Positions 1 to 64,000 of a stretch of DNA of 64,000 bases are shown here, in pieces (the stretch's first letter is position 1; every line of letters begins with the position of its first letter). This DNA comes from an uncultured Nitrospira sp. (lineage in GTDB: Bacteria; Nitrospirota; Nitrospiria; Nitrospirales; Nitrospiraceae). Both the position numbers and the translations under genes were made by a program. A model generated the notes under the pieces. The model had not been told where the DNA came from and did not search any database. It was given only the letters and a program-made list of their open reading frames with translations. Location: the NCBI GenBank assembly GCA_964398045.1, contig CAYNLM010000001.1, positions 13,964 through 77,963 on the forward strand. The letters run 5' to 3'.

Positions 1-782
1 CAGGGCTTGGGCAAGTGAACGGAGCGGTTGCCGATGTGGGCGGGAAAAATCAGCCGCCTCACCATACGGCTGCCGTGCTGTCGAATCTCGGGGTATGGAA
101 CGCGACGTCGCGCACGCTGGCCGGTGGAGGGGCCTTGCCGGACGGCGTGCATGTTTCGGCGCAGACACGCGTGCCGACCTTTGTGGCGTCGGCCGTAGGC
201 GTCAAGACTCTTGCGGTGTCTGCCGGTGCCACGGCCGCCTTGACCGGTTTGTCACTTGTGCCTGCGGGAAGTCTTGCCCTTCCCTTTGGAGTCGCTCGGG
301 GCTGGTTCAGCGGCAAGGGGTGGGCGAGCCGATCCTTCACGCTTACCAAGAATGGAACGAGCCCTGTCTGTGCAGCCTGGAACACGTTTACTCAGACACC
401 CGCGACACAGAAGCAACTCCAAACGATCGTGAAGGGAATCCGGACCGGCAGGTATAGCAGTCCAATCGCCGGCAGCGGGCAGACCCAGTTTCAGTTTCTT
501 GGCGCGAAGCCGGGCACGGCATTTAAAGAATTGCAGTCGCTGTACAAGAGCAGGAGGGATCCAAAAACGGGAGACTGGCTCGCCGTTGTGCCCGTCTATG
601 ATCGCGGGACCTGCGTGGCCGCAACCGGTCCCGCCCTGATCGTGGGATTCGCAACCGTAAAGCTCACTCAGAAAAGCAGCAACCGGTTGTCGGCGACGGT
701 CGTGACGAATCAGATTCAGGCGGGGCGCGGCGGTGGAGCAGACTACGGGACGAAGGGGAGCATTCCGGGCCTGGTGAACTAA
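1..782 (+). CDS. Hypothetical protein, 5'-truncated at window edge; possibly Tad pilus-associated (TadG/TadE-like)
   Basis: The frame of the 15..782 ORF is open back to base 3 with no in-frame stop. The listed start at 15 is GTG. It lies directly upstream of cpaE/cpaF/tadB/tadC-like genes. No motif I can name. Confidence 0.3.
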   Translation, partial: GLGQVNGAVADVGGKNQPPHHTAAVLSNLGVWNATSRTLAGGGALPDGVHVSAQTRVPTFVASAVGVKTLAVSAGATAALTGLSLVPAGSLALPFGVARGWFSGKGWASRSFTLTKNGTSPVCAAWNTFTQTPATQKQLQTIVKGIRTGRYSSPIAGSGQTQFQFLGAKPGTAFKELQSLYKSRRDPKTGDWLAVVPVYDRGTCVAATGPALIVGFATVKLTQKSSNRLSATVVTNQIQAGRGGGADYGTKGSIPGLVN

Positions 783-792
783 CGAGACACCG

Positions 793-1635
793 ATGACCAC
801 GGACGCAACAAGCCAAACCCCACGGGCCAAGCTGGTGTGTGTGCTCGGCGCCGCCGGGGGAGTCGGCGCATCGACCGTCGCGGCCAACCTGGCCGTCTCA
901 CTCCAACGGTTGCACCGCGCGCAGTCGGTCGTGGTGGTCGACACGACACTGACCGGCGGCGATCTGCCGCTGATGCTGGGGATGGCACCGGGCGCCGGTC
1001 TTCGCCCGCTTCCGACCGATCCGCAACAGGTCGACGAGGCCCTCCTCATGAATGCGCAGGCCGCGCATCGCTCGGGCGTGCGCCTCTTGCACCTCGGCCA
1101 CAACAGCCCCTTGAGACCGGTCGCGGAGCAGGCGGTCTTGGCGCGGACGCTCGAACTTATGGCGCGATGGCATGACTGGATCGTCGTGGATTGCGGATGC
1201 ATGACAGAGAGAGCGGCTCAAGCCGTGATTCCCCGGGCGAGCACGGTGCTTATCGTGGCAACCCTGTCTCTTCCGCCTGCACAGCGCATGAAGCAGTTGG
1301 TGGAGCTGCTGCTCAACATCGGCGTCCCTAGCGGGAAATTGGTCGCGGTCATGAACCGATGCCGGGAGGACGAGGCGGCGTACCAGCGGCAGTTGAAACC
1401 GCTGCTCCCCTGCCGAGTCGGCGCCTTTCTGCCTGATTCACCGGAACTGGCCCGCGAGGCTCTGATCAATGGGGCGCCACTGGTGGCCGTTGCCGCGCGT
1501 GCCGCGCTCTCGTGTTGCTATGAGGAATTGGCTGCTTCCCTGAGCGGGCAGTCAGTGGGCGCCTCGGATCGAACATCCCGAGGGTTGCTTCAGCGCCTGC
1601 ACACTCGATTCATGGGGGAACGCCATGCGGCATGA
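793..1635 (+). CDS. Tad/Flp pilus assembly protein CpaE/TadZ-like (MinD/ParA fold, deviant Walker A)
   Basis: N-terminal 'KLVCVLGAAGGVGASTVAANLA' resembles the atypical GGVGxST P-loop of TadZ/CpaE. It sits immediately 5' of cpaF. At about 280 aa there is no N-terminal receiver-like domain. Confidence 0.6.
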   Translation: MTTDATSQTPRAKLVCVLGAAGGVGASTVAANLAVSLQRLHRAQSVVVVDTTLTGGDLPLMLGMAPGAGLRPLPTDPQQVDEALLMNAQAAHRSGVRLLHLGHNSPLRPVAEQAVLARTLELMARWHDWIVVDCGCMTERAAQAVIPRASTVLIVATLSLPPAQRMKQLVELLLNIGVPSGKLVAVMNRCREDEAAYQRQLKPLLPCRVGAFLPDSPELAREALINGAPLVAVAARAALSCCYEELAASLSGQSVGASDRTSRGLLQRLHTRFMGERHAA

Positions 1636-1667
1636 CGGTTCTGCGTTCGAAATAGGTGAACGGCGCC

Positions 1668-2966
1668 ATGTCTGAACAGACCGCATCCTCCACGGATGTC
1701 CATGCCATCAAGACGCGCGTCCATTCGATGCTGCTGGAGCGGCTGGATTTCTCCGTCATGGCCGGCGGGGAGCCGGAGGTCATTCGTTCGCAACTCTCCA
1801 TCCTGATCATGCAGCTCCTTGAGGAGCTGGGCGCCGCGCTCACGGTGGCGGAACTGCAGCAGGTCGTTCGCGAGATCCAGTACGATGTGCTCGGCCTGGG
1901 ACCTCTGGAGGTATTACTGGAAGATCCGACGGTGTCCGACATTCTGGTGAACAGCTATCATCAGGTCTACGTCGAGCGGGGCGGCAGGCTGGAACGGACG
2001 GAGCAGCGGTTTCGCGACAACCAGCATCTGCGGGAAGTCATCGAGAAGATCGTGTCGGCGGTCGGCCGGCGCATCGACGAATCGTCTCCGATGGTCGATG
2101 CGCGACTGTCCGACGGATCACGGGTCAACGCCATCGTGCCTCCGCTCGCCCTCGACGGCCCGATTCTCTCCATCCGCAAATTCAACAAGAACATGCTGAC
2201 CCTGGAGGATTTGGTGCGGATGAACGCGCTGACCGCCGGCATCGGTGAACTGCTGACGGGGATTGTGCAGGCGCGATTGAGCGTGGTGATCTCGGGTGGA
2301 ACCGGATCCGGCAAGACCACGATGTTGAATCTGCTCTCCGGCTTTATTCCCTCCACGGAGCGGATCATCACCATCGAGGACTCCGCCGAGCTCCAGCTTC
2401 GCCAGGACCATGTCGTGCGGCTCGAAACCAGGCCGGCAAACGTGGAAGGGAAGGGCGAGGTGACGCAGCGCGCCTTGGTCCGGAACAGCCTGCGGATGCG
2501 GCCGGATCGAATCATCTTGGGAGAAGTCCGGTCGAATGAAGCGCTCGATATGCTGCAGGCGATGAACACGGGCCACGATGGCTCGCTGGCGACCGTGCAC
2601 GCCAATACGCCGCAGGATGCCGTCGCCCGGATCGAAACGATGGTGGCCATGGGCGGCCTTGACATCCCGCCCCACGCGGTGCGTCAACAGATCGCGTCGG
2701 CGATTCAAGTGGTGATACAGGTGCAACGGCTTTCCGACGGCAGCCGCAAACTGATCTCGCTGCAAGAAGTGCACGGGCTTAGAGACGGGGAGATCGTATT
2801 GCGCGAGATCTTCAGATTTGAACAAACGGGACTCGACGACCAAGGACGGGTGAAGGGCCGGTTCGGAGCCACCGGTGTCGTGCCGGCATTCGTGGATCGG
2901 TTGAACGTCCGCGGCTTTGCCGTGAGGCCGGATCTTTTCGATCCTCGGCAGGTGGAGGACTGTTGA
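1668..2966 (+). CDS. cpaF: Tad/Flp pilus secretion ATPase CpaF/TadA (GspE/VirB11 superfamily)
   Basis: Walker A 'SGGTGSGKTT', plus 'IITIEDSAELQL', 'RMRPDRIILGEVR' and 'GHDGSLATVHAN'. ATG at 1668 has AGGTGA about 8 nt upstream. The ORF track starts at GTG 1656. Confidence 0.9.
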   Translation: MSEQTASSTDVHAIKTRVHSMLLERLDFSVMAGGEPEVIRSQLSILIMQLLEELGAALTVAELQQVVREIQYDVLGLGPLEVLLEDPTVSDILVNSYHQVYVERGGRLERTEQRFRDNQHLREVIEKIVSAVGRRIDESSPMVDARLSDGSRVNAIVPPLALDGPILSIRKFNKNMLTLEDLVRMNALTAGIGELLTGIVQARLSVVISGGTGSGKTTMLNLLSGFIPSTERIITIEDSAELQLRQDHVVRLETRPANVEGKGEVTQRALVRNSLRMRPDRIILGEVRSNEALDMLQAMNTGHDGSLATVHANTPQDAVARIETMVAMGGLDIPPHAVRQQIASAIQVVIQVQRLSDGSRKLISLQEVHGLRDGEIVLREIFRFEQTGLDDQGRVKGRFGATGVVPAFVDRLNVRGFAVRPDLFDPRQVEDC

Positions 2967-3907
2967 GCATGCCCGCGCTTATCGCCGGTCTTATCTTTGT
3001 CGGCATGGTGTGCGGCCTGCTTGCGGTGCGGAGCCGGATCGCGGGCCGCGCTCAGGCCGGTGATTCCGGTCTTCCGGACGACGCCGGATTTGCGCTCCCG
3101 CTCGATGGGTTGGCGATCATGCGCTCGCCCTCGATAGGGAGGAACGACGCCGGCGGAATCTTCTGCGATGCCTGGGCCCCCGTTCTGACGTGGCCGGTTG
3201 GGCTGGGCGCGTCACGCTCCTCCGTCATCCTCGGACTGGGGCTCGGCGGCGTGACCGTGATTGGAATCTTGTTTGCGGCCGGCGTGTCCCCCTTGTTCGT
3301 CGCGGTGGGAGGGCTTACCGTCTTACTCGGACCTCCGATCCGTCTCGTCCGGCGACGGCGCGCCCATGTACGCCGCTTCGAGCAGCTGTTTCCCGACACG
3401 CTGGAGTTGATGAGTCGATCGCTGCGGGCCGGGCACGCGCTGCTGGAGAGCATCGGTATCGTGGCGCAGGAAGCGGCGGAACCGGTCAAGAGCGAGTTCG
3501 CGCGTGTCGCCCAGGAAGTTCGCTATGGGGTGAGTCTTGCTGATTCCCTCAAGGCGATGGCCGCGCGAGTGGAATCGCGCGAGCTGAACTTTTTCGTCAC
3601 GTCCCTCCTGATTCAACGGGAAACGGGAGGCAATCTTGCCGGCATCATCGACTTCATCAGCGCGCTCACCCGGAAGCGTTTCGAATTGGAGCTGAAAATA
3701 CGGGCGGTGTCGGCTGAGGGACGGCTGTCGGTCGGAGTGATCTTCGCGCTGCCCTTCGCGGTCGGAGGCCTGTTGTGGCTCTTAAACCCCGGGTACCTGG
3801 CGCCGCTGTATGAGGATCCGGTGGGGCGCGTCGTGGCCGGAACCGGCGTGGCGCTGTCGCTGATCGGGATGGTCATCACCCGGCGCATGGTCGCGCCGCA
3901 AGGGTGA
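2963..3907 (+). CDS. tadB: Tad pilus inner-membrane platform protein TadB (T2SS-F domain)
   Basis: Polytopic membrane protein with a central cytoplasmic T2SSF-like segment ('FPDTLELMSRSLRAGHAL...'). Its start overlaps the cpaF stop. Canonical cpaF-tadB-tadC order. Confidence 0.75.
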   Translation: MSMPALIAGLIFVGMVCGLLAVRSRIAGRAQAGDSGLPDDAGFALPLDGLAIMRSPSIGRNDAGGIFCDAWAPVLTWPVGLGASRSSVILGLGLGGVTVIGILFAAGVSPLFVAVGGLTVLLGPPIRLVRRRRAHVRRFEQLFPDTLELMSRSLRAGHALLESIGIVAQEAAEPVKSEFARVAQEVRYGVSLADSLKAMAARVESRELNFFVTSLLIQRETGGNLAGIIDFISALTRKRFELELKIRAVSAEGRLSVGVIFALPFAVGGLLWLLNPGYLAPLYEDPVGRVVAGTGVALSLIGMVITRRMVAPQG

Positions 3908-3917
3908 AAGGATCGTC

Positions 3918-4859
3918 GTGGACGGACGACTCGGCATTAGTCTCTTGGTCTTCGTTGGCTGTGCGGTCGGCCTGTGGAGTGTCTCTGCCTGGGCCGAACG
4001 CCGACGCCAGGTATTGCGCTGGCGCACACTGGTGATCGGGCGCCCCGACGGGTACCACATCCAGGATCTGCTCGCCGACTGGTTGTCTTTCGGCGCTCAC
4101 CTGCTCGAACGCATCGGGCGAATGCTCGACGCGAAGGCAGGAGAGGAACTCACGCATCTTCCCAACCGCTTCACCACGGCAGGGTATCGTCATCCATGCG
4201 TCCCGTTCATGTGGCATGGCGCCAAGATTGCCGGGCTGATCGGTTTCCCGTGTCTGTGGGGCAGCCTGGGCGCGTCGGCCTTTCACGAGGTCCATCCGGC
4301 GGCGGTCTGGATGGGCGGGATCGGCATGGCGGCCTGCGGCTGGTACGCGCCGGATCTGTGGCTGCGCCGGCTCGCCGACCATCGCAAGCGGACCATCGAG
4401 CGCGGGTTTCCCGATGCGCTCGATCTGATGGTGGTGTGCGTCGAGGCAGGGTTGCCCTTGGACTCCGCGCTCCGCCGCGTCGGAACCGAATTGCGCATCG
4501 GTCACCGCGAACTCAGCGAGGAATTGAGTCTCCTGTCGATGGAACTCCAGGCGGGGCGGGCACGGGCGGAGGCCATGCGGAGGTTCGGTCTCAGAACGGA
4601 CATCGATGAAGTGAAGAATTTCGTCGCGCTGCTTGTCCAAACGGAGCGATTCGGGACGGGATTGGCGCAGTCGCTGCGGGTGCATTCCGAGGCGATCCGC
4701 CGCCGTCACCAGCTCAGGGCGGAGGAACTCGCGTCGCAGCTTCCGGTGAAAATGCTGTTCCCGCTCGTGTTCTTCGTCTTGCCACTGCTCTTCATCATCC
4801 TGGTCGGACCGATTCTACTGCGAGGAGTGCAGTCGATGTTGCCGGGCGCTGCCGGGTAG
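3918..4859 (+). CDS. tadC: Tad pilus inner-membrane platform protein TadC (T2SS-F domain)
   Basis: A second T2SSF-like protein ('GFPDALDLMVVCVEAGLPLDSAL') with C-terminal TM helices, following tadB. Confidence 0.75.
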   Translation: MDGRLGISLLVFVGCAVGLWSVSAWAERRRQVLRWRTLVIGRPDGYHIQDLLADWLSFGAHLLERIGRMLDAKAGEELTHLPNRFTTAGYRHPCVPFMWHGAKIAGLIGFPCLWGSLGASAFHEVHPAAVWMGGIGMAACGWYAPDLWLRRLADHRKRTIERGFPDALDLMVVCVEAGLPLDSALRRVGTELRIGHRELSEELSLLSMELQAGRARAEAMRRFGLRTDIDEVKNFVALLVQTERFGTGLAQSLRVHSEAIRRRHQLRAEELASQLPVKMLFPLVFFVLPLLFIILVGPILLRGVQSMLPGAAG

Positions 4860-4872
4860 GAGGGCGTGGAAG

Positions 4873-4977
4873 TTTCACGTTGCAAGTTGTGAGTTTCAGG
4901 TTTCGAGTTTCAAGTTGTTGACGAACTAGAAACTTGGAACCTGAAACATGAAACTAGAAACTCCAAGCTCGAAACCA
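4873..4977. repeat. Inverted word-repeat element (GTTTCA / TGAAAC words), tadC/TPR-lipoprotein spacer
   Basis: The central hairpin pairs 4893-4912 (GTTTCAGGTTTCGAGTTTCA) with 4928-4947 (AGAAACTTGGAACCTGAAAC) at 17/20. It is flanked by further GTTTCA and GAAAC words. Confidence 0.6.
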
Positions 4978-5038
4978 CGGGTGACGAACGATGAGCGACG
5001 GACGAAGAGGACGGCTTTTTAAGCAGTGGAGGAAGAAC

Positions 5039-6028
5039 ATGACACGGATGGTGCTGGTGATACTTCTAGCTCTGACGGCATCGAGCGTGGCCGGATGCGG
5101 ATCCGGCGCGGCAGCTTCGGTCAAGAAATCGCCGGCATCTGCGGACAGGAGCGGGGAGACGCCGCGCGACACAGATGAGGCGGAAGCCCTATCGATCGCG
5201 CGCGAAACGCCGACTGCGGATGAGTATGAGCAACTCGGCGATACCTATGTTCGACAGGGAAACTGGACTCTGGCGCTGCTGCAGTACGATCGCGCGTTGA
5301 AGGCAGCGCCTCGTCACGCGCGGGTCGGACACAAGAAATATCTGTTGTTCCTTGCGAACGGACTCCATGCCGATGCCGTCGCCGGGTTTCGTGCGCTGGT
5401 GCGGGAAGAACCGCACGATCCGCACGCATGGGAGGGCCTTGGCCGGTCGCTCCTCCAAACGGGGCAGGAGGCGCAGGCCGAGGAAGCCTTGCGTCGAGCC
5501 GTTCAAGAGAACGCGCGACTCTGGAGAGCGCATGCCCTGTTGGGGGTGCTCTACGATCTGCGCCAAGAACATGGCCGGGCGGTGGCGGCCTATCGGACCG
5601 CGCTAGAACTGAAGCCCGACCGCCTCGATGTCCGTAACAATCTTGGGCATGCCCACTACCTCCTGGGCGACTATCGCAAGGCGATCGAGGAATTCACGTT
5701 TGCCAAGAAACAGGGATACTCCGAGGCGACCGTTCATAATAACCTCGGTCTCGCGCTGGCAAAGACGGGAGCGTACAGGGAGGCGTTGGCCGCGTTTCGG
5801 CTGGGCGGGACGGAGCCGCAAGCCTTCAACAATCTCGGCATCGTGTATCTCGAAGCCGGGCAGGCGGCCAATGCGGTGGCTTGTTTCCGGAAGGCGATCG
5901 ACGCCAATCCCAAATTCGACCAGCGGGCCAACGAGCAGCTCGCTGTTGCGCAGTCTGTTCTGCGGCAAGAACGGACCCGTCGGACTCTCCGTCCGGAACG
6001 GGGCGCGAACGTCTGTTCGGAACCGTAG
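5039..6028 (+). CDS. TPR-repeat lipoprotein (TadD-like)
   Basis: Signal peptide with lipobox 'LTASSVAGC'. Multiple TPR units ('AWEGLGRSLLQTGQEAQAEEALRRAVQ', 'NNLGHAHYLLGDYRKAIEEF'...). ATG 5039 is preceded by GGAGGA. The ORF track begins at 4991. Confidence 0.6.
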   Translation: MTRMVLVILLALTASSVAGCGSGAAASVKKSPASADRSGETPRDTDEAEALSIARETPTADEYEQLGDTYVRQGNWTLALLQYDRALKAAPRHARVGHKKYLLFLANGLHADAVAGFRALVREEPHDPHAWEGLGRSLLQTGQEAQAEEALRRAVQENARLWRAHALLGVLYDLRQEHGRAVAAYRTALELKPDRLDVRNNLGHAHYLLGDYRKAIEEFTFAKKQGYSEATVHNNLGLALAKTGAYREALAAFRLGGTEPQAFNNLGIVYLEAGQAANAVACFRKAIDANPKFDQRANEQLAVAQSVLRQERTRRTLRPERGANVCSEP

Positions 6029-6363
6029 AAATGCCGCTGCGACGATTATGCGTCGCTCGTCGTTCGTGAAGCGTGAAGCGCAAACAAGAATGACGCGGAC
6101 GGGCTCTTGATCGCGAGATACGAACGACGCTTCACGAGATACGACGCCCAGACGGTTTCGTCACGAACCGTCATGAATCATGCGGGATAGCCTCTGGCCT
6201 CGCGCCTCTTGCCGTCGAAAGCAGCGATTGCAGGCCCGCCTGCGGGCGCGGGCAGGCAGCAGTGTTCATGGATCATTCGGGTTAAGTTTCGAAGGCGCCG
6301 GGCCGACAACATACAGACAAGAAGGCAGTGCAGCTCGGCGGGTCACAGGCTTGTGGAGGGGTG

Positions 6364-6750
6364 ATGCCGGCCATTCTCATTATCGACGACGACGACAACC
6401 TTCGAGATTCCCTGCGCCGGCTCCTGCACAAGAGCGGGTATGACGTGATCGAGGCTGCGGATGGAGGAGAGGGACTGAATAAAGTGAAAGAACTGGCGCC
6501 CGATGTCGTACTGGTCGATCTCTTCATGCCGGGCAAAGAGGGACTGGAGACCATCGCGGAACTGCGCCGATCGCATCCAGGAATCACAATCATTGCGATG
6601 TCTGGTGGGGGAACAAAAGGCCAGACGGACGTGTTGAAAGCGGCGAAGTTGATGGGGGCGTGGCGAACACTGGCGAAGCCCTTTACACGGGAGGAACTGA
6701 TCGAAGCCGTGGAGCAGCGCTTGGTGGGAAACCCATTGACGAAAGGATGA
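6364..6750 (+). CDS. Single-domain response regulator (CheY-like receiver)
   Basis: 'ILIIDDDDNLRD', 'VVLVDLFMPGKEG' and 'LAKPF'. ATG 6364 has GGAGGG upstream. Confidence 0.85.
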   Translation: MPAILIIDDDDNLRDSLRRLLHKSGYDVIEAADGGEGLNKVKELAPDVVLVDLFMPGKEGLETIAELRRSHPGITIIAMSGGGTKGQTDVLKAAKLMGAWRTLAKPFTREELIEAVEQRLVGNPLTKG

Positions 6751-6751
6751 C

Positions 6752-9700
6752 ATGACTCCGACGACGGGACACGCCCAACGGTACACCTGGCTGCCGAAGC
6801 TCGTCGTCGCCATGGTGGGCGTTGCGGTTCTGACCGTCCTTTTCGGACTCTCGATGTTGGAAGACCGCCTTATCGCTCTATCCGGTCGCGAACTCCAAAT
6901 GACAGCCGCAGAGGTCGCGGAAAAAGTGGATATGCTGCTCTTCGAGCGGTATGGCGACATTCAAGTCTTGGCCGAGGCTGGTGGCTGGCTGGGGTCAGAC
7001 GGCGACCGTTGGACCGAGCATTTGCACATGCTGCAGCACGCCTACCCGCTGTATGCCTGGATGGGGGTGATCGAGAACAGCGGCCGGGTACTGGCGGCTA
7101 CCGATCCCGGCACGGTCGGCCTGGACCTCGGAAGCAAGGACTGGTTCAAAGACCTTGCCGCCGAGCCGACTCCTCGAGTTCACGATGTCCGGCGTGATGA
7201 ATTGAGCAAAGGGAGGGATGCGGTAGGATTTTCGGCTCCGGTCAGGAGAAACCACCCGGCGCAGCGCACATCCGCTTCTTTTCACGGAGCCGTCGCCACT
7301 CGAGTCGCCACCTCGCAACTCGACGCGCTGGTGACTCGAACGCTCCGTGAGGTGGCAGTGAAGGCAGGATACAGCCAGGGTCTGGAATACCAAATTCTCA
7401 CTCCCCAGGGTCGCGTGGTCGTGGAATCAATCCCTCAGCAGAACGGTCCTGTCGATCTGTTTTCGCTGGGCACGGTTTCGGCAAAACTGGTCTTCTCAGA
7501 AGGAACCGGCTTTATTGAGGAAGAACATCGGCGTCGTCACGTGCCGGTGCTTACCGGCTATGCCCGGATGCCGGCTCGCAGGGAATTGGACGCATTAGGG
7601 TGGGGCGTTCTGGTCAGGATGGACCGTCAGGCAGTCGTGGCGCCGATCCGCTCGGCTCTGTGGGCGGCAACGATGTGGGGTGGCATTCTCTTCACCCCCA
7701 TGTTGGGAGTTTTTCTTTGGACTACGCGCCAATTACGGCAGGAATGGCATCGGGCAGAGATCGCCAAGCAGGCAGTGACGGAGGCTCACGACTTTCTCCA
7801 ATCTTCGCTGGATGCGTTGACCTCCCACATCGCGATCTTGGATGAGCGGGCCACGATTATCGGCGTGAACAGGGCATGGAGGCTGTTTGGAGATCAGAAC
7901 CAGTGCCACGATACCGATCATGGAGTTGGGCGGAACTATCTGGAAATCTGCGAATCCTGCTCTGGAGAGGGCGCTGAGGAGGCCCAACACGTCGCGCAAG
8001 GAATCCGCGCGATTTTGCAGGGCCAACAACGCGAATGGGTCGGCGAATATCCGTGCCATGGGCCCGGCGAGCAACGCTGGTTCCTCGTCCGTTTGTCGAA
8101 ATTCGAAATGGGCGAGAAGCTTCGAGTGCTGGTCGATCACCGGAACGTCACCAAAAGCCAGCTGGCCTTCCTGGCCCTTCAGGAGAGCCAAGCGACAATG
8201 CAGGCCATCATCCGCAATGCCTTGGACGCGCATATCTTAATGGACCAGGAAGGGGCCGTTGTAGGATGGAACCCCAAGGCGGAAGAGATTTTCGGATGGT
8301 CGCCCCAGGAGGCGGTGGGCCGGTCTCTCGCGAACGTGATCATTCCTCCCGGATATCGGGAGGCTCATGGGCGGGGTCTCAAGAAATTTTTGGCCGGCGG
8401 GATGGGACCCGTGCTGGACAAGCGGTTCGAGATTGAGGGCTGGCACAAAGAGGGCCGGCCGTTTCCGGTCGAACTCACGATTGCGGCGATCAAGAGGCCG
8501 GGAGGTTACCTGTTCAGCGCGTTTATCCGGGACGTGACCGAACGAGTGCATCAGGAACGTCGCCAGGCCGCGGAACATCGGATCGCGGAACTGCTCCTGG
8601 AGGCCGCATCGCTCGATGCGGCAAGCCAGGACATCATCGGGATGATCTGCGATACGTTGGGGTGGCGGCTCGGCGTCCTCTGGAAGGTCGATGAGGACAT
8701 GCAGGTGTTGCGCTGTGCGGCGATCGGAAAGGAGCCCCAGGGTTGTGAATCGTTCGTCGAACGGACCAGACAAATCAATTTTGTCCGCGGTGCCGGCCTT
8801 CCCGGCCGGGTCTGGGAGAGCGGGAGAGTTGAATGGATTCCGGACGTGACCCAAGACGGTAATTTCCCCCGCGCTCCCTTTGCGCTGGAGGCGGGACTTC
8901 ATGCCGCGTTCGCATTTCCGATCAGGTTGTATGGAAAGGTGCACGCGGTCATGGAGTTCTTTGCCAAAGGCATTCGACCGCCGGACCGGAAGTTGCTGGA
9001 CATGTTCGACGGCGTGGCGGCGGAGCTTTCCCAATTCCTGGAGCGGAAACAGGCCGAACGTAACCTGAGTCGTTCGGAAGCGCGCTTGTCGGGCATCCTC
9101 CGGTTAGCGCAAGATGCCGTCGTCTCCGTGGATGAATCGCAGCGGATCATCCTTTTTAACAGCGGCGCGGAGGAGATCTTCGGCTATGCGGCAGAGGAAG
9201 TGCTGGGACAGCCTCTCGACCTGTTGGTCCCGGCTCAGTTCCGAAAAACGCATAGCCGCATGGTGTGTGAATTCGGCTCGTCGTCGAGAAAAGCCGAAAG
9301 GGCGATGAACCGTAGCGAGATCTTCGGCCTCCGAAAAAGCGGCGAGGAGTTTCCGGCTGAAGCCAGCATTGCGAAAGTGACGGTGGAGGGGGTGACCATA
9401 TACACCACAATCCTCCGGGACATTTCGAAGCGTAAACAGCAGGAACAGGCCCTCAGAAACGCGAAAGCGACGGCGGAGCAGGCGGTCTCCGAAAAAACGG
9501 CGCTGCTGGCTACGGTCGAGGCGTTCTTTATCAGGATCGCCGAAACCGGCGCAGTCTGCGAATGGACCAGTCAGGCGGAGCGGCTGTTCGGCATTCCCCT
9601 GACCGACGCAATCGGGCGGACCTTTCAAGATCTCTCGATCGGTTGGAGCTGGGAGGCCATCGTCGAAGCCATCAACCGCGCAACTCAAACATTGAGGTCG

Positions 9701-10699
9701 GTTCATTTGGACAAGGTCCGGCTGGTGATTCGTGAGGATCGGCAGCGGTTCCTCAAGCTGACCGTTTCACCCCTCTGCAAAGATTCCGGCATCGACGTCG
9801 TCCTCATGGGGGAGGACATTACCGACTACTTGTTGCTCGAGCACGATCTGACCCAAGCGCAAAAGCTGGAGTCCATCGGGCAACTCGCGGCCGGCATCGC
9901 GCACGAAATCAATACGCCCACGCAATTCGTGGGGGACAACGTCCGGTTTCTGTCGGACTCCTTCGCCGATCTGCTCGTGGTACTGGACCGGCATCGGGAG
10001 CTCCTTGCATCGGCCAAGGCAGGAACCTGTCCCCCAGAGCTGGTTGCAGCCTGCGAAGCGGAATCGGAGCGGGCCGATCTTGGCTATCTGCGAGAGGAAA
10101 TCCCCAAAGCGATGGCGCAGTCGGCCGAGGGTATCGAGCGCATCACGAAGATCGTCCGCGCGATGAAAGATTTCGCGCATCCGGGCAGCGATGAGAAAAC
10201 CTTCGTGGACCTCAACAAGGCCATCGAAAGCACGGTGACGGTCACCCGCAACGAATGGAAGTACGTCGCCGACATGAAGACCGATCTGGCTCCCGACATC
10301 CCGCCGGTGCCCTGCTTGCTGGGTCGGTTCAACCAGGTGATTCTGAACATGATCGTGAACGCCGCCCATGCGATCGGCGATGTGGTCAAGGGGACCGGGA
10401 GCAAAGGGGGCATCTCGATCACGTCCCGCCGGGCCGGCCAGTTTGCGGAGATCCGCATCGCGGACACGGGAACAGGCATCCCCGAAGAGATCCGACACAA
10501 GATCTTCGACCCCTTCTTTACGACCAAGGAAGTAGGCAAGGGGACGGGGCAGGGTCTGGCCATCGCCCGTTCCGTCGTCGTGGACAAGCACCGGGGAAGC
10601 ATTACAGTCGAGAGTGAGGTCGGCAAGGGGACCACGTTCATCGTCCGTCTGCCGTTGACCGAGCCCGGAGAGACGAAAGATTTGGAGAGCGCGGCATGA
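6752..10699 (+). CDS. Multi-sensor histidine kinase (TM - periplasmic domain - TM, several PAS, one GAF, HisKA + HATPase_c)
   Basis: Two TM segments flank a ~270-aa extracytoplasmic region. PAS-like blocks and a GAF-like block ('LGWRLGVLWKVDED...GLPGRVWESG') follow. H-box 'AAGIAHEINTPTQF', N-box 'ILNMIVNAAHAI', 'DTGTGI', 'GKGTGQGLAI'. Confidence 0.9.
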   Translation: MTPTTGHAQRYTWLPKLVVAMVGVAVLTVLFGLSMLEDRLIALSGRELQMTAAEVAEKVDMLLFERYGDIQVLAEAGGWLGSDGDRWTEHLHMLQHAYPLYAWMGVIENSGRVLAATDPGTVGLDLGSKDWFKDLAAEPTPRVHDVRRDELSKGRDAVGFSAPVRRNHPAQRTSASFHGAVATRVATSQLDALVTRTLREVAVKAGYSQGLEYQILTPQGRVVVESIPQQNGPVDLFSLGTVSAKLVFSEGTGFIEEEHRRRHVPVLTGYARMPARRELDALGWGVLVRMDRQAVVAPIRSALWAATMWGGILFTPMLGVFLWTTRQLRQEWHRAEIAKQAVTEAHDFLQSSLDALTSHIAILDERATIIGVNRAWRLFGDQNQCHDTDHGVGRNYLEICESCSGEGAEEAQHVAQGIRAILQGQQREWVGEYPCHGPGEQRWFLVRLSKFEMGEKLRVLVDHRNVTKSQLAFLALQESQATMQAIIRNALDAHILMDQEGAVVGWNPKAEEIFGWSPQEAVGRSLANVIIPPGYREAHGRGLKKFLAGGMGPVLDKRFEIEGWHKEGRPFPVELTIAAIKRPGGYLFSAFIRDVTERVHQERRQAAEHRIAELLLEAASLDAASQDIIGMICDTLGWRLGVLWKVDEDMQVLRCAAIGKEPQGCESFVERTRQINFVRGAGLPGRVWESGRVEWIPDVTQDGNFPRAPFALEAGLHAAFAFPIRLYGKVHAVMEFFAKGIRPPDRKLLDMFDGVAAELSQFLERKQAERNLSRSEARLSGILRLAQDAVVSVDESQRIILFNSGAEEIFGYAAEEVLGQPLDLLVPAQFRKTHSRMVCEFGSSSRKAERAMNRSEIFGLRKSGEEFPAEASIAKVTVEGVTIYTTILRDISKRKQQEQALRNAKATAEQAVSEKTALLATVEAFFIRIAETGAVCEWTSQAERLFGIPLTDAIGRTFQDLSIGWSWEAIVEAINRATQTLRSVHLDKVRLVIREDRQRFLKLTVSPLCKDSGIDVVLMGEDITDYLLLEHDLTQAQKLESIGQLAAGIAHEINTPTQFVGDNVRFLSDSFADLLVVLDRHRELLASAKAGTCPPELVAACEAESERADLGYLREEIPKAMAQSAEGIERITKIVRAMKDFAHPGSDEKTFVDLNKAIESTVTVTRNEWKYVADMKTDLAPDIPPVPCLLGRFNQVILNMIVNAAHAIGDVVKGTGSKGGISITSRRAGQFAEIRIADTGTGIPEEIRHKIFDPFFTTKEVGKGTGQGLAIARSVVVDKHRGSITVESEVGKGTTFIVRLPLTEPGETKDLESAA

Positions 10700-11814
10700 C
10701 CCCTCGTGTGCTGTTCGTGGACGACGATCCGAAGTTCCTCGACGGGCTCCGGCGGATGCTACGCCCCCATCGGAAGGAATGGACCATGATCTTCTTGGGG
10801 AGCGCGGCCGAGGCGCTACGGGAGATGCGCGGATCGATCGTCGATACCCTTGTCTCGGATCTTCAAATGCCTCATCAAACCGGCTTCGATCTGCTCCAGC
10901 GGATCGAGATGTCGCCGAGCTGGCGCCATATCCCAGTCATCATCATGACCGGCGCCGCCGAACGGGACTTGAAACGGCGTGCGTTGGATCAGGGAGCCAC
11001 TGACCTGCTGAACAAACCAGTCGATCCCGCCGACCTGATCGCCCGCATCCGCAGCGCGCTCCGGCTGAAAACCTATCAAGATCAAATCCGGGGGCAGAAT
11101 GACATCCTTGAGCGCAACGTCCGTGAACGAACGAGGGCGTTGGACGCGTCCCGTGTGGATTTGATCTGGCGGCTTGGAAGAGTAGCTGAGTTTCGCGATG
11201 AGCAGACAGGCAACCATATTATGCGGGTGGGATCATATTGCAAAATGTTGGCTGAGGCACTGGGTACGCCGAGGGAATTCGCCGACATGATTTTTCTCAC
11301 CAGTCCGCTGCACGATATCGGCAAGATCGGCATTCCTGACGGCATCCTTCTGCAGCCTAGAAAACTCACCCCTACGGAATGGGACATCATGCGAAGGCAT
11401 TGTGCGATCGGAGCCGAAATATTGCGGCAGGAAACCTGGACGCGGTCTCCGCTGTTTGCCGTCTCTTGTGTTGATTCGAATGAGGCCGACAACCAGCGCA
11501 ACCCCGTTCTCGAGATGGCGTCCTCGATCGCGCTGGCACATCATGAGTGGTGGGACGGCACGGGGTATCCGCAACGGCTGTCCGGCGAGGCTATCCCGTT
11601 GGAAGCGCGTATCGTGGCGGTGGCGGACGTGTACGATGCCCTGAGTTCGGCTAGGCCCTACAAGCCGGCCCTTCCGGAACATACGGTTCTCGACATCATG
11701 GGCCAGCAGGTCGGGACCCATTTCGATCCAGTCGTGTATGAGGCATTTCTTCGATCGCGTGCCGCGTTTCGCACCATACTCGGCCAGTTGGCCGACCATG
11801 CGGAGGCCGCGTAA
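10696..11814 (+). CDS. Response regulator with HD-GYP domain (putative c-di-GMP phosphodiesterase, RpfG-like)
   Basis: Receiver 'VLFVDDDPKF', 'TLVSDLQMPHQTG'. Intact 'LHDIGKIGIP' and 'HHEWWDGTGYP' motifs. Start overlaps the kinase stop. Confidence 0.9.
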   Translation: MTPRVLFVDDDPKFLDGLRRMLRPHRKEWTMIFLGSAAEALREMRGSIVDTLVSDLQMPHQTGFDLLQRIEMSPSWRHIPVIIMTGAAERDLKRRALDQGATDLLNKPVDPADLIARIRSALRLKTYQDQIRGQNDILERNVRERTRALDASRVDLIWRLGRVAEFRDEQTGNHIMRVGSYCKMLAEALGTPREFADMIFLTSPLHDIGKIGIPDGILLQPRKLTPTEWDIMRRHCAIGAEILRQETWTRSPLFAVSCVDSNEADNQRNPVLEMASSIALAHHEWWDGTGYPQRLSGEAIPLEARIVAVADVYDALSSARPYKPALPEHTVLDIMGQQVGTHFDPVVYEAFLRSRAAFRTILGQLADHAEAA

Positions 11815-11830
11815 AAGGACACGGGATGTG

Positions 11831-13039
11831 ATGAAGCAGCTCCTGTTTGTAGACGACGAACCGAAACTCCTGGATGGCCTGAAGCGCTCGATGCGGTCCA
11901 TGCGGGACGAATGGAACATGATGTTTGTGACCGGCGGCGAAGAGGCGCTGAGGGTGCTCGAAGGGGCCCCGTTTGACGTCGTGGTCTCGGACATGCGCAT
12001 GCCAGGGATAGACGGCGCCCAGCTGCTGAACGAGGTGCAACGGCGATATCCGCATATAGTCAGGATCATTTTGTCAGGCCATTCCGATCAGCAGATGATC
12101 TTTCAATCGATCAGCGCGACTCATCAGTTTCTAGCAAAACCTTGCGAATCCGAGCAGCTCAAGACGACGATTCGGCGCGCGTGCGCGCTGCGGGAGCTGC
12201 TGAAGAACGATTCCCTCCGTGGACTGGTGACAGGCATGCGGACCATTCCCAGCCTCCCGAATCTTTTTTCGGATATCAAGAAGGAGGTGGAATCCGAGTC
12301 GTCTTCCCTGAAAGCAATCGGCCAAATCATTGCCAAAGATATGGGCATGACGGCAAAGATTCTCCAGCTCGTGAACTCGGCTTATTTCGGCATGTGTGGG
12401 ACCGTATCAACGGTGGAGCAGGCAGTGAACTTCCTGGGGCTGGACACGATTCAGGCGCTCGTTCTGACTGCCGATATCTTTTCGCAATTCCGCATGCAGC
12501 GCGCATCAGGTTTCCACATCGATCGTCTATGGGCGGAGAGCATGGAGACCGGCACTCTGGCTCGGGCGATCGCAAGGGCGGAAGGGCGCGCACCGCACGA
12601 GATCGAGCAAGCCAACACGGCGGGCTTTCTTCATGATGTGGGCATCCTCCTGCTGGCCGTGAACCTCCCAGACCGATACAGCACCGTTCTTACTGTGGCT
12701 TCGGCCGAAGGAAGGCCGGTCTGTGAGGTGGAACAGTCTGAATTTGGAACCACCCATGCCGAAGTTGGCGCCTACCTGCTGGGGCTCTGGGGGATGAGCG
12801 AACCGATCGTCGAGGCGGTGGCATATCATCACAGGCCGGGAGATTGTATCGGTCAGACCTTCAGCCCCCTGACGGCGGTGCATGTGGCCAATGTGCTGCA
12901 GCAGGACAAGACCGAGCACAAGACTGGTCACGCACGGGCCGAGATCGATACTGCCTATCTGGAGAGGCTCAAGATGACCGATCGGGTCCCTGTCTGGCAA
13001 GAACTCGCGATGAAATTAGGGAAGGAGACGGCTTCATGA
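11831..13039 (+). CDS. Response regulator with HDOD domain
   Basis: Receiver 'LLFVDDEPKLLD', 'VVVSDMRMPGIDG', 'LAKPC'. C-terminal HDOD-like region ('AKILQLVNSAYFG...VEQAVNFLGLDTI...FLHDVGILLL...HAEVGAYLLGLWG'). ATG at 11831; the ORF track extends to 11738. Confidence 0.8.
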   Translation: MKQLLFVDDEPKLLDGLKRSMRSMRDEWNMMFVTGGEEALRVLEGAPFDVVVSDMRMPGIDGAQLLNEVQRRYPHIVRIILSGHSDQQMIFQSISATHQFLAKPCESEQLKTTIRRACALRELLKNDSLRGLVTGMRTIPSLPNLFSDIKKEVESESSSLKAIGQIIAKDMGMTAKILQLVNSAYFGMCGTVSTVEQAVNFLGLDTIQALVLTADIFSQFRMQRASGFHIDRLWAESMETGTLARAIARAEGRAPHEIEQANTAGFLHDVGILLLAVNLPDRYSTVLTVASAEGRPVCEVEQSEFGTTHAEVGAYLLGLWGMSEPIVEAVAYHHRPGDCIGQTFSPLTAVHVANVLQQDKTEHKTGHARAEIDTAYLERLKMTDRVPVWQELAMKLGKETAS

Positions 13040-14223
13040 GCGATGCAATTCTCTGCGTGGACGATGACGCCAACATTCTGGAAGGTTTCCGACGGCAACT
13101 TCGGAAGGAGTTCCGGCTGGAAACTGCCTTGGGTCCGGAAGAGGGGTTCAAGGTCCTGGAGACGCGAGGTCCCTTCGCCGTCGTGGTGTCCGATCTTCAG
13201 ATGCCCGGCATGGACGGGATTCAGTTTCTCTCCAGCGTTCGTGAACGGGCACCGGACACCGTCAGAATCTTGTTGACCGGCAATGCGGACTTGCAGGCTT
13301 CGATCGATGCCATTAATCAAGGGCAGATTTTCCGCTTTCTTACCAAGCCTTGTACTGCCGAGTTGCTGGTGAGTGCACTGAAGGCCGGCCTGGCGCAATA
13401 TCGTCTCATCATTGCCGAGCGTGAGTTGTTGGAGCAAACGCTCAGCGGGAGCATCAAGGTTCTCTGCGATGTCTTGTCCTTGGTGAATCCAGAAGCCTTC
13501 GGGCGCTCTTCCCGCATCACGCGGTACGTTGAAGCGATCGCTGAGCACTTGCATGTGACGGAGTTGTGGCCGATTAAGACAGCGGCACTGTTGTCCCAAA
13601 TCGGTTGCGTCATTCTGCCGGAGGCGGTCCTAAAGAAGATCTACTGCGGGGAAACGTTGGCAGAAGAGGAGTCGCAGCTTTTCAATCAGCATCCGTTCAT
13701 CGCCGCCGACCTGATCGCCAGGATTCCGCGCATGAACCGGGTGGCGGAAATCATCAGATTCCAGGACAAGTATTACGATGGCTACGGCGTTCCCGGCGAC
13801 AATCGGCAGGGGAACGAAATTCCGATGGAGTCCAGAATTCTGAAGGTGGCGTTGGACTTCGACGCCCTGGAATCGGCGGGCAAGACAAAGACGGAGGCGT
13901 TTGATGAACTCAAGAAGCGGAAAGGGTGGTATGACTCTACGATTGTAGATGCCCTGAAAGCGGCATTCGCCAGTGACATCAAGTATGAAGTAAGGACTGC
14001 CGTCCTGGCCGATCTCCGAGTCGGCATGATGCTGGGGGAAGATATCAAGTCGGTTAAGGACGTTCTGTTAGCTCCGAAGGGCCAGGAGGTGAATGAGTCC
14101 ATCATCATGCGGTTGCAGAATTTTTCCAAAGCAGTCGGAGTGAGGGAGCCTTTTACGGTCCTGATCCCGATGGGTACGCTGGGCCAGAAAACGGATCCTG
14201 TTGAATCAGCAAAGGCGGCTTAG
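13036..14223 (+). CDS. Response regulator with degenerate HD-GYP-like output domain
   Basis: Receiver 'ILCVDDDANILE', 'VVVSDLQMPGMDG', 'LTKPC'. The output domain aligns to HD-GYP, but 'LHDIGK' is 'LLSQIGC' and 'HHExxDGxGYP' is 'FQDKYYDGYGVP'. ATG 13036 overlaps the upstream stop (ATGA). Confidence 0.7.
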   Translation: MSDAILCVDDDANILEGFRRQLRKEFRLETALGPEEGFKVLETRGPFAVVVSDLQMPGMDGIQFLSSVRERAPDTVRILLTGNADLQASIDAINQGQIFRFLTKPCTAELLVSALKAGLAQYRLIIAERELLEQTLSGSIKVLCDVLSLVNPEAFGRSSRITRYVEAIAEHLHVTELWPIKTAALLSQIGCVILPEAVLKKIYCGETLAEEESQLFNQHPFIAADLIARIPRMNRVAEIIRFQDKYYDGYGVPGDNRQGNEIPMESRILKVALDFDALESAGKTKTEAFDELKKRKGWYDSTIVDALKAAFASDIKYEVRTAVLADLRVGMMLGEDIKSVKDVLLAPKGQEVNESIIMRLQNFSKAVGVREPFTVLIPMGTLGQKTDPVESAKAA

Positions 14224-14455
14224 CGTGAACCGAAGGAATTGTCGTACTTCAGACCAAGGCCAACATCGCGGTGAAGCTCGTGGCGCTCGCCTGGACGCCA
14301 CACTGGCAGGCGGCAAACGGCGCCATGGCACCGGCCTGGTAATCGTCGAGCAGCGATTCGAGCAGGTGACGTGGTCGAGCGGGTTATGCGGGCCGGGGCT
14401 CGCTCGTCTGCTGATGCCGTTAAGGAATCATCGTCGTAGCGCGGTTGAGACGAGG

Positions 14456-15022
14456 CTAGTGCTTTCTGTCTTTCTGCATGATCTTATCGGTCCAGGCCAG
14501 CAGAATGGCGGAGCCGAGGAAGGTCATGTGGATAAAAATCTTCCACTTGATGTGCTCCGGGTTTTCGTTGGCCACATCCACGAACGCTTTCAGAAGGTGA
14601 ATGCTGGAGATGCCGACCAGCGATGCCGCGAGCTTGATTTTAATCGTGCCGGGATCGACATGCGTGAGCCAGTCCGGACGATCGGGATGGGTCTCAAGAT
14701 CCAATTTGCTCACGAACGTCGCGTATCCGCCGATGATGACCATGGTCAGGAGATTCGCCACCATGGTGACGTCGACCAACCCCAGCACGCCGAGCATGAA
14801 CACCGTCTCTTCCAGTTTCTGGATATGGAGAATCATCTCCCACAATTCGATTAAAAACTTATAGGCGTAGAGCAGTTCGGCGATGATCAGGCCGCCGTAC
14901 AGCGGCGCCTGGATCCATCGGCTTGAGAATACCGCCATTTCAAACGCATGTTCCGCGAGGGCGACCGGAGAACGAACGGCCTTCGTGGGTGCGTGCGGCT
15001 GAGAGATGCGCTCTTCGGACAT
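14456..15022 (-). CDS. yqhA: UPF0114 family inner-membrane protein YqhA
   Basis: Aligns by eye along its length with E. coli YqhA ('SRWIQAPLYGGL', 'LGLVDVTMVANLL', 'SSIHLLKAFVD'). Confidence 0.8.
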   Translation of the reverse strand: MSEERISQPHAPTKAVRSPVALAEHAFEMAVFSSRWIQAPLYGGLIIAELLYAYKFLIELWEMILHIQKLEETVFMLGVLGLVDVTMVANLLTMVIIGGYATFVSKLDLETHPDRPDWLTHVDPGTIKIKLAASLVGISSIHLLKAFVDVANENPEHIKWKIFIHMTFLGSAILLAWTDKIMQKDRKH

Positions 15023-15124
15023 CGGACCTCCTTCGACAATGTCACTGCTGTGGTGGAAACAAGTCGGGGCGTATCCTAGTCAGAGAAGGAAGGACTGTCA
15101 ATTCAGACGGACAAATCGGACCAG

Positions 15125-15808
15125 CTACGTGGCCTGAGCGATGACGCTCGCCGCAGGCGTGGACACCGTCCGCGCCGAGTCGGGTTGCACCTCCAACGAT
15201 TTGACGAGCGTGGCGGCGCGGGTTCCCGCATGCCGGATCTGTTCCGCGCAGGAACGAGCCGGATCTTCCGACGGCAGTCGAGCCAAGAGGATATCGGCAA
15301 AGCCGTTGATGGAGGTGAGCACATTGTTCAAGTCGTGGATCACGCGCGGGGAAGCGCATGCACCGGCTGCAGATGAACGCGATGCCGACTGAGTCTCTGA
15401 TGCGCCTCGTCGGGCGCGGACCAGGGCCCGCTCGACGGTGACGCGCAGTTCTGAGGCCGAAGGTGAGGCTACGGCCAGCACTTCATGAGCGCCGGCGCAA
15501 AGGGCGTCCAGGAACAGCGTTTCATCGGGGACGGCACTCAGCGCGATGAGGGCGCAGGTGGGCGCCGCCAGACGCAGAGCGCGGACGGCATCGAGCCCTT
15601 TATCATCGGGCAACGTCAGGTTCATGAGTACGAGATCCACATGGTGCGTGCGCAAATGGGTCAGGCCTTCCCGTAAGGTCCTCGCGACGCCGATGTCGAG
15701 AGGGCCTTCCTGCAGGGCGAGCAACCCTTCTTGCAGTCTCATGGCCGGGCCTCGGGCCGGTTCAATGAGGAGGATCGAGATGGGGTGTGTCGGAATAGAG
15801 CGGTGCAT
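15125..15808 (-). CDS. Pseudo-receiver + HisKA/DHp-only protein (no HATPase domain); putative phosphotransfer or modulator protein
   Basis: The receiver-like N-terminus has its acidic pocket replaced ('ILLIEPARG') and its phospho-Asp position is Asn ('VDLVLMNLTLPDDKG'). The C-terminus 'VIHDLNNVLTSINGFADILL' is a HisKA H-box, and the protein ends about 60 aa later. AGGAGA RBS, 7 nt after the hybrid kinase stop. Confidence 0.7.
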   Translation of the reverse strand: MHRSIPTHPISILLIEPARGPAMRLQEGLLALQEGPLDIGVARTLREGLTHLRTHHVDLVLMNLTLPDDKGLDAVRALRLAAPTCALIALSAVPDETLFLDALCAGAHEVLAVASPSASELRVTVERALVRARRGASETQSASRSSAAGACASPRVIHDLNNVLTSINGFADILLARLPSEDPARSCAEQIRHAGTRAATLVKSLEVQPDSARTVSTPAASVIAQAT

Positions 15809-15815
15809 CCGTCTC

Positions 15816-18800
15816 CTAGGCGGCTCGTTCCCGTGAAGGCAGCGGCTTCAGCCAGCGTGTGAGGACACGCTGCAGATCTTCCCGCCTGACCGGTTTGCAG
15901 ATAAAGTCATCCATCCCTGCAGCAAGACACTGCTCACGGGCACTCGCCATCGCGTTCGCCGTCATGGCAACGACGGGGATGTGTACTTCCAGCCCCTTGC
16001 CTATCGCCTCGAGCCTGCGGATTTCGTGCGTCGTCTCAAACCCGTCCATTTCAGGCATTTGACAATCCATGAAGACGAGGGAATAGGAATGGCGTGCCAA
16101 TGCCGCCAAGGCTTCCTTGCCGGTACCGGCTGTATCCACGCGATAGCCTAGCTTTTCCAACATCCGGACGGCTACCTTCTGATTCACCGGATTGTCATCC
16201 ACCACCAGCAGCCGGTTGTGTGTTTGAATTTCTGCCACGTGGTGCCGTGTGATAAGCGGAGGAGACGCCTGGTCCGTACCCGCCGCGCTCGGTGCCGCCG
16301 CCGATTGTCCCATGACCAGACGAAGGCAATCATGGAGTTGGGATTTTCGTACGGGTTTGGTCAAGTATGCGGAGAAACCGGCAGATCGCGCGATGTGCGC
16401 ATCCCCGCGTCGGCCAAGCGACGTCAGGAGGACGAGCCGCGTGGGGGCCAGCGCCGGGTCAGCCTTGATCGCCCGCCCCAGCTGAATGCCGTCCATGTCC
16501 GGCATGTGCATGTCGACAATGGCCAGGTCAAAAGGAGTCCCCTGGGCTGCGGCCGATCGTATGAGTGCTAAAGCCGAAGGGCCATCCTGCGCCGTGTCAG
16601 AGCACATGCCCCAGGCCGAGGCATGGTATTTCAGCAAAGTCAGGTTGGTCGCATTGTCATCCACGAGACATACGCGTAAACCGCGCAAACTCTCCGCCGT
16701 CGGGAGAAAAGCGCCCGGCTGAACCTTCTGTTTGTCGAGACGAATCGTAAACCATACTTGCGTTCCCGTTCCCGAAAGAGAGTCGAGGCCGATTTCACCG
16801 TTCATCATTTCCGTCAGCCGTTTGCAAATCGCCAGTCCTAACCCCGTCCCGCCGTACTTTCTGGACGTCGATCCATCGGCTTGCGTGAAGGCTTGAAACA
16901 ATCTGGATTTCGCGTCTTCAGTGAGGCCGATGCCGGTATCAATGACTTCAAATCGGAGCAGCGCCGACGAATCGTCCTCCTCGACCACCGCGACTTGCAC
17001 GAGCACCTCGCCCTGCTCGGTGAACTTAATCGCGTTGCCGACGAGATTGGTGAGAATCTGTCGCAGACGGCCGGGATCGCCCACCATCGCAGTGGGAACG
17101 GCGGTATCGACCATGCCGACCACTTCCAAATGCTTTTTCTGGGCGGTGACGGCCAGCAGTTCGAGGGTATCTTCAATCGTCACACGGAGATCAAATGCAA
17201 TGTGTTCCATTGAAAGCTTTCCCGCTTCAATTTTGGAGAAGTCGAGAATGTCGTTGATGACCGCCAGGAGCGACTCACCGGATCTGCGCAAGGTCTCGAC
17301 ATACTCCTGCTGCTCCGGCGTCAGCACCGTGTCGAGCAGCAAGCCGGTCATTCCGATGACCCCGTTCATCGGAGTGCGGATCTCGTGGCTCATCGTCGCC
17401 AGGAATTCCGCCTTGGCCCGTGCTCCGGCTTCGGCTGCGTCCTTCGCCGCGACCAGGTCCTGCTCCATCTGTTTGCGTTCGGTGATATCGATCATGGTGC
17501 CCATCATGCGCAATGGCCGGCCTTGCTCGTCATGTTCGACCGCTTTCCCTCGCACCAAGACCCACAGCCAACGGCCTAAGTGATGTCGAAGCCGGTGTTC
17601 GACCACAAAATGTGTGGTTCGGCCGGCGAGATGGTTCTCCAGCGCCTGATCGATGGCGGGGCGATCGTCCTCATGGATGCGCCCTTTCCAATCGGCGAGA
17701 TTATTCAAGGGAATCTCGTGATGTTCGAGCCCGACCATGCGCATCCAACTGGGACTGTAGCTCGCGCACATCGTCGGGATGTGCCAGTCCCAGAGGCCGT
17801 CATTCGTGGTCTCGAGCGTGAGGCGAAATCGGGCTTCGCTGTCCCGCAGGGCTCGTTCGACCTCCTTTCGGCCCGTGATGTCTCGGCAGGTGCAGACCAG
17901 AGAGTGACGGGACTGGCCTCCCTCTTCCAGGAGGGCAAGGGACAGTTCGACGTGAAAGGCCTCGCCGGTTTTCTTCTTGCCGACCACTTCTCCTTGCCAC
18001 TGTCCGCTGTGCTCCAATTCCGGCAAGAAGAGTTGCTCGATCATGACAACCCATTCCGGAGGGTAGAGTTCCTTCCAACTCCTTCCCAGGAGTTCGTCGG
18101 CGGTGTATCCGTACATTGAAGCGTGAGAGGGATTGATGTAGGTGTAGCAGCCGTCGGCGTCCAGAATCCCCATACCGTCCAATCCGTGGTTGATCGCCTG
18201 CTGGAGTTTGAAGCGCGTCTGTTCAAGCCGGCGACGTTTGGTGATGTCTTGGACGGTCCCAAGAGACCGAAGTGGTTTGCCGGCGGCATCATAGTCGGTT
18301 CTGCAGCGTTCCTGAACGTACTTGATTCGTCCATCGTTCATCTGAAGTCGATGTTCGATTTCGTAGGGAGTCTTGTTCTTGAGTGAATCGGTATAGGCTT
18401 TGTCCACATAGGCGCGGTCGTCCGGATGGACCATGCCCAGGAAGGCTTCATAGGTCGCGCCGAACCTGGAGGGCTCGGTTTCAAAGATGCGATGGATCTC
18501 GTCAGACCAGGCCAAGACGTTCGTGGTGAGGTTCAGCTCCCAGCTTCCCATCCCGGCGAGGTGCTGTGCCTCGGCCAGAGTCGCCTGGTTTTTGAGTGCC
18601 GCTGCGTCCATCTGCTTGCGTTCGGTGATGTCTTCCGTGGTGCCGACATGGCCGACGATCTGCCCCATCGCGTTTCGCAAGGGGCGCGATCGGGCATGAA
18701 CCCATCGGATGGTCCCATCCGGCCGCTGCATGCGAAATTCGGCGTCGAATTCCCCGCCCTGCCCGGCGATGTCGCCCCAGGTATGGACGATCCACTCGCG

Positions 18801-19877
18801 GTCTTGGGGGGCGACGGCCCGGCGCCACCCGTCACCGAGGCTTTCACCAAGGGTCAGCCCGGCGATCTGCTGCCAGGACGCATTGGTGTAGAGCACGCGT
18901 CCTTCTGAATCCGACTCGAAGATGCCGAGAGGCGACGACGCTGCGAGCGACTCGAAGCGCAGGTTCTGGGCTTGCAGCTCTTCGGTCTGTCGGCGGAAAT
19001 CCGATAGAGCGGACTCGAGCCGGCGTGATTGAACTTCCACCGCCTGTTCGTGCACAGTCAGAATGGACTCAAGCGTCGCCACTCTATCCCGCCATACTCT
19101 TAAGCCATCCGCCTCTCCAATCTCGCCCGATCGTGAGGCATCCGGAACGGCAGGCAAGGTGAGATGTTCGTGCTCGAACGGCGCGAGAGCAAGTTTGGTA
19201 GAGAGGCCAAAGGGTTGAAACAGTTCCGCCGTTTCACGCGGTACCGGGACCTTGGCAAACAGAATGACGGCAAACAATTCACCGCTGGGCAGCAGTCCTC
19301 CAAAACCCAACACGGACTGCACACCGAACGGGATGACGAAGTCGTTTTGTTCCGGCACGTAGGGACTGCTGAGGGCGTGCGGCAGGTAGAAGGCATTGAA
19401 GGTCGTTTCGGACTGATCCAAGAGCAACGACGACTCGGCGTTGTTGAGAAACGGCAGGTCAATGTGAAATTGGGCGAAGAGTTGGGCAAACATCGGCAGC
19501 GTGATGAGCGCATCGGCGCTCGCCAGCGGGATCACGCGAAACCGGCTGGACAAGGCGGGATCGTTCCAGCCGGGCACTGCGCCGGTGCCGGCCAACAGGG
19601 TCAGACATTTCAGGTTCGGGGAGGTCGGCTGTGTGCCGAGGCGCGCATCCACCAGGGCTTGCAGGTCAGGGGCGAGCCGCCCATAGGGATGGGTCTTGAA
19701 CAAACGAACGAGCACGCAGGCCGGGTCTCCATCCGGCTGAATCGTGAGGTTGGTGTACAGATAGCGCGTGATCCGATCCGCCGCTTCTTCAATGGATGAC
19801 GCTCCGGCTCCCAGTTGTCGCAGCGCCGCGCCGCAGGCGGCCATGTCTTGCAGGCGAAAGTTCGTCAGGTCGAACAT
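15816..19877 (-). CDS. Hybrid sensor histidine kinase (uncharacterised N-terminal domain, ~4-5 PAS, HisKA, HATPase_c, two receivers)
   Basis: H-box 'ATMSHEIRTPMNGVIG', 'NLVGNAIKFT', 'DTGIGL', 'GGTGLGLAICK'. Receivers 'VCLVDDNATN...IVDMHMPDMDG' and 'LLVVDDNPVN...FMDCQMPEMDG'. Repeated PAS blocks ('...RWVHARSRP...', '...KYVQERCRTDYD...'). Confidence 0.9.
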   Translation of the reverse strand: MFDLTNFRLQDMAACGAALRQLGAGASSIEEAADRITRYLYTNLTIQPDGDPACVLVRLFKTHPYGRLAPDLQALVDARLGTQPTSPNLKCLTLLAGTGAVPGWNDPALSSRFRVIPLASADALITLPMFAQLFAQFHIDLPFLNNAESSLLLDQSETTFNAFYLPHALSSPYVPEQNDFVIPFGVQSVLGFGGLLPSGELFAVILFAKVPVPRETAELFQPFGLSTKLALAPFEHEHLTLPAVPDASRSGEIGEADGLRVWRDRVATLESILTVHEQAVEVQSRRLESALSDFRRQTEELQAQNLRFESLAASSPLGIFESDSEGRVLYTNASWQQIAGLTLGESLGDGWRRAVAPQDREWIVHTWGDIAGQGGEFDAEFRMQRPDGTIRWVHARSRPLRNAMGQIVGHVGTTEDITERKQMDAAALKNQATLAEAQHLAGMGSWELNLTTNVLAWSDEIHRIFETEPSRFGATYEAFLGMVHPDDRAYVDKAYTDSLKNKTPYEIEHRLQMNDGRIKYVQERCRTDYDAAGKPLRSLGTVQDITKRRRLEQTRFKLQQAINHGLDGMGILDADGCYTYINPSHASMYGYTADELLGRSWKELYPPEWVVMIEQLFLPELEHSGQWQGEVVGKKKTGEAFHVELSLALLEEGGQSRHSLVCTCRDITGRKEVERALRDSEARFRLTLETTNDGLWDWHIPTMCASYSPSWMRMVGLEHHEIPLNNLADWKGRIHEDDRPAIDQALENHLAGRTTHFVVEHRLRHHLGRWLWVLVRGKAVEHDEQGRPLRMMGTMIDITERKQMEQDLVAAKDAAEAGARAKAEFLATMSHEIRTPMNGVIGMTGLLLDTVLTPEQQEYVETLRRSGESLLAVINDILDFSKIEAGKLSMEHIAFDLRVTIEDTLELLAVTAQKKHLEVVGMVDTAVPTAMVGDPGRLRQILTNLVGNAIKFTEQGEVLVQVAVVEEDDSSALLRFEVIDTGIGLTEDAKSRLFQAFTQADGSTSRKYGGTGLGLAICKRLTEMMNGEIGLDSLSGTGTQVWFTIRLDKQKVQPGAFLPTAESLRGLRVCLVDDNATNLTLLKYHASAWGMCSDTAQDGPSALALIRSAAAQGTPFDLAIVDMHMPDMDGIQLGRAIKADPALAPTRLVLLTSLGRRGDAHIARSAGFSAYLTKPVRKSQLHDCLRLVMGQSAAAPSAAGTDQASPPLITRHHVAEIQTHNRLLVVDDNPVNQKVAVRMLEKLGYRVDTAGTGKEALAALARHSYSLVFMDCQMPEMDGFETTHEIRRLEAIGKGLEVHIPVVAMTANAMASAREQCLAAGMDDFICKPVRREDLQRVLTRWLKPLPSRERAA

Positions 19878-20094
19878 GCAGCTCCGGCTGCCCGTGGCAG
19901 TCCCCTGTCAGAAAGAGAACGTCTCTCGTTTGTATCGGATGGTGGTCGGTCGGACTTGATGAGGCCGGTCGGGGAAGTCGCCGGTGCCCCTGACTGGATG
20001 GAAGGGTAAAGAAACCAGCCGATGCCCGCATGAATGCGAATGCAATGCGTTTTTCTTATCGGTAGATTGCGGAACAGCTTGAGGAGGAGCCGCG

Positions 20095-20778
20095 CTAATG
20101 AGAGGTAAGGGCGGCCCCGGACGCCTTAAAACTGCCGGCGTAAAATGCGGCTACCTGCGATCGCCGCCCGATCTGCAGCTTGGAATAGATGTTCGCGAGA
20201 TAGTTCTTGATGGTTTTCTCGCTCAGCTGGAGTTGGTCGGCAATTTCCTTGTTGGTCAAGCCTTGGGCCACCAGCGGCAGCAAGCGTTGCTCTTGTGGAG
20301 ACAGCAGCGGTCGTTTGGATTGTCCCGGCGAGGCATACACGTTTTTCAGCCAGTGCAAGGTGTGCTGGGTCAGGCGGGGATCGATCAAGGCATGCCCCGA
20401 GGCGACCGTCTTAATGGCGCGCACCAGCGCATCCGACGCGATGTCCTTGAGAATGTATCCCTGGGCGCCGGAAAGAATGGCCTCCAACACCGTATGGTCG
20501 TCGGCGAAGCTGGTGAGAAACAGCACCCGGGTATTCGGGCGGGCGGCGAGGATGTCGCGGGCGGCGTCCACTCCGCTGCCGTCGGGCAGACGAATGTCCA
20601 GGAGGACGACATCCGGTTTGAGGCGAAGGGTCAACTTGTTCGCCTCTTCCTTGCCTGCGGCCTGACCGACGACTTTCATGCCGGGCGTCAGGTCCAGAAC
20701 GGCTCCGAGTCCGATGCGGACCACTTCGTGATCATCGACGATCAGGAGACGGACCAGTTTCGATTTCGGCGTCCTCAT
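20095..20778 (-). CDS. NarL/FixJ-family response regulator (receiver + LuxR-type HTH)
   Basis: 'LLIVDDHEVVR', 'VVLLDIRLPDGSG', HTH 'LTNKEIADQLQLSEKTIKNYLANIYSKLQ'. ATG 20778 with GGAGG RBS. It overlaps the upstream kinase 3' end by 47 nt. The ORF track extends to 21006. Confidence 0.85.
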   Translation of the reverse strand: MRTPKSKLVRLLIVDDHEVVRIGLGAVLDLTPGMKVVGQAAGKEEANKLTLRLKPDVVLLDIRLPDGSGVDAARDILAARPNTRVLFLTSFADDHTVLEAILSGAQGYILKDIASDALVRAIKTVASGHALIDPRLTQHTLHWLKNVYASPGQSKRPLLSPQEQRLLPLVAQGLTNKEIADQLQLSEKTIKNYLANIYSKLQIGRRSQVAAFYAGSFKASGAALTSH

Positions 20779-23008
20779 GAGGGGCCTCCAAGGGAAGATC
20801 GATGGTGATACAGGTGCCGTGGCGCGGCTTGCTGTCCAGAGAAAACCGGGCATGGATGCGCTTGGCCCGCGCCGCCATGTTCGCGAGGCCGTGGCCGGGC
20901 TTGCGCTTGGTTTTGGGATCGACCCCGATGCCGTCGTCGCAAATCTGCATACGAATCGCTCCGTCGACACGGCTGAGCCGCACCCAGCGGTGGGTGGCCC
21001 GCGCATGGCGGATGCTGTTGCTCAACGCTTCTCGGGCGATATTGAGCAGTTGTTCTCCCTGCTCGGAGGTGATCATCGCGATCACGGTATCCTTGATGTC
21101 GAGCTCGGGAGCCGTCTCACCGGCCGGAGAGAAGGAGGCGGTCAGGTGCCGCAAGGCTTGTCCGAAATCCAGGGTGGTGGAGGTCTCTTGCCTCAACAAG
21201 GCGATGAACTGCCGGACGTCTCCGACCAGCCGATTGAGATGATCGATGGCTTGCGTGGTATACGATTTGGATTTGCGCGGAGCCTTGCTGAACGTCAGCT
21301 TGCTCGCTTCGAGCTGCATGCCGACGGCGTAGAGCGATTGGAGGATATTGTCGTGCAAGTCCTGGCTGAAGCGCTCGCGCTCTTCCGCGGCGCGGCGCCG
21401 CTCGGTGACATCCTGCACGACGGCCAGGAGGAGAGGGCCCGGGTGGTTCGGGAGTTCCATGTGCGTGGCCTTCACCGAAACCCAGATCGTGTCGCCCGAT
21501 TTCCGCACGTAGCGCTTCTCAAGCGTATACTGCGGCTGCTCGCTGCGATAAAACGCCTCCGCGAGTGTCAGATTCTTAGGAAGGTCGTCCGGATGCGTGT
21601 AGAGATCATACGTGCGTCCGATCAAATCCTCTTCGCCGTAGCCGGTCAGGGCGCAAAAGGCCTTGTTGGCGCTGAGAAGGCGTCGCTGGTTATCCAGGAT
21701 GACCAAGCCGATCGGGGCTTCCGCCACGAAGCGCTGCAGCCGTAATTCGCTGGCCCGCAGGGCATCTTCGGCCAATTTGCGTTCCGTCATGTCCTCGCAG
21801 ACAATCAGGATGGTGATGCGGCCCTGGCCGTCCACGATACTTCTCGCCCGCTCTTTGACCCAGAGCCGGCTGCCATCCTTCCGGACTTTGCCGATCTCCC
21901 ACGCAAATGTCTGGAGAGGATTTTCTGTGCAGATCCGGAGTTGGTCCAGTACCGTCGGATGGTCGGCGGGATCGGACATCAGCAGGACGGAGGCGCCGAG
22001 GAGCTCGTCCCGTCTATACCCCAGATGCTCCGCTCCGAATCGGTTGACGGAGAGGATCCTTCCTGTCGGGCATAGGGTGAAATACATGGAAGGGTTATCC
22101 TCGTAGAACGAAAGGTACCGTTGCTCGCTCTCTTTGAGCGCGGCCTCGGCCCGTGTATGCTCCGTCACATCTTCGTAGAGCGCGAACGCCAGCAACAAGC
22201 AACCCTCGCCATCGCGAAGGAAGGTCGGCCAGAGCCTGAGGTCCAACAACGTTCCATCTTTCCGGCACCGGCGGATATGGACCGGGCCGGCAATGGATCC
22301 GGCCAATCCTTGCTGAAACAAGGCGTCGGCGTCGGCCTCTTCGCCGGCCGGCACATACGGCAGCTCCCGGCCCAGGACTTCTTCGGCCGTCCATCCAAAC
22401 AGGGTTGTGGCCGCCGGATTCCACCCTGTCACTCTTGCTTCCGCATCCACGGACACGATCGGAAGCGGGGATGCGGCAATCAACATCTGAAGCGTCCGAT
22501 TGGATTCCCGCAGCGCCTGTTCGGTCCGGCTGCGCTCGGAAATATCGAGCGCCATCGCGACGAAGGCGTCTCGGCATTGAAACGTGGAGAGTTGCAGGCG
22601 AATGTCGGTCGGATACCGGCTGCCGTCTTTCCGGCGATGCAGCGTGGTGATGGTGACGGAGTCGGCTGCCCCCGCGCGTAAGGGGTCGGTCAGCGCCTGG
22701 AAATCATCCGGCGTGATGTCGGGCGTCAGCGCGAAGGGGGGCATGGCTCGAAGCTCGTCCATAGTGTAGCCCAGGTTGACGAGCGCGCTGCGATTCACAT
22801 AGAGCCATTCAAAGGTATCGGTGGAAAAAATGTAGATTTCGTTGAGCGAACCGTCCAGGAGGCGGCCGAAATCCCGCTCTCGCTCTTGTGATGCCGTGGG
22901 CCTTGCCGGAGGAAGCGTGCCTCGGCGCTCCAACTCGCGGTGTATGGCCTGAATGTGAGCGAGGAGTTCCTCGGTGCTGACTTTTTGGGCGCTCGCATCG
23001 ACACCCAT
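20732..23008 (-). CDS. Cytoplasmic multi-PAS sensor histidine kinase (HisKA_3 / NarX-type)
   Basis: Four PAS-like blocks. HisKA_3 'FSQDLHDNILQSLYAVGMQLE'. HATPase 'EALSNSIRHA', 'CDDGIGV', 'GHGLANMAARA'. First ATG at 23008; the ORF track begins at TTG 23029. Confidence 0.85.
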   Translation of the reverse strand: MGVDASAQKVSTEELLAHIQAIHRELERRGTLPPARPTASQERERDFGRLLDGSLNEIYIFSTDTFEWLYVNRSALVNLGYTMDELRAMPPFALTPDITPDDFQALTDPLRAGAADSVTITTLHRRKDGSRYPTDIRLQLSTFQCRDAFVAMALDISERSRTEQALRESNRTLQMLIAASPLPIVSVDAEARVTGWNPAATTLFGWTAEEVLGRELPYVPAGEEADADALFQQGLAGSIAGPVHIRRCRKDGTLLDLRLWPTFLRDGEGCLLLAFALYEDVTEHTRAEAALKESEQRYLSFYEDNPSMYFTLCPTGRILSVNRFGAEHLGYRRDELLGASVLLMSDPADHPTVLDQLRICTENPLQTFAWEIGKVRKDGSRLWVKERARSIVDGQGRITILIVCEDMTERKLAEDALRASELRLQRFVAEAPIGLVILDNQRRLLSANKAFCALTGYGEEDLIGRTYDLYTHPDDLPKNLTLAEAFYRSEQPQYTLEKRYVRKSGDTIWVSVKATHMELPNHPGPLLLAVVQDVTERRRAAEERERFSQDLHDNILQSLYAVGMQLEASKLTFSKAPRKSKSYTTQAIDHLNRLVGDVRQFIALLRQETSTTLDFGQALRHLTASFSPAGETAPELDIKDTVIAMITSEQGEQLLNIAREALSNSIRHARATHRWVRLSRVDGAIRMQICDDGIGVDPKTKRKPGHGLANMAARAKRIHARFSLDSKPRHGTCITIDLPLEAPHEDAEIETGPSPDRR

Positions 23009-23204
23009 GGGGCAGTCCTCAAACGGCAAGGTCGGATGCCGGCCTGGAAGGATCGGGGACTTCCGGAGGTCTCCCGGTCGGCAGAAAACTACGATACGAC
23101 AGTGACGATGAAGAATTCAATCGAAGAGAAGAGACCTAAGTAGTCGAACAAGATGCGCTGATTAGGACTCAGAACCGGTGTCGCGCAAACGAAAGGCTGC
23201 GCTC

Positions 23205-23885
23205 CTATGTCCGTAGGAGAGGATCGTCCGTCGTGGAGAGGGTGGCTCGAAGAAACCACGCGACGGCTTCCGTTCGCCGCTTGACGTGGAGCTTGTCGAA
23301 AATATTGGCGAGGTAGTTTTTCACGGTTTTGTCGCTGAGGCGCAACTGGAGCGCGATCTCTTTGTTCGTTTTGCCGTCAGCCAGGAGCGGCATGATCAGG
23401 CGCTCCTGAGGCGACAGTTGAGCCAGCCCCTGGGGCAGGACTCCCATGCGCGCTCTGGTCCTGATCCAATGGAGCGCCTGATGGGCGATCCGGGGGTCGA
23501 GGTAACCGCGGCCTTCGGCCACGGTGTGAATGGCGCGAATCAAATCGTCGGTCCTGACATCCTTGAGCACATAGCCGTGCGCGCCGCTTTGGACCGCCGC
23601 CACCACGGTCGCGTCCTCCGCATAACTGGTCAGCACCAGGATGCGGATATCCGGGGAAACGGCCAGCAGGCGCCGGCAGACGTCCATGCCGGAGGCATCC
23701 GGGAGCCGGACATCCAGCAGGACCAACTGTGGATGCAGACGTTCGACGAGCGCGACCGCGTCTGCGGCCGTTTCCGCCTCTCCAATGACGCGCAGGTCTC
23801 CTTCGAGGTCCAGAAATGACCGCAGTCCTTTCCGGACCAGTTCGTGATCGTCGACGATGATGAGGCGGATCGGGGGGCGTTTCAT
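23205..23885 (-). CDS. NarL/FixJ-family response regulator
   Basis: 'LIIVDDHELVR', 'LVLLDVRLPDASG', HTH 'KTNKEIALQLRLSDKTVKNYLANIFDKLH'. ATGA overlap with the upstream kinase. Confidence 0.9.
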   Translation of the reverse strand: MKRPPIRLIIVDDHELVRKGLRSFLDLEGDLRVIGEAETAADAVALVERLHPQLVLLDVRLPDASGMDVCRRLLAVSPDIRILVLTSYAEDATVVAAVQSGAHGYVLKDVRTDDLIRAIHTVAEGRGYLDPRIAHQALHWIRTRARMGVLPQGLAQLSPQERLIMPLLADGKTNKEIALQLRLSDKTVKNYLANIFDKLHVKRRTEAVAWFLRATLSTTDDPLLRT

Positions 23886-24682
23886 ACGGGTGTCAAAATG
23901 GGTTCTAAGGTAAATTCGGCCATGATCTTCGTGCCGCGACCGACGTGCGAGCGGATCGTCAGCTGGCCGCCGAGCTTTTTGGCTCGTGCCGCCATATTGG
24001 AGAGGCCGTACCCGGCGACCTGTTGCCGGTGCGGTTCGAAGCCGTTCCCATTGTCGTCAATCGCCAACCGCACGCGTGACCCGCGTGTCTGCAGAACGAC
24101 GCTGGCTTGGGTGGCGCCTGAGTGGCGGGCGCAATTGCTGAGCGCTTCCCTGACGATGTTCAGGATTTCCCGTTCTTCTTCACCCGTGAGAAGGTCCACC
24201 GCCGCCGGCTGGAGCTCCAAAGCAATCTGCATCCGGCCGACTTGTGAGTACGTATTGACCAGTCCGCGGAGCTCCGAGGAGAGGTCGAATTCCTCGACGG
24301 TGCCGCGTTCCAGCCCGGTGATCATCCGCCGAATGTCCTGAATCAACGCATTCAACTGATCGACCACCTGCCCGGTCGACGATCGGTTCGTCCCGGAGAC
24401 CGCCGAACTGAGGCGATGGGATTGTTCGAGGTTGAGCCCGATGGCATACAGGGATTGCAGCACGCAGTCGTGGAGGTCCCGGCCGATCCGCCCACGGTCT
24501 TCCAGCAGGGCGCTGAGGCGTTGCTCGGACGCACGTAAGGCCTGTGCCAGATCGCCGGACTGTGGGGAGCCTGCCTTCGGCGGGGCACCAGTCGGGGTTT
24601 CAGCATGGAGCCCGCGTGGGGCGTCGGACACTCGTTGGTTTGATCCGTGAACCAGACGCAGTCGTTGCTCGTCCCGTCTCAT
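23882..24682 (-). CDS. Small soluble HisKA_3 histidine kinase without recognisable sensor domain
   Basis: 'IGRDLHDCVLQSLYAIGLNLE', 'EALSNCARHS', 'DDNGNGF', 'GYGLSNMAARA'. Only about 60 aa precede the DHp. ATG 24682 has a GAGG RBS; the ORF track begins at GTG 24730. Confidence 0.8.
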   Translation of the reverse strand: MRRDEQRLRLVHGSNQRVSDAPRGLHAETPTGAPPKAGSPQSGDLAQALRASEQRLSALLEDRGRIGRDLHDCVLQSLYAIGLNLEQSHRLSSAVSGTNRSSTGQVVDQLNALIQDIRRMITGLERGTVEEFDLSSELRGLVNTYSQVGRMQIALELQPAAVDLLTGEEEREILNIVREALSNCARHSGATQASVVLQTRGSRVRLAIDDNGNGFEPHRQQVAGYGLSNMAARAKKLGGQLTIRSHVGRGTKIMAEFTLEPILTPV

Positions 24683-24825
24683 AGAAGCCTCGCAAGAGAT
24701 GAGTTCCAAGTCGGCGCCCCCGCGCCTCACGATTGTTCAATTATCGGCTCGACATCATACGTCGTCCGGCGGGGTGTTCGTCACCTGTCGCACCCGCCAG
24801 GGGCCGGCGTCCGTCATCCATGGGT

Positions 24826-25374
24826 TTATGATGCAATCAATCCGGTCCCCAGAGCCCGTGCGACGGCTTGTGTGCGGGAAGTGACGTCGAGTTTTTCAAA
24901 GATGCCGCCCACATGAAACCGGACCGTCCGTTCGCTCAGTCCAAGAATTCTGGCGATTTCCCAGTTGGTCTTCCCATCCTTCATCCACTGCAAGACCGTC
25001 AGTTCACGGGGCGAGAGGTGGCAGGAGCGCTTGGCGCACGCCATGGATCCTGGCTTGGCGCTGTCGATCCGAGCCTGGGCTTTGGAAAGACAGAAAATGA
25101 AATAGCTCAACACGTGATAGGTGCGCTCGCTCGATGAGGGACTCTTTCCACGGAATCCGCCCTGTTCCCACCTGTCCGACCCCCGGTCGTGGGTGTGGCC
25201 GAATAGTTCCGGCAACTCGGTCACCAGCCGTTCAAGGTCGCGTCTCTTTTCTGCGACGAGGATGCGGTGCATGAACGAGAGGGCGGCGACTAGTTCGCCT
25301 TTTGAGAGACAGTTGAAGACGTCGGTTACCGGCAACCTCGTGTGCTCTTCAGTCATAGAATGGATTTGTTTCAT
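24826..25374 (-). CDS. LuxR-family transcriptional regulator, QS-type HTH with short (~115 aa) atypical N-terminal domain
   Basis: C-terminus 'LSPRELTVLQWMKDGKTNWEIARILGLSERTVRFHVGGIFEKLDVTSRTQAVARAL' resembles LasR/LuxR-type HTH (GKTSWEIS...TVxFH). It begins 46 nt downstream of the P450 stop. Confidence 0.75.
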   Translation of the reverse strand: MKQIHSMTEEHTRLPVTDVFNCLSKGELVAALSFMHRILVAEKRRDLERLVTELPELFGHTHDRGSDRWEQGGFRGKSPSSSERTYHVLSYFIFCLSKAQARIDSAKPGSMACAKRSCHLSPRELTVLQWMKDGKTNWEIARILGLSERTVRFHVGGIFEKLDVTSRTQAVARALGTGLIAS

Positions 25375-25420
25375 GTGTGCCCTCGCTATTGAATGAAATC
25401 GTTGTAGAGCACTCTTTCTT

Positions 25421-26635
25421 TCATGCCGAATCGGTGGTCTTCAGTTTCAGAGGTAATTGTTGGTATCCGAACACCACGAGGCTAGTGCTCTGCCGAATAG
25501 CCGGGGATGTCCCATGCCCAATAACTGGGTAGCGATCGAGCAGCGTGTTGAGCGTAATGGATGCCTCTGCGCGCGCAAGTGGCGCCCCGAGGCAGTAATG
25601 GATGCCCATGCCGAAGGCGACATGGTTGCGGAGGTCACGATCAAGCCGGAATTCATCGGGATTCGGAAATTCGGCGGGGTCGCGATTGGCGGCTCCATAG
25701 TAGATCGAGACGGTGGCGCCTTTTGGAAGCCGGACGCCGGAGATTTCTACTTCGCGTGTCGTGTGACGAGGAAGGCGTTGAATGGGACTTTCGAAGCGCA
25801 GCGTTTCTTCGATGACCGCATCGACCAGACTGCGATCTGTTCGAAGCTGTCCCCAAAGTTCAGGGCGATCCGCCAGAATGCCGAGCATGTTACCAATGAG
25901 GTTGGTGGTGGTTTCATTGCCGGCGATGAGGAGGAGCATGCAAAACCCGAGGATCTCTGCATCGTCCAGCGACTCTCCTTCAACCTCTGCTTCCACCAGC
26001 GCTGTGATGAGATCTTCTGCTCCGTGAGTGCGTCTTGCAGCGGCCATCTTCCCAAAATATGTCGCCATCTCTCTGTTACTGGCGGCTCGTTCCTCCGGTG
26101 CCATTGAACTGAAAGCAAGGAAAGCGTCGCTCCAGCGCTTCAGCGTCACATAATCTTCACCAGGTATGCCTAACAGGCGGGCGATGACCTTGACCGGGAG
26201 GGGGATTGCATACGACGAAATCATGTCCCGCTCTCCCGTCCCGATCTCATCCAACAGTTCATCCACCACACTCTGAATCCATGGTGTCAGAGCCTCAATC
26301 CGTTTTAGCGTGAAAGTCTTGTTGACCAAGCGGCGGAAGCGAGTATGGCGTGGGGGATCGTCTTGGATGAGTGCGAGTTTGGGTGCAATTTTCCCGGCCA
26401 GCGGGTTTTGACCGGACACGAACGTGTCGTGATCTCTGAGAGCGTTGTACACGTCGTGATACTTCATCAACGCCCAAGCCCTGATGGGCTCATCAATGCC
26501 GGAAACCGCGCCGGCAGGCAGAAACACATAGTTCAAGGGCGAGTGTTCGCGCAGCTCGTGATAGTGAGGGTAGGGATCGGCAATCACGTCCGGACTTGAC
26601 AGTCGGTCTGCACTGATGGCGAAGGTCGTACTCAT
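25421..26635 (-). CDS. Cytochrome P450
   Basis: I-helix 'LLIAGNETTTN', ExxR 'EETLRF', Cys-heme loop 'FGMGIHYCLGAPLA'. ATG 26635 has a GAGGAGG RBS. The ORF track extends to 26704. Confidence 0.9.
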   Translation of the reverse strand: MSTTFAISADRLSSPDVIADPYPHYHELREHSPLNYVFLPAGAVSGIDEPIRAWALMKYHDVYNALRDHDTFVSGQNPLAGKIAPKLALIQDDPPRHTRFRRLVNKTFTLKRIEALTPWIQSVVDELLDEIGTGERDMISSYAIPLPVKVIARLLGIPGEDYVTLKRWSDAFLAFSSMAPEERAASNREMATYFGKMAAARRTHGAEDLITALVEAEVEGESLDDAEILGFCMLLLIAGNETTTNLIGNMLGILADRPELWGQLRTDRSLVDAVIEETLRFESPIQRLPRHTTREVEISGVRLPKGATVSIYYGAANRDPAEFPNPDEFRLDRDLRNHVAFGMGIHYCLGAPLARAEASITLNTLLDRYPVIGHGTSPAIRQSTSLVVFGYQQLPLKLKTTDSA

Positions 26636-26694
26636 GTCTCGGTCCTCCTCATCGGAAGGTGGCCACTTAGGATGTTCAGGTTTTCCTGGATCCG

Positions 26695-28053
26695 CTATTT
26701 CCATTGAGCAACATCTTTATGACGCGAGTTCGCGAGCGCCGGCGCGGCCAGCGGCTCGTGATAAGTTCCCAGGCTTTCGTGAATCAGCATGTCTTGCGAC
26801 ATGGCTACGTTGACTCCTGAGACGGCAATGACGATGTTCTTACCCCCGAAACCGAAACTATTGATCAACGCTCGTTGCATGGTGCGTGGCCGTCCGATGC
26901 ACGCCACATAGTCCAGATCGCATAGGGGATCAGGATGGGTCAGGTGAAGAGTCGGTGGGATGAACTGATGTTGCAGCGCGAGGACTGTTCCAACAAGTTG
27001 GAAGGCCCCGCTCGCCGCAAAGGCATGTCCAAGCGCAGATTTGAATGAACTGACCGGGACGCGGTAAGCCTGGGGTCCCATTGCATCTTTGATGGCCATG
27101 GTTTCGATCAGATCCAATTCAACTGTGCCAAGCCCGCAGGCATTGATGTAATCCACCTCTTCGGGGAACCAATGAGCGGATGTGATCGCTCGCTCAATTG
27201 AGCGACGATGTTCTTTGCCGGTTTCGTCAGGACGAGCCATGGAGTACGCGTCCGTGGTAAATGCCCACCCTTCCAGCTCGGCATAGATCCGAGCGCCCCG
27301 CCGTTCGGCATGTTCTGCCTCTTCCAGGATCAGGCAGCCGGCCCCTTCTCCCAACACAATCCCGCAGCGCGTTTGATCGAACGGGCGGGGAAGATTGCGG
27401 ATTGTTCCTCCTTGGTCCGGGGCCAAGGTTCGGCCTGCGTCCATCGCGGAGAAGATTGTGGGATGCAGCGGCGCTTCAGCTCCTCCGGCAATGACGATAT
27501 CCACGTCATGGGAACGGATGAGATCGTAGGCCCGGCCAATGGCGTTTGCCGTGGACGAACAGCCGATGGAATAGGTCTCACATTCCCCATGAGTCCCCAA
27601 CGCGATCGAGACCTCGGCCGAGACGGCGTTCGGAAAGGTCGTGGTCATGGTGAAAGGGTTCGTGTGTTTGTATTGCTTCGCCAGCATGGAATCATGCGCT
27701 TCAAACGCCTCCTTCAATCCTCCCACCGATGTGCCGAAGCACACCCCTACCCGTTGACGATCTTCCTGGTCCAAATCCAATGCGGCATCCCGGCCGGCCA
27801 TGAGCGCCGAGGCCACGGCGAATTGCGACACGCGGCCCATCCGGCGGGCTTTTTTGGGTTGAATGAAATCAGTTGCGTCAAAATCGGTGATTTCGCCGGC
27901 GAGCGACGCGTTGAATGGCGCGGTATCGAAACTGGTGATGGGCTTGATGCCGGTTTCCCCACGGCTCAACAGGTGCCAAAACATGCCGAGATCGCATCCG
28001 AGCGGTGACACGACTCCTAACCCGGTGATGACGACACGTCGGTGACTTGTCAT
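26695..28053 (-). CDS. FabF-like beta-ketoacyl synthase (KAS I/II fold) with atypical active site
   Basis: Aligns by eye with E. coli FabF along its length ('RVVITGLGVVSPLG', active-site Cys in 'YSIGCSSTANAIG', 'SSFKSALGHAFAASG', 'NSFGFGGKN'). The first catalytic His motif 'NAHGTST' reads 'NACGLGT'. Confidence 0.85.
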   Translation of the reverse strand: MTSHRRVVITGLGVVSPLGCDLGMFWHLLSRGETGIKPITSFDTAPFNASLAGEITDFDATDFIQPKKARRMGRVSQFAVASALMAGRDAALDLDQEDRQRVGVCFGTSVGGLKEAFEAHDSMLAKQYKHTNPFTMTTTFPNAVSAEVSIALGTHGECETYSIGCSSTANAIGRAYDLIRSHDVDIVIAGGAEAPLHPTIFSAMDAGRTLAPDQGGTIRNLPRPFDQTRCGIVLGEGAGCLILEEAEHAERRGARIYAELEGWAFTTDAYSMARPDETGKEHRRSIERAITSAHWFPEEVDYINACGLGTVELDLIETMAIKDAMGPQAYRVPVSSFKSALGHAFAASGAFQLVGTVLALQHQFIPPTLHLTHPDPLCDLDYVACIGRPRTMQRALINSFGFGGKNIVIAVSGVNVAMSQDMLIHESLGTYHEPLAAPALANSRHKDVAQWK

Positions 28054-29378
28054 GAGTGCACCTCTTCATGTTCATGCAGCGACGAAAGATTGGCGCCCTC
28101 ATCAAGATGGCTCTGATGCCACGCGGCGAAATGATCCCGATGCGCGTGAGGGACCGATTCGTTTGGATAAAACTTATCGTAAAAGCCCACGTCCAAATGA
28201 TGGGCTTGAAAGGCAATAACCGATTTAAAGGCATCGGCATGAGCGGGAAACCGCCCGTAGGTCCGATAGACGTAATTGCAAAAGTGAATGACTGCTTCGA
28301 TGGCGCGTTGATCGTGAGGCATGATCTGCGATTTGTCTTCAGCACTTGCCCATGGCCGGCTTGTGGGACTGGTGTAAATTCCACCGACTCCGAACTTTGA
28401 GTCGACAAGACTCAACACCGCCTCCTCAATGGAGGAGACAAACGGAGGGCAGGGACCTTCCCACAGGTTGGCCAGCCCTACAGGGTTCGACCGCACTCCC
28501 GCCACACCTGATGACTTAAACGAAAACCCCAGACCTGAAAAAATCTCCGGTTCAAGTCCCAGAAGGTGCCGCCCGCTGCCGACGCTTTGAATGCCGCCGC
28601 CCAGGCCGATCGCTTGAGACATCAAGAACAGGTTCTGACAGACCAAACCCTGCTCTTGAATGGCGACGTCGCTCATCGCTGCATCGAGTTCTCGGAGGGT
28701 CATGACCCGGTTGGTGGTGGGATTGTCGTGGAGATGCCCGCCTCGACTACGGCGAAAGGAGTCCAGGCCGCAACCTGCATCGCCGTTATCGGTATCGATG
28801 AAAAAGTAGCCGTACTCCTCGCTGAGAAGCACCAGAAGGAGATTGAGATAGACCCGTGCGACTTCTGTGACGGGAATCATATAGAGCGTGCCTGGGCGAT
28901 TGGTGTACCACTGATTGAACGAGAGCATGTACGGAAGGCGGCGAGGAATCTCCAACCGACGTTGCTGCAAGGTGATCAGCTCAGGGGGAATGCCGCTCTC
29001 GGGATGGGATACGGCCGAAGCGAAATACACGCCTTCGTCGTCGGTCAGAAAGAGCTTCGTAGTATTAGCCGCACAGGCGCTGGCGATCGTTCTGCCTTGG
29101 AAATTCATAATGGCCATTCCTTGGCCATCTTCACGGCCTGTTCGGCGGACGTATTGCATATCGGCCAAATGTCGCCCTGTCTCGCCGACGCCGGCGAACA
29201 AAAGATAGCGAATCTCTTCTCGGCTTAGAGGGACTGGAGGCATGGTGCTTCGATACCGAAGCGGTCCCGCCGGCAGTTCCATTCCGCAACCGAACCGACG
29301 TGTCTTGCGCTGCTCCAAGAGATCGAGCAACATGTGTACTGCAGCAGATTTGGTAATCTGGCATTCAGCGGTGACCAT
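28050..29378 (-). CDS. Uncharacterised 442-aa protein, probably nitroreductase-superfamily (FMN) fold
   Basis: 'LLEQRKTRRFG' near the N-terminus and 'AIQEQGLVCQNLFLMSQAIGLGG' resemble nitroreductase-family signatures. Strong AAGGAGGG RBS. ATGA overlap with the downstream ketosynthase. Confidence 0.5.
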   Translation of the reverse strand: MVTAECQITKSAAVHMLLDLLEQRKTRRFGCGMELPAGPLRYRSTMPPVPLSREEIRYLLFAGVGETGRHLADMQYVRRTGREDGQGMAIMNFQGRTIASACAANTTKLFLTDDEGVYFASAVSHPESGIPPELITLQQRRLEIPRRLPYMLSFNQWYTNRPGTLYMIPVTEVARVYLNLLLVLLSEEYGYFFIDTDNGDAGCGLDSFRRSRGGHLHDNPTTNRVMTLRELDAAMSDVAIQEQGLVCQNLFLMSQAIGLGGGIQSVGSGRHLLGLEPEIFSGLGFSFKSSGVAGVRSNPVGLANLWEGPCPPFVSSIEEAVLSLVDSKFGVGGIYTSPTSRPWASAEDKSQIMPHDQRAIEAVIHFCNYVYRTYGRFPAHADAFKSVIAFQAHHLDVGFYDKFYPNESVPHAHRDHFAAWHQSHLDEGANLSSLHEHEEVHS

Positions 29379-29430
29379 AAGTCCCTCCTTTGTGTGATGG
29401 AAAAGATAAGTGAAGCGCGAAAGGATAGGA

Positions 29431-29448
29431 CCTACCCGAATGGGTAGG
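29431..29448. promoter_or_regulatory. 18-bp palindrome CCTACCC-GAAT-GGGTAGG upstream of the nitroreductase-like/KAS/P450 operon (candidate LuxR operator; alternatively luxR-gene terminator)
   Basis: Perfect 7+7 inverted repeat with a 4-nt spacer. It lies 53-70 nt upstream of the operon start codon (29378) and 116 nt downstream of the upstream luxR-type gene stop. Confidence 0.35.
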
Positions 29449-29563
29449 CTAAAGACCAGCCTTGGCGAGCGGGCATTTGAGTAGCAGGGGACAGGATCTA
29501 AGTTAGAATGGACACGACTGCCTATACAGCAGTGGAGGGACAGGAAGGATGTGGGAGGTTTAT

Positions 29564-30349
29564 CTAGTCTTCGCGCTTATGGGGCGAGGGCAGAAGCAAT
29601 CCAGAAGAATTACACTGCCACTGGGCAACTGCAGACCAGCGATTCTCAACTCCACCCAATTTTTGATAGATGTTCTTGAGGTGGAACTTGATGGTGTTCA
29701 AGCTTACGTTCAGGATGACCGAGATCTCCCAATTCGTCTTGCCTTCGGCTACCCAACGCATGATTTCCTCTTCGCGAGCAGTCAGCTCTATCTTCTTCTC
29801 CGGTGTGCGGTTTCCTTCGGACCACGTTGTCGCCCGCATATAAGCCAGATGAAAATGAGGAGCGAGAATTTGCATCATAGTCCGCAACTTCCAGAGCGCT
29901 TTTTGATCAAAGTTGCTATAGACGAACCAGGTGCAAAGGCCGAGTACCCCTCGTACTCCAATAGAGAGGCAAGATTTTATTCCAAAATCGAGTTTTAAAT
30001 TCGTGACCTCTCTTGGAACAATTAGTTCAGGGGAATCTTCGCTTGAAACCATGTTAATTCCGGTTCGCTGCAAGAGCTGAATGGCGGGATCAGAAACAAA
30101 TCCTTGCGTGACGTACAATTCATGGAGTTCGGAATTGTAGTTCGTCTGGACAATCTGGAAAGCTTTTTGCTGAACATTGAAGGCACCACAGGCGGAAAAT
30201 TGATACGGAATGAGTGAACTCATCGCCGAAGTCAACATGGGCAACTGGTCTCTGCTTTGCACGCTCCGCACCTGGTGCATGATTTCACCCAGATGCTGAA
30301 ATTCTTTCCGGGATGGATACTGAAGGCTTTCCGGGCCCCGAAAAATCAC
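29564..30349 (-). CDS. LuxR-family transcriptional regulator, QS-type HTH with ~190-aa N-terminal (autoinducer-binding-sized) domain
   Basis: C-terminus 'LTAREEEIMRWVAEGKTNWEISVILNVSLNTIKFHLKNIYQKLG'. The N-terminal domain contains 'ELYVTQGFVSDPAI'. The listed start is GTG; an alternative ATG lies at 30280. The gene is visibly AT-richer than its neighbours. Confidence 0.75.
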   Translation of the reverse strand: MIFRGPESLQYPSRKEFQHLGEIMHQVRSVQSRDQLPMLTSAMSSLIPYQFSACGAFNVQQKAFQIVQTNYNSELHELYVTQGFVSDPAIQLLQRTGINMVSSEDSPELIVPREVTNLKLDFGIKSCLSIGVRGVLGLCTWFVYSNFDQKALWKLRTMMQILAPHFHLAYMRATTWSEGNRTPEKKIELTAREEEIMRWVAEGKTNWEISVILNVSLNTIKFHLKNIYQKLGGVENRWSAVAQWQCNSSGLLLPSPHKRED

Positions 30350-30653
30350 GACGCGACCTCTGTCGTTGCAGGCCTGAAGCGGAACGACATCTCTCCGAGG
30401 CGCGGCAATACGTCAGCGTAGAGGGATGAAGGAGAATTGACCGTACGGAGGTTCATGATCCCTGTCCCGAGGTGCATGGCGTTGATACAAGGCGAATAGA
30501 TCCTCATACCGACCACGACTGAGCACAGCTGGAATCTTGCCCCTGATCCGCGGCCCCATGTAAGCATATTATGAAAGCAGAAATCCATAGGGGATGACTC
30601 GACGCATTGAGCCTCCCTCACATATGTTAAGGTTCCGTAAACTCTTCAATAAG

Positions 30654-32456
30654 TTAGGTCAGCGTCGCACGCAAATGTGCGATTGTGGCTGTGTCCAGTC
30701 CTGCGGCACGGAGTTCGTCATCACTGGCTTCCGCAATGCGCGCCGGAGTGCCGAATGTCTTGAGCAAGGAAGCCCGCCTGATTTCGCCGATGCCGATGAT
30801 CTGGTCCAGTTTGGACGCGATGAGCGATTTGCCTCGGAGCTTGCGATGATAGGTGATGGCGAATCGATGCGCTTCGTCGCGAATGCGTTGCAGAAGATGA
30901 GTCGCCGGCGATTGCGCTTTAAGCACAATGGGATTCTTCCTCCCTGCCAGGAAGACCCGCTCATCTTTCTCGCCGCGCGCCTTGGCGAGCCCGATGATCG
31001 GGATCTCACGACAGCCTACTTCCCGCAGCCCTTCCATGGCAGCCGCAAGTTGGCCTAACCCGCCGTCGATCAGAATCAAGTCCGGCCTCGCCAAATGTTC
31101 CTCATGTCCATAGCGCCGTCCCACCACTTCTTTCATGCTGGCAAAGTCATTTGCTCCCATGACGGTCTGGATCTTGAACCGTCGGTAGTCCGCCTTCTTC
31201 ATCCGGCCCTCTTCCCAGACGACCAGGGAGGCGACCGATTGATTGCCCATGGTATTGGAAATGTCGAAGCCTTCGATCCGTCGAGGCGGCTGATCTAAGC
31301 GAAGGAGCCGCTTCAATTCCTCGCCCGCTTGGCGGTCGATTTCGACGTCACGGAGATGATTGGCGACGGCGGCTACCGCATTTTCTTCGGCCAACAGCAC
31401 CAACTGATGTTTGTTGCCACGTTCGGGAGCCAGGACGCGAACAGAGCTCCCGCGCTTGTCCGACAACCAGTGTTCAATGATGGGGGTATCCTCCAGGGCG
31501 ACGGGAACCAGCACTTCTTTCGGCGGCTGCCCATCCTTGTTGTAAAACTGCTCGATCGCGGATCGCACGAGTTCCTCATCCGACGTGTCGGCCGATTGGG
31601 GCCAAAAGAAGTCCTTCCGCCCGATCAAAAGGCCTCCTCTGACGAAAAGAATTTGCAGATCCACCGCCGAACCCTGCCGCGCCAGGCCGATCACATCCTG
31701 ATCCGTGGCAGACGTTTGCGTGATGCGCTGCTTTTCGAGCATCCGGTCAATCTTAAATAGACGATCCCGAAGCCGGGCCGCTTCCTCAAACTCTTGCCGT
31801 TCCGCCGCGGCTTCCATTCTGGCGCGGAGGTCGTCGAGGAGTTCGTGATCACGTCCTTCCAGAAACTGGCGGACCTGTTTCACGATCTGATGGTACTCTT
31901 CCTTGGTCTGGTTGCCCGTGCACGGCGCCAGGCAGCGCTTGATCTCAAATTCAATGCAGGCGCGCTCGGCTTTGCCGTTGATGTCGATGGTACACGTGGC
32001 GAGCGGAAACACATGTTTGATCACTTTCAGCGTTTCACGCAGCGCGTTGGCGGGTGTATAGGGCCCATAGTAGAGCGCCCCGTCTTTCTGCACGCGCCGG
32101 ACAATTGAGAGCCGGGGGAAATCTTCCTTAATCGGAAGCCGCACATAGGGGTACTGCTTGTCGTCGCGCAGCACGACGTTGAACCGGGGGCGATGGCGCT
32201 TGACCAGATTGCTCTCGAGGATCAGCGCTTCCAGTTCCGATCGAGTGACCATCGTGTCCAGGTCGGCCACCTGGCTGACGAGCAAGCTGGTCTTCGGGCT
32301 ATGGTCTGTTCCTTTTTGAAAGTAAGACCGGACCCGATCCGCCAGCACCGCCGCTTTCCCGATGTAAATGATCTCTCCGTGCGCATCCTTGAAAAGATAC
32401 ACGCCCGGGTTGTTGGGCAGGTGATCGAGCTTTGATTGGAGAGCGTCAGTCGTCAT
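30654..32456 (-). CDS. uvrC: Excinuclease ABC subunit C
   Basis: GIY-YIG N-terminus 'PGVYLFKDAHGEIIYIGKA', a UVR-like region, an Endo V-like domain and a C-terminal HhH. 600 aa. Confidence 0.95.
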   Translation of the reverse strand: MTTDALQSKLDHLPNNPGVYLFKDAHGEIIYIGKAAVLADRVRSYFQKGTDHSPKTSLLVSQVADLDTMVTRSELEALILESNLVKRHRPRFNVVLRDDKQYPYVRLPIKEDFPRLSIVRRVQKDGALYYGPYTPANALRETLKVIKHVFPLATCTIDINGKAERACIEFEIKRCLAPCTGNQTKEEYHQIVKQVRQFLEGRDHELLDDLRARMEAAAERQEFEEAARLRDRLFKIDRMLEKQRITQTSATDQDVIGLARQGSAVDLQILFVRGGLLIGRKDFFWPQSADTSDEELVRSAIEQFYNKDGQPPKEVLVPVALEDTPIIEHWLSDKRGSSVRVLAPERGNKHQLVLLAEENAVAAVANHLRDVEIDRQAGEELKRLLRLDQPPRRIEGFDISNTMGNQSVASLVVWEEGRMKKADYRRFKIQTVMGANDFASMKEVVGRRYGHEEHLARPDLILIDGGLGQLAAAMEGLREVGCREIPIIGLAKARGEKDERVFLAGRKNPIVLKAQSPATHLLQRIRDEAHRFAITYHRKLRGKSLIASKLDQIIGIGEIRRASLLKTFGTPARIAEASDDELRAAGLDTATIAHLRATLT

Positions 32457-32459
32457 GCG

Positions 32460-32548
32460 TCATCCGTCAACCGTAAGGATAGCAAGAACCGGTGTCCGTT
32501 TTCTCCCCGCTTGACGCTTGATGAGCGGTTGACGTTTGACGTGTGACG
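32460..32548. repeat. Word-repeat element (TTGACG-type heptads), uvrC/dapF spacer
   Basis: TTGACG, TTGATG, TTGACG, TTGACG and GTGACG recur with period 7 at about 32511-32548. The complementary CGTCAA lies at 32465-32470. Confidence 0.5.
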
Positions 32549-32553
32549 GGTGC

Positions 32554-33423
32554 TTACCTGAGCCCGCGCACGAATGATGGACTCAGCGCGCCACGTGCCA
32601 CCTCTGCGACCGGCCCTTTCATGGTGAGGCTGAAGTCGGGGGCCACCTCGATGTTCAACGTGCCGCCCGGCATTTTGACCGTCACGGGGCTCTTGACGAG
32701 TCCCAGGCGAACGGCGGCGCTCGCCGCGGCACAGGAGGAGGAGCCGGAGGCCTGCGTTTCTCCTGCCCCGCGCTCCCAAATGAGAATGAAGATTTCGCGC
32801 GGGCCCGTCGGAACGGCGAGCTGGACGTTGGTGCGCTTCGGGAAGAGCGGGTGGTTCTCCAACTCGGGCCCGAGGAGCAGGAGCTCTTCGCGCGTCCATT
32901 CGGCTCCCGTGGGCTTGAAGACCACGCAATGCGGGTTGCCCACGCTGACGCCCGTGAACGTAAGGTCCTGGCCGGCCACGGTGAGGGGTTGCTCGATCAG
33001 CTCATCGACCGGCAGGGCGCAGGGTAATGCGGCCGGCTTGAAGGTGGCCTGCCCCATCTCAACTGTCACCGCACCGGCGTCGCCGTGACGATCGATATGC
33101 AACTCGATGGTGACGAGGCCGCCCTTCGTCTCGACGGTGAAATGCTTCTTTTTCGTTTTGCCCGTGGCGTGAAGATAGCGGGCAAAAATGCGGAGCCCGT
33201 TGCCGGATTTTTCCGCCTCGCTGCCGTCCGGATTAAAAATGCGCAGGCCGAAGTCGGCTTTCTTCGAAGGCACCAACGCCAGAATACCGTCGCTGCCGAG
33301 TCCCCAATTGCGATCGCACACGGCCTTGATGTTGGAAGGCGTCAGCTTGAATGTCAGCTCCTTGGGGTCCATGACGATGTAGTCGTTGCCCAAACCATGT
33401 CCGCGGAAAAACCCGTTCTTCAT
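32554..33423 (-). CDS. dapF: Diaminopimelate epimerase
   Basis: 'GLGNDYIVMD', 'FNPDGSEAEKSGNG', 'GNPHCVVF', 'WERGAGETQASGSSSCA'. Confidence 0.9.
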   Translation of the reverse strand: MKNGFFRGHGLGNDYIVMDPKELTFKLTPSNIKAVCDRNWGLGSDGILALVPSKKADFGLRIFNPDGSEAEKSGNGLRIFARYLHATGKTKKKHFTVETKGGLVTIELHIDRHGDAGAVTVEMGQATFKPAALPCALPVDELIEQPLTVAGQDLTFTGVSVGNPHCVVFKPTGAEWTREELLLLGPELENHPLFPKRTNVQLAVPTGPREIFILIWERGAGETQASGSSSCAAASAAVRLGLVKSPVTVKMPGGTLNIEVAPDFSLTMKGPVAEVARGALSPSFVRGLR

Positions 33424-33546
33424 CTGTCAGCTCCTTAATAAGGGATCGTCATTCGGAAGAAACTTAAATGAGTCATCCGTGATTCGAGAGAAAGAAGGTA
33501 CTTCGGAGGGCGTCGAGTCGTCAATGCGGAAGGCGGGCTTCGCAGG

Positions 33547-33945
33547 CTACACGATTTTTACGTCCGCCGGCCGCTCGATGAGTTCGATTTCATAACCGTC
33601 CGGTGCATCGATAAAGATGAAGCGGCTGCCCGAGGAAGTCGTAGTCGGGCCATCGGTGACCTTGACGCCTTTCGCATTCAGACTCGCAATGGTTTGATCG
33701 AGGTTCTCAACTTGAAAGGCGAGATGGACGAGGTCTTCCTGCACCTTGACCGGACCGCTCGGCGGGAAACTGGTCAGTTCAATCAACTCGTCGCTGTTAG
33801 GGACTTTCAGAAAGGCGAGCTGCGATCCGCGAGGAGAAGTCTTGCGTTCGATCACTTCGAGTCCCAGCACACTGGTATAGAAGTGGATCGTTTCATCCAA
33901 ATTGCTCACGCGCATCCTGGTGTGGAGAAGTTTTGTAACCTTCAT
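33547..33945 (-). CDS. VOC/glyoxalase I family protein
   Basis: 'LLHTRMRVSNLDETIHFYTSVLGLEV', 'HLAFQVENLD', 'FIDAPDGYEIELIE'. ATG 33945; the ORF track begins at TTG 33981. Confidence 0.8.
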   Translation of the reverse strand: MKVTKLLHTRMRVSNLDETIHFYTSVLGLEVIERKTSPRGSQLAFLKVPNSDELIELTSFPPSGPVKVQEDLVHLAFQVENLDQTIASLNAKGVKVTDGPTTTSSGSRFIFIDAPDGYEIELIERPADVKIV

Positions 33946-33969
33946 CGCGCTATCCCCATCCCGAAATTC

Positions 33970-34055
33970 GTCACTCGTCAACCGTCAATCGCAAAAAGAT
34001 CAACGAACCTCGATGTCCACTCCTCACGTTTGACGCATGACGTTTGACGTATTAC
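33970..34055. repeat. Inverted word-repeat element (CGTCACT/CGTCAAC/CGTCAAT vs TTTGACG/CATGACG/TTTGACG/TATTACG)
   Basis: Period-7 words on both arms. The right arm at 34028-34055 encodes the last residues and the stop of the GNAT gene. Confidence 0.6.
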
Positions 34056-34527
34056 GTGGCTGTCTTGCCGGTCCCGCTGTTTTCCGAAGGAGCATCTCCG
34101 CGCTGCCCGGAATCAGAAAATTCGGCATGGGGCCGATTTCCTGGTAGCCGTGCCTTTTATAGAATTCTCGTGCAGGCTTATTGAAGTCGGACACGCAGGC
34201 GAAGAGGTTTTTGGTTCTCCCAAACACAATTGTCTCTATATGTTCGAGCAACCTTCCCCCTAGCCCCTTGCCCCTTGCCCAGAGTGCGATGCCCAAGAGT
34301 TCCAGATAGTCGCCCAGCAGAAACTTCTGCTTGACGATCGCAATGCCGGCGACGCGGCCATCCCATTCAATCACGAAGCTTTCTCGTCCTTGAGGGATGG
34401 GGCAAAAGATACGGTTCCAGTCGTCTTTGGAATAGCCCAGTGTTTTCCAGGGATCAGACTCACCTAGCAGCTGGACAATCGCCTCGCGATCGTTCGGGCT
34501 CATCTCTCTGATCAACGGGTCTTTCAT
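34024..34527 (-). CDS. GNAT family N-acetyltransferase
   Basis: 'LLGIALWARGKGLGGRLLEHIE' (Q/RxxGxG/A acetyl-CoA motif) and 'AREFYKRHGY'. The last ~10 codons are encoded by a TTGACG heptad repeat. Confidence 0.8.
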   Translation of the reverse strand: MKDPLIREMSPNDREAIVQLLGESDPWKTLGYSKDDWNRIFCPIPQGRESFVIEWDGRVAGIAIVKQKFLLGDYLELLGIALWARGKGLGGRLLEHIETIVFGRTKNLFACVSDFNKPAREFYKRHGYQEIGPMPNFLIPGSAEMLLRKTAGPARQPRNTSNVMRQT

Positions 34528-35240
34528 GGAGCCTGCTGCTTGCAGTTCAAGAGTTCGCTGACCGTCATCGGCTTGAGACCCTTATGGGGAAGCACTTCGA
34601 TGGTGAGGCGCTCGATCACCTGGCGGGTCTGCCTGCCCTTGCCGTTCGCGTGGAATACGATGATGCTGCCCGGCTTCGCGCGCTTCGACACGCGCGCCAG
34701 GATCTGCTCGGTCGAGAGACTGGGGTCCGGATCCCCGGATTCGATGCTCCATTGAATGAATCGCAGGCCAAGCGCTTTCACCACATCGACCGTCACGTCG
34801 TTGTACTCGCCGTACGGCGGTCGAAACAGCGTGCTCTCATGGGCATAGTGTTCCTGAAGGAGCTTCACCGGGCGGCTGATTTCCTCCCGCTGCTCGTCGA
34901 TATTGTGCATCGGCAGATGGGCATGCACCTCGCCATGGGTGCCGATTTCGAAAAAGCCGATCCCGAGGAGATGTTCGACCTGTTCATCGTGCTTTGCCAT
35001 CCACTTGCCGGACATGAAGAACGTGGCAGGAATTTGGTGCTCAGTCAGATAATCGATGATCGCCTGGTCGTACCCGGGCCCCTTCCGGACCGGACAAAGG
35101 TCGAAGGTCAACGCGACGCCCGGGCAGGAGGGCGGACCGGACGTGATGACTTGGGTCCATCCCATCGTGGGTCGCGAGAATCCGAGACAGAACATACCCG
35201 TTACAAGCACGAGTCGGAACGTGGGCGACATTTTCATCAC
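34524..35240 (-). CDS. Polysaccharide deacetylase (NodB homology) family protein, secreted
   Basis: Signal peptide. 'VALTFDLCP' (the NodB TFDD motif with the second Asp replaced), 'GTHGEVH', 'FRPPYGEYN'. Confidence 0.7.
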   Translation of the reverse strand: MMKMSPTFRLVLVTGMFCLGFSRPTMGWTQVITSGPPSCPGVALTFDLCPVRKGPGYDQAIIDYLTEHQIPATFFMSGKWMAKHDEQVEHLLGIGFFEIGTHGEVHAHLPMHNIDEQREEISRPVKLLQEHYAHESTLFRPPYGEYNDVTVDVVKALGLRFIQWSIESGDPDPSLSTEQILARVSKRAKPGSIIVFHANGKGRQTRQVIERLTIEVLPHKGLKPMTVSELLNCKQQAP

Positions 35241-35306
35241 GACTAGTATACCTGAACAGGACGGTCATGGTTGACCGCGAATTTGCACGGCTGATACGGT
35301 GAGTCT

Positions 35307-36464
35307 ATGCAATGGCCATCGTGGGAGATTGGGCGGGCCCTCGGCATTCCCATTCGCGTGCACGCGTCGTGGTTCCTGGTGTTTCTGTTTGTGACCTCGA
35401 CGTTGGCGACAGGGTATCTGCCGGAAAGTCTCCCGGGTTTGTCGGCGGAACGATATTGGGCCATGGCTGGAATCGCCGCGGTGCTGCTCTTCGTCTCCGT
35501 GCTGCTCCACGAACTCGGCCATTCGTATGTCGCGCTCCGGTATCGCATTCCCATCGAGCAGATTACCCTCTTTATCTTCGGCGGCGTGGCGCATATGCGG
35601 AAGGAACCTCCCAGCCCGCGCGCCGAATTTCTGATTGCAGTGGCCGGGCCTGTTGTCAGTTTTCTTCTCGGCGCGATGTGTTTTGGGTTTGTCGTGCTGG
35701 CGGAATCTGTTCAAGAGCAGGGGCTGCAAGGCCTGATCATGCTTGGAGCCTTGCTCGGCATGGTGAACGTGCAACTGGGCCTGTTCAATCTGATTCCTGG
35801 GTTTCCGTTGGACGGAGGGCGAGTCTTGCGTGCCGGGTTATGGGCGTGGGGAAAGGATTTTTATCGCGCCACGCAACAAGCGGCGATGGTGGGCCTTGGA
35901 TTCGGCGTCCTACTTGGACTGCTTGGAGTCGGGGTGATCGTGGGAGCCTTGACCGGTGGGCTGCCCGCTTCCGTGGCATCGAATGGCGGGTGGGTGATCT
36001 TCATCGGTATGTTCTTGTTTGCCGCCGCGCTGGCCAGCCGCCGCCAGGCCATCCTTCGGCAATCGCTCGGGGCCATTCCGGTGCGGGATCTCATGGTGCA
36101 GACGGTCGTTTCGATCCCACCCGACTGCACGTTGGATGAGGCGGTCAATCAATACTTCCGGCCTTACGGGTATGGAGGGTTTCCGGTCATAGAGGATGGA
36201 CAACTCGTCGGCCTCGTGACGGTCTTGGAGATCCAGAACGTGCCGTCCGCACTCTGGAATTGGCGCACAGTGGGACAGGTGATGCGCCCATTTGCGCCGT
36301 CGCTCGTGGTGGCTCCCGATGCGCCGGTCATTCAAGCCATGGAGCGCATGGCTCGGGAAAGATGGGATCGGCTTGTCGTGATGGAAGGCGACCGGATTGT
36401 CGGCTTGGTGACTCATTCGGCCATCGTGCATTTCTTGCAGCTGCGCAGCCCTGCCAGACGCTAA
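35307..36464 (+). CDS. Site-2 protease family (M50) metalloprotease with tandem CBS domains
   Basis: 'LLHELGHSYVA' (HExxH), 'NLIPGFPLDGGRVL', and a C-terminal CBS pair ('...GGFPVIEDGQLVGLVT...', '...LVVMEGDRIVGLVT'). Confidence 0.85.
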   Translation: MQWPSWEIGRALGIPIRVHASWFLVFLFVTSTLATGYLPESLPGLSAERYWAMAGIAAVLLFVSVLLHELGHSYVALRYRIPIEQITLFIFGGVAHMRKEPPSPRAEFLIAVAGPVVSFLLGAMCFGFVVLAESVQEQGLQGLIMLGALLGMVNVQLGLFNLIPGFPLDGGRVLRAGLWAWGKDFYRATQQAAMVGLGFGVLLGLLGVGVIVGALTGGLPASVASNGGWVIFIGMFLFAAALASRRQAILRQSLGAIPVRDLMVQTVVSIPPDCTLDEAVNQYFRPYGYGGFPVIEDGQLVGLVTVLEIQNVPSALWNWRTVGQVMRPFAPSLVVAPDAPVIQAMERMARERWDRLVVMEGDRIVGLVTHSAIVHFLQLRSPARR

Positions 36465-36470
36465 CCTGCG

Positions 36471-36535
36471 CCAACCGTCAATCGGTCTGAAATCTTAGCT
36501 TCGAACGGTTGACGAGTGACCATTGACGAATGACG
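36471..36535. repeat. Inverted word-repeat element (CGTCAA / period-7 TTGACG-type words) between convergent genes
   Basis: CCAACCGTCAATCGG at 36471-36485. The heptads GTTGACG, AGTGACC, ATTGACG and AATGACG lie at 36508-36535. Confidence 0.6.
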
Positions 36536-36538
36536 TTC

Positions 36539-37897
36539 TCATCCGTCCGCCCGTGCCACGGAAATATTCTGGGCGATGGCGACCCGGATAAGGTGGACGA
36601 CGAGGAGAAATCCGTAGACGACGCAGAAGAATTTGAAGGTCACGCGGTAGAAATCCATCAATAAGATAGGCAAGCACAGTGCAAACAACAGGCTGGCGAT
36701 GAGCGTGGCAAAGGTGAGCCGCCGGCAGAATTCGTACGACGGCTCCTTCCCGATGGGTTTGAGGGCGCGGGCATAGCGTTCGGCTCGCTGGAGGCGGGCC
36801 TCGTGCAGCGCATCGTCGCTGGGACCCCAATATCGGAGATTGAAATAGCCGTACACCATGAAGAGCCAGGGCACGGACCAGAGGGGCCAGTACATGGTGC
36901 CGGCGTAGTCTTCGCTGCTGATGAGCACGGCGTAGGAGGGGACGTAGAGCAGCCCCAGCACGAGCGGCAGAATGCGTTCATCGCCGGGCCGATCGCCTTC
37001 CGGGCCGCCATGAATCAATTCGCGCTCGAAGAGCGGATAGCCGTACTTCAGGACGACCAACGCGATCGCAGCGCTCATCGTTTTGTCCGGAATGTAGCGA
37101 ATGCAGTTCTGAAACCAGTTCACCACGTACCATCCGATGTGTTCGCTCCAGGTCAGGCCCAACAGAGATTCAAGATACGATTGCACCGCCCCTTCCCAGG
37201 CCGCGATCCGCGCGCTGAGCGACTCGGCGACTTCCGGATTCAAGGCGAAGATCGACCGTTCATGGAGCGCGGATTGCACGAGGGTGCCGGGTATGCTCAT
37301 GACCACTGCGCCGGCGACCCCGAAGCTCAATAAAAACCAGGCGTGCGCCAGGCCTGAACTCTTGCCGGTCCGCACGTATTTCTGAAAGCCCGCCTGTCGC
37401 GCCAACATGCCCCAGAACAGGGCGCCCGTCATGTTGACCAAGGACCAGGGAAAGATCACCACGTCGGCGCCGGCCTCGGGGAAGAGCAGCCAATTGACGA
37501 CGGAGTTCGACAGGAGGGCCACGATGGCCCCCCACCAGGGGCCCAGTAGAATGGCCACGAGAGCAGTGCCCGTCATATCGAGAAACAAAATGCTTTCGAG
37601 ATGGCGGCTGAGAGTCAGTCCCACGTAATTCAGCAGCACACCCGACGCGATAATCACACTCGTTTCATTCAGCAGCAGGTAGGAAGACCCTCGCAAGGGT
37701 TTTGAGGAAAAGAAATCGATGCTGGAGATGGTCTCAGTGGAGACGCGCTCCTGCTGAGGGGGCATCTTGCGATCTTTCTTGCTGTGCATACGGTTCTGGA
37801 TGTCCAGGAGTTTTTCCATGACGGTCAGCAAGGCTGCGATAAAGCCGGCGATCGTGCCCCCGAGCATCATGAGTTCTTTGCCGTATTCTTCCAACAT
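36539..37897 (-). CDS. Polytopic membrane protein of unknown function (ECF-S-component-like core plus C-terminal extension)
   Basis: More than 8 predicted TM helices. The segment 'FLDMTGTALVAILLGPWWGAIVALLSN' resembles ECF transporter S components. No other motif. Confidence 0.5.
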   Translation of the reverse strand: MLEEYGKELMMLGGTIAGFIAALLTVMEKLLDIQNRMHSKKDRKMPPQQERVSTETISSIDFFSSKPLRGSSYLLLNETSVIIASGVLLNYVGLTLSRHLESILFLDMTGTALVAILLGPWWGAIVALLSNSVVNWLLFPEAGADVVIFPWSLVNMTGALFWGMLARQAGFQKYVRTGKSSGLAHAWFLLSFGVAGAVVMSIPGTLVQSALHERSIFALNPEVAESLSARIAAWEGAVQSYLESLLGLTWSEHIGWYVVNWFQNCIRYIPDKTMSAAIALVVLKYGYPLFERELIHGGPEGDRPGDERILPLVLGLLYVPSYAVLISSEDYAGTMYWPLWSVPWLFMVYGYFNLRYWGPSDDALHEARLQRAERYARALKPIGKEPSYEFCRRLTFATLIASLLFALCLPILLMDFYRVTFKFFCVVYGFLLVVHLIRVAIAQNISVARADG

Positions 37898-38044
37898 GCT
37901 GGAGTGTCCTCCTTGTGCCGGTAGCCATTCTAGCGGGGAAGGGGACCCCTCGCCAGGAAAAGGGCGGAAGTTGCATGAGCGGAAGCGGGCTTCAGGATTG
38001 GATTGGCGACGATTGAGAGCGTATGGGCGTGAACGAAATCACGA

Positions 38045-38911
38045 TCAGGCAGGGCTGGTTTCCGTCACAGTGGCTGCGGGCACATGGGCCCGCTGTTGAA
38101 GTTTATGGGCGATGACCGCGCCGAGCAACAGGAGTACGGCTGAATAGTACACCCAGAGCAGGAGGAGCACGACTTCCAGCAGTGACCCGTACAGGCGAAC
38201 GTACACCGTCGCGTATCCGCTGTAGGTGACGAACAACAGCTTGGCCGCGACCCACAGGACTCCGAAGGTCATGGCTCCGACCATCGCCTCTCGCCATTCA
38301 GGGCGACGGCGCGGCACATAACGGTACAAGAGGCTCACCGTCAGGAAGGCTAAGACGAAGGGAAGCGTATAGGTGAGCAGGAAATCGTGGGCCGCGAGAC
38401 CGACGAGATCGAGCCCCCACAGCCGGGGAACATAGCCGATCAGAAAATTGATCGTTTGGGTCGCGACGTAGGACACGATGAGCAAGAGTCCGGTCGCTCC
38501 GAGCGACGCGACCGAAATGGCGGTGGAGATCAGTGGATGCCGCCGCCAGGTGCTTTCGAAGACGACATTCAGGGCGTAATCCAGTTCATAAAAGACCAGT
38601 GCTCCGAACCAGGCGAAAGACAAAAAGACGATCCAGCGGACACTTTCCAACGCACTGATCCGGTGCAGCTCTTCAGCGAGCCGTTCACCCAATGAGGGCA
38701 AGAATCCTTTCAGGAAGCTCAGCAGAAATTGTTCGCCGATCACGTCCTGAGTCACCAGGAAGCTGATCCCATAGAGCAGGAGGAACACGAGGGGAAAGAG
38801 AGACAGCAGGGAGAAGAAGGCCAGAGAGGCGGCCAGGCTGGCGCACCCATGTCGCTGAAAGGCCTTGAACACATCACGAATGAAGCGGAGGACGTCCATG
38901 AAACTTTTCAT
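38045..38911 (-). CDS. YihY/BrkB (virulence factor BrkB / 'ribonuclease BN-like') family membrane protein
   Basis: 'ASLAFFSLLSLFPLVFLL', 'YGSLLEVVLLLLWVYYSAVLLLLGA', six TM helices. Confidence 0.75.
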   Translation of the reverse strand: MKSFMDVLRFIRDVFKAFQRHGCASLAASLAFFSLLSLFPLVFLLLYGISFLVTQDVIGEQFLLSFLKGFLPSLGERLAEELHRISALESVRWIVFLSFAWFGALVFYELDYALNVVFESTWRRHPLISTAISVASLGATGLLLIVSYVATQTINFLIGYVPRLWGLDLVGLAAHDFLLTYTLPFVLAFLTVSLLYRYVPRRRPEWREAMVGAMTFGVLWVAAKLLFVTYSGYATVYVRLYGSLLEVVLLLLWVYYSAVLLLLGAVIAHKLQQRAHVPAATVTETSPA

Positions 38912-38969
38912 AGAGAGAAGGGTAGCATGGCCTGCGCCGACCCGCTGATCCGACGAGAAAGTCGGGGAT

Positions 38970-40448
38970 CTACTTCAATGTCAGCACGGCTTGGGCCGCG
39001 AAGTTCACGATCGGATTGGGATAGATCCCGAGGATGACCACGCCGGCCACTGCACAGGCGAGCACGATGGACAATGTCGGCGACATGACGAGCCGCGGTG
39101 AGACATCCGTAAGTGTCTCCGGCTCGCGCATATACATGACCATCACGAGACGCAGATAGTAATAGGCTGAAATTGCGGCGAAGACGAGGGCTAGGACGGC
39201 GAGCCAGGTCATTCCCGCTTCCACCGCGGCCATGAAGACGTAAAACTTCCCGATGAAGCCGGCTGTCGGAGGAAGGCCGGCCAGCGAGACCATGAACACC
39301 AGCATGAGCAAGGCGCCTACGGGATGGCGTTTGGCGAGGCCGGTGAAATCTTCAATCTCTTCCCCCTCAAGCCCGCCTTTTCGCAGCATCGCGACGATGG
39401 CAAAGGCGCCGAACGTCATGAACGCATAGAGGGCGATGTAAAGGAGCACGCTCGCGATGCCTTGCGCACCGCCCGTTGCGCCGCTCAAACGTCCGGCCGC
39501 CACCACGCCGATTAGTGCATAGCCGGCGTGGGCAATACTGCTGTAGGCCAGCATCCGCTTGATGTTGGTTTGCACCAGCGCCACGACATTGCCGAGGACC
39601 AGCGTGGCGATGCAGAGCAGCAAGAAGATCGCGGACCAGTCGGCCTTCAGTCCTCCAAGGCCTTCGATGAAGACGCGCAGAAATGCCCCGAAACTTGCGG
39701 CCTTCGAGGCTACGGCCATGAAGGCCGTCACGGAGGTCGGTGCGCCTTGGTAGACGTCGGGCGTCCACATATGGAAGGGCACGACGGCCAATTTGAATGC
39801 GAACCCGACGGCCAACAAAATGGTGGCGAACAGGAGCAAGGGATCATCAAGACTTCGTCCGCCGATGGCCGCGGCGATGGCGGGAAGCCTGGTGCTGCCG
39901 GTCGCTCCGTACAGAAGCGAGATACCGTAGAGCAGAATGCCGGATGAAAAGGCGCCGAGCACAAAGTATTTCGCCGAGGCTTCCAGCGAGCGGGGCTCCG
40001 ATCGTTTGAGCCCTGCCATCACGTAGAGCGAAAGGGACATCAGTTCGGTGCCGAGATAGATCGTCAGGAGGTCGGCAGCCGACACCATCACCATCATGCC
40101 GCAGAGCGCGAGCAGCACGAATCCGTAGTATTCCCCGAAGTACAGCCGTTCTTCTTTTAGATAGGAAAAGGACAAGAGCACCGTGAGGCCGGTCACGAAA
40201 TAGAGCAGCAGTTTCCAGAAGGCTCCATAGCCGTCGATGACCACAAGCCCGCCGAAGGCCGTCGCGGGATGGGCCATCTGCGAAGCGGTCAGTCCCATGC
40301 AGATCGCGAGAGTCCCGAGACTCAGCCAGGCCAGGCCGTCCTTCTTGGAGGCATGGATCACCGGATCCAGCGCGAGGACGAGGCAGGCGGCCGTGATGAC
40401 AAGCAGCTCGGGAAGGATGAGGAGAAGGTCGTTGGCCGCGAAGGTCAT
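38970..40448 (-). CDS. nuoN: NADH-quinone oxidoreductase subunit N
   Basis: 'FHMWTPDVYQGAPTSVTAFMA', antiporter-like, last gene of the operon. ATGA overlap with nuoM. Confidence 0.9.
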   Translation of the reverse strand: MTFAANDLLLILPELLVITAACLVLALDPVIHASKKDGLAWLSLGTLAICMGLTASQMAHPATAFGGLVVIDGYGAFWKLLLYFVTGLTVLLSFSYLKEERLYFGEYYGFVLLALCGMMVMVSAADLLTIYLGTELMSLSLYVMAGLKRSEPRSLEASAKYFVLGAFSSGILLYGISLLYGATGSTRLPAIAAAIGGRSLDDPLLLFATILLAVGFAFKLAVVPFHMWTPDVYQGAPTSVTAFMAVASKAASFGAFLRVFIEGLGGLKADWSAIFLLLCIATLVLGNVVALVQTNIKRMLAYSSIAHAGYALIGVVAAGRLSGATGGAQGIASVLLYIALYAFMTFGAFAIVAMLRKGGLEGEEIEDFTGLAKRHPVGALLMLVFMVSLAGLPPTAGFIGKFYVFMAAVEAGMTWLAVLALVFAAISAYYYLRLVMVMYMREPETLTDVSPRLVMSPTLSIVLACAVAGVVILGIYPNPIVNFAAQAVLTLK

Positions 40449-41995
40449 GGATGGACCTCCGCAGAGACAGAGACCGGTTCCTTCTCCAGTGCCGCGGGAT
40501 CCTGGCCGGCCGCTGAAGCCGGTTCCGGAACCGCGGGCAACGACCGCGCGATGACCTTCTCCACGCTGGCATGCATACGCGTCAAAATGGGATTGGGAAA
40601 GAGCCCGATCCAGAAGACCAGCACGATCAGCGGCACCAGCGTGACCATTTCACGCTGATCGAGGTCGCGGAGCTTGGGCAGAAAATGCGGCGATGGGACA
40701 CCGAATGCGACGCGCTGGACCATCCAGAGGATGTAGGCGGCGGCGAGAATAATGCCGAGCGATGCCAAGGCCGTCGCGATTTTGCTCCAGAGGAAGGTCC
40801 CCGCCAATACCAAAAACTCGCCGACGAAGCTGTTCGTGCCGGGCAAGCCGAGCGACGACAGCGCAAGAATGACCAAGAGCGTGGCATAGCGCGGCATCGG
40901 CTTCGTGAGTCCCACGTTGTCGGCGATCTGCCGGCTGTGGGTGCGTTCGTAAATGATGCCCACGCAGAGGAAGAGGCCGCCGGTGGTAATGCCGTGGTTG
41001 ACCATCTGCATCACGGCGCCTTCGATGCCTTGGATGTTGAACATGAACAAGCCGAGCGTCACGAATCCCATGTGGCTGACGCTTGAATAGGCGATGAGTT
41101 TCTTCAAATCCGCCTGGGCCAGGGCCATATAGGCGCCATAGATGATCGCGACGATCGAGAGGATGACCATGAGCGGGGTGAAGGCGAGCGAGGCATCCGG
41201 CAACATCGGGAGGCTGAAGCGCACAAACCCATACGTGCCCATCTTGAGCAGGACGCTTGCGAGAATGACGCTGCCGGCGGTCGGCGCTTCCACGTGGGCG
41301 TCCGGCAACCAGGTGTGGAAGGGGAACATCGGGACCTTGACGGCAAACGCGGCAAAGAAGGCGAGGAACAGCCAGAATTGCAGCGAGGTCGAATAGGCGC
41401 CTTGGCTCAATTGCAGAATGTCGAAGGTGTGGCCTTGGAAATACAGCACCAGAATCGCGACGAGCAGCAGCACGCTTCCGGCCAGCGTGTAGAGAAAAAA
41501 TTTGATCGCGGCATAGAGGCGATTCGGTCCGCCCCAGACACCGATCAACAGATACATCGGGATCAACATCGCTTCCCAGAAGACGTAAAACAGCACAAAG
41601 TCGAGCGCGGCGAATACGCCGATCATCGCGCCTTCCATGACCAACAGCATGGCCATGAAACTCCTGATTCTGGTTTCAACGGACCGCCAGGAAACTAATA
41701 CGCAGAGCGGCAGGAGCACCGTCGTCATCAAGACCAGCGGCAAGCTGATGCCGTCGAGGCCGAGCCGGTAATGGATCGGCGGCGCCGTGACCCACGCGAC
41801 TTGTTCGGCGAACTGCATCTGACCGGAGGAATCGTCGAAGAGCCACCAGAGTGGCAATGAAATCAGCAGGTCGGCGACGGTGATCACGAGCGCCGCCAGC
41901 CGCACGCTCGTTTCTTTGACAAAGAACAGCGCGACCGCTCCCGCCAGCGGAATAAAGATCAACAGTGTCAGCCAAGGAAAGGTCGCGGTCGTCAT
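40445..41995 (-). CDS. nuoM: NADH-quinone oxidoreductase subunit M
   Basis: 'FHTWLPDAHVEAPTAGSVILA'. ATG 41995 ('MTTATFPWL'); the ORF track begins at TTG 42016. Confidence 0.9.
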   Translation of the reverse strand: MTTATFPWLTLLIFIPLAGAVALFFVKETSVRLAALVITVADLLISLPLWWLFDDSSGQMQFAEQVAWVTAPPIHYRLGLDGISLPLVLMTTVLLPLCVLVSWRSVETRIRSFMAMLLVMEGAMIGVFAALDFVLFYVFWEAMLIPMYLLIGVWGGPNRLYAAIKFFLYTLAGSVLLLVAILVLYFQGHTFDILQLSQGAYSTSLQFWLFLAFFAAFAVKVPMFPFHTWLPDAHVEAPTAGSVILASVLLKMGTYGFVRFSLPMLPDASLAFTPLMVILSIVAIIYGAYMALAQADLKKLIAYSSVSHMGFVTLGLFMFNIQGIEGAVMQMVNHGITTGGLFLCVGIIYERTHSRQIADNVGLTKPMPRYATLLVILALSSLGLPGTNSFVGEFLVLAGTFLWSKIATALASLGIILAAAYILWMVQRVAFGVPSPHFLPKLRDLDQREMVTLVPLIVLVFWIGLFPNPILTRMHASVEKVIARSLPAVPEPASAAGQDPAALEKEPVSVSAEVHP

Positions 41996-42073
41996 GGGCA
42001 ACCGCTCCCAAGGCAAAAGGCAAAAGTAACAAGTAAAAGGTTTGCGAGAGAGTTTTGGAACATCACTTTTTCC

Positions 42074-43969
42074 TTAGAACAGCAAGTATGCCGTCACAAT
42101 CACTATGCCCACTGCCATCGCGAGTGCGTAATGTTGTGTCTGCCCGCTTTGGACCAGCCGCAGCAGCCATCCGCCCCAGGCGACCGCCCGGGCCACGCCG
42201 TTTACCGCTCCATCAATCACCGCCACGTCCACCCGCTGCCACAATTCGGAGGCCGCGCGAAATGTCGGCCGGACAAAGGCCCGATCGTAGGCTTCATCCA
42301 CGTACCATTTGTTGAGCGATGCTTGATACAGGGCCTGCCACTGTCGCGCGAAGCGGTCGGGCAATTGCGGGTTGAGCACGTAGACATAGTAAGCCGTTGC
42401 GATGCCGCTCAAGCCCATCACGGTCGCCACAACCATGATGCCGAGACCGGCCGAGCCATGATGAGCGGCGGTTTCGTTGCCCGACGAGAACACCGGTTCC
42501 AGGAACGAAGGAATGCCGAGATAGCCGGTCAGAACGCTGAGGACGGCAAGGATCAACAGGGGTATCGTGATCGTGCGTGACGGCTCGTGGATATGCTTCG
42601 CATGGTGCGGATCCACCCGCGATGGGCCCCAGAAGGTCACAAACACCAGCCGGAAACTATAAAAAGCCGTGAGCAGCGCGGTCAGCAATCCAAAGACCGT
42701 GAGTATCTGTCCGAGCGTTCCTGACGACCAGGCCGACACCAACAGATCGTCCTTGCTGAAGAAGCCGGCCGTCAGCGGAAAGCCGGCCAGTGCCAGCGAG
42801 CCGACGACAAACGTCCGATAGGTGATGGGCAATTTATCTTTGAGGCCCCCCATCCGGCGCATGTCCTGCTCATGGTGCAACGCGATGATGACGGAGCCGC
42901 ATCCTAAGAACAGCAAGGCTTTGAAGGCGCCGTGCGTCAGCAAGTGGTATATGCCGGAGGCGTAGGCTCCCAGTCCGCAGGCCATGATCATGTAGCCCAG
43001 CTGGCTGACCGTCGAATAGGCGACGATGCGCTTGATGTCGGTTTGCGTCAACGCGATGGTAGCCCCCAGGACCATTGTGGCGCCGCCGACCAGCGCGACG
43101 ACGTTCATGGCCATGGGAGACAGGTTATACAGGGGAGCCAGCCGTGCCACCAGGAACACGCCGGCTGTGACCATCGTGGCGGCATGGATCAAGGCAGAAA
43201 TCGGCGTCGGCCCTTCCATGGCATCCGGCAGCCAGACGTGCAGAGGGACTTGCGCCGATTTGCCGATCGCGCCCATAAACAGCAAGAGGCAGATCAGCGT
43301 GAAGACGGAGATCTCCCACGTTCCACCGAAGGGCCCCAGCACGTTCATGGTCAGATTGGCCGCTTCATGGGCGGCCGGGAACACCTCGAGATAGTTCAAG
43401 GAGCCGAAGCTGTACCAGACGAGTAAGAGCCCGAGCATGAACCCGAAGTCCCCGACTCGATTGACGACGAAGGCCTTAGTCGCCGCCGCACAGGCCGAGG
43501 CGCGCTCATACCAATGTCCGATCAGGAGATAGGAGCAGAGGCCGACCGCTTCCCAGAAGACGAACAGTTGGAGCAGGTTGTCGGCCAGCACGAGCATCAA
43601 CATCGAGAAAGTGAAGAGCGCAATGTAACTGAAGAACCGGGCGTACCCTGAGTCGCCGTTCATGTAGCCGATCGTGTAGACGTGCACGAGCGAACTGACG
43701 ATCGTGACCAGCAGAAGCATCACGGCCGTCAGCCGGTCGATATAAAGCCCGATCTGAATGTCGAGGTGTCCGGAGGTCAGCCACGCATACAGCGGGACGG
43801 TAATAACCGATCCGTTCACCACTTCGATAAACGCCGCGATCGAGAGCGCGCACGAAAGAAGCACAGCCGGAACAGCCACGAGATGAGCCCGTTCCTTGAT
43901 GCGTGAGCCGGCGAGGCCCAAGACGAGAAAGGCGGCCAGTGGAAGCAGTGGGATGAGGGCGTAGATCAT
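42074..43969 (-). CDS. nuoL: NADH-quinone oxidoreductase subunit L
   Basis: 'LHVWLPDAMEGPTPISALIHAATMV'. 631 aa with a C-terminal lateral helix region. Confidence 0.9.
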   Translation of the reverse strand: MIYALIPLLPLAAFLVLGLAGSRIKERAHLVAVPAVLLSCALSIAAFIEVVNGSVITVPLYAWLTSGHLDIQIGLYIDRLTAVMLLLVTIVSSLVHVYTIGYMNGDSGYARFFSYIALFTFSMLMLVLADNLLQLFVFWEAVGLCSYLLIGHWYERASACAAATKAFVVNRVGDFGFMLGLLLVWYSFGSLNYLEVFPAAHEAANLTMNVLGPFGGTWEISVFTLICLLLFMGAIGKSAQVPLHVWLPDAMEGPTPISALIHAATMVTAGVFLVARLAPLYNLSPMAMNVVALVGGATMVLGATIALTQTDIKRIVAYSTVSQLGYMIMACGLGAYASGIYHLLTHGAFKALLFLGCGSVIIALHHEQDMRRMGGLKDKLPITYRTFVVGSLALAGFPLTAGFFSKDDLLVSAWSSGTLGQILTVFGLLTALLTAFYSFRLVFVTFWGPSRVDPHHAKHIHEPSRTITIPLLILAVLSVLTGYLGIPSFLEPVFSSGNETAAHHGSAGLGIMVVATVMGLSGIATAYYVYVLNPQLPDRFARQWQALYQASLNKWYVDEAYDRAFVRPTFRAASELWQRVDVAVIDGAVNGVARAVAWGGWLLRLVQSGQTQHYALAMAVGIVIVTAYLLF

Positions 43970-43975
43970 ACTAAA

Positions 43976-44074
43976 TTGGTGATGTGGTGATCTGGTGATT
44001 TGGTGAAGTGACCAAGGGATTCCATAAACGACTTCGCTAAATCACGCAATCACCAAATCGCACCTTCCTTCACC
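43976..44074. repeat. Inverted word-repeat element (period-8 TGGTGA x4 / complementary ATCACC-type x3-4), nuoL/nuoK spacer
   Basis: TGGTGA occurs at 43977, 43985, 43993 and 44001. The complementary arm at 44041-44074 has period 8. GATTTGGTGA (43997-44006) pairs perfectly with TCACCAAATC (44050-44059). Confidence 0.7.
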
Positions 44075-44375
44075 ATTTCAACAGGTTGAAATCTTCCACG
44101 TTGATGCTGGACTTGGACCGGTGCAAGGCAATGATGATGGCCAGTCCGACTGCCACTTCCGCCGCCGCCACCGTTAACGCAAAAAAGACAAAGACCTGAC
44201 CGCCCAGGTCCTGAAGATGCTCTGAAAATGCGACGAAGTTAATGTTGGTGGCGTTCAACATCAGCTCGACCGATAACAGGATCGCGATGATGTTGCGCCG
44301 AATCAGGACGCCGGCGACGCCCGTCAGAAACACAATGGCACTGAGAATGAGATAGTACGACACAGGAATGGTCAT
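44070..44375 (-). CDS. nuoK: NADH-quinone oxidoreductase subunit K
   Basis: '[28 protein letters not shown]...[12 protein letters not shown]'. The 5' extension in the ORF track (to 44477) merely translates the heptad repeat. Confidence 0.9.
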
Positions 44376-44383
44376 GAAATGCT

Positions 44384-44478
44384 CGTGATGCGTGATGCGT
44401 GATGGGTGACGTGTTGGAAGAAGGAGCGGATCGCCTCTGAGCCACTCCCGCATGACGCATAACGGATCACGCTTCACG
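44384..44478. repeat. Inverted word-repeat element (CGTGATG x3 + GGTGACG; complementary arm 22/28), nuoK/nuoJ spacer
   Basis: Heptads at 44384-44411. The right arm at 44451-44478 overlaps the nuoJ stop. Confidence 0.7.
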
Positions 44479-44991
44479 TCCTCCGACGTCCTTCTTGGCC
44501 AGGATGATGGCGCCGATCATGGCGACCAGAAGAATCAACGAAGCCACTTCGAACGGGTAGAGATAAGTCGAGAAGAGGGTTTCGCCGATGGCCAGGGTAT
44601 TTTCTCCCGTGACGGCGCCGGTCGTAGCGGTTGGGATTGCGCTACCTTCAGGCTGCGAGGCCGCGCTGCCTCCCGCCAGCAAGACCATGAACTCGATGAG
44701 GAGGGGCAAGCAGACAAATGCCGCGATCCGCCATTGGCTGTGGTAGCGGTCGTCGCGCTTGACGTTCAGCAGCATGACGACAAAGAGGTACAAGACCAGA
44801 ATGGCGCCGGCATACACGATGATCTGGACCGCCGCGAGGAATTCCGCGTGGAGGGTCACGTACAGCCCGGCGACATGGAAGAACATCACGAGCAGTGAAA
44901 GCGCGCTGTAAACGGGGTTTTTGAGCGCCACCACCAGGATGGCGGTAAGCGCAATCACTCCGGCGAAGTACCCAAAAAACAATTGCCCCAC
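44467..44991 (-). CDS. nuoJ: NADH-quinone oxidoreductase subunit J
   Basis: Position and TM pattern, '[20 protein letters not shown]', '[20 protein letters not shown]'. Confidence 0.9.
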
Positions 44992-45058
44992 GATTCAGTC
45001 CTTCATTCATGCGCCGGATTCAGCGACCCAGGCGCTTGCCCGATGATTCTCTCTGCCA

Positions 45059-45625
45059 TCAGTTCGGCTTTTGCGGCACGTGTTTGAATGGGACGTTGAA
45101 GAACGCCACATTCGGATGCTGCAACTCCAGCCGCTTCTCGCGGACGGGGAACGAGCGGTCGCCGATCGCGAGCAATTGCTCCTTATTCAGGTGGAGCTGC
45201 CGCTTGTCGTACACGGCCCATTCGAATTCCCGCGTCATGCCCAACGCGTCCACGGGACAGGCATCGACGCACATCCCGCAGAACAGGCAGCGGGTCATGT
45301 CCATGTAATATTCTTTGGAGTACCGTTTCGTCGGCTCGCCCGGCACTTCCGCGCTCACCACCCGGATGACGCGGGAGGGGCAGGCTGCTTCACAGAGATC
45401 GCAGCCGACGCATTTTTCAGTCCCATCGTCGTAGCGGAGGAGCGCCAGCATGCCGCGATAATTATCCGGCAACGTGCGCTTCTCATGCGGGTACTGCAAC
45501 GTGATCGGCTTGTAATGGATCAAGTGTGAGAGCGTGGCCTTCATGCCCACGAGAATCTCGTAGAACGTGATGGTCTTGAGCCAGTCGGTGAAGCCGAGAC
45601 GCCGTGATGCCGTTGCGTTCGCCAT
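45059..45625 (-). CDS. nuoI: NADH-quinone oxidoreductase subunit I (2x[4Fe-4S])
   Basis: 'CVGCDLCEAACP' and 'CLFCGMCVDACP'. Confidence 0.95.
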   Translation of the reverse strand: MANATASRRLGFTDWLKTITFYEILVGMKATLSHLIHYKPITLQYPHEKRTLPDNYRGMLALLRYDDGTEKCVGCDLCEAACPSRVIRVVSAEVPGEPTKRYSKEYYMDMTRCLFCGMCVDACPVDALGMTREFEWAVYDKRQLHLNKEQLLAIGDRSFPVREKRLELQHPNVAFFNVPFKHVPQKPN

Positions 45626-45635
45626 GCCTGTCCGC

Positions 45636-46715
45636 CTACTGCTGCATCTGGTTGTAGATGAACACCGCGATCGACGTGACGATGATGTTGCCGAGAGCGA
45701 TCGGGAGCATCACCTTCCATCCGAACTTCATCAGCTGGTCATACCGTAGCCGAGGGAGCGTGGCGCGCAGCCAGAAAAACAGGAACAAAAAGAAGTAGAC
45801 CTTCACGGTGAACCACGCCACACCCTCCGCCCAGGCAAAAGACTCCAAACCGAGATGGCCCAGGATGGTGCCGGGATAGGGCGCATTCCAGCCGCCCATG
45901 AACAAGGCCGCCGCGACGCACGACACCAACACCATGTTCGCGTATTCGGCAATGAAGAAGAACGCGAAGCGCATGCCGCTGTATTCCGTGAAGAATCCCG
46001 CGACGAGTTCGCTCTCGGCTTCGGGCAGGTCGAACGGCACGCGGTTCGTTTCGGCGACGGCGGAAATCACGTAGACCACGAATGCAAAGATCTGCGGCGC
46101 GGGGAAGGCGAACACGTACCAATGCCAGAATCCGCCGGCCTGCGCTTCCGTGATCTTCACCAGACTCAGCGAGCCGGCCATGATCAAGACTCCGACGATC
46201 GCCAGGCCGACGTTCAATTCATAGCTGATGATCTGCGCGGCGGAGCGCAAGCCGCCGAGCAGCGAGTATTTGCTGTTGGAGGCCCAGCCGCCGAGGATGA
46301 TCCCGTAGGCTCCGATGGAGGCGAAGGCCAGAATGTAGAGAATGCCGATGTTGATATCGCTGATGACAAACGGCTTGATCGTGATGCCGAAGACTTCGAG
46401 TGTCTGGTCCGGTCCGAACGGAACCACGGCAAAGCCGATGAGCGCCGGCACCATGGCCAGAATAGGCGCCAGGCTGAACATGAATTTGTTCGCGCCGGCC
46501 GGCACGATGTCTTCCTTGAAGAAGAGTTTCAATCCGTCCGCGATCGGCTGAAGGATGCCGTAGGGACCCACTTCCATCGGGCCCATGCGGTCCTGCATCC
46601 ACCCCAACACCTTTCGTTCTGCAAGGGTCAGGATCATGACGGTCAACATCACAATGCCCATGACCGCGGCGATTTGGGCAACGGAGACGGCGAGGCGGAG
46701 ACCGATTTCAGTCAC
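45636..46715 (-). CDS. nuoH: NADH-quinone oxidoreductase subunit H
   Basis: 'ERKVLGWMQDRMGP', 'NRVPFDLPEAESELVAGF'. Confidence 0.95.
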   Translation of the reverse strand: MTEIGLRLAVSVAQIAAVMGIVMLTVMILTLAERKVLGWMQDRMGPMEVGPYGILQPIADGLKLFFKEDIVPAGANKFMFSLAPILAMVPALIGFAVVPFGPDQTLEVFGITIKPFVISDINIGILYILAFASIGAYGIILGGWASNSKYSLLGGLRSAAQIISYELNVGLAIVGVLIMAGSLSLVKITEAQAGGFWHWYVFAFPAPQIFAFVVYVISAVAETNRVPFDLPEAESELVAGFFTEYSGMRFAFFFIAEYANMVLVSCVAAALFMGGWNAPYPGTILGHLGLESFAWAEGVAWFTVKVYFFLFLFFWLRATLPRLRYDQLMKFGWKVMLPIALGNIIVTSIAVFIYNQMQQ

Positions 46716-46757
46716 GACGACACTCCTCAGTTAACGGGTACCACAGTAGTCTGCTCT

Positions 46758-49427
46758 TCATGCTACTTTCATCATCGACACGGCTGTCGTTCTGAAAGAG
46801 GGAACGCGGGTGACCGGATCGATGGTGCAATCAAATAAATGGATGGCGGTTTGGCTGAAATGATCCGGCAGCCATGCCAGCCCTTCCGGCACCCGTCCGA
46901 CGACTTTGATCTCCGTGGTCATTTCTCCACGGGCATTCGAGAGCCGCGCGCGGTCGCCGTTCATCAGCGCGAAGCGGGCCGCATCGCCCGGACTGATTCT
47001 CAACACGCCTTTGCCTTCCACCTGGATGAGCCCTTTTGCGCGGGTGGAGAGTTTCCCGGAATGGAACAGGCTTTGTACCAGTTCCAACTGCACGGTTCCA
47101 TCCGGCCGAGAGACGGGCGTATCCAACGTGTAGCGTGCAGCCAAATCGTGCCGATAGCCGTCCGCCAGATAGCGATCGATGGTGGCGCGATCGGCCTTCG
47201 GCAGCACCGGCGCCGGACCCAGCGACCCGTATCCTGGAATCAGGCTCCTGATTTCCTTCAGAATGTCTTTGCTCTCCGCGTAATCGAAGGGCGAGCCCAT
47301 GAGCACCGCGAGGGCTGAAACAATCTCCCAGTCCGGTCGACTTTCCCCAACCGGCTCGATCGCCGGTCGTACCGGTTGAACCAGGCCTTCGGTATTGGTA
47401 AATGTGCCGCTCTTTTCCATCGACGAGGCGGCCGGCAAGACCACGTGGGCCAGCGCGGCGGTTTCCGTCAGGAACAGCTCCTGGCAGACGAGCAGATCCA
47501 GCTTGCGCAACGATTCTTCGGCCCGAACCTGCGCGGGGAGGCTGGCGACGGGGTTTTCGCCGACGATGAACATGGCCTTTAAGATGCCGGCTCCCGCCCG
47601 ATCCAACATTTCCACCAGCGAGGCCCCACCGTTCGGCGGCGGCTCGTCGCCCCAGAGTTTTGCCATACGATCTCGCGCGGCGCGATCCGTGATATCGATA
47701 GGACCGGGCAAGAATTCGGCGGAGGCCCCCATCTCGACCGCGCCCTGATCGTTGTTCTCCTCGGCCAGCGGGGCAAAGCCGCAACCGGGCTGATCCAATT
47801 TTCCAATGAGCAGCAGCAGGTCGAGCAAATCAACCGAACCCGTGTAACCATGTCGGCCGCGCAGCAATCCCTGTCCCGCCACAATGACCACCCGTCGCCC
47901 GCTGGCCAGGACCTTCGCCGCTTCTATAAAGGAAGCGCTGTCCGCGCCGGCGGCAGCGTGCAGATGTTCCCAGGAAATCTGCTGCAACGCGCTCGAGACT
48001 GCGTTCACGTAACCCGGTTGCCGCTGCATGAGATCCGGTTGCACGAGGTTTTGTTCCACGACCGCTTTCAGCAGACCGAGGATCGTATTGCGCATGTGCG
48101 TGGTCGGCACAGAAAAATGGTGCGAGGACAGATTGGCGATGTTGCTGATCGTGTCGATCGCCGGCTCAAGCGCTTCAATGGTGACCAGCTTGGTTCCGCG
48201 CTTCTTGATTGCTTCTTTGACCCTCAGGCCGGTGATCGGATTCGACTCGGTGATATTGGTGCCGACCAATAATAAAACGTCGGCCGCCACAATGTCGTCG
48301 AAGCTGACGGTCCAGCGGTGGGTTCCCTGCACCCGCCGCAACGCATGCACCCCGTTCAAATGGCCGTAGCGCGCGCTGCCGTCGATGCTATTCGTGCCGA
48401 TGGTGACCCGCATGAACTTCTGGAAGAGATACAATTCTTCGTTGGTGCATCGGCCTGAAATCAGGCCGCCGAAGCTCTGTCCGCCGTGGGCCGCCTTAAT
48501 CCTGCCGGCTTCTTCCGCGATGAACTCCAGCGCTTCTTCCCAGGTGGCTTGAACAAGGACGCCGCCGCGACGAATCAACGGATGTGTCAACCGTTCCGGA
48601 TGGCTGCCGGCGTGGAATCCGAAAAATCCCCGCGCGCAGAGGTCGCCGTTGTTCCGTCCCGCTCCATGCGCCGAGTTCACTTCGATGAGTTCCCGATCTT
48701 TCGTTTGGACCGTGATCTGACAGCCATCCCCGCAATAGCCGCAGATGGTCTCGGCTCGCTTGAGCATCCACGGCCGGTATTCGTACATCGAGAGCCGGCT
48801 GGTGATCGCGCCGACCGGGCAAATCTGTACGCAGCCGCCGCAGAACTCACAATCGAGCGGATGGGGGCCGAAATGTTTGATCTCCGTCATGGTGCCGCGT
48901 CCGACCGGCGCCAGGGCCTTCACGTCCATGACTTCGTCGCAATAGCGGACGCAACGCAGGCACTGCACGCAGCGGTTCATCTGCGTTTCGATGAGCGGGC
49001 TGAAGTATTCCTTCTGGAAGATCCGCTTGGTTTCGGCGAACCGGCTGGTGGCTGGGGTGTACTCATGGGAAAAGTCCTGGAGATCACAGCGGCCGCCCTG
49101 GTCGCACACCGGACAATCGAGCGGGTGATTGGCCAAAATGAATTCGAGAACCGACTTGTGCGCGTCATTGACGACGGTGGTTGCCGTCCGAACAGACATG
49201 CCTTCCGCCACCAGCGTACTGCAGGAGGTCTGGAGCTTCGGCATCTTCTCGATCTCCACGAGGCACATCCGGCAGTTGGCGTCGGGCTTCAGCTTCGGGT
49301 GGTAGCAGAAATGCGGAATCATGACGCCAACCCGACGCGCGGCCTCGATCACGAGCGTGCCTTTCGGCACCGTGACGGAAATTCCGTCAATCGTCAGGTG
49401 AACGGTCTCTCTCGTTGGCTCAGTCAT
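46758..49427 (-). CDS. nuoG: NADH-quinone oxidoreductase subunit G (889 aa)
   Basis: 2Fe-2S 'CYHPKLKPDANCRMCLVE', 'HPLDCPVCDQGGRCDLQ', 'CVQCLRCVRYC', 'CEFCGGCVQICPVGA', and a molybdopterin-like C-terminal domain. Confidence 0.95.
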   Translation of the reverse strand: MTEPTRETVHLTIDGISVTVPKGTLVIEAARRVGVMIPHFCYHPKLKPDANCRMCLVEIEKMPKLQTSCSTLVAEGMSVRTATTVVNDAHKSVLEFILANHPLDCPVCDQGGRCDLQDFSHEYTPATSRFAETKRIFQKEYFSPLIETQMNRCVQCLRCVRYCDEVMDVKALAPVGRGTMTEIKHFGPHPLDCEFCGGCVQICPVGAITSRLSMYEYRPWMLKRAETICGYCGDGCQITVQTKDRELIEVNSAHGAGRNNGDLCARGFFGFHAGSHPERLTHPLIRRGGVLVQATWEEALEFIAEEAGRIKAAHGGQSFGGLISGRCTNEELYLFQKFMRVTIGTNSIDGSARYGHLNGVHALRRVQGTHRWTVSFDDIVAADVLLLVGTNITESNPITGLRVKEAIKKRGTKLVTIEALEPAIDTISNIANLSSHHFSVPTTHMRNTILGLLKAVVEQNLVQPDLMQRQPGYVNAVSSALQQISWEHLHAAAGADSASFIEAAKVLASGRRVVIVAGQGLLRGRHGYTGSVDLLDLLLLIGKLDQPGCGFAPLAEENNDQGAVEMGASAEFLPGPIDITDRAARDRMAKLWGDEPPPNGGASLVEMLDRAGAGILKAMFIVGENPVASLPAQVRAEESLRKLDLLVCQELFLTETAALAHVVLPAASSMEKSGTFTNTEGLVQPVRPAIEPVGESRPDWEIVSALAVLMGSPFDYAESKDILKEIRSLIPGYGSLGPAPVLPKADRATIDRYLADGYRHDLAARYTLDTPVSRPDGTVQLELVQSLFHSGKLSTRAKGLIQVEGKGVLRISPGDAARFALMNGDRARLSNARGEMTTEIKVVGRVPEGLAWLPDHFSQTAIHLFDCTIDPVTRVPSFRTTAVSMMKVA

Positions 49428-49429
49428 CG

Positions 49430-50737
49430 TTAGTGCCGTACCGCAATCCGTTCTGGGTGCAGGAGATTGGCTGCCTCAGCTTCATGGATCAACGAGACGT
49501 ATTCGGACCGCCAATGCTTCAGCGTGCTCTGGATCGGGGCGATCGCCGCGTCACCAAATGCGCAGACCGTGCGGCCTGCGATGTTCTTGCATAGATCGGT
49601 CAGGGTTTCAAGGTCCTGACCCCGTCCCTGTTTGGCGACGATTCGGCGCATGGTCTGCACCAGCCAGGAGGTGCCCTCGCGACAAGGGGTACATTTCCCG
49701 CAGGACTCATGGTAGAAAAACTCCATCAGCCGGAGCGCCGCCCAGACCATGCTGGTCCCTTCCTCCATCACGGTCACGCCGCCCGAGCCGAGCATCGATC
49801 CTGCCGCCGCGACCGACTCGAAATCCAGTTTCACGTCGAGATGATCCGGAGTGAGGAAGGGCGCCGAGGCTCCGCCGGGAATGAAGGCTTTGATCGGTTT
49901 GTCGGAACGCATGCCGCCGGCATGTTCATAGATCAATTCCCGGAACGTGACGCCCATCGGGACTTCGTAATTCCCCGGGCGTTTCGCATGACCGCTCACG
50001 CAGAACACCCTGGTGCCCGTGCTCTTGGGCGGCGAGCCGATCGAGGCGAACCATTCGGCGCCTCGGTTGAGAATGTGGGGCAGGTTCGCCAGCGTCTCGA
50101 CGTTGTTCACCACGGTCGGCTTGTTATAGAGGCCGTGCGTGGCGGGGAGCGGCGGTTTCACCCGCGGCAGGCCCCGTTTGCCTTCGAGTGATTCGAGGAG
50201 CGCCGTTTCTTCACCGCAGATGTAGGCCCCGGCTCCTCGATGGACCCAGACCTCGACGTTGATTCCGGTTCCCAGGATATTCTTTCCGATGTAGCCGGCG
50301 GCGCGCGCTTCGCCGAGCGCCCGCTCAAGGATCTTCGAGCCCAGCACCATTTCACCGCGTATATAAATGTAGGCGGACTCGGCTCCGATCGCATAGCAGG
50401 CCAGCACGATGCCCTCGAGCAGTTGGTGCGGGTCACGCTCCATCAATTGGCGGTCTTTAAACGTGCCGGGCTCGCTTTCATCTGCGTTGCAGCAGAGGTA
50501 CCGAGGGCCTTGGTACTCTTTCGGCAGGAATCCCCATTTCACTCCGGTTGGGAAGCCGGCTCCGCCGCGTCCCCGCAAGCCCGATTTCATGACTGTGGCG
50601 GTCACGTCGGCCGGCGCAACCTTGCCCAGTGTGTTACGCAGGGCTTGATAGCCGCCCGTCTTCTCATAGTCCGCCAGCGTCCCGGTGTATCCGGGCTGCG
50701 ACATGTTTTTCAGGAGGATCAGTTCGTGTTTGGGCAT
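49430..50737 (-). CDS. nuoF: NADH-quinone oxidoreductase subunit F
   Basis: 'GRGGAGFPTGVKW', 'ESEPGTFKDR', 'CGKCTPCREG'. Confidence 0.95.
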   Translation of the reverse strand: MPKHELILLKNMSQPGYTGTLADYEKTGGYQALRNTLGKVAPADVTATVMKSGLRGRGGAGFPTGVKWGFLPKEYQGPRYLCCNADESEPGTFKDRQLMERDPHQLLEGIVLACYAIGAESAYIYIRGEMVLGSKILERALGEARAAGYIGKNILGTGINVEVWVHRGAGAYICGEETALLESLEGKRGLPRVKPPLPATHGLYNKPTVVNNVETLANLPHILNRGAEWFASIGSPPKSTGTRVFCVSGHAKRPGNYEVPMGVTFRELIYEHAGGMRSDKPIKAFIPGGASAPFLTPDHLDVKLDFESVAAAGSMLGSGGVTVMEEGTSMVWAALRLMEFFYHESCGKCTPCREGTSWLVQTMRRIVAKQGRGQDLETLTDLCKNIAGRTVCAFGDAAIAPIQSTLKHWRSEYVSLIHEAEAANLLHPERIAVRH

Positions 50738-50746
50738 CGTTATGCT

Positions 50747-50801
50747 AAGGCAAAAGGAAAAAGTTTGTGAGCAGCCATTTTTTACTTTTGCCTTTTTACT
50801 T
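50747..50801. repeat. Inverted word-repeat element (AAGGCAAAAGG-type), nuoF/nuoE spacer
   Basis: AAGGCAAAAGGAAAAAGT (50747-50764) is complementary to ACTTTTGCCTTTTTACTT (50784-50801) at 15/18. The related word string AAGGCAAAAGGCAAAAGTAACAAGTAAAAGG occurs at 42010-42040 in the nuoM/nuoL spacer. Confidence 0.6.
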
Positions 50802-50809
50802 TGAACTTT

Positions 50810-51340
50810 CTACTTGGCGCTCTGCGCTTCCGGCCACATGTATGGGCCGCTCTTCAAGGAACTGGTTCCCGTCGTCTTCAAGTCGGCCAGGATGCGATCC
50901 ACTTTTTCCTCGGTCAGCCGCTCGTAATAGTCGTCGTTGATCTGCATCATCGGGGCGGTCCCGCAGGCGGCCAGGCATTCCACCGCGCTGAGTGTAAAAA
51001 GGCCGTCGGCCGTCGATTCGCCGGGAGAAATGCCGAGCTTGGACGTGATCCATCCGATCACGGTATCCGAACCCACGAGAGCACACATGAGCGACTTGCA
51101 CACCTGAATATGAAACCGCCCCACCTTCTTCAAATTCAACATGCTGTAGAAGGTGACCGTCTCGTACACCTGCGGCGGCGTCAGGTCGAGCAGTTTGGCG
51201 ATCTCTTTCATCGCCGGTTCGGTGATGTAGCCCTGATCGCGCTGCGCCAGGTACAGCAGCGGAATCAATGCACTCCGTTTCACCGGATAGCGGCTCAGCA
51301 ACTCGGCTATTTCGTCTTTGTATTTTTCAGCCAGTGTCAT
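50810..51340 (-). CDS. nuoE: NADH-quinone oxidoreductase subunit E
   Basis: 'HIQVCKSLMCAL' and 'ECLAACGTAPMMQIND' (2Fe-2S ligands). Confidence 0.95.
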   Translation of the reverse strand: MTLAEKYKDEIAELLSRYPVKRSALIPLLYLAQRDQGYITEPAMKEIAKLLDLTPPQVYETVTFYSMLNLKKVGRFHIQVCKSLMCALVGSDTVIGWITSKLGISPGESTADGLFTLSAVECLAACGTAPMMQINDDYYERLTEEKVDRILADLKTTGTSSLKSGPYMWPEAQSAK

Positions 51341-51412
51341 GGGGCCTTATGAGGTCGTTCGTTACTGGTCAATAGCCAATGGGGAGACGCTTTTTTACCT
51401 ACCCACCAACAC

Positions 51413-51533
51413 GGTGAGGGAGCGGAGGGTGCCCTCACCTGCGCGCATGCAACGAGCACCGCCCGCTACTTTCAATCTGATTGGTCTTGCGTGCGCGTTG
51501 CGCGAGCAAGAGGGCATCCTCCGCTCCCTCACC
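51413..51533 (-). repeat. Long-hairpin intercistronic element, copy A (nuoCD/nuoE spacer)
   Basis: The 24-nt arms at 51413-51436 and 51510-51533 are complementary at 23/24 positions. A conserved 27-nt core lies at 51439-51465. The nuoCD stop codon lies inside the arm. Confidence 0.7.
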
Positions 51534-53358
51534 TATCACACTCCCCCATCACGATATCGTACGTCCCGAAAATCGTAATAATATCGGAAATCAGATAGCC
51601 GCGAGCCATGTGGTCGAAGGCGCCCATGTGAATGAATGAGGGCGAGCGGATCTTCAATCGATAGGGACGGGGGCTGCCGTCGCTGATGATGAAGAAGCCC
51701 AATTCGCCTTTGGGCGCTTCCGTCGCACAGTAGGTCTCGGCTTTGGGCGGCTTGAATCCCTGGGTGAAAATGATGAAGTGGTGGATCAGGCTTTCCATGT
51801 CGCGCATCACTTGCTGCTTGGGCGGCGGAATATATTGCGGCACGTCGGCCATGATCGGTCCCGGCGGCATCTGGTCGAGACATTGCGCGATGATGCGCGC
51901 GCTCTGGCGCATCTCTTCCATGCGAATCCAGTAACGGTCGTAGGTATCGCCGTGTTTCCCGACCGGCACTTCCCAATCCACCTTGTGATAGACGCCGTAG
52001 GGCTCAAGCTTGCGGATGTCATAGGCCACACCGGACCCACGCAATGTCGGACCCGTGAGGCCGAAGTTGATGGCGTCTTCGGCTGAAATCACCGCGACGT
52101 TTTTCGTGCGTCCCAGCCAGATGCGGTTGGAGGCGATCAGCGAGTCGTATTCACCGACCTTCTGCGGGAAAGTCTCCAAAAACGTTTTGAGGCGAAGGAC
52201 CAAGTCGGGCGTGAAATCACCGTCGACGCCGCCGATACGGTAGTAATTCAACGTCAGGCGCGCCCCGCAGAGCTTCTCGAACATGTCGAGCAGAGTTTCC
52301 CGTTCGCGGAACGTCCAGAAGAACACCGTCATGGCGCCGATATCGAGGGCCTGAGTCCCGAGCCAAAAGAGGTGCCCGATGATCCGCTGCATCTCCGCCA
52401 CGATCGTGCGGATGTATTCGGCGCGTTCCGGCACGGTGATGCAGAGGAGCTTCTCCACCGCCCGCACATAGGCGTAGTTATTCGCCATGGCGCAGACGTA
52501 ATCGAGCCGGTCGGTGTGTGGAATGACCTGCATGTAGGCAAGGCCTTCGGCCAGCTTTTCCACGCCACGATGCAGATAGCCGAGATCCGGCGTCGCCTTC
52601 ACGATACGTTCGCCGTCCAATTCGAGCACGACGCGCAGCACGCCGTGGGTGCTCGGATGTTGCGGGCCCATGTTGAGCAGCAGTTCTTCTTGTCGCCGCG
52701 ACCCCGACGGACCCGTCTCTGCGATGAAGGGTTTCTTTTGGGCCTCGGGAATTTCACCTTCGCTCTGTTCGACCGGCGGCTCATCGAGGCGCGGAATAAA
52801 GTCGAACTGCGAACGCCAGCCTCGGCCTTCCGTGGGGAAATCCTTCCGCAGCGGATAGCCTTCCGCGTAATCTTCAGGCATCAGAATGCGGCGTAAATCC
52901 GGATGGCCGGTAAATCTGATGCCCATCATGTCGTAGACTTCGCGCTCCAAAAACTCCGCGCCGCGCCACACGCTCGTCACCGAGTCGATGGTCGGATCGT
53001 CCTCCGTGACTCTGGCCTTGAGACGAATCCTTCTCCCATGAGGCAGCGAGAGCAATTGGTAGATCACTTCGAACCGTGCTTGATCTTCCGGATAGTCGGC
53101 GGAGCAGATGTCGGTGATGTGATCGAAGGCGGCTTCCGGCGCATCGCGCAGGTAGCGGGCGATCTCGAGAATCTTGGGCGCCCGCACCTGGGCGGATACT
53201 TCCGAACGGGCGGTATCGACATTGACAGACAGGACCGCCTCAGGGAATCTCTTCAATAAAGTTTCGATGAGGGCTTGCATAGTGTCATGCTGCGAGAGAC
53301 GCGCGACTTGCGAGAAAAGCGCGATTGCCGAGTCACGCACGTCCCGCCACTCTCGCAC
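51529..53358 (-). CDS. nuoCD: Fused NADH-quinone oxidoreductase subunit C/D
   Basis: The N-terminal ~170 aa are NuoC-like ('WRGAEFLEREVYDMMGIRFTGHPD'). The rest is NuoD ('NMGPQHPSTHGVLR', 'YLHRGVEKL', C-terminal 'VMGECDR'). The listed start is GTG 53358; an alternative ATG lies at 53280. Confidence 0.9.
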   Translation of the reverse strand: MREWRDVRDSAIALFSQVARLSQHDTMQALIETLLKRFPEAVLSVNVDTARSEVSAQVRAPKILEIARYLRDAPEAAFDHITDICSADYPEDQARFEVIYQLLSLPHGRRIRLKARVTEDDPTIDSVTSVWRGAEFLEREVYDMMGIRFTGHPDLRRILMPEDYAEGYPLRKDFPTEGRGWRSQFDFIPRLDEPPVEQSEGEIPEAQKKPFIAETGPSGSRRQEELLLNMGPQHPSTHGVLRVVLELDGERIVKATPDLGYLHRGVEKLAEGLAYMQVIPHTDRLDYVCAMANNYAYVRAVEKLLCITVPERAEYIRTIVAEMQRIIGHLFWLGTQALDIGAMTVFFWTFRERETLLDMFEKLCGARLTLNYYRIGGVDGDFTPDLVLRLKTFLETFPQKVGEYDSLIASNRIWLGRTKNVAVISAEDAINFGLTGPTLRGSGVAYDIRKLEPYGVYHKVDWEVPVGKHGDTYDRYWIRMEEMRQSARIIAQCLDQMPPGPIMADVPQYIPPPKQQVMRDMESLIHHFIIFTQGFKPPKAETYCATEAPKGELGFFIISDGSPRPYRLKIRSPSFIHMGAFDHMARGYLISDIITIFGTYDIVMGECDR

Positions 53359-53368
53359 GTCTCGCGGG

Positions 53369-53848
53369 CTATTTCACAAAGACCTTCTCGCGTTGAATTT
53401 TTTCCTGCAGTTTCAGCAGGCCGTCGAGCAGCGCTTCAGGACGCGGCGGACAGCCGGGCACATAGACGTCCACCGGCACAATCTGATCGACGCCCTGCAC
53501 GACGGCATAGCTGTTGTAGTGATTCCCCGACGTCGCGCAGGAGCCCATCGAAATCACGTAGCGGGGTTCCGGCATCTGGTCGTAGATGCGTCGGATGACG
53601 GGGGCCATCTTGCGCGTCACGGTTCCGGCGACAATCATGAGGTCGGACTGCCGGGGCGACGCGCGGAAGACGCCGGCGCCGAACCGGTCGAGATCGTAGC
53701 GCGACGACACGCTGGCGATCATTTCGATGGCGCAACAGGCCAGTCCGAACGTCATCGGCCACAAGGCCGATTTCCTCGCCCAGTTCACGACGGCGTCCAG
53801 ATTCGTCGTGATGATGTTGGCTTCCAACTGCCGCTCTAAAAAACTCAT
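53369..53848 (-). CDS. nuoB: NADH-quinone oxidoreductase subunit B
   Basis: 'GLACCAIEM', 'MGSCATSG', '[11 protein letters not shown]'. Confidence 0.95.
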
Positions 53849-53871
53849 CCCGTTTGTATCCTTCTAACCGA

Positions 53872-53993
53872 GAAGGGGCGAGGGGGGTGTCCCTTACTGC
53901 GCGCATCCACCGAGCACCACCCGAATTTCTTGGCTCTCATGTGATTTTTGGTGCGCGGTGGGCGAGCCCCAAGGACATCCCCATCGCCCCTTC
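53872..53993 (-). repeat. Long-hairpin intercistronic element, copy B (nuoA/nuoB spacer)
   Basis: The arms at 53872-53895 and 53971-53993 form about 21 pairs. The core at 53897-53923 matches copy A at 24/27. The nuoA stop codon lies inside the arm. Confidence 0.7.
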
Positions 53994-54363
53994 AATCCCA
54001 TTCGAGCGCCCCCTTTTTCCACGCGTACCAGAAGCCCACGATCAGAATGCCGATAAACACGACCATCTCCACTAATCCAACCAAGCCGAGCTTGTGAAAG
54101 GCAACGGCCCACGGGAACATGAACACGATCTCGATGTCGAAGATGACGAACAGCATCGCAATGATGTAGTACCGCATCGGAAACTGGACCCGCGCATCTT
54201 GAAACAGCGGGCTGCCGCTTTCATAGGGAGCCAGCTTCGCCCGATAGGGGCGGCTCGGACGAACGACCCAGCCGGCCAGGAGCGACACCGCGCCGAAGGC
54301 AATCGCGATCCCGATGAAGACCAGGATCGGGTCGTAGTTTGCGGGTACCGCGGCGTTACCCAT
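53992..54363 (-). CDS. nuoA: NADH-quinone oxidoreductase subunit A
   Basis: 'YESGSPLFQDARVQFPMRYYIIAMLFVIFDIEIVFMFPWA'. Confidence 0.95.
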   Translation of the reverse strand: MGNAAVPANYDPILVFIGIAIAFGAVSLLAGWVVRPSRPYRAKLAPYESGSPLFQDARVQFPMRYYIIAMLFVIFDIEIVFMFPWAVAFHKLGLVGLVEMVVFIGILIVGFWYAWKKGALEWD

Positions 54364-54374
54364 GCTGCTCCCGT

Positions 54375-54406
54375 AAAGCGTGACACGTGAAGCGTGACAC
54401 GCAAGC
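54375..54406. repeat. Tandem 14-nt repeat (AGCGTGACACGTGA/AGCGTGACACGCAA) upstream of nuoA
   Basis: Read directly from the sequence. It lies 12-43 nt upstream of the nuoA start codon on the coding strand. Confidence 0.6.
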
Positions 54407-54444
54407 GAACCGTTGTCGTTTCATCCACCACGTCATTCTGACCC

Positions 54445-55689
54445 TCATGCGGCGGAACCCACGGCGAGGGCTTCGCCGAAGAAGGGTTTAAACTGCAACC
54501 CGTCCAGTTCAGGCCGCTCGATTCCTTTGTGTTGCATGAGCACCTTAAAGGTCGTTCCCATCCCGTCGGGTCGTAAGAGATGAATCGCGGCACGGAACTC
54601 CGGGCTTTCGGGTTCCAGCTCCGCCATCATGTTTTCGACACCGAGGCCCATGAGAAAACTCATCTGATTGGTAAAGCCGGTGACATGGAGTCCGTGGTCT
54701 TCACCCACTGCGGCCAAGCTCGAAAAATCCACGTGCGCCGTCATGTCCTGCTGGCCGACGCGCTGGTAAGGATCTTCGGAGGTCAACTGGGAGTAATAGC
54801 AGAGCAGCGTGCCTTCGGACCGATCGGCGTTATAGAGATCCTGCGCCGTGTGACCGTAGTCGATGGTGATGGCGACGCCACGGTCGAGCGCGCCGGCAAC
54901 CTGCTCCATCCACTTCAGGGCATTGAGATTGATCTCGGTTCGATAGCCTTCCGGCAGGGAAATATTCAGGCGAGTCAGGTGATGCTCTAATTCCTGGTTT
55001 GACAGCGGCTTGAGTTGTTCGACGAATTTCTGATCGTGATGGTCTACATACACTTCCTGCGCTCTGCCTTCCACGATCTGGATGCGGTGCACCGGAAAAG
55101 CGTCCGGCAATTCGTTGCTGAACACCAGGCCGACCACGGCTGCAGAACCAAGGCTCTGAACATCCTCCACCCAGCTGACCAGTCCTGGCGTGCCGAGCCA
55201 TTCTTTAAGGTTGCTCTGCTGCAGCTTCCGCATGGCGGGACTGCGCTCGACAAGCACAAAGCGGAGGCGACGGCTCAAGGAGCCATCATCACTCAAGACT
55301 GCGCGGAGGAAATCGCTCGCCAGCAGGCCTTTGCCGGCGCCCATTTCCACGACGGTGAAGGGATCCGGATGACCGAGCAACGCATCGATCTGCCGTGCTT
55401 GTCTGGCGAGGGCTTGTCCCAGAATCGGATGCACGTCCGAACTGGTGTAGAAATCGCCGGACCAACCGATTCGTTCGCGTCCGGCTTCAGGCGAACGCAT
55501 GTAGTAGCCGAATTGCGGATGATAGAGCGCCAGCTCCATGAAACGGACGAAGGGGATGGGGCCCGAGGCGGCAATCTCGGAGGCGATGGCAGCGACAAGT
55601 TCAGGATGCCCAAGCGTCACAAAGAAGTCCGTTTCTCTGCTGACAAGGTTCTTAAACAGAGACACCAATCCGGGACGGGTAGGTGTCAC
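54445..55689 (-). CDS. MidA/NDUFAF7-family (DUF185) class I SAM-dependent methyltransferase
   Basis: 'FMELALYHPQFGYY', 'DFYTSSDVHPILGQ', SAM-binding 'VVEMGAGKGLLA', 'NELPDAFPVH'. Same strand, 81 nt upstream of nuoA. Confidence 0.8.
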   Translation of the reverse strand: MTPTRPGLVSLFKNLVSRETDFFVTLGHPELVAAIASEIAASGPIPFVRFMELALYHPQFGYYMRSPEAGRERIGWSGDFYTSSDVHPILGQALARQARQIDALLGHPDPFTVVEMGAGKGLLASDFLRAVLSDDGSLSRRLRFVLVERSPAMRKLQQSNLKEWLGTPGLVSWVEDVQSLGSAAVVGLVFSNELPDAFPVHRIQIVEGRAQEVYVDHHDQKFVEQLKPLSNQELEHHLTRLNISLPEGYRTEINLNALKWMEQVAGALDRGVAITIDYGHTAQDLYNADRSEGTLLCYYSQLTSEDPYQRVGQQDMTAHVDFSSLAAVGEDHGLHVTGFTNQMSFLMGLGVENMMAELEPESPEFRAAIHLLRPDGMGTTFKVLMQHKGIERPELDGLQFKPFFGEALAVGSAA

Positions 55690-55962
55690 CCATCGCGGCG
55701 GCCCAAAAGTGGCGTAGAGTATCCTTCGGAAGCGCGCTAAGTCAAGGCGAAATCAGAGGGAATAGCTGGCGGATGGAGGGACGTTTCAGGATAAAAACTC
55801 CTGAGTTCGAGAGGAGTTGAGGCTAATGTGGACGGGTGAGACGGAGAGGGGCTGTCCTGATGTACATCTTGTTTATTTTTCGGGTCCGTAGGGGTAAGGG
55901 GGAGCGGTTTGGTTCGTCGTCGGTTTCCCGCCGCAGTGGGTCGTCCGTATTATCGAGAGGCG

Positions 55963-56319
55963 TTATAACGGCAGAAAGATGATCTTTCCCCGCCACTCAT
56001 CCCCGGTGCTGACTTCGGCGATCAGCAGCAAGTCCTCGATGGCTTGGCCGACGGGGTATGTCTGCGGAATCAAGAGCAGGCCGGCCATGGGTGAACCGAG
56101 TGCCATGTTGACTGTTGCATGGGCTGTCATCGTTCGCACGTCGTGCGATATCACGATTCTTCCCTCTGCTGCCGCGTGAGCCAAGACCTCGAAGTCGTTG
56201 GCGCTCCCGATCCCCGCTTCTTGGACGGTGGTGAGATCAATCTTAGATGTGCGGCGGCGTATCCCGCGCACAATCCGCGCATTGCAGTCTTCGTCGAAGA
56301 GAAAGCGAACCGGAGTCAC
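55963..56319 (-). CDS. DUF5615-family (PIN-like/Mut7-C-like) putative toxin
   Basis: 'VRFLFDEDCNARIVRGI...GRIVISHDVRTM'. The 4-nt overlap with the upstream DUF433 gene is typical of this pair. Confidence 0.6.
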   Translation of the reverse strand: MTPVRFLFDEDCNARIVRGIRRRTSKIDLTTVQEAGIGSANDFEVLAHAAAEGRIVISHDVRTMTAHATVNMALGSPMAGLLLIPQTYPVGQAIEDLLLIAEVSTGDEWRGKIIFLPL

Positions 56320-56660
56320 GCGTGGGGAGCCGCGGTTGAGCGGCGTGTTGCGAGGCGTTGCCGGAGGTTTGTCACAAATGCAGCATGTGTAGTTTCTAGG
56401 TTCTTCCGGGTTTCTGCCGTGACCTGGGCCTGTTCTCGAAGATAGGTTTCGACCTCACGCTGGTGAGTGAGGTAAAAGGCAAGCACATCGTAAACCTGAG
56501 GCAAGGCGAGAGATGGAAAGTCCTGGCAGATCTCTTCCGGAGTGGCGCCGTCGAGGAAGCCCTGAACGATGGAGTCAATGGTGACCCGCGTTCCGGCAAC
56601 ATGGATCGATCCTTCAGGGGCGAGCGACAACAGATCTGGACGCACTTCGTTCAGTTTCAT
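56316..56660 (-). CDS. DUF433-family putative antitoxin
   Basis: 'GSIHVAGTRVTIDSIVQGFLDGATPEEICQDFPSLALPQVYDVLAFY' matches the DUF433 pattern. ATG 56660; the ORF track begins at TTG 56696. Confidence 0.6.
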   Translation of the reverse strand: MKLNEVRPDLLSLAPEGSIHVAGTRVTIDSIVQGFLDGATPEEICQDFPSLALPQVYDVLAFYLTHQREVETYLREQAQVTAETRKNLETTHAAFVTNLRQRLATRRSTAAPHA

Positions 56661-56724
56661 AAGATGTATCGTAATCCCAACCGAAATCGAAGGCAACTTC
56701 TAATCTGCTCTCTCTTTTGCAAAG

Positions 56725-56861
56725 CTAGGAGCCTGTCCGACATTAGGAATCGCGAAAAATCCGAGGCACACATTTGGCTCAGGATCAACGATCGCCACGT
56801 AACGAAAGGTTTAGACACCCCCGAAATCGGGCAATTTCGGCAATGTCGGACAGGCTCCTAG
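56725..56861. repeat. 137-nt element bounded by perfect 20-bp inverted repeats (MITE-like or large operator/stem-loop)
   Basis: CTAGGAGCCTGTCCGACATT (56725-56744) is the exact reverse complement of AATGTCGGACAGGCTCCTAG (56842-56861). An internal hairpin CCGAAAT-CGGGCA-ATTTCGG lies at 56821-56840. Confidence 0.75.
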
Positions 56862-56893
56862 ACTTGGCTGCATTTCGACGTATACTAATTTGT

Positions 56894-57331
56894 ATGCAAG
56901 TGAGGCTGTGCATCATTATGTGTGTTGGTTGTTGGAGTCTGTGGCTGGGGCAGCCAGGCTTAAATGCCACGGAACTCGTGCGTGAAGAGCCCATCCCAAT
57001 TCAGGCGATTATTGCCAATCCTCAAGCATTCAATTTGCGGGCAGTACGGCTCCAAGGCATCGTGCAGACCTTAGAACGAATCCCACGCACTGGTGGCTGT
57101 GGGCTCGATGATGCCTATCTTTTTACCCTTGATGACCAAACCGGACAACTCACAATCAACGACCTCGGAGCTTGTCCCAGTGAGGTAAACTCGGTGAAGC
57201 CCCTGATGACAGATTTTGCAGTAGGCGACAAAGTCGAGGTAGTTGTTGATGTCTTCTTGCTGTTTTCTCCAAACTTCGATTCTCGTAAATTGGAAGGGAC
57301 GCTACGATGGGTAAAGCGGCTACCCAATTAA
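56894..57331 (+). CDS. Small secreted protein of unknown function
   Basis: 'MQVRLCIIMCVGCWSLWLGQPGLNA' is signal-peptide-like. No recognisable family. The ORF track starts at 56774 but reads through the inverted-repeat element. Confidence 0.4.
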   Translation: MQVRLCIIMCVGCWSLWLGQPGLNATELVREEPIPIQAIIANPQAFNLRAVRLQGIVQTLERIPRTGGCGLDDAYLFTLDDQTGQLTINDLGACPSEVNSVKPLMTDFAVGDKVEVVVDVFLLFSPNFDSRKLEGTLRWVKRLPN

Positions 57332-57342
57332 CAGGCGGCCGA

Positions 57343-58476
57343 TCAGGCCCGAGCCGGTGATCGCATTGGTTGTCCGCAGGATTCTACGACTTGTTGCTCT
57401 TGCACTCGATCAGTGATCAGCACGAGTTTCCCGAGAGCCGGCAAGAGCACACATATTTCATCCCCTTGAGATCGGTCATAATTTCCTACTTGCTGAATGG
57501 TGTGCCTCCCGTTGAACAGATACGTTTTTGACGTTCGAGAGACATCATGAATGATAGTGATCCCGCTGTCTGAGCTACTCGTAAATGTAACGATGATTTC
57601 TAGGCCAGATTGGCCGTCCGTGTCCGTCAACAGCGAGACTTCTCCTGCTTGCCATTGGGAATCAATGTAGGTCGCCAGTTCGTCTTTTCGGTCTCGGATC
57701 ACACAGACACATAACACCTCATTGACCAGACCCCGGCTCTCAAAAATCACTTCTTTCCCGGGCTCTCCATCCGTATCTGTAACCGCCTTGATTTGCACCG
57801 TCGTCCAGGCCAAATCGCTATACTCTCTCACGGTTCGATCACGATCGCGGATTAGGCATAGACACTGAAGCTTTCCGTCATCGCTCCTCACCTGAAGAAG
57901 GACTTCTTTCCCGCCAATCCCATCCGTATCCTCAAGGGTCTCCACTTTCGCAGAACTCCACCTCTGTCCTCTATAGAATTGAATCGATTGGGTCTTATCA
58001 TGAATGATGCAGACACAGGCGAACTGGCCCTCACGTGTATAGGCGACCATGACGATTTCAGCGCCCGGTTCTCCATCCGTATCTTGCACTGCAATGAGAT
58101 CTACCGTATGCCACGTACCGTTCTCGTACATCCGCTTCGCCCCTGTCTCAAGGGTGACGACACAGATCTTGTTGGTCTCGCAGACTGATATCTCCTCAGG
58201 AAGACCGTCATCATCAGTTTCTCCCACGACCAAGGCAAAATCCGAGCGTTTCCGGGTTCCAGACCTAGAGCGGTCTTTTTCGTCCTCCGGCAGATATGGA
58301 GGAGCCGTTGCTGAGGCTTCGCTCAAGGAAGCAGATGTTGAATCGTTGGCCGTGAGAGTCCTCGTTGGGGAATTGTTATCTTGTGTGCAACCGTCCTGAA
58401 TAAACGAGAGGCAGATTACTATCAACGAGATAGTCAAGCTGTTCCGAAGAGGCAGTAGGTAGTTGGATCTCGACAT
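57343..58476 (-). CDS. Putative lipoprotein with ~5 tandem ~45-aa repeats carrying DTDG-x-x-G-x-E (FG-GAP/Ca-binding-like) and C-x-C-x-I-x-D motifs
   Basis: Signal 'LTISLIVICLSFIQDGC'. Repeats such as 'VQDTDGEPGAEIVMV...ACVCIIHDKTQ', 'LEDTDGIGGKEVLLQ...QCLCLIRDRDR', 'VTDTDGEPGKEVIFE...LCVCVIRDRKD', 'LTDTDGQSGLEIIVT'. Confidence 0.6.
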   Translation of the reverse strand: MSRSNYLLPLRNSLTISLIVICLSFIQDGCTQDNNSPTRTLTANDSTSASLSEASATAPPYLPEDEKDRSRSGTRKRSDFALVVGETDDDGLPEEISVCETNKICVVTLETGAKRMYENGTWHTVDLIAVQDTDGEPGAEIVMVAYTREGQFACVCIIHDKTQSIQFYRGQRWSSAKVETLEDTDGIGGKEVLLQVRSDDGKLQCLCLIRDRDRTVREYSDLAWTTVQIKAVTDTDGEPGKEVIFESRGLVNEVLCVCVIRDRKDELATYIDSQWQAGEVSLLTDTDGQSGLEIIVTFTSSSDSGITIIHDVSRTSKTYLFNGRHTIQQVGNYDRSQGDEICVLLPALGKLVLITDRVQEQQVVESCGQPMRSPARA

Positions 58477-58503
58477 GATTATAAGCGGCTACCCAAGCTA
58501 AGC

Positions 58504-58536
58504 GTGCGGGGCAGATGGAAATGCACTGCCCCGCAC
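58504..58536 (-). terminator. GC-rich 11-bp hairpin downstream of the WEIRN-repeat gene (terminator-like, no clear U-tract)
   Basis: GTGCGGGGCAG (58504-58514) is a perfect complement of CTGCCCCGCAC (58526-58536), with an 11-nt loop. It lies 33 nt past the stop at 58569. Confidence 0.45.
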
Positions 58537-58568
58537 TTCGTCAAGAATGGTTCTCGGTCTCTATCATC

Positions 58569-59594
58569 TTAGTACTCGGTTAATGTATGTCCGCCATCGT
58601 GGAGTCCGCTCAAGTTGCCGCTGCTGACCAATGCACCAGTATTGGAACGAAGTTCCCACGTTCCAGGAGCATTAAGTTCTCCCCCCGTGATCAGAACATT
58701 GCCCGTATCGGTTTGAACTTGTGCGCGGTGCTTTCGACGGTTGGTCCACAGGTAGCCATTTGAAACGAGCCCACCCGTGTTGTTTCTAATCTCCCACGAC
58801 CCAGGACTATAGGCTCCTCCCGCAATGAAGATATTGCCGTTTTGCAGCTTGCTGCAGGTATAGCCCAAATCTCGCGTGGCCCAGAGATAGTTAGCATTAA
58901 CAAATGTCATGTCGCTATTCCGAAGTTCCCAGCTGATCGATCCTGGTCCACCGCCTGCCATGAAAATCTTGCCATCTGACAACTGAACGGCACAGTGTGA
59001 CGTGCGACCAGACCACAGATAGATGCCGGTACTGCCTGTGGAAGATACGACACTGCCGTTCACGTCGCGGATTTCCCAACTTCCTGTCGAGGCATGGCCT
59101 CCGGCAAGCAGCACGTTGCCGTTCGAAAGCACGGTCGCACTGTGGCCATATCGGAGCGCCCACAATGTGCCGTTGCTGACTAATCCGCCCGCGCTGTTCC
59201 GGATTTCCCAGGTTCCTTGCGAGCTTTCCCCTCCCACTATCAAGACATTGCCATTACTAAGCAAGGAGCAGGTATGTCCATAACTCCGTGTAGCCCACAG
59301 TGTTCCATTGCTCACGTAGCCCCCACTCCCATTGCGAATCTCCCACGTTCCACCCGATGCCGACCCACCTGCCATAAACATGTTGCCGCTCGCGAGCCGG
59401 ACTGTGCAGTGATGGGCCCGTGTCGCCCACAGGGTGCCGGTACTGACGAGACCCCCGCTGCTATTGCGAATCTCCCAGAATCCACCCGTACCTCCACCTT
59501 CCCCTCCTGCGACGAAATTGTTGTTCGCAAGAACAAGTGAGGCACCACCAAGCACCGCAACAACCATGACTGCCCACAAAAAGATCCGCCGCAT
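58569..59594 (-). CDS. Secreted seven-repeat beta-propeller-type protein (Kelch-like 'G-x-WEIRN...LW-x-R...GN-x-x-x-x-GG' repeats)
   Basis: Signal peptide 'MRRIFLWAVMVVAVLGGASLVLA'. Seven ~46-48-aa repeats begin GGFWEIRNSSGG, GTWEIRNGSGG, GTWEIRNSAGG, GSWEIRDVNGS, ISWELRNSDMT, GSWEIRNNTGG, GTWELRSNTGA. AGGAGG RBS. Confidence 0.7.
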   Translation of the reverse strand: MRRIFLWAVMVVAVLGGASLVLANNNFVAGGEGGGTGGFWEIRNSSGGLVSTGTLWATRAHHCTVRLASGNMFMAGGSASGGTWEIRNGSGGYVSNGTLWATRSYGHTCSLLSNGNVLIVGGESSQGTWEIRNSAGGLVSNGTLWALRYGHSATVLSNGNVLLAGGHASTGSWEIRDVNGSVVSSTGSTGIYLWSGRTSHCAVQLSDGKIFMAGGGPGSISWELRNSDMTFVNANYLWATRDLGYTCSKLQNGNIFIAGGAYSPGSWEIRNNTGGLVSNGYLWTNRRKHRAQVQTDTGNVLITGGELNAPGTWELRSNTGALVSSGNLSGLHDGGHTLTEY

Positions 59595-60375
59595 ACCACA
59601 CCTCCTGTGTGATGAATGCCTTCCGAGGCCTTGCTCGATGACGGGAACTTTCCATTCATAAGGTGAGAAGACTAAGTAGGCTGACTTGGTAAGTCACCTG
59701 GCGCATTCGCCAGGTAGGAGTTGAGTGCACCAACCGGAGGCCCTCTGGGAGAGCAGAGGTGTAAGAAAGGTTCAGTGCCCGCGGTATACAGGGAGCCGAT
59801 GAAGCTCTACAAAACCGCGCCCATGTTTTACAAGACGTAATACATTGTTTGGGGCACCAGGTTGCTGGAAAAACTCGTTCGAGGGGTTGTCGAATCAATA
59901 TGGATCGTGCTACAGAGGTGCGGAGATTTCATCCAACTGGTGGTTGAGAAATGGGGGGTCGAGCTCACCACGAGAATTTGTAAATGGTCATTCGAGGCTC
60001 TGGCAGGGTGGAAAGCGAAACCTGACCAAGTTTGCGATCTGTCGTAGTGGACTTTTTCTTCTTTCTTTCTTCTGCTCGGAGGAAGGGGCTGGGCTCAAGT
60101 GCTCGGCGTGACGTCGTTTCGTTTGAACGTTTCAACTCATCATCTTTCTCATCCCCTAAGGGATCGTCGAGCCCTACCGTCGCGACATGCGTACAAGCGC
60201 GGGTACCGTACCGGTTGCCGGTTGCGGCAGCCATCGGCTGGCGGCAGCGACTGTTCGACGTTCCGTTCAAGCGGATGCTTGGAACGGAACTAGTTTCGCT
60301 GCTGAAGCAACCGGCGGCCTGGTACGGTCGAGCTGGAACGCCGGAGCAGCGGCAGGGGTCGCAATTCCTGTTCCC

Positions 60376-63099
60376 TCACGCCCCGTGGCACTTCTTGTAT
60401 TTCTTTCCGCTGCCGCAGGGGCAGGGATCGTTGCGGCCGACTTTGTCGTCGGTGCGATGGACGGTCTGCGGCGCGGTGGGTTCTTCGCCGCGGTTCAGAG
60501 TGAGCTTCGGTTGTGGACGTGAGATGACCGGCGGGGGTGGCGGCGCGCTGGGCGCCGGGCCTTCGTTCCTCACCGCTTGCACGCGGAAGAGCCGCTCGAG
60601 CGCGTCCGACTTAATCCGCTGCATCATGCCCGCGAACAGATCATACCCTTCCTTCTTATATTCAATCAGCGGATCTTTCTGTCCATAGCCGCGCAGGCCG
60701 ATGCCGTCGCGCAGGTGATCCATCGCCAGGAGATGATCCTTCCAATGGTGATCGATGACCTGCAGCATGAAGGTCTTTTCCAGGAACCGCATCAACTCGG
60801 AGCCGAGTTCCTGTTCCTTGCGCTCGTAGCCTTCATGCACCAGCTTCTTGAGATCTTCCGCAAGTGCGTCTCGGCCCAGTTCGCGGAGCGACGCGCCGTC
60901 GTCGTTCTTTCCCTGCGCGATGTCGAGGCCGAACTGCCCCTGCATCATTTCGGCCAGGCCTTTCATATCCCATTCTTCGGGATACTGTTCGGCCGGACAA
61001 TAGAGGGTCATGGCCGCCTCGACCACGCTGTCCATCATGTCGTGAATATCTTCTTTCAGATTGTGGCCGGCCAGCACGGCGTGGCGGTGCTGGTAAATCA
61101 CTTCCCGCTGCTTGTTCATCACGTCGTCATATTCGAGAAGCTGTTTGCGGATCTCGAAGTTGTGCGCCTCGACTTTCTTTTGCGCGTTGGCGATGGCGCG
61201 GGTCACCATGCCATGTTCGATGGGTACGCCTTCTTCCATGCCGAGTTTCAGCATGAGCTGCGACACGCGCTCGGAGGCGAAGATCCGCATCAAGTCGTCT
61301 TCCAGCGACAGGTAAAACCGCGACGAGCCCGGATCGCCCTGCCGGCCGGCGCGGCCCCGGAGCTGATTGTCGATCCGGCGGCTTTCGTGCCGCTCCGTGC
61401 CAAGGATATGGAGTCCGCCCGCAGCGACTACTTCCTGTTTGTCCTTCTCGCATTCGGCTTTGATCTGCTCATAGACCTCGAGCTTGCGATCTTCCGGCAG
61501 GCCCTCTTCCCGATACAGGATCTGTTTGAACAGGAAGTCCGGATTCCCGCCCAGCAGAATGTCGGTGCCGCGGCCGGCCATGTTGGTCGCGATGGTGACG
61601 GCGCCTTTGCGTCCGGCCTGCGCGACAATCTCGGCTTCCTTTTCGTGAAACTTGGCGTTCAACACATTGTGTTTGACGCCGTTGCGGTTCAACAATCCTG
61701 AGAGCCGCTCCGATTTCTCAATTGAAATGGTCCCGACCAGCACCGGCTGCCCGGTCTTATTGCATTCCTTTATTTCCTCGACGATCGCGGCGAACTTTTC
61801 TTTCTCCGTCCGGTAGACCACGTCGGCGTAGTCCTGGCGGATCATCTTCCGGTTGGTCGGCACGACGTTCACGTCGAGGTTGTAGATCTTGGCGAACTCG
61901 CCGGCTTCGGTATCGGCGGTGCCCGTCATGCCGGCCAGCTTCTTGTACATGCGGAAGTAGTTTTGGAACGTGACGGACGCGAGGGTCTGGTTCTCGTTCG
62001 CGATCTTGACGCCTTCCTTGGCTTCCACTGCCTGGTGCAACCCGTCGCTCCAACGGCGGCCCGGCATGAGGCGGCCGGTGAACTCATCGACGATGATGAC
62101 CTCGCCGTCCTTGACGACATAGTCCACGTCCCGCTTGTAGAGCGCGTGGGCCTGCAAGGCTTTCACGACGTGGTGGACGAGATCCATGTTGGCCGGGTCG
62201 TACAGGTTATCCACGCCCAGAAGTTTTTCCACGCGCGCGTTGCCGTCTTCGGTCAGGGACGCGGTCTTCGTCTTTTCCTCGATCGTGTAATCCTGCTCCG
62301 GCTTGAGCTGAGGAATGATGGCGTTGATCCGGTAGTAGAGATCCGTCGTTTGATCGGTCGGTCCGGAGATAATCAGCGGCGTCCGGGCTTCGTCGATCAA
62401 GATGCTGTCCACCTCGTCGACGATGGCGTAATTCAGTTCGCGCTGCACGCATTGGCTGAGGTCGCTGACGATCAAGTTATCGCGCAGGTAGTCGAACCCG
62501 TACTCGTTATTGGTGCCGTAGGTGATGTCCGCCCGATAGGCTTCTTGCCTGGTGCAGGGGCGGAGCGACTGCAACCGCCTGTCGGACGCATCGTACGAAG
62601 GGTCGTAGAGAAAGGAGGCGTCGTGCTGGATGACGCCGACCGAGAGTCCGAGCGCATGGTAGAGCTGCGCCATCCATTGCGCATCGCGCTTGGCGAGGTA
62701 ATCGTTGACGGTCACGAGATGGGCGCCCTTGCCTTCCAAGGCATTCAGGTACATCGGGAGCGTGGCGACCAAGGTTTTTCCCTCGCCCGTCTTCATTTCC
62801 GCGATGCGGCCTTTGTGCAAAATCATGCCGCCGATCAACTGCACGTCGAAGTGGCGCATGTTGAGCTTGCGGCGCGACATTTCCCGGCAGACCGCGAAGG
62901 CTTCCGGCAGGATGTCGTCCAGGGTTGCGCCGGCCGCCAGCCGCTTCTTGAATTCCGGGGTCTTGTCGGCGAGCGCTTGATCGGAGAGAGGGGCCAGGCC
63001 GGCTTCCATATCGTTGATGCGCGCCACGATCGGCATCAAGGCTTTGATTTCACGATCGTTCTTGCTTCCGAAGATGAGATTCAGGAGTTGTGTCAGCAT
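60376..63099 (-). CDS. secA: Preprotein translocase ATPase SecA
   Basis: '[19 protein letters not shown]', '[10 protein letters not shown]', '[19 protein letters not shown]', '[11 protein letters not shown]', and the C-terminal Zn motif '[14 protein letters not shown]'. Confidence 0.97.
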
Positions 63100-63274
63100 G
63101 CCGTTCCCAAATGGTGAGCGCCGGGATGGCTTTCTAGAATATCGTCGGAGTATACAGCAAACTTTTCTTGAATCCTATCAGGAAGACAAGGAGTTCTGCA
63201 CGGAGACGATCTTGACTCTTTGTCCCGCACTACAGTAGCATTCGCCCCTAAGTTCCGTCCGGGTAAGACGCGAT

Positions 63275-63586
63275 ATGAACCGTACCTATGCAAAGAGAGC
63301 ACTCGCGGGTCTCTTGGTGCTCTGCGTCCTTGTCGTCGGCGGTCTCGCCTCGGCCCAGTCGATCACGCACGAGTCCCATCACGCGCATCATCAGAAAGCC
63401 ACACATGGCACCGTGCTCTGTTCCTGGATGTGTGCCGCCGGCCAAGTGCTGGATGGCGCCAGTGCGCCTGATCTGATCGAACGGTCACCCGTTACCATTG
63501 CAGATGAATCGGTCTTCCTCTTCACTCCGCAGATTGTTCTCGACAGCCCGACCTCCCGCGGCCCCCCGTTCCACTCTACGATCTAG
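63275..63586 (+). CDS. Small secreted His/Cys-rich protein (possible periplasmic metal-binding protein)
   Basis: Signal peptide 'ALAGLLVLCVLVVGGLASA', then 'HESHHAHHQKATHGTVLCSWMCAAG'. Confidence 0.45.
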   Translation: MNRTYAKRALAGLLVLCVLVVGGLASAQSITHESHHAHHQKATHGTVLCSWMCAAGQVLDGASAPDLIERSPVTIADESVFLFTPQIVLDSPTSRGPPFHSTI

Positions 63587-63737
63587 TTGACCTTGACAGG
63601 GGCGAATCTGTTTCGAGCCGAACATCGTTCGGCAAGGACGATTCGATCACCGTCAGATTTCCATACCCCTTGTGTTGTGAAGAAAGGCGTTTCCATGAGA
63701 GGACGCCTCGGAGAAAGCGGGAAGGGTCGTCAAAAAC

Positions 63738-64000
63738 ATGAACATTTGTCGCAGGTCCATTGCAGCGGCCATGTGTGCCGCGTTTATCAGCTCGATCTTC
63801 ATTGTGGCTCAGGCCGGCGCGTCGTGCGGGGCCGTCACGTGTTTTGTGGTCATCGGGTCGCAGCAACAGGTCCCTCTGGCCGGCCTCCTGACGGTCAACG
63901 GCATCTACAACTACACGCCGATGCGGTTGTTGAGTGGAACATCCGGAGTGATTCCAGCCGTGGACCAAGCAAGTCGGCAGATGATTCTCGATCATCACAA
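63738..64000 (+). CDS. Hypothetical secreted protein, 3'-truncated at window edge
   Basis: ATG at 63738 opens a frame with no stop to the end of the window. My translation is 'MNICRRSIAAAMCAAFISSIFIVAQAGASCGAVTCF...'. It has a signal-peptide-like N-terminus. It is absent from the ORF track because it has no stop. Confidence 0.4.
   Translation, partial: MNICRRSIAAAMCAAFISSIFIVAQAGASCGAVTCFVVIGSQQQVPLAGLLTVNGIYNYTPMRLLSGTSGVIPAVDQASRQMILDHH

Follow-up and report, generated by a model that had tools for sequence, protein, structure and literature searches.

A conserved LuxR-ketosynthase locus of Nitrospira as a candidate for a non-AHL autoinducer-like circuit

Among the regulatory systems built on quorum-sensing (QS) LuxR proteins, the closest described counterparts of the locus presented here come from Photorhabdus, where the PpyS/PluR (photopyrones) and DarABC/PauR (dialkylresorcinols) systems operate with a QS-type LuxR receptor and no LuxI. 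The receptors PluR and PauR sense non-AHL products of stand-alone ketosynthases, which in the case of Dar have an oxidising partner, and carry substitutions in the WYDPWG hallmark comparable to those described below (PMC4414361). A second group of relatives is found within Nitrospira itself, where the AHL systems NmoI/NmoR, NjpI/NjpR and NspI/NspR1 (PMC8553950, PMC5767232, PMC12342949) lie in the same genomic neighbourhood as our locus, and where the NspR1 lux box has been validated experimentally (PMC8553950). The locus occupies part of a 64-kb stretch of DNA (hereafter the window) from a nitrite-oxidising Nitrospira. It differs from the Photorhabdus systems in its phylum, Nitrospirota instead of Gammaproteobacteria, in the adjacency of receptor and enzyme genes with a lux-type box between them, and in being known from sequence alone. 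From the NmoI/NmoR-type systems, of which luxR2, Box B and a box at 59696-59715 are the remains, it differs by the lack of LuxI in the window, by a LuxR2 without ligand-binding domain and by LuxR1, which is a separate paralogue and has a non-AHL pocket.

The gene list and gene order of a first-pass annotation were recovered in full, with all five minus-strand open reading frames in place (Table 1), and so were the 4-nt ATGA overlap by which KS is translationally coupled to orfX, and the strong ribosome-binding site that it had placed before orfX (AAGGAGGG, 29383-29390). The 59-nt gap given between KS and P450 holds only if the P450 starts at M24 (26635), since initiation at the first ATG makes KS and P450 overlap. 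Pfam also confirmed the two downstream kinase/response regulator pairs, one with a HisKA_3 kinase that is 71% identical to its N. moscoviensis orthologue and one with a PAS kinase. Of the domains anticipated for the five proteins, PF00196 was found in both LuxRs, PF03472 in LuxR1 only, PF00109/PF02801 in KS and PF00067 in the P450, but PF00881 was absent from OrfX.

Table 1. Features of the window around the luxR1-orfX-KS locus
Feature	Coordinates	Strand	Description
luxR1	29564..30349	-	QS-type LuxR, Autoind_bind-like N-domain and GerE HTH; Pfam, PDB matches, pocket residues
Box A	29430..29449	.	20-bp dyad GCCTACCC-ATTC-GGGTAGGT; candidate LuxR1 operator, lux-type
-10-like hexamer TATCTT	29403..29408	-	21 nt downstream of Box A
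orfX	28050..29378	-	442 aa; unnamed family, nitroreductase-superfamily fold
KS	26695..28053	-	FabF-derived, Cys-Cys-His triad (GCSST, NACGLGT, KSALGH)
P450	25421..26704	-	CYP107-like class I; start at 26704 or 26635; Pfam and PDB matches
luxR2	24826..25374	-	NmoR orthologue, HTH intact, AHL-binding domain short by ~130 residues
Box B	24783..24802	.	Degenerate Nitrospira lux box, CCCTGGCGGGTGCGACAGGT on minus strand
TATGAT	24754-24759		23 nt downstream of Box B, before HisKA_3 kinase gene
HisKA_3 histidine kinase	23882..24730	-	Pfam; no recognisable sensor domain
NarL-type response regulator	23205..23885	-	Pfam; N. moscoviensis comparison
Multi-PAS HisKA_3 kinase	20732..23029	-	Pfam
NarL-type response regulator	20095..20754	-	Listed ORF reaches 21006; N. 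moscoviensis homology begins ~20754

A tblastn search of the 64-kb window with NmoI gave zero matches, and a profile HMM of six Nitrospira LuxI proteins found none in its six-frame translation (top match E = 0.088), in agreement with the initial observation that no LuxI is present; nor does the window hold a PF00765-type AHL synthase with a receptor. In N. moscoviensis and other relatives, NmoR and NmoI are encoded downstream of KS at the same locus, in the order luxR1, orfX, KS, nmoR, nmoI, with an overlap between nmoR and the KS 3′ end in N. moscoviensis. L156 and L159, two close relatives whose P450 is arranged as in the window, have kept both NmoR and NmoI, and the LuxI-less condition is therefore a derived one: the window locus is a decayed AHL locus from which luxI has gone. 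The original label of “LuxI-less operon” is supported in that the unit is a LuxR-associated, LuxI-independent enzyme operon.

The second regulator tells a similar story of decay. Its HTH is intact (GerE, 78.6 bits; Pfam cutoff 23.5), but LuxR2 has no PF03472 match in Pfam and has lost about 130 residues relative to NmoR, with which only the C-terminal 63 aa align in tblastn (70% identity). The same deletion appears in the alignment of L005, L006, L012 and L014. As an NmoR relic whose ligand-binding domain has been deleted, LuxR2 is therefore unable to sense a signal, so that the two regulators share the GerE HTH but are not the equivalent QS-type pair first proposed, and a match to the autoinducer-binding domain is limited to LuxR1. 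Two NmoR-type lux boxes occur in the window upstream of targets, with a -10-like hexamer at a distance of 21-23 nt in both cases: Box B, degenerate when set against the published NspR1 box (PMC8553950) and the orthologous boxes in L001, L003, L025, L005 and L012, and the box at 59696-59715, with 3 mismatches to that of NspR1. Because Box B precedes the HisKA_3 kinase gene, a link between the operon and the downstream two-component genes is plausible.

Within a pooled set of ~100 Nitrospira loci, orfX lies directly upstream of a Cys-Cys-His KS in 73/73 cases and LuxR1 is found upstream in 48 of 50, so that, judged by the synteny, luxR1, orfX and KS are the conserved core across the genus. The same neighbours recur in a more distant lineage (L088, orfX 49% identical), where an Autoind_bind LuxR adjoins orfX and the Cys-Cys-His KS. 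A luxI gene is present in eight of the 41 loci with sufficient downstream sequence, and the other 33 keep luxR1-orfX-KS and Box A intact. Box A follows the consensus ACCTACCC-N4-GGGTAGGT, an invariant 20-bp palindrome in Nitrospira with fixed arms and a variable spacer. It is the sole match in the window with up to 2 mismatches allowed, occurs once per locus, always upstream of orfX, in 26/27 Nitrospira genome loci, and is absent from all 57 non-Nitrospira loci. At every one of 24 distinct loci a TAnnnT hexamer follows it at 21-22 nt, ahead of orfX, and the centre of Box A therefore falls near -42.5, the classical lux-box position. Box A and the NspR1 lux box (PMC8553950) have in common an 8-4-8 layout and outer ACCT/AGGT, whereas the inner half-site is ACCC in the former and GGCG in the latter. 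We regard Box A as a candidate operator of LuxR1.

LuxR1 combines a clear GerE domain (PF00196, 66.4 bits against a cutoff of 23.5) with a marginal match to Autoind_bind (PF03472, 24.0 bits against 23). Its PDB sequence matches are CviR, RhlR, QscR, LasR and TraR, with alignments across the ligand-binding domain of QscR (50-236), TraR (49-229) and RhlR (70-241). The hallmark of AHL sensing (LasR W60, Y64, D73, P74, W88 and G113, numbered on a LasR sequence that we take to be the reference and that yielded the expected hallmark residues) reads L-Y-D-P-S-C in the window instead of W-Y-D-P-W-G. The LuxR1 orthologues examined show [L/H/F/M/Y]-Y-D-P-S-C, whereas WYDPWG is kept by the NmoR proteins aligned with them, and the AHL-contacting tryptophans are missing from LuxR1 in 52/52 loci. 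Much like PluR and PauR, LuxR1 has retained Y, D and also P and has lost both W and G. Among full-length family models, LuxR1 matches EpsA best (TIGR03020; residues 15-243 against model positions 4-244), the XrtB/PEP-CTERM-associated LuxR-type regulator, but at 90.8 bits it stays far below the equivalog cutoff of 170; no exosortase or EPS locus lies near luxR1 in the window. EpsA regulates exopolysaccharide and has no known ligand.

The residue equivalent to W60 follows the P450 content of the 52 loci: it is F where there is no P450 (24/24), L or M with a downstream CYP107-like P450 (11/11), H with a divergent CYP97/3A-like P450 (9/9) and Y in the single locus with both. Along the 371 columns of the LuxR1 alignment, the equivalents of W60 and R61 alone fully separate the three P450 states. 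Linkage and shared ancestry confound this co-variation in part; the divergent P450 is a direct physical neighbour of luxR1. Closely related loci also differ in luxR1 and orfX. L008 and L010 are 98% identical in KS, 66% in orfX and 64% in LuxR1, and between L007 and L097 the flanks show 85-92% nucleotide identity, with values of ~71% for luxR1, 53-73% for orfX and 85-98% for KS. On these comparisons, luxR1 and orfX are a divergent, pherotype-like cassette in otherwise near-identical genomes.

The ketosynthase, already described as atypical in the first-pass annotation, owes this character to its active site. It matches PF00109 and PF02801 clearly, is ~40% identical to FabF and scores 417 against the PRK07314 subfamily cutoff of 387, but falls short of the TIGR03150 equivalog cutoff (423 vs 493.75); Pfam and NCBIfam gave no meaningful KAS III/FabH-like match. 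FabF (KAS II) and this KS share the full-length fold, the nucleophilic Cys (GCSST), the Lys and the second His (KSALGH), but where FabF has its first catalytic His (INAHGTST) the KS has a Cys (INACGLGT), which turns the Cys-His-His triad into Cys-Cys-His. All Nitrospira orthologues with a readable motif share this Cys, as does L088; T305 is also altered, and the C-terminal tail is conserved. We found no description of a Cys-Cys-His arrangement in the literature. The non-elongating KS0 domains of trans-AT PKSs likewise lack the HGTGT-motif His, which is required for malonyl decarboxylation, whereas here the replacement is an invariant Cys in a free-standing enzyme with translational coupling to a flavoenzyme-like protein. 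Condensation may be lost through the H-to-C change, and the KS might then make nothing new. As PpyS and DarB are FabH/KAS III-like and this enzyme is FabF/KAS II-derived, it is not a member of their group, though it may work in a similar way.

Although OrfX has no Pfam or NCBIfam match, PF00881 included, fold and profile both bear out the initial view of a nitroreductase-like protein. The AF2 model (pLDDT 88.6, pTM 0.89) retrieves nitroreductases as all of its top Foldseek matches (3hj9, 3hoi and 8cqs; E = 5.9e-6 to 6e-5, probability 1.0, target TM-score 0.52-0.64), followed by weaker ones to BmdC, McbC and ThcOx (E = 7.6e-4 to 1e-2, probability 1.0), with CLA-ER also among the matches. A family profile finds FRP (E = 1.8e-4) and NfsA (E = 3.5e-3) in the PDB, where 15 of its 17 matches are nitroreductase-family proteins, and three distant homologues reach subthreshold PF00881 scores (12-16 bits vs 23.5), all in the helix-GLG region. 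The conserved N-terminal RKTRRF motif (RRSRRF-type in the family, R-x-x-R-R-F in general form) and the central helix-GLGG motif are typical of FMN-binding nitroreductases, and OrfX is probably an FMN-dependent dehydrogenase or reductase. The fold is common to BmdC, McbC and ThcOx/SagB-type oxidases, and the pairing of orfX with a condensing enzyme gene recalls their natural-product pathways, but OrfX differs from them in its ~440 aa with large insertions, in a C-terminal His-rich motif and in a sequence similarity below the Pfam threshold, and an azoline substrate is implausible. Oxidases of this kind act on carrier-tethered intermediates. OrfX is also unlike DarA, having no NCBIfam match at all, and represents a new nitroreductase-fold family. 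At least 555 loci outside Nitrospira encode OrfX homologues with no KS or LuxR neighbour; the coupling to KS and LuxR1, so regular in Nitrospira, is therefore lineage-specific and the ancestral role of the family something else. The P450 (PF00067, 145 bits; PDB matches PikC, EryF and BioI, E = 1e-72 to 1e-57) is of a type present only in “W-type” loci.

The best reading of these data, which we hold tentatively and at somewhat less than even odds, is a non-AHL autoinducer-like circuit. LuxR1 would bind the Box A dyad and act as a class II activator of orfX-KS-P450-luxR2. OrfX, as a dehydrogenase resembling the oxidases above, and the Cys-Cys-His KS would jointly act on an acyl thioester, presumably acyl-ACP, to yield a small acyl-derived molecule, which the CYP107-like P450 would oxidise in this lineage. 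This product, if diffusible and sensed by LuxR1 as its ligand, would close an autoinduction loop like that of luxR-luxI, without LuxI or AHL. The short, ligand-independent LuxR2 from the same operon would probably act on the NmoR-type lux boxes, before the HisKA_3 kinase/response regulator operon and before a Kelch-like gene at 58.6-59.6 kb. Against this reading, a two-enzyme pathway with no ACP, thioesterase or exporter of its own is minimal for a signal, and the N. moscoviensis operon adjoins nmoR directly and may thus be connected with AHL signalling. The possible loss of condensation in KS, the OrfX homologues without KS or LuxR neighbours and the subthreshold EpsA match of LuxR1 also count against it.

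A possible but less probable explanation is that LuxR1 specifically controls a pathway for a specialised metabolite or lipid (for example an antimicrobial, pigment precursor, surface or matrix lipid, or detoxification product) that is not its ligand, LuxR1 answering another cue or being constitutively active. Gene order and the Box A promoter fit this equally well, the variable tailoring genes (the two P450 families, a haloperoxidase-like gene, AhpC) are what secondary metabolism typically shows, and EpsA is the best full-length match of LuxR1, if below its cutoff. What this leaves unexplained is that P450 content is tracked in LuxR1 by no columns other than the two canonical ligand-contact positions, and that luxR1 and orfX diverge together in near-identical backgrounds. 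We consider it unlikely that orfX-KS serves AHL signalling itself, by supplying or modifying an unusual acyl chain for NmoI or by modifying or turning over AHLs, with the window locus left over after the loss of luxI. Where luxI is present it directly adjoins the module, the nmoR/KS overlap and the decayed NmoR and lux box of the window speak for such a past, and P450s are able to oxidise AHLs; yet the 33 luxI-less loci with an intact core and Box A, the very strong constraint on KS in luxI-less genomes (89% identity between the window and N. moscoviensis, invariant Cys-Cys-His) and the missing tryptophans of LuxR1 argue against it.

Least probable, in our estimation, is an ordinary lipid function, in which KS as a FabF paralogue and OrfX as an ene-reductase or desaturase-type partner would make the unusual fatty acids of Nitrospira, with the LuxR genes as mere neighbours and the palindrome as the luxR1 terminator. 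The similarity of KS to FabF fits this proposal, CLA-ER and similar enone reductases of the nitroreductase fold use fatty acids as substrates, and a simple terminator scan flagged the palindrome in the window as terminator-like. However, the FabF equivalog cutoff is missed and the catalytic His replaced, and the palindrome keeps invariant arms around a varying loop at a fixed distance from the -10-like hexamer, with a T-tail that is not conserved across loci. Moreover, no gene terminates at the palindrome in N-type loci, because it sits there between divergent starts, and cassette-like hypervariability of orfX and luxR1 would be unexpected in housekeeping lipid genes.

Returning to the autoinducer-like circuit, the suggestion that the cluster makes and/or senses an oxidised acyl signal is favoured by the comparative evidence in its broader form of a small-molecule or signal function, through the lux-type box near -42.5, the non-AHL pocket, its co-variation with the P450 and the divergence of the cassette, while the production of a signal is itself still inferred. 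The P450 that had been counted in the enzyme set is present but not part of the core, as most loci lack one and the others carry two unrelated families. These two P450 families and the haloperoxidase-like gene of L088 are independently recruited tailoring genes, a pattern typical of small-molecule pathways.

The five minus-strand open reading frames predicted by the first-pass annotation were all borne out at their positions (see table). They are preceded on the 5′ side by uvrC and dapF, and on the 3′ side lie a HisKA_3 kinase/response regulator (RR) pair and a multi-PAS kinase/RR pair. All close homologues are from Nitrospira, and an Rfam search of the region from 23 to 31 kb of the window revealed no riboswitch or known RNA. 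Elsewhere in the window, the plus-strand AT skew is strongly positive (0.2) between 38000 and 46000, coincident with minus-strand nuoL/M/N-like genes encoding three Proton_antipo_M proteins, and a NuoG-like gene is also present.

Features of the locus and of other sites in the window
Feature	Position	Strand	Remarks
luxR1	29564-30349	-	GerE HTH, 66 bits; Autoind_bind marginal, 24 bits (cutoff 23)
Box A	29430-29449		Dyad before orfX
Hexamer after Box A	29403-29408		TATCTT
orfX	28050-29378	-	442-aa ORF
KS	26695-28053	-	FabF-like ketosynthase; ATGA overlap with orfX
KS C-terminal tail	26695-26830	-	Contains HESLGTYHEPLAAPALA
P450	25421-26704, or 26635 if M24 is the start	-	After KS
luxR2	24826-25374	-	182 aa, GerE HTH only; last of the five genes
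Box B	24783-24802		Degenerate NmoR-type lux box
Hexamer after Box B	24754-24759		TATGAT
Distal lux box	59696-59715		ACCTGGCGCATTCGCCAGGT
Kelch-repeat-like gene	58569-59594	-	341 aa
Gene behind the distal lux box	57343-58476	-	377 aa, function unassigned
NuoG-like gene	46758-49427

The locus was compared with a pooled set of 24 non-redundant loci from genome collections and 77 loci from metagenomes, the latter fetched through a DNA pattern encoding D-Y-[IV]-N-A-C-G-L-G-T. The orfX gene lies directly 5′ of the ketosynthase gene (KS) in 73 out of 73 loci with at least 400 nt upstream, and luxR1 is found upstream in 48 of the 50 loci with at least 2.6 kb on that side, both exceptions being cut by the locus end. 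Where 3.5 kb or more of downstream sequence is available (41 loci), eight loci carry the genes for NmoR and NmoI, which are the AHL receptor and synthase of N. moscoviensis, eight carry a short luxR2, and 25 show neither arrangement. LuxI is no part of the conserved core, which consists of luxR1, orfX and KS, and the P450 is an accessory gene: some loci lack it, some have a CYP107-like gene 3′ of KS, as the window does, some have a CYP97/3A-like gene that diverges from orfX, the N. moscoviensis arrangement, and a single locus has both. The syntenic order in N. moscoviensis is uvrC, luxR1, P450 (divergent), orfX, KS, nmoR, nmoI, HisKA_3 kinase, RR, PAS kinase and RR, and a second Nitrospiraceae genome has the same order minus the P450. 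Identity to the N. moscoviensis orthologues is 89% for KS, 67% for LuxR1 and 65% for OrfX; orthology of the two P450s was considered and rejected, since they give no tblastn match and fall in different clans. A more distant lineage (L088, GCA_043782855.1), with an OrfX 49% identical, has a luxR gene, whose product carries an Autoind_bind domain, followed by orfX and KS, together with an AhpC-like gene, two ORFs without any family match and a vanadium-haloperoxidase-like gene. In this locus, the intergenic stretch that separates the AhpC-like gene from the divergent luxR (6001-6176) is made up of two direct copies of ~85 nt each.

The ketosynthase is ~40% identical to FabF and keeps the nucleophilic Cys and the second His of the triad; the first His is replaced by Cys (INACGLGT versus INAHGTST) and T305 by Leu. 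The Cys that replaces the first His occurs in L088 and in every Nitrospira orthologue with a readable motif. Without this His, malonyl decarboxylation should be impaired, as it is in KS0 domains, so the chemistry of this Cys-Cys-His enzyme is probably not standard elongation. Its C-terminal tail extends ~40 residues past the FabF fold and may be a docking element; the tail motif is kept in the group formed by the window and N. moscoviensis, and other clades have a different tail.

As a single sequence, OrfX gave no match in Pfam, NCBIfam or PDB. A first AF2 model from a shallow, Nitrospira-only alignment (pLDDT 72, weak Foldseek matches) was superseded by one based on a diverse alignment (pLDDT 88.6, pTM 0.89), for which the best Foldseek matches are the FMN nitroreductases 3hj9 (E = 5.9e-6), 3hoi and 8cqs (target TM-score 0.6); the natural-product oxidases BmdC, McbC and ThcOx come next. 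Searched against PDB, the family profile retrieved FRP, NfsA, NfrA1 and AlbA (E = 1.8e-4 to 0.03), nitroreductase-family proteins making up 15 of its 17 matches, and three distant homologues showed subthreshold PF00881 matches over the same helix-GLGG region. The family consensus starts with RRSRRF (RKTRRF in the window), which we liken to the FMN-phosphate motif of nitroreductases. A His-rich motif at residues ~388-425 (QAHHLDxxFYD...HRxHxxxWH) is kept family-wide, distant phyla included, and may equip the nitroreductase fold with a metal site. Outside the Nitrospira and L088 clades, the family covers at least 555 genome-collection loci and 928 clusters at 50% identity, annotated as hypothetical throughout, and homologues there have no KS, LuxR or other conserved neighbour. 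The source names in ten diverse clusters all read "hypothetical protein", and 57 non-Nitrospira loci offered neither conserved neighbours of note nor a functional lead, an ECF sigma/anti-sigma pair occurring in seven of them and a Fur-like gene in six. Two distant homologues (P0151 and P0219) are natural fusions of the OrfX domain, the partner being in one case an MpaB/Lcp-type oxygenase domain and in the other an acetoacetate-decarboxylase-like domain. Such fusions point faintly to oxidised lipid or beta-keto compounds as substrates in the wider family.

The nearest solved relatives of LuxR1 are CviR, RhlR, SdiA, QscR, LasR and TraR, and the alignments to QscR, TraR and RhlR run through the ligand-binding domain. 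At six hallmark positions LuxR1 reads [L/H/F/M/Y]-Y-D-P-S-C, versus W-Y-D-P-W-G for NmoR in the same alignment, and a 2015 list of LuxR solos includes its N. defluvii member, with F-Y-D-P-gap-C (PMC4338825). In 52 loci, the residue at the position of LasR W60 tracks the P450 complement without exception, a co-variation that amounts to few independent events, ~5 to 7 as counted from discordant, simple NJ trees, the divergent P450 being physically linked to luxR1: it is F where there is no P450 (24/24), L (10) or M (1) with the downstream CYP107-like gene, H with the divergent CYP97/3A-like gene (9/9) and Y in the single locus with both. Only two of 371 columns fully separate the three main P450 states, and these are the equivalents of W60 and R61, both ligand-contact residues in LasR, the LasR numbering being checked only by recovery of the expected hallmark residues. 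Close loci diverge in this same region: L008 and L010 share 98% identity in KS, 66% in OrfX and 64% in LuxR1, and between L007 and L097 the nucleotide identity goes from 85-92% in the flanks to ~71% in luxR1 and 53-73% in most of orfX, and is back to 85-98% in KS. Such a divergence of luxR1 and the adjacent orfX, far above background, would be expected of signal/receptor specificity cassettes.

A dyad that we call Box A, CCTACCC-N4-GGGTAGG, precedes orfX in all Nitrospira loci but one, its commonest form being the 20-mer ACCTACCC-N4-GGGTAGGT, and none of the 57 non-Nitrospira loci has it; with two mismatches allowed, the copy before orfX is the sole match in the 64 kb of the window. The arms do not vary between loci; the 4-nt spacer is unconstrained and comes in 15 variants. 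Each of 24 distinct loci has a TAnnnT hexamer 21-22 nt further on, a spacing that places the centre of the box at ~-42.5, the classical lux-box position for class II activation. A sigma-70 consensus scan found no full promoter before orfX, as would fit a promoter that depends on an activator and has no -35 element. Box A has the same 8-4-8 layout and outer ACCT/AGGT as the box of NmoR and NspR1, but its inner half-site is ACCC instead of GGCG. Because the box is also present in loci without NmoR or LuxR2, LuxR1 would be its most parsimonious binder. A simple terminator scan called the hairpin terminator-like; a role as the intrinsic terminator of luxR1 was rejected on the grounds of constant arms with a changing loop, a non-conserved T-tail, the fixed spacing to the -10 hexamer and the presence of the box where no gene ends. 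In several loci (e.g., N. moscoviensis, L001 9889-9932, L007, L008 and L010) Box A is the inner part of a far longer perfect palindrome whose arms extend by up to 13 bp, with outer sequences that differ by locus and compensatory arm changes; the other loci, including the window, have no such extension.

Next to this core, the window holds what is left of a different system. The absence of LuxI noted in the first-pass annotation was upheld, as neither tblastn with NmoI nor a profile HMM of six Nitrospira LuxI proteins, run on the six-frame translation of the window, detected even a hidden or degenerate luxI. In tblastn, the C-terminal 63 residues of NmoR match LuxR2 at 70% identity; by alignment, the first N-terminal helix also matches, and the AHL-binding domain is shorter by ~130 residues. 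L005, L006, L012 and L014 share this deletion, and all four are without luxI. Two metagenomic relatives with the same P450 arrangement (L156 and L159) keep full-length NmoR and NmoI, and another two (L124 and L129) combine a short LuxR2 with luxI remnants, seen after it as weak, shortened NmoI matches (1820-2434 and 2707-3132, respectively), which look like intermediate stages of luxI decay. From these relatives, the LuxI-less condition is a derived state, and what the window holds is an AHL quorum-sensing locus in decay.

L001, L003 and L025 each hold an orthologue of the experimentally validated Nitrospira lux box, ACCTGGCGGTTCCGCCAGGT (PMC8553950), in the interval from nmoI to the kinase gene, and boxes of this type are still present in the luxI-less loci L005 and L012. 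Box B of the window is a degenerate NmoR-type copy, 23 nt 5′ of its hexamer, before the HisKA_3 kinase/RR operon, and intact counterparts are found at the same position in N. moscoviensis (L001 14618-14637), L003, L025, L005 and L012. With lux boxes at the same place across loci, the kinase/RR pair seems to be a conserved target on which the AHL receptor acts directly. A much better copy than Box B, near-perfect and with three mismatches to the published NspR1 box, occurs in the distal part of the window, 21 nt 5′ of TAGTCT; it precedes the Kelch-repeat-like gene, and the 377-aa gene also lies behind it. An AHL-regulon promoter is therefore retained despite the loss of luxI. The window records how an AHL system decays, with luxI lost and a receptor that keeps its HTH and operators and loses its ligand domain.

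Our best reading of the core, which we favour tentatively, is a LuxR1 autoinduction circuit where the product of orfX-KS(-P450) is the ligand of LuxR1. Ligand-bound LuxR1 would turn on the orfX-KS(-P450-luxR2) operon from Box A, OrfX, as an FMN-type dehydrogenase, and the Cys-Cys-His ketosynthase would act on an acyl thioester to give a small molecule, oxidised by the P450 in the lineage of the window, and this molecule would in turn bind LuxR1. The short LuxR2, expressed from the same operon, would probably still drive NmoR-type boxes in a ligand-free manner. More broadly, and with some reserve, Nitrospira could possess an unrecognised class of quorum sensing, LuxI-less lineages included, in which OrfX, of a new FMN-enzyme family, and the Cys-Cys-His ketosynthase make a non-AHL autoinducer sensed by LuxR1, and luxR1-orfX(-P450) units behave as pherotype-like cassettes exchanged among close strains. 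It is rather unlikely, though worth serious consideration, that the operon makes a specialised metabolite or lipid that is regulated by LuxR1 and is not its ligand. A role of the module as an accessory of AHL signalling, which it adjoins, is improbable, weakened as it is by the 80% of loci without luxI, and ordinary lipid metabolism with merely incidental neighbours seems to us very improbable.

A LuxR1 autoinduction circuit of this kind would be classed within LuxR-solo, non-AHL signalling. The parallel with PpyS/PluR and DarABC/PauR (PMC4414361) drawn in the initial annotation stands as a functional resemblance, by analogy, and fails as membership: both systems use FabH-like ketosynthases, whereas that of the module is FabF-derived, its oxidoreductase belongs to an unnamed family and the phylum is a different one. 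The module is likewise distinct from the Nitrospira AHL systems, in spite of its vicinity to them. In the searchable literature, we found no account of the module, its operator, the Cys-Cys-His ketosynthase or the cassette behaviour, and nothing relevant on signalling by a ketosynthase plus a nitroreductase or on non-decarboxylative FabF variants.

In soils, fresh water and wastewater plants, Nitrospira are the dominant nitrite oxidisers and the complete ammonia oxidisers, and until now only AHLs have figured in discussions of how their cells signal to one another. LuxI has been reported in only about one third of Nitrospirales genomes (PMC12342949), and for the "LuxR solo" of N. defluvii-type organisms, a 2015 account gave no partner (PMC4338825). 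The apparent specificity cassettes are amenable to direct testing by reporter assays. If our reading is true, it would bring a novel signal chemistry together with two novel enzyme types, namely the Cys-Cys-His ketosynthase and a nitroreductase-fold family, still unnamed, of more than 900 clusters at 50% identity, and a LuxI-independent LuxR circuit conserved across lineages, including the N. defluvii type, would be a candidate communication route for the Nitrospira lineages without LuxI.

Follow-up and report, generated by a model that had tools for sequence, protein, structure and literature searches.

Both long hairpins of the nuo operon analysed here are copies of a palindromic intergenic repeat family of about 120 nt that extends across Nitrospira and Nitrospirales and that is apparently previously undescribed. 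They are located in a window (the whole stretch of DNA that was analysed) of 64,000 nucleotides from an uncultured Nitrospira sp. On balance, we lean towards a mobile origin of this family, as REP/ERIC/MITE-like palindromes that are co-transcribed with their neighbours and act at the RNA level, and not towards a regulator devoted to Nuo. The genus Nitrospira, to which the comammox organisms belong, contains the main nitrite oxidisers; to our knowledge, nothing is known about post-transcriptional signals or genome repeats in this genus.

The nuo hairpins and their family

The nuo genes are on the minus strand, and the two homologous hairpins first noticed in a sequence-only reading are present between them, with the following layout:

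50810..51340, minus strand: nuoE, flanking gene (Pfam PF01257)
51413..51533, minus strand: copy A, whole element, in the nuoCD>nuoE spacer (covariance model R1, 110 bits, E 1e-26)
51413..51436, minus strand: outer arm of copy A, 3' arm in mRNA sense, locus-specific, partner of 51510-51533
51440..51460, minus strand: conserved core arm of copy A, TGCGCGCATGCAACGAGCACC on the plus strand
51461..51490, minus strand: apical loop region of copy A, about 30 nt, semi-conserved (mode of loop length in the family 29-33 nt)
51491..51508, minus strand: second core arm of copy A, GTGCGCGTTGCGCGAGCA on the plus strand
51510..51533, minus strand: outer arm of copy A, 5' arm in mRNA sense, with the nuoCD stop codon (51529-51531) inside
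51529..53358, minus strand: nuoCD fusion, flanking gene (Pfam PF00329 and PF00346)
53369..53848, minus strand: nuoB, flanking gene (Pfam PF01058), with the Shine-Dalgarno sequence GAAGGA at 53859-53864
53872..53993, minus strand: copy B, whole element, in the nuoA>nuoB spacer (R1, 96.9 bits, E 4.5e-23)
53872..53895, minus strand: outer arm of copy B, 3' arm in mRNA sense
53898..53918, minus strand: conserved core arm of copy B, TGCGCGCATCCACCGAGCACC on the plus strand
53951..53968, minus strand: second core arm of copy B, GTGCGCGGTGGGCGAGCC on the plus strand, its S and K positions covarying with the first core arm
53971..53993, minus strand: outer arm of copy B, 5' arm in mRNA sense, overlapping the nuoA stop codon (53992-53994) by 2 nt
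53992..54363, minus strand: nuoA, flanking gene (Pfam PF00507, E 6.5e-39)

The true start of nuoCD is likely the ATG at 53283; the orthologous ORF of N. moscoviensis encodes 583 aa.

A repeat search found the arm pairs to be 83% and 90% complementary and detected a 48-nt direct repeat common to both copies (77% identity). The conserved interior was also recovered, the 27-nt degenerate core matching exactly twice in the window and never in 100 shuffles. The minimum free energy of copy A is -80.5 kcal/mol in mRNA sense (z -7.3) and -84.6 kcal/mol on the plus strand, that of copy B -69.3 kcal/mol (z -4.3) and -73.7 kcal/mol; folding z-scores for both copies range from -4.3 to -10.1, and none of 200 shuffles folded equally well. 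The upstream stop codon was rightly placed in one arm, completely in copy A and through the 2-nt overlap in copy B. The elements had also been said to end shortly before the next ribosome-binding site, which holds for copy B, located 23 nt from the nuoB ATG (53846-53848) with GAAGGA in between, but not for copy A, located about 72 nt from the nuoE ATG. The two copies mark module boundaries of a single operon and are no more than 2.5 kb apart; the covariance model sees no third copy in the window and none at its nuoB>nuoCD and nuoE>nuoF junctions.

The 21-nt core is present in at least 117 genome stretches and, among the core matches listed, 113 carry the label Nitrospira, Nitrospiraceae, Nitrospirales or Nitrospirota. 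The covariance-model scan proposed in the sequence-only reading yielded 98 matches at E<=1e-15 in 89 sources and also recovered further diverged copies and tandem copies; solo half-copies exist as well. An orthologue of copy A is present in N. moscoviensis (locus L059, 4356-4479), and orthologues of copy B are present at loci L002, L021, L035, L036, L048, L051, L085 and L097. No family copy was found in viral contigs or plasmids. As the earlier reading had presumed, no described element matches: Rfam 15 gave no match in the window at gathering thresholds (and at E<=10 only sub-threshold noise from miRNA precursors), and literature searches retrieved no paper describing this repeat family and nothing for Nitrospira.

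Conservation is concentrated in the core. Orthologous copies share 94% of their core, 64% of their outer-stem and 59% of their loop positions, compared with 53% identity at third codon positions; between paralogous copies, the corresponding values are 90%, 38% and 53%, and the outer stems keep only a faint positional consensus (z 8.4). Core variants are locus-specific, so concerted evolution is absent. Family copies are vertically inherited at many junctions but come and go on longer timescales, or give way to other hairpin families.

Pairing and strand asymmetry of the stems

Members of the family are built from an outer stem of 22-24 bp, a core stem of about 40 nt and a loop of usually about 31 nt. 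The length of the outer stem is that of the column-wise pairing profile, the stem lengths from RNAfold on long-flanked sequence and from a strict stem-extension script being unreliable; its edge is sharp, with 91-94% pairing inside and 55%, 42% and 34% immediately beyond. Its sequence varies by locus and is about 90% paired throughout. The core stem carries conserved 1x1 mismatches and, in the sense strand, two invariant G.U pairs.

The observation that the stems differ in sequence and stay complementary extends from the two nuo copies to the family: 91.8% of the pair cells are paired, a figure that falls to 67.9% for shuffles and to 33-50% for a slid partner, and all 22 outer pairs are changed on both sides. 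In the core, one covarying pair is GC in 58 copies and CG in 34, and another is CG in 73, AU in 17 and UA in 4. The further step taken in the sequence-only reading, from covariation to selection on structure, calls for caution. Covariation alone is no proof of selection on RNA structure: templated correction from arm to arm of quasi-palindromes could yield the same pattern, and the outer stems have a wobble bias towards the antisense strand. Hypermutation of the outer stems was considered for loci L004 and L117 (flanks 95% identical, stem about 45%) and rejected, the difference corresponding to a rearranged upper stem and register shifts.

This wobble bias is pronounced. Read in mRNA sense, transition mismatches of the outer stem are A.C in 59 cases versus G.U in 23 (p 9e-5), and outer stems gain 4.5 kcal/mol in stability when folded as antisense, a direction shown by 32 of the 41 locus groups (p 1e-6). 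The strand preference of whole-element energies is not significant (68 vs 48, p 0.07); the core contains two conserved G.U pairs, which help the sense strand and bring whole elements to about the same energy on either strand. Outer-stem mismatches recur at columns 12-14 and 19-22. Mutation bias was rejected as the source of the A.C excess, silent sites being skewed in the opposite direction (G>C and T>A at four-fold sites of the sense strand), and the stems are therefore not shaped by simple selection for maximal stability of the mRNA hairpin. A bias general to intercistronic hairpins of Nitrospira was rejected too, since 21 hairpins of other families split into 12 sense and 9 antisense. The better antisense pairing of the outer stems counts against the explanation that we favour below.

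Placement between genes and turnover at junctions

Copies of the family sit between co-directional housekeeping genes, e.g., sucC/sucD, ribBA/ribH, guaA/rluB, rpmJ/rpsM and folD/metF, and the flanking nuo, suc, rib, gua, pur and ribosomal-protein genes are conserved across species. A copy starts at the upstream stop codon, or a few nt from it, and family-wide ends 10-50 nt ahead of the next start codon, before the ribosome-binding site. In the modelled orientation, 61 of 87 copies have an ORF of at least 100 aa ending at the base of the stem together with an ORF start at most 80 nt downstream, versus 8 of 87 in the reversed-orientation control; a cruder ORF call gave 48 versus 5. The orientation relative to transcription is nearly always the same, a co-oriented gene start nearly always lies downstream, and copies are near absent from convergent gene pairs. 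Given this single orientation, we infer from position that the elements are transcribed as part of polycistronic mRNAs.

Replication does not set this orientation, since copies in N. moscoviensis flip within 40-60 kb and inside a single replichore region, following the genes. The elements do not supply the stop codons either, the upstream C-termini being native and conserved (GuaA TIEWE*, NuoD GECDR*, NuoA LEWD*). A promoter and terminator scan gave no signal tied to the elements, and no intrinsic terminator (a GC-rich hairpin followed by a U-run) was called at copy A or B; the 3' flank of family copies is purine-rich, with few T.

The nuoA>nuoB and nuoD>next-gene junctions of relatives are empty (L120, L134 and L135), occupied by this family or occupied by one of several unrelated hairpin families, and the nuoA>nuoB junction of N. 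moscoviensis contains a different element. Other palindromic families are also present in the window and in the compared loci. Since the same nuo junctions are empty or otherwise occupied in relatives, the elements have been gained, lost and replaced, and are dispensable for Nuo stoichiometry.

Origin of the family and comparison with known elements

Direct signs of mobility are few. Flanking direct repeats are not in excess over controls (p 0.12), so that no target-site duplication was detected overall, and repeats of 7-9 nt at the stop/start junction occur at a few loci (AAGGTATGA, 9/9, at L018; GGTGAGCG, 8/8, at L084; sucC>sucD). A tblastn search with E. coli RayT in 1.35 Mb of Nitrospira-related DNA, a small part of each genome, gave a best E of 0.33, and neither a distant partner arm nor a transposase of an autonomous parent IS was found beside solo core arms at the sampled loci. 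Copying of the outer arms from the flanking target was rejected, own flanks being no closer to the arms than those of other loci in 5/5 comparisons, and the ATGGGAT repeat at nuoA (L125 and the window) was therefore treated as chance. In consequence, mobility is deduced only from the multi-locus distribution and the polymorphism of junctions.

In the explanation we favour, the family would descend from a non-autonomous mobile palindrome comparable to REP/REPIN, ERIC or MITE elements, and its surviving copies would be very stable intercistronic RNA hairpins. Such hairpins would uncouple neighbouring cistrons; they may act as barriers or processing sites, offering an RNase III-type duplex or blocking 3'-exonucleases, and, by analogy, might hinder ribosomes terminating at the adjacent stop codon. 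An effect on RNA processing, stability or coupling is plausible. The invariant core would imply a sequence-specific factor, either a mobilising enzyme or a host protein. A REP/MITE-type mobile repeat is also the best supported of the roles listed in the sequence-only reading; the random distribution attached to it there does not fit, copies being intercistronic and strand-oriented. One point against a mobile element is that such strong core conservation in old, vertically inherited copies would be unusual for a decaying element.

This same point bears on a doubtful but sizeable alternative, in which the copies are purely selfish, mostly immobile MITE/REPIN-like DNA, with arms kept by templated correction and with position and orientation merely marking harmless insertions. 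Junctions that are empty or carry unrelated hairpins in relatives, which indicate that no particular element is required, agree with it, as do the coexisting palindromic families in the window and loci, the solo half-copies and tandem copies, the direct repeats at loci such as L018 and L084, and a wobble bias that shows no preference for the mRNA strand. However, neutral decay should erase the core like the loop and stems, whereas the core is 94% identical between orthologues with silent sites at 53%; tolerance alone would not lead one to expect the orientation bias (61 versus at most 8), convergent gene pairs, the safest sites, are near empty, and the overall test for target-site duplication gave p 0.12. 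The turnover of junctions weighs against the leading idea of the sequence-only reading, that the hairpins are a dedicated cis-regulatory RNA of nuo setting subunit or module stoichiometry (nuoA / nuoB-CD / nuoE-N). Two copies at module boundaries within 2.5 kb and the conservation of copy A in N. moscoviensis would suit it, but the family is dispersed over dozens of unrelated junctions, the nuoA>nuoB spacer of N. moscoviensis is taken by another element, the junctions of relatives are empty or hold other families, and two further nuo junctions of the window lack a copy. The comparative data have already largely refuted this proposal, which we consider highly improbable.

The strand asymmetry raises another prospect, an unlikely one in our view, that the functional form is a folded antisense ssDNA site whose core is read by a recombinase or HUH enzyme, the mRNA hairpin being a tolerated, weaker by-product. 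It would account for outer stems that are systematically more stable antisense, in a manner that mutation bias does not explain and that the 21 other hairpins (12 versus 9) do not share; by analogy, the fixed stem length, free sequence, post-stop position and uniform orientation would follow attC logic, and the conserved core mismatches would recall enzyme-recognised hairpins. On the other hand, the flanks are vertically inherited housekeeping operons and not cassettes, the boundary motifs RYYYAAC/GTTRRRY and GTAG/CGTC are not conserved, no RAYT was found in the 1.35 Mb searched, and orientation tracks transcription and not replication, unlike in lagging-strand-dependent ssDNA elements. Moreover, the core G.U pairs favour sense with whole-element energies about equal, and the recurrent mismatch columns could make the asymmetry partly founder inheritance. 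A bolder form of this idea, to which we likewise give little credence, sees a domesticated module (invariant mismatched core, two-turn free stem, strict polarity) with a selected fold opposite the mRNA: it would be a new class of ssDNA or antisense-RNA sites following attC-like logic outside integrons, read by a Nitrospira-specific enzyme, at boundaries continuously re-colonised by competing hairpin families. Somewhat less probable still are regulon-like docking sites on mRNA, where a Nitrospira-specific RNA-binding protein or sRNA would bind the core and co-ordinate downstream genes. The strong per-locus constraint on the core, its 1x1 mismatches and invariant sense G.U pairs, and the nearly constant presence of a co-oriented gene start downstream speak for such sites; against them, the downstream genes share no function, relatives replace the elements with unrelated hairpins, no partner was identified, and the predicted fold hides the core inside a long duplex instead of exposing it.

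In core operons (complex I, succinyl-CoA synthetase, riboflavin, purine, ribosomal proteins), this oriented, genus-wide element probably helps to determine how differently the genes of one operon are expressed. It is also useful as a marker in strain typing, and it poses a known risk in assembly and annotation. The family offers about 100 parallel examples per genome of a long helix that drifts near silent-site rates and yet stays paired, beside a core that does not drift, at cistron boundaries repeatedly re-occupied by different hairpin families; its strand asymmetry makes it possible to ask directly if such palindromes are under selection as RNA or as DNA.

REPINs are REP doublets that form hairpins and are mobilised by RAYT (HUH Y1) transposases. 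The Nitrospira family resembles REP, BIME and REPIN sequences in being abundant, extragenic, vertically persistent and lineage-specific palindromes, and its core arms TGCGCGCATSCAMCGAGCACC and GTGCGCGKTGSGCGAGCA, inverted and about 31 nt apart inside an extra outer stem, form a REPIN-like doublet. It differs from them in that conservation is confined to the interior, around which a 22-24-bp outer stem can vary freely in sequence, and in that copies have one orientation to transcription and almost never lie between convergent genes. REPs are recognised as imperfect palindromes of 20-40 nt with a GTAG (or CGTC) tag at one end (PMC3733652); no such tag is conserved at the core or element ends in the family consensus and flank profiles. 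In E. coli, REPs at most 15 nt from a stop codon are reported to impede terminating ribosomes (secondary citation in PMC12306157); stop-proximal REPs reportedly alter how the upstream gene is translated, and upstream mRNA is stabilised by REP hairpins (PMC12306157, PMC3116915, PMC3337134). As a lead only, the GGGGWSAS of TIRYT-associated repeats (PMC3733652) resembles the G-rich run plus TGA in the 5' flank of the family.

Like MITEs, the elements are small and non-coding, exist in many copies, have complementary ends and vary in presence or absence between relatives; unlike in MITEs, the terminal arms are 38% identical between non-orthologous copies versus 90% for the core. Neither an overall target-site duplication nor, at the sampled loci, a parent IS with matching ends was found. 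They share with attC sites a structure kept with free sequence, a size of 60-140 nt, a position directly after ORF stops and a uniform orientation, and in attC it is the strand opposite the mRNA that adopts the functional fold, which would agree with the wobble bias towards antisense. However, R''/R' core sites (RYYYAAC ... GTTRRRY) are absent from the element boundaries, conservation is central and not terminal, the flanks are vertically inherited housekeeping operons without cassettes, and no integrase context was seen. The MIRUs of mycobacteria are tandem direct repeats encoding small peptides. They are similar in being intercistronic within operons, with fixed orientation and close to stop and start codons, but they are not long palindromes.

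The ERIC/IRU elements of enterobacteria and the Correia/NEMIS elements of Neisseria are, like the present family, imperfect palindromes of about 100-150 nt; they are inserted in transcribed intergenic regions and co-transcribed as long mRNA hairpins, as the present family would be. They show no sequence similarity to it, as far as a comparison with curated Rfam families covers them. Furthermore, they are conserved over their full length, with terminal inverted repeats and, for Correia, TA duplications, whereas the Nitrospira family is conserved only in its centre and has no detectable target-site duplication. For ERIC and Correia, orientation-dependent effects on the stability of flanking mRNA and processing by RNase III/E are reported (reviewed in PMC2229807, PMC3184786). 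In the modelled fold of the Nitrospira family, the 22-24-bp lower stem below a 1x1-mismatched core would fit the geometry, a duplex of at least about 20 bp with an internal loop, of an intercistronic RNase III site of the T7 R1.1 or rRNA type.

Hairpins of the nuo operon and other palindromes of the window

The sequence-only reading had placed two homologous long hairpins in spacers of the nuo operon, and this was confirmed: copies A and B are imperfect long palindromes with arm complementarity of 83% and 90%, respectively, and have in common a 48-nt stretch with 77% identity. Their 27-nt degenerate core has exactly two matches in the 64-kb window versus none in 100 shuffles. Folded as mRNA-sense RNA, copy A reaches -80.5 kcal/mol (z -7.3) and copy B -69.3 kcal/mol (z -4.3), energies that no shuffled sequence equals. 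The nuoCD stop codon (51529-51531) lies within an arm of copy A, as had been described, but that of nuoA (53992-53994) overlaps the arm of copy B by 2 nt only. The distance from the end of the element to the next ATG is 23 nt for copy B (nuoB) and about 72 nt for copy A (nuoE).

Features of the window (x>y denotes the spacer between genes x and y)
4879-4961: long hairpin with degenerate heptamer repeats (GTTTCAR) as arms, -38 kcal/mol, z -5.3
6057-6144: inverted repeat TCGTCGTTCGTGAAGCGT / ACGCTTCACGAGATACGA, directly after ORF 4991-6028
49430-50737, minus strand: nuoF
50738-50809: small hairpin in the AT-rich nuoE>nuoF spacer (GC 0.33), -14.9 kcal/mol, z -2.2
50810-51340, minus strand: nuoE
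51413-51533, minus strand: copy A, occupying most of the nuoCD>nuoE spacer
51529-53283 (or 53358), minus strand: nuoCD fusion
53288-53361: hairpin in the nuoB>nuoCD spacer, -40.7 kcal/mol, z -2.0
53369-53848, minus strand: nuoB
53872-53993, minus strand: copy B, occupying the nuoA>nuoB spacer
53992-54363, minus strand: nuoA
54445-55689, minus strand: Methyltransf_28 gene (PF02636), immediately upstream of nuoA
56716-56870: MITE-like element, -68.8 kcal/mol, z -7.1, with 92% complementarity between its 25-nt terminal inverted repeats

None of the other hairpins listed belongs to the family of copies A and B (the core family), and the nuoB>nuoCD hairpin has no relatives in the compared database loci. 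The hairpin at 4879-4961 lies between the co-directional plus-strand ORFs 3918-4859 and 4991-6028; hairpins of this repeat-built type also occupy nuo junctions of related metagenome loci, and the 'CGTGAAGCG' palindromic family of the 6057-6144 repeat also fills the nuoA>nuoB junction in two loci (L118 and L123). The arms of the MITE-like element find exact matches over 19-24 nt in loci L113 and L026. The product of the PF02636 gene is of the NDUFAF7/MidA type, a family that includes the arginine methyltransferase acting in the assembly of mitochondrial complex I.

Distribution and gene context of the core family

When the 21-nt core TGCGCGCATNCANCGAGCACC was scanned against one genome per species, at least 117 genome stretches matched; 113 of those listed belong to assemblies of Nitrospira, Nitrospiraceae, Nitrospirales or Nitrospirota, with a single assembly often contributing several, and N. 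moscoviensis and strain NS4 have three stretches each among the matches listed. The four matches from other phyla, located within coding sequence and devoid of a second arm, were discarded as chance. Among the compared loci, the covariance model R1, built from 91 copies in mRNA sense, gave 98 hits (E<=1e-15; 89 sources) plus diverged copies and tandem pairs not caught by the exact core pattern; with filters off, its only hits in the window were copies A and B. These extra hits, drawn from a biased sampling, suggest a density of about one copy per 40-50 kb, which would correspond to tens to about 100 copies per genome. Tandem or clustered copies occur in L015, L020, L042, L070 and L072, and solo half-copies with a single core arm in L041, L068, L074 and L090. 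No copy was detected in the viral contigs and plasmids searched. Rfam contains no match to the family, a full-text literature search retrieved no description of such an element in Nitrospira, and the claim that it matches no described element therefore stands. Nitrospira is absent from two published surveys of bacterial stem-loop repeats, and one published tool paper covers N. moscoviensis solely by generic palindrome counts.

Among the 87 copies with enough flanking sequence, 61 have, in the modelled orientation, an ORF of at least 100 aa ending at the stem base and another starting at most 80 nt downstream, versus 8 in the reverse orientation, a number close to noise for a GC-rich genome; with a cruder gene call, the figures were 48 versus 5. 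The first base of the stop codon mostly lies 0-9 nt ahead of the first paired base, and the start codon usually follows the last paired base by 12-50 nt.

Genes flanking core-family copies
Identified with Pfam:
nuoA > nuoB and nuoCD > nuoE
fumarate-reductase-like flavoprotein > sucC > sucD
cstA > yajQ
amidohydrolase > AIM24
DUF1015 > sigma-54 response regulator
guaA > rluB-like
M16 peptidase > MBL hydrolase
ribBA > ribH
folD > metF
Recognised by reading translations:
purS > purQ; rpmJ > rpsM
copies upstream of mdh and of queF

The upstream stop codons are native, since they follow conserved C-termini (GuaA ..TIEWE*, NuoD ..GECDR*, NuoA ..LEWD*). Orientation tracks the genes rather than the replichore, with reversals over 40-60 kb on two contigs and, in N. 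moscoviensis, between 0.52, 0.66 and 1.23 Mb. Together with the near absence of copies between convergent genes, the bias in orientation points to a constraint linked to transcription. On the sense strand, purines prevail and C is scarce in both flanks (C 5-13% at -18..-1 and 1-9% at +4..+24; 96 copies), and the codon preceding the stop is G-rich, often GGGGTGAG; 19 of 27 junction groups have G at -1. A promoter and terminator scan revealed no signal associated with the elements.

Structure, evolutionary rates and strand asymmetry

In mRNA sense, the element runs from the upstream stop codon through the outer 5' arm (22-24 nt, G-rich, then 5-6 pyrimidines) and UGCUCGCSCAMCGCGCAC to the loop, and from there through GGUGCUCGKUGSAUGCGCGCAG and the outer 3' arm to a purine-rich spacer, which harbours the Shine-Dalgarno sequence, and the start codon. 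The loop measures 29-33 nt in about 80% of copies, and 5-9-nt loops are found in variants from more distant Nitrospirales. In one subfamily (L006, L017, L020, L045, L049, L070, L077, L081, L082, L087 and L094), an additional conserved structured module of about 40 nt (sense sequence TTATCCCGTCGCC..GGCTCCGGGTCGAACAAGTTCTGTTT), without match in Rfam, is nested inside the loop at several different junctions and is missing at the orthologous junctions of other species.

Standard pairs make up 91.8% of the pair cells in a structural alignment of 98 copies, versus 67.9% in column shuffles and 33-50% with a slid partner, and all 22 outer-stem pairs exhibit changes on both sides; the observation that the stems differ yet remain complementary thus extends from copies A and B to the whole family. 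The core includes two covarying pairs (GC 58 / CG 34; CG 73 / AU 17 / UA 4) and retains three conserved 1x1 mismatches and two invariant G.U pairs. Pairing amounts to 91-94% inside the stem and 81% at the last modelled pair, then falls to 55%, 42% and 34%, a sharp end from which it follows that the stem has one set length, about two helical turns, at all loci.

Between orthologous copies (flanking coding sequence 75-85% identical, third positions 53%), the core is 94%, the outer stem 64% and the loop 59% identical; the corresponding values for non-orthologous pairs are 90%, 38% and 53%. Outer stems change roughly as fast as silent sites with pairing kept, and the core does not drift. The core variants GCAACG, CCACCG, GCACCG and GCATCG are locus-specific and not genome-specific, CCACCG being present in all nuoA>nuoB orthologues and GCAACG in copy A and its N. 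moscoviensis orthologue; concerted evolution is therefore absent, and each locus keeps its core under constraint. Paralogous outer stems exhibit a faint positional consensus (5.67 bits versus 4.15 +/- 0.18 in position shuffles) that is consistent with an ancient shared origin of the entire element. Copying of the outer stems from the local flank was ruled out by flank comparison.

Transition mismatches of the outer stem are asymmetric in mRNA sense, with 161 A.C versus 66 G.U in all copies and 59 versus 23 (p 9e-5) when each locus group contributes one copy. By itself, the outer stem folds more stably on the antisense strand, by 4.5 kcal/mol on average (antisense favoured in 75 copies, sense in 18, with 5 ties; 32 of 41 groups, p 1e-6), an asymmetry specific to the core family, since other hairpins split 12 versus 9. 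At silent sites of the flanking genes, the sense strand has G>C and T>A, a mutation bias that would yield the reverse of the A.C excess. The invariant core G.U pairs favour the sense strand, which makes whole-element energies similar on both strands, and a founder copy may have passed on part of the asymmetry, given that certain columns are repeatedly mismatched (column 22, for instance, is A.C in about 30% of copies). Two readings fit this: an mRNA hairpin that is kept slightly weak, or a selected fold located on the opposite strand, as DNA or antisense RNA. The stability bias of the antisense outer stems would suit recognition of a folded DNA strand in the manner of attC integron sites or of RAYT, the transposase of REP/REPIN systems; we consider this improbable, and no RAYT was found in 1.35 Mb of Nitrospira-related DNA.

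Junction turnover, origin and possible role

Copy A is common to the window and N. moscoviensis, where it lies at about 516.4 kb (CP011801) and whose nuoA>nuoB junction (L059 6776-6912) carries an unrelated hairpin of about 107 nt, likewise beginning at the stop codon. This hairpin represents a second palindromic repeat family with further copies at L116 4714-4794 and L093 4704-4800, the latter apparently at a sucC>sucD junction, as judged from its inferred position. Among 80 metagenome loci retrieved via NuoB, the core family occupies either nuo junction in a few close relatives only. At nuoA>nuoB and nuoD>next gene, loci L118-L136 are empty, with a 9-13-nt spacer (e.g., GATTGA-GGGAGGAAGGAAG-ATG in L120), or filled by the core family, short-loop variants included (L121, L123, L125, L126 and L131), or by several unrelated palindromic families, some with arms of degenerate heptamer repeats. 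The L125 element is placed precisely after the stop codon and ahead of the Shine-Dalgarno tract known from the empty site. The same family is present at both boundaries in three genomes examined: the window and L121 (core family) and L119 (an AT-rich TTCAACATTCA family). These empty, filled and replaced junctions indicate that elements are gained, lost and replaced, and that Nuo expression depends on no particular one of them. The sequence-only interpretation is thus partly supported: its option of a REP/MITE-type mobile repeat agrees with the data, but the core-family element, dispersed over many unrelated junctions, is not a nuo-specific regulator.

Taken together, the data show a dispersed palindrome that lies between cistrons within predicted operon transcripts, oriented with the genes, and that combines a constrained core with an outer stem of set length. 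It probably originated as a non-autonomous mobile palindrome, mobility being inferred solely from the distribution of the family and from junction polymorphism. No parent element was found in the compared loci, and no overall target duplication was detected, although sequences at L018 (AAGGTATGA 9/9), L084 (GGTGAGCG 8/8) and sucC>sucD (CGTGAGC) look like duplicated stop/start junctions.

Retained copies probably act at the mRNA level, a reading with which the antisense bias of the outer stems does not agree. Given its stability of -70 to -85 kcal/mol, a hairpin that begins at the stop codon and ends ahead of the ribosome-binding site would be expected to uncouple translation of the adjacent cistrons, to block 3'-exonucleases or be cut as an RNase III-type duplex, and to hinder terminating ribosomes. 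Such hindrance has been reported for E. coli REPs at most 15 nt from a stop codon (summarised in PMC12306157).

The core family should be useful, and somewhat surprising, to researchers working on bacterial repeats and on Nitrospira; it would form a new category only if the folded strand were recognised at the DNA level. Its nearest functional precedents are the ERIC and Correia elements (reviews PMC2229807, PMC3184786). The element is a REP/ERIC/MITE-like intergenic palindrome, unusual among these for its conserved centre combined with an outer stem of free sequence and fixed length, for its strict polarity relative to transcription and for its antisense-biased wobble pattern.
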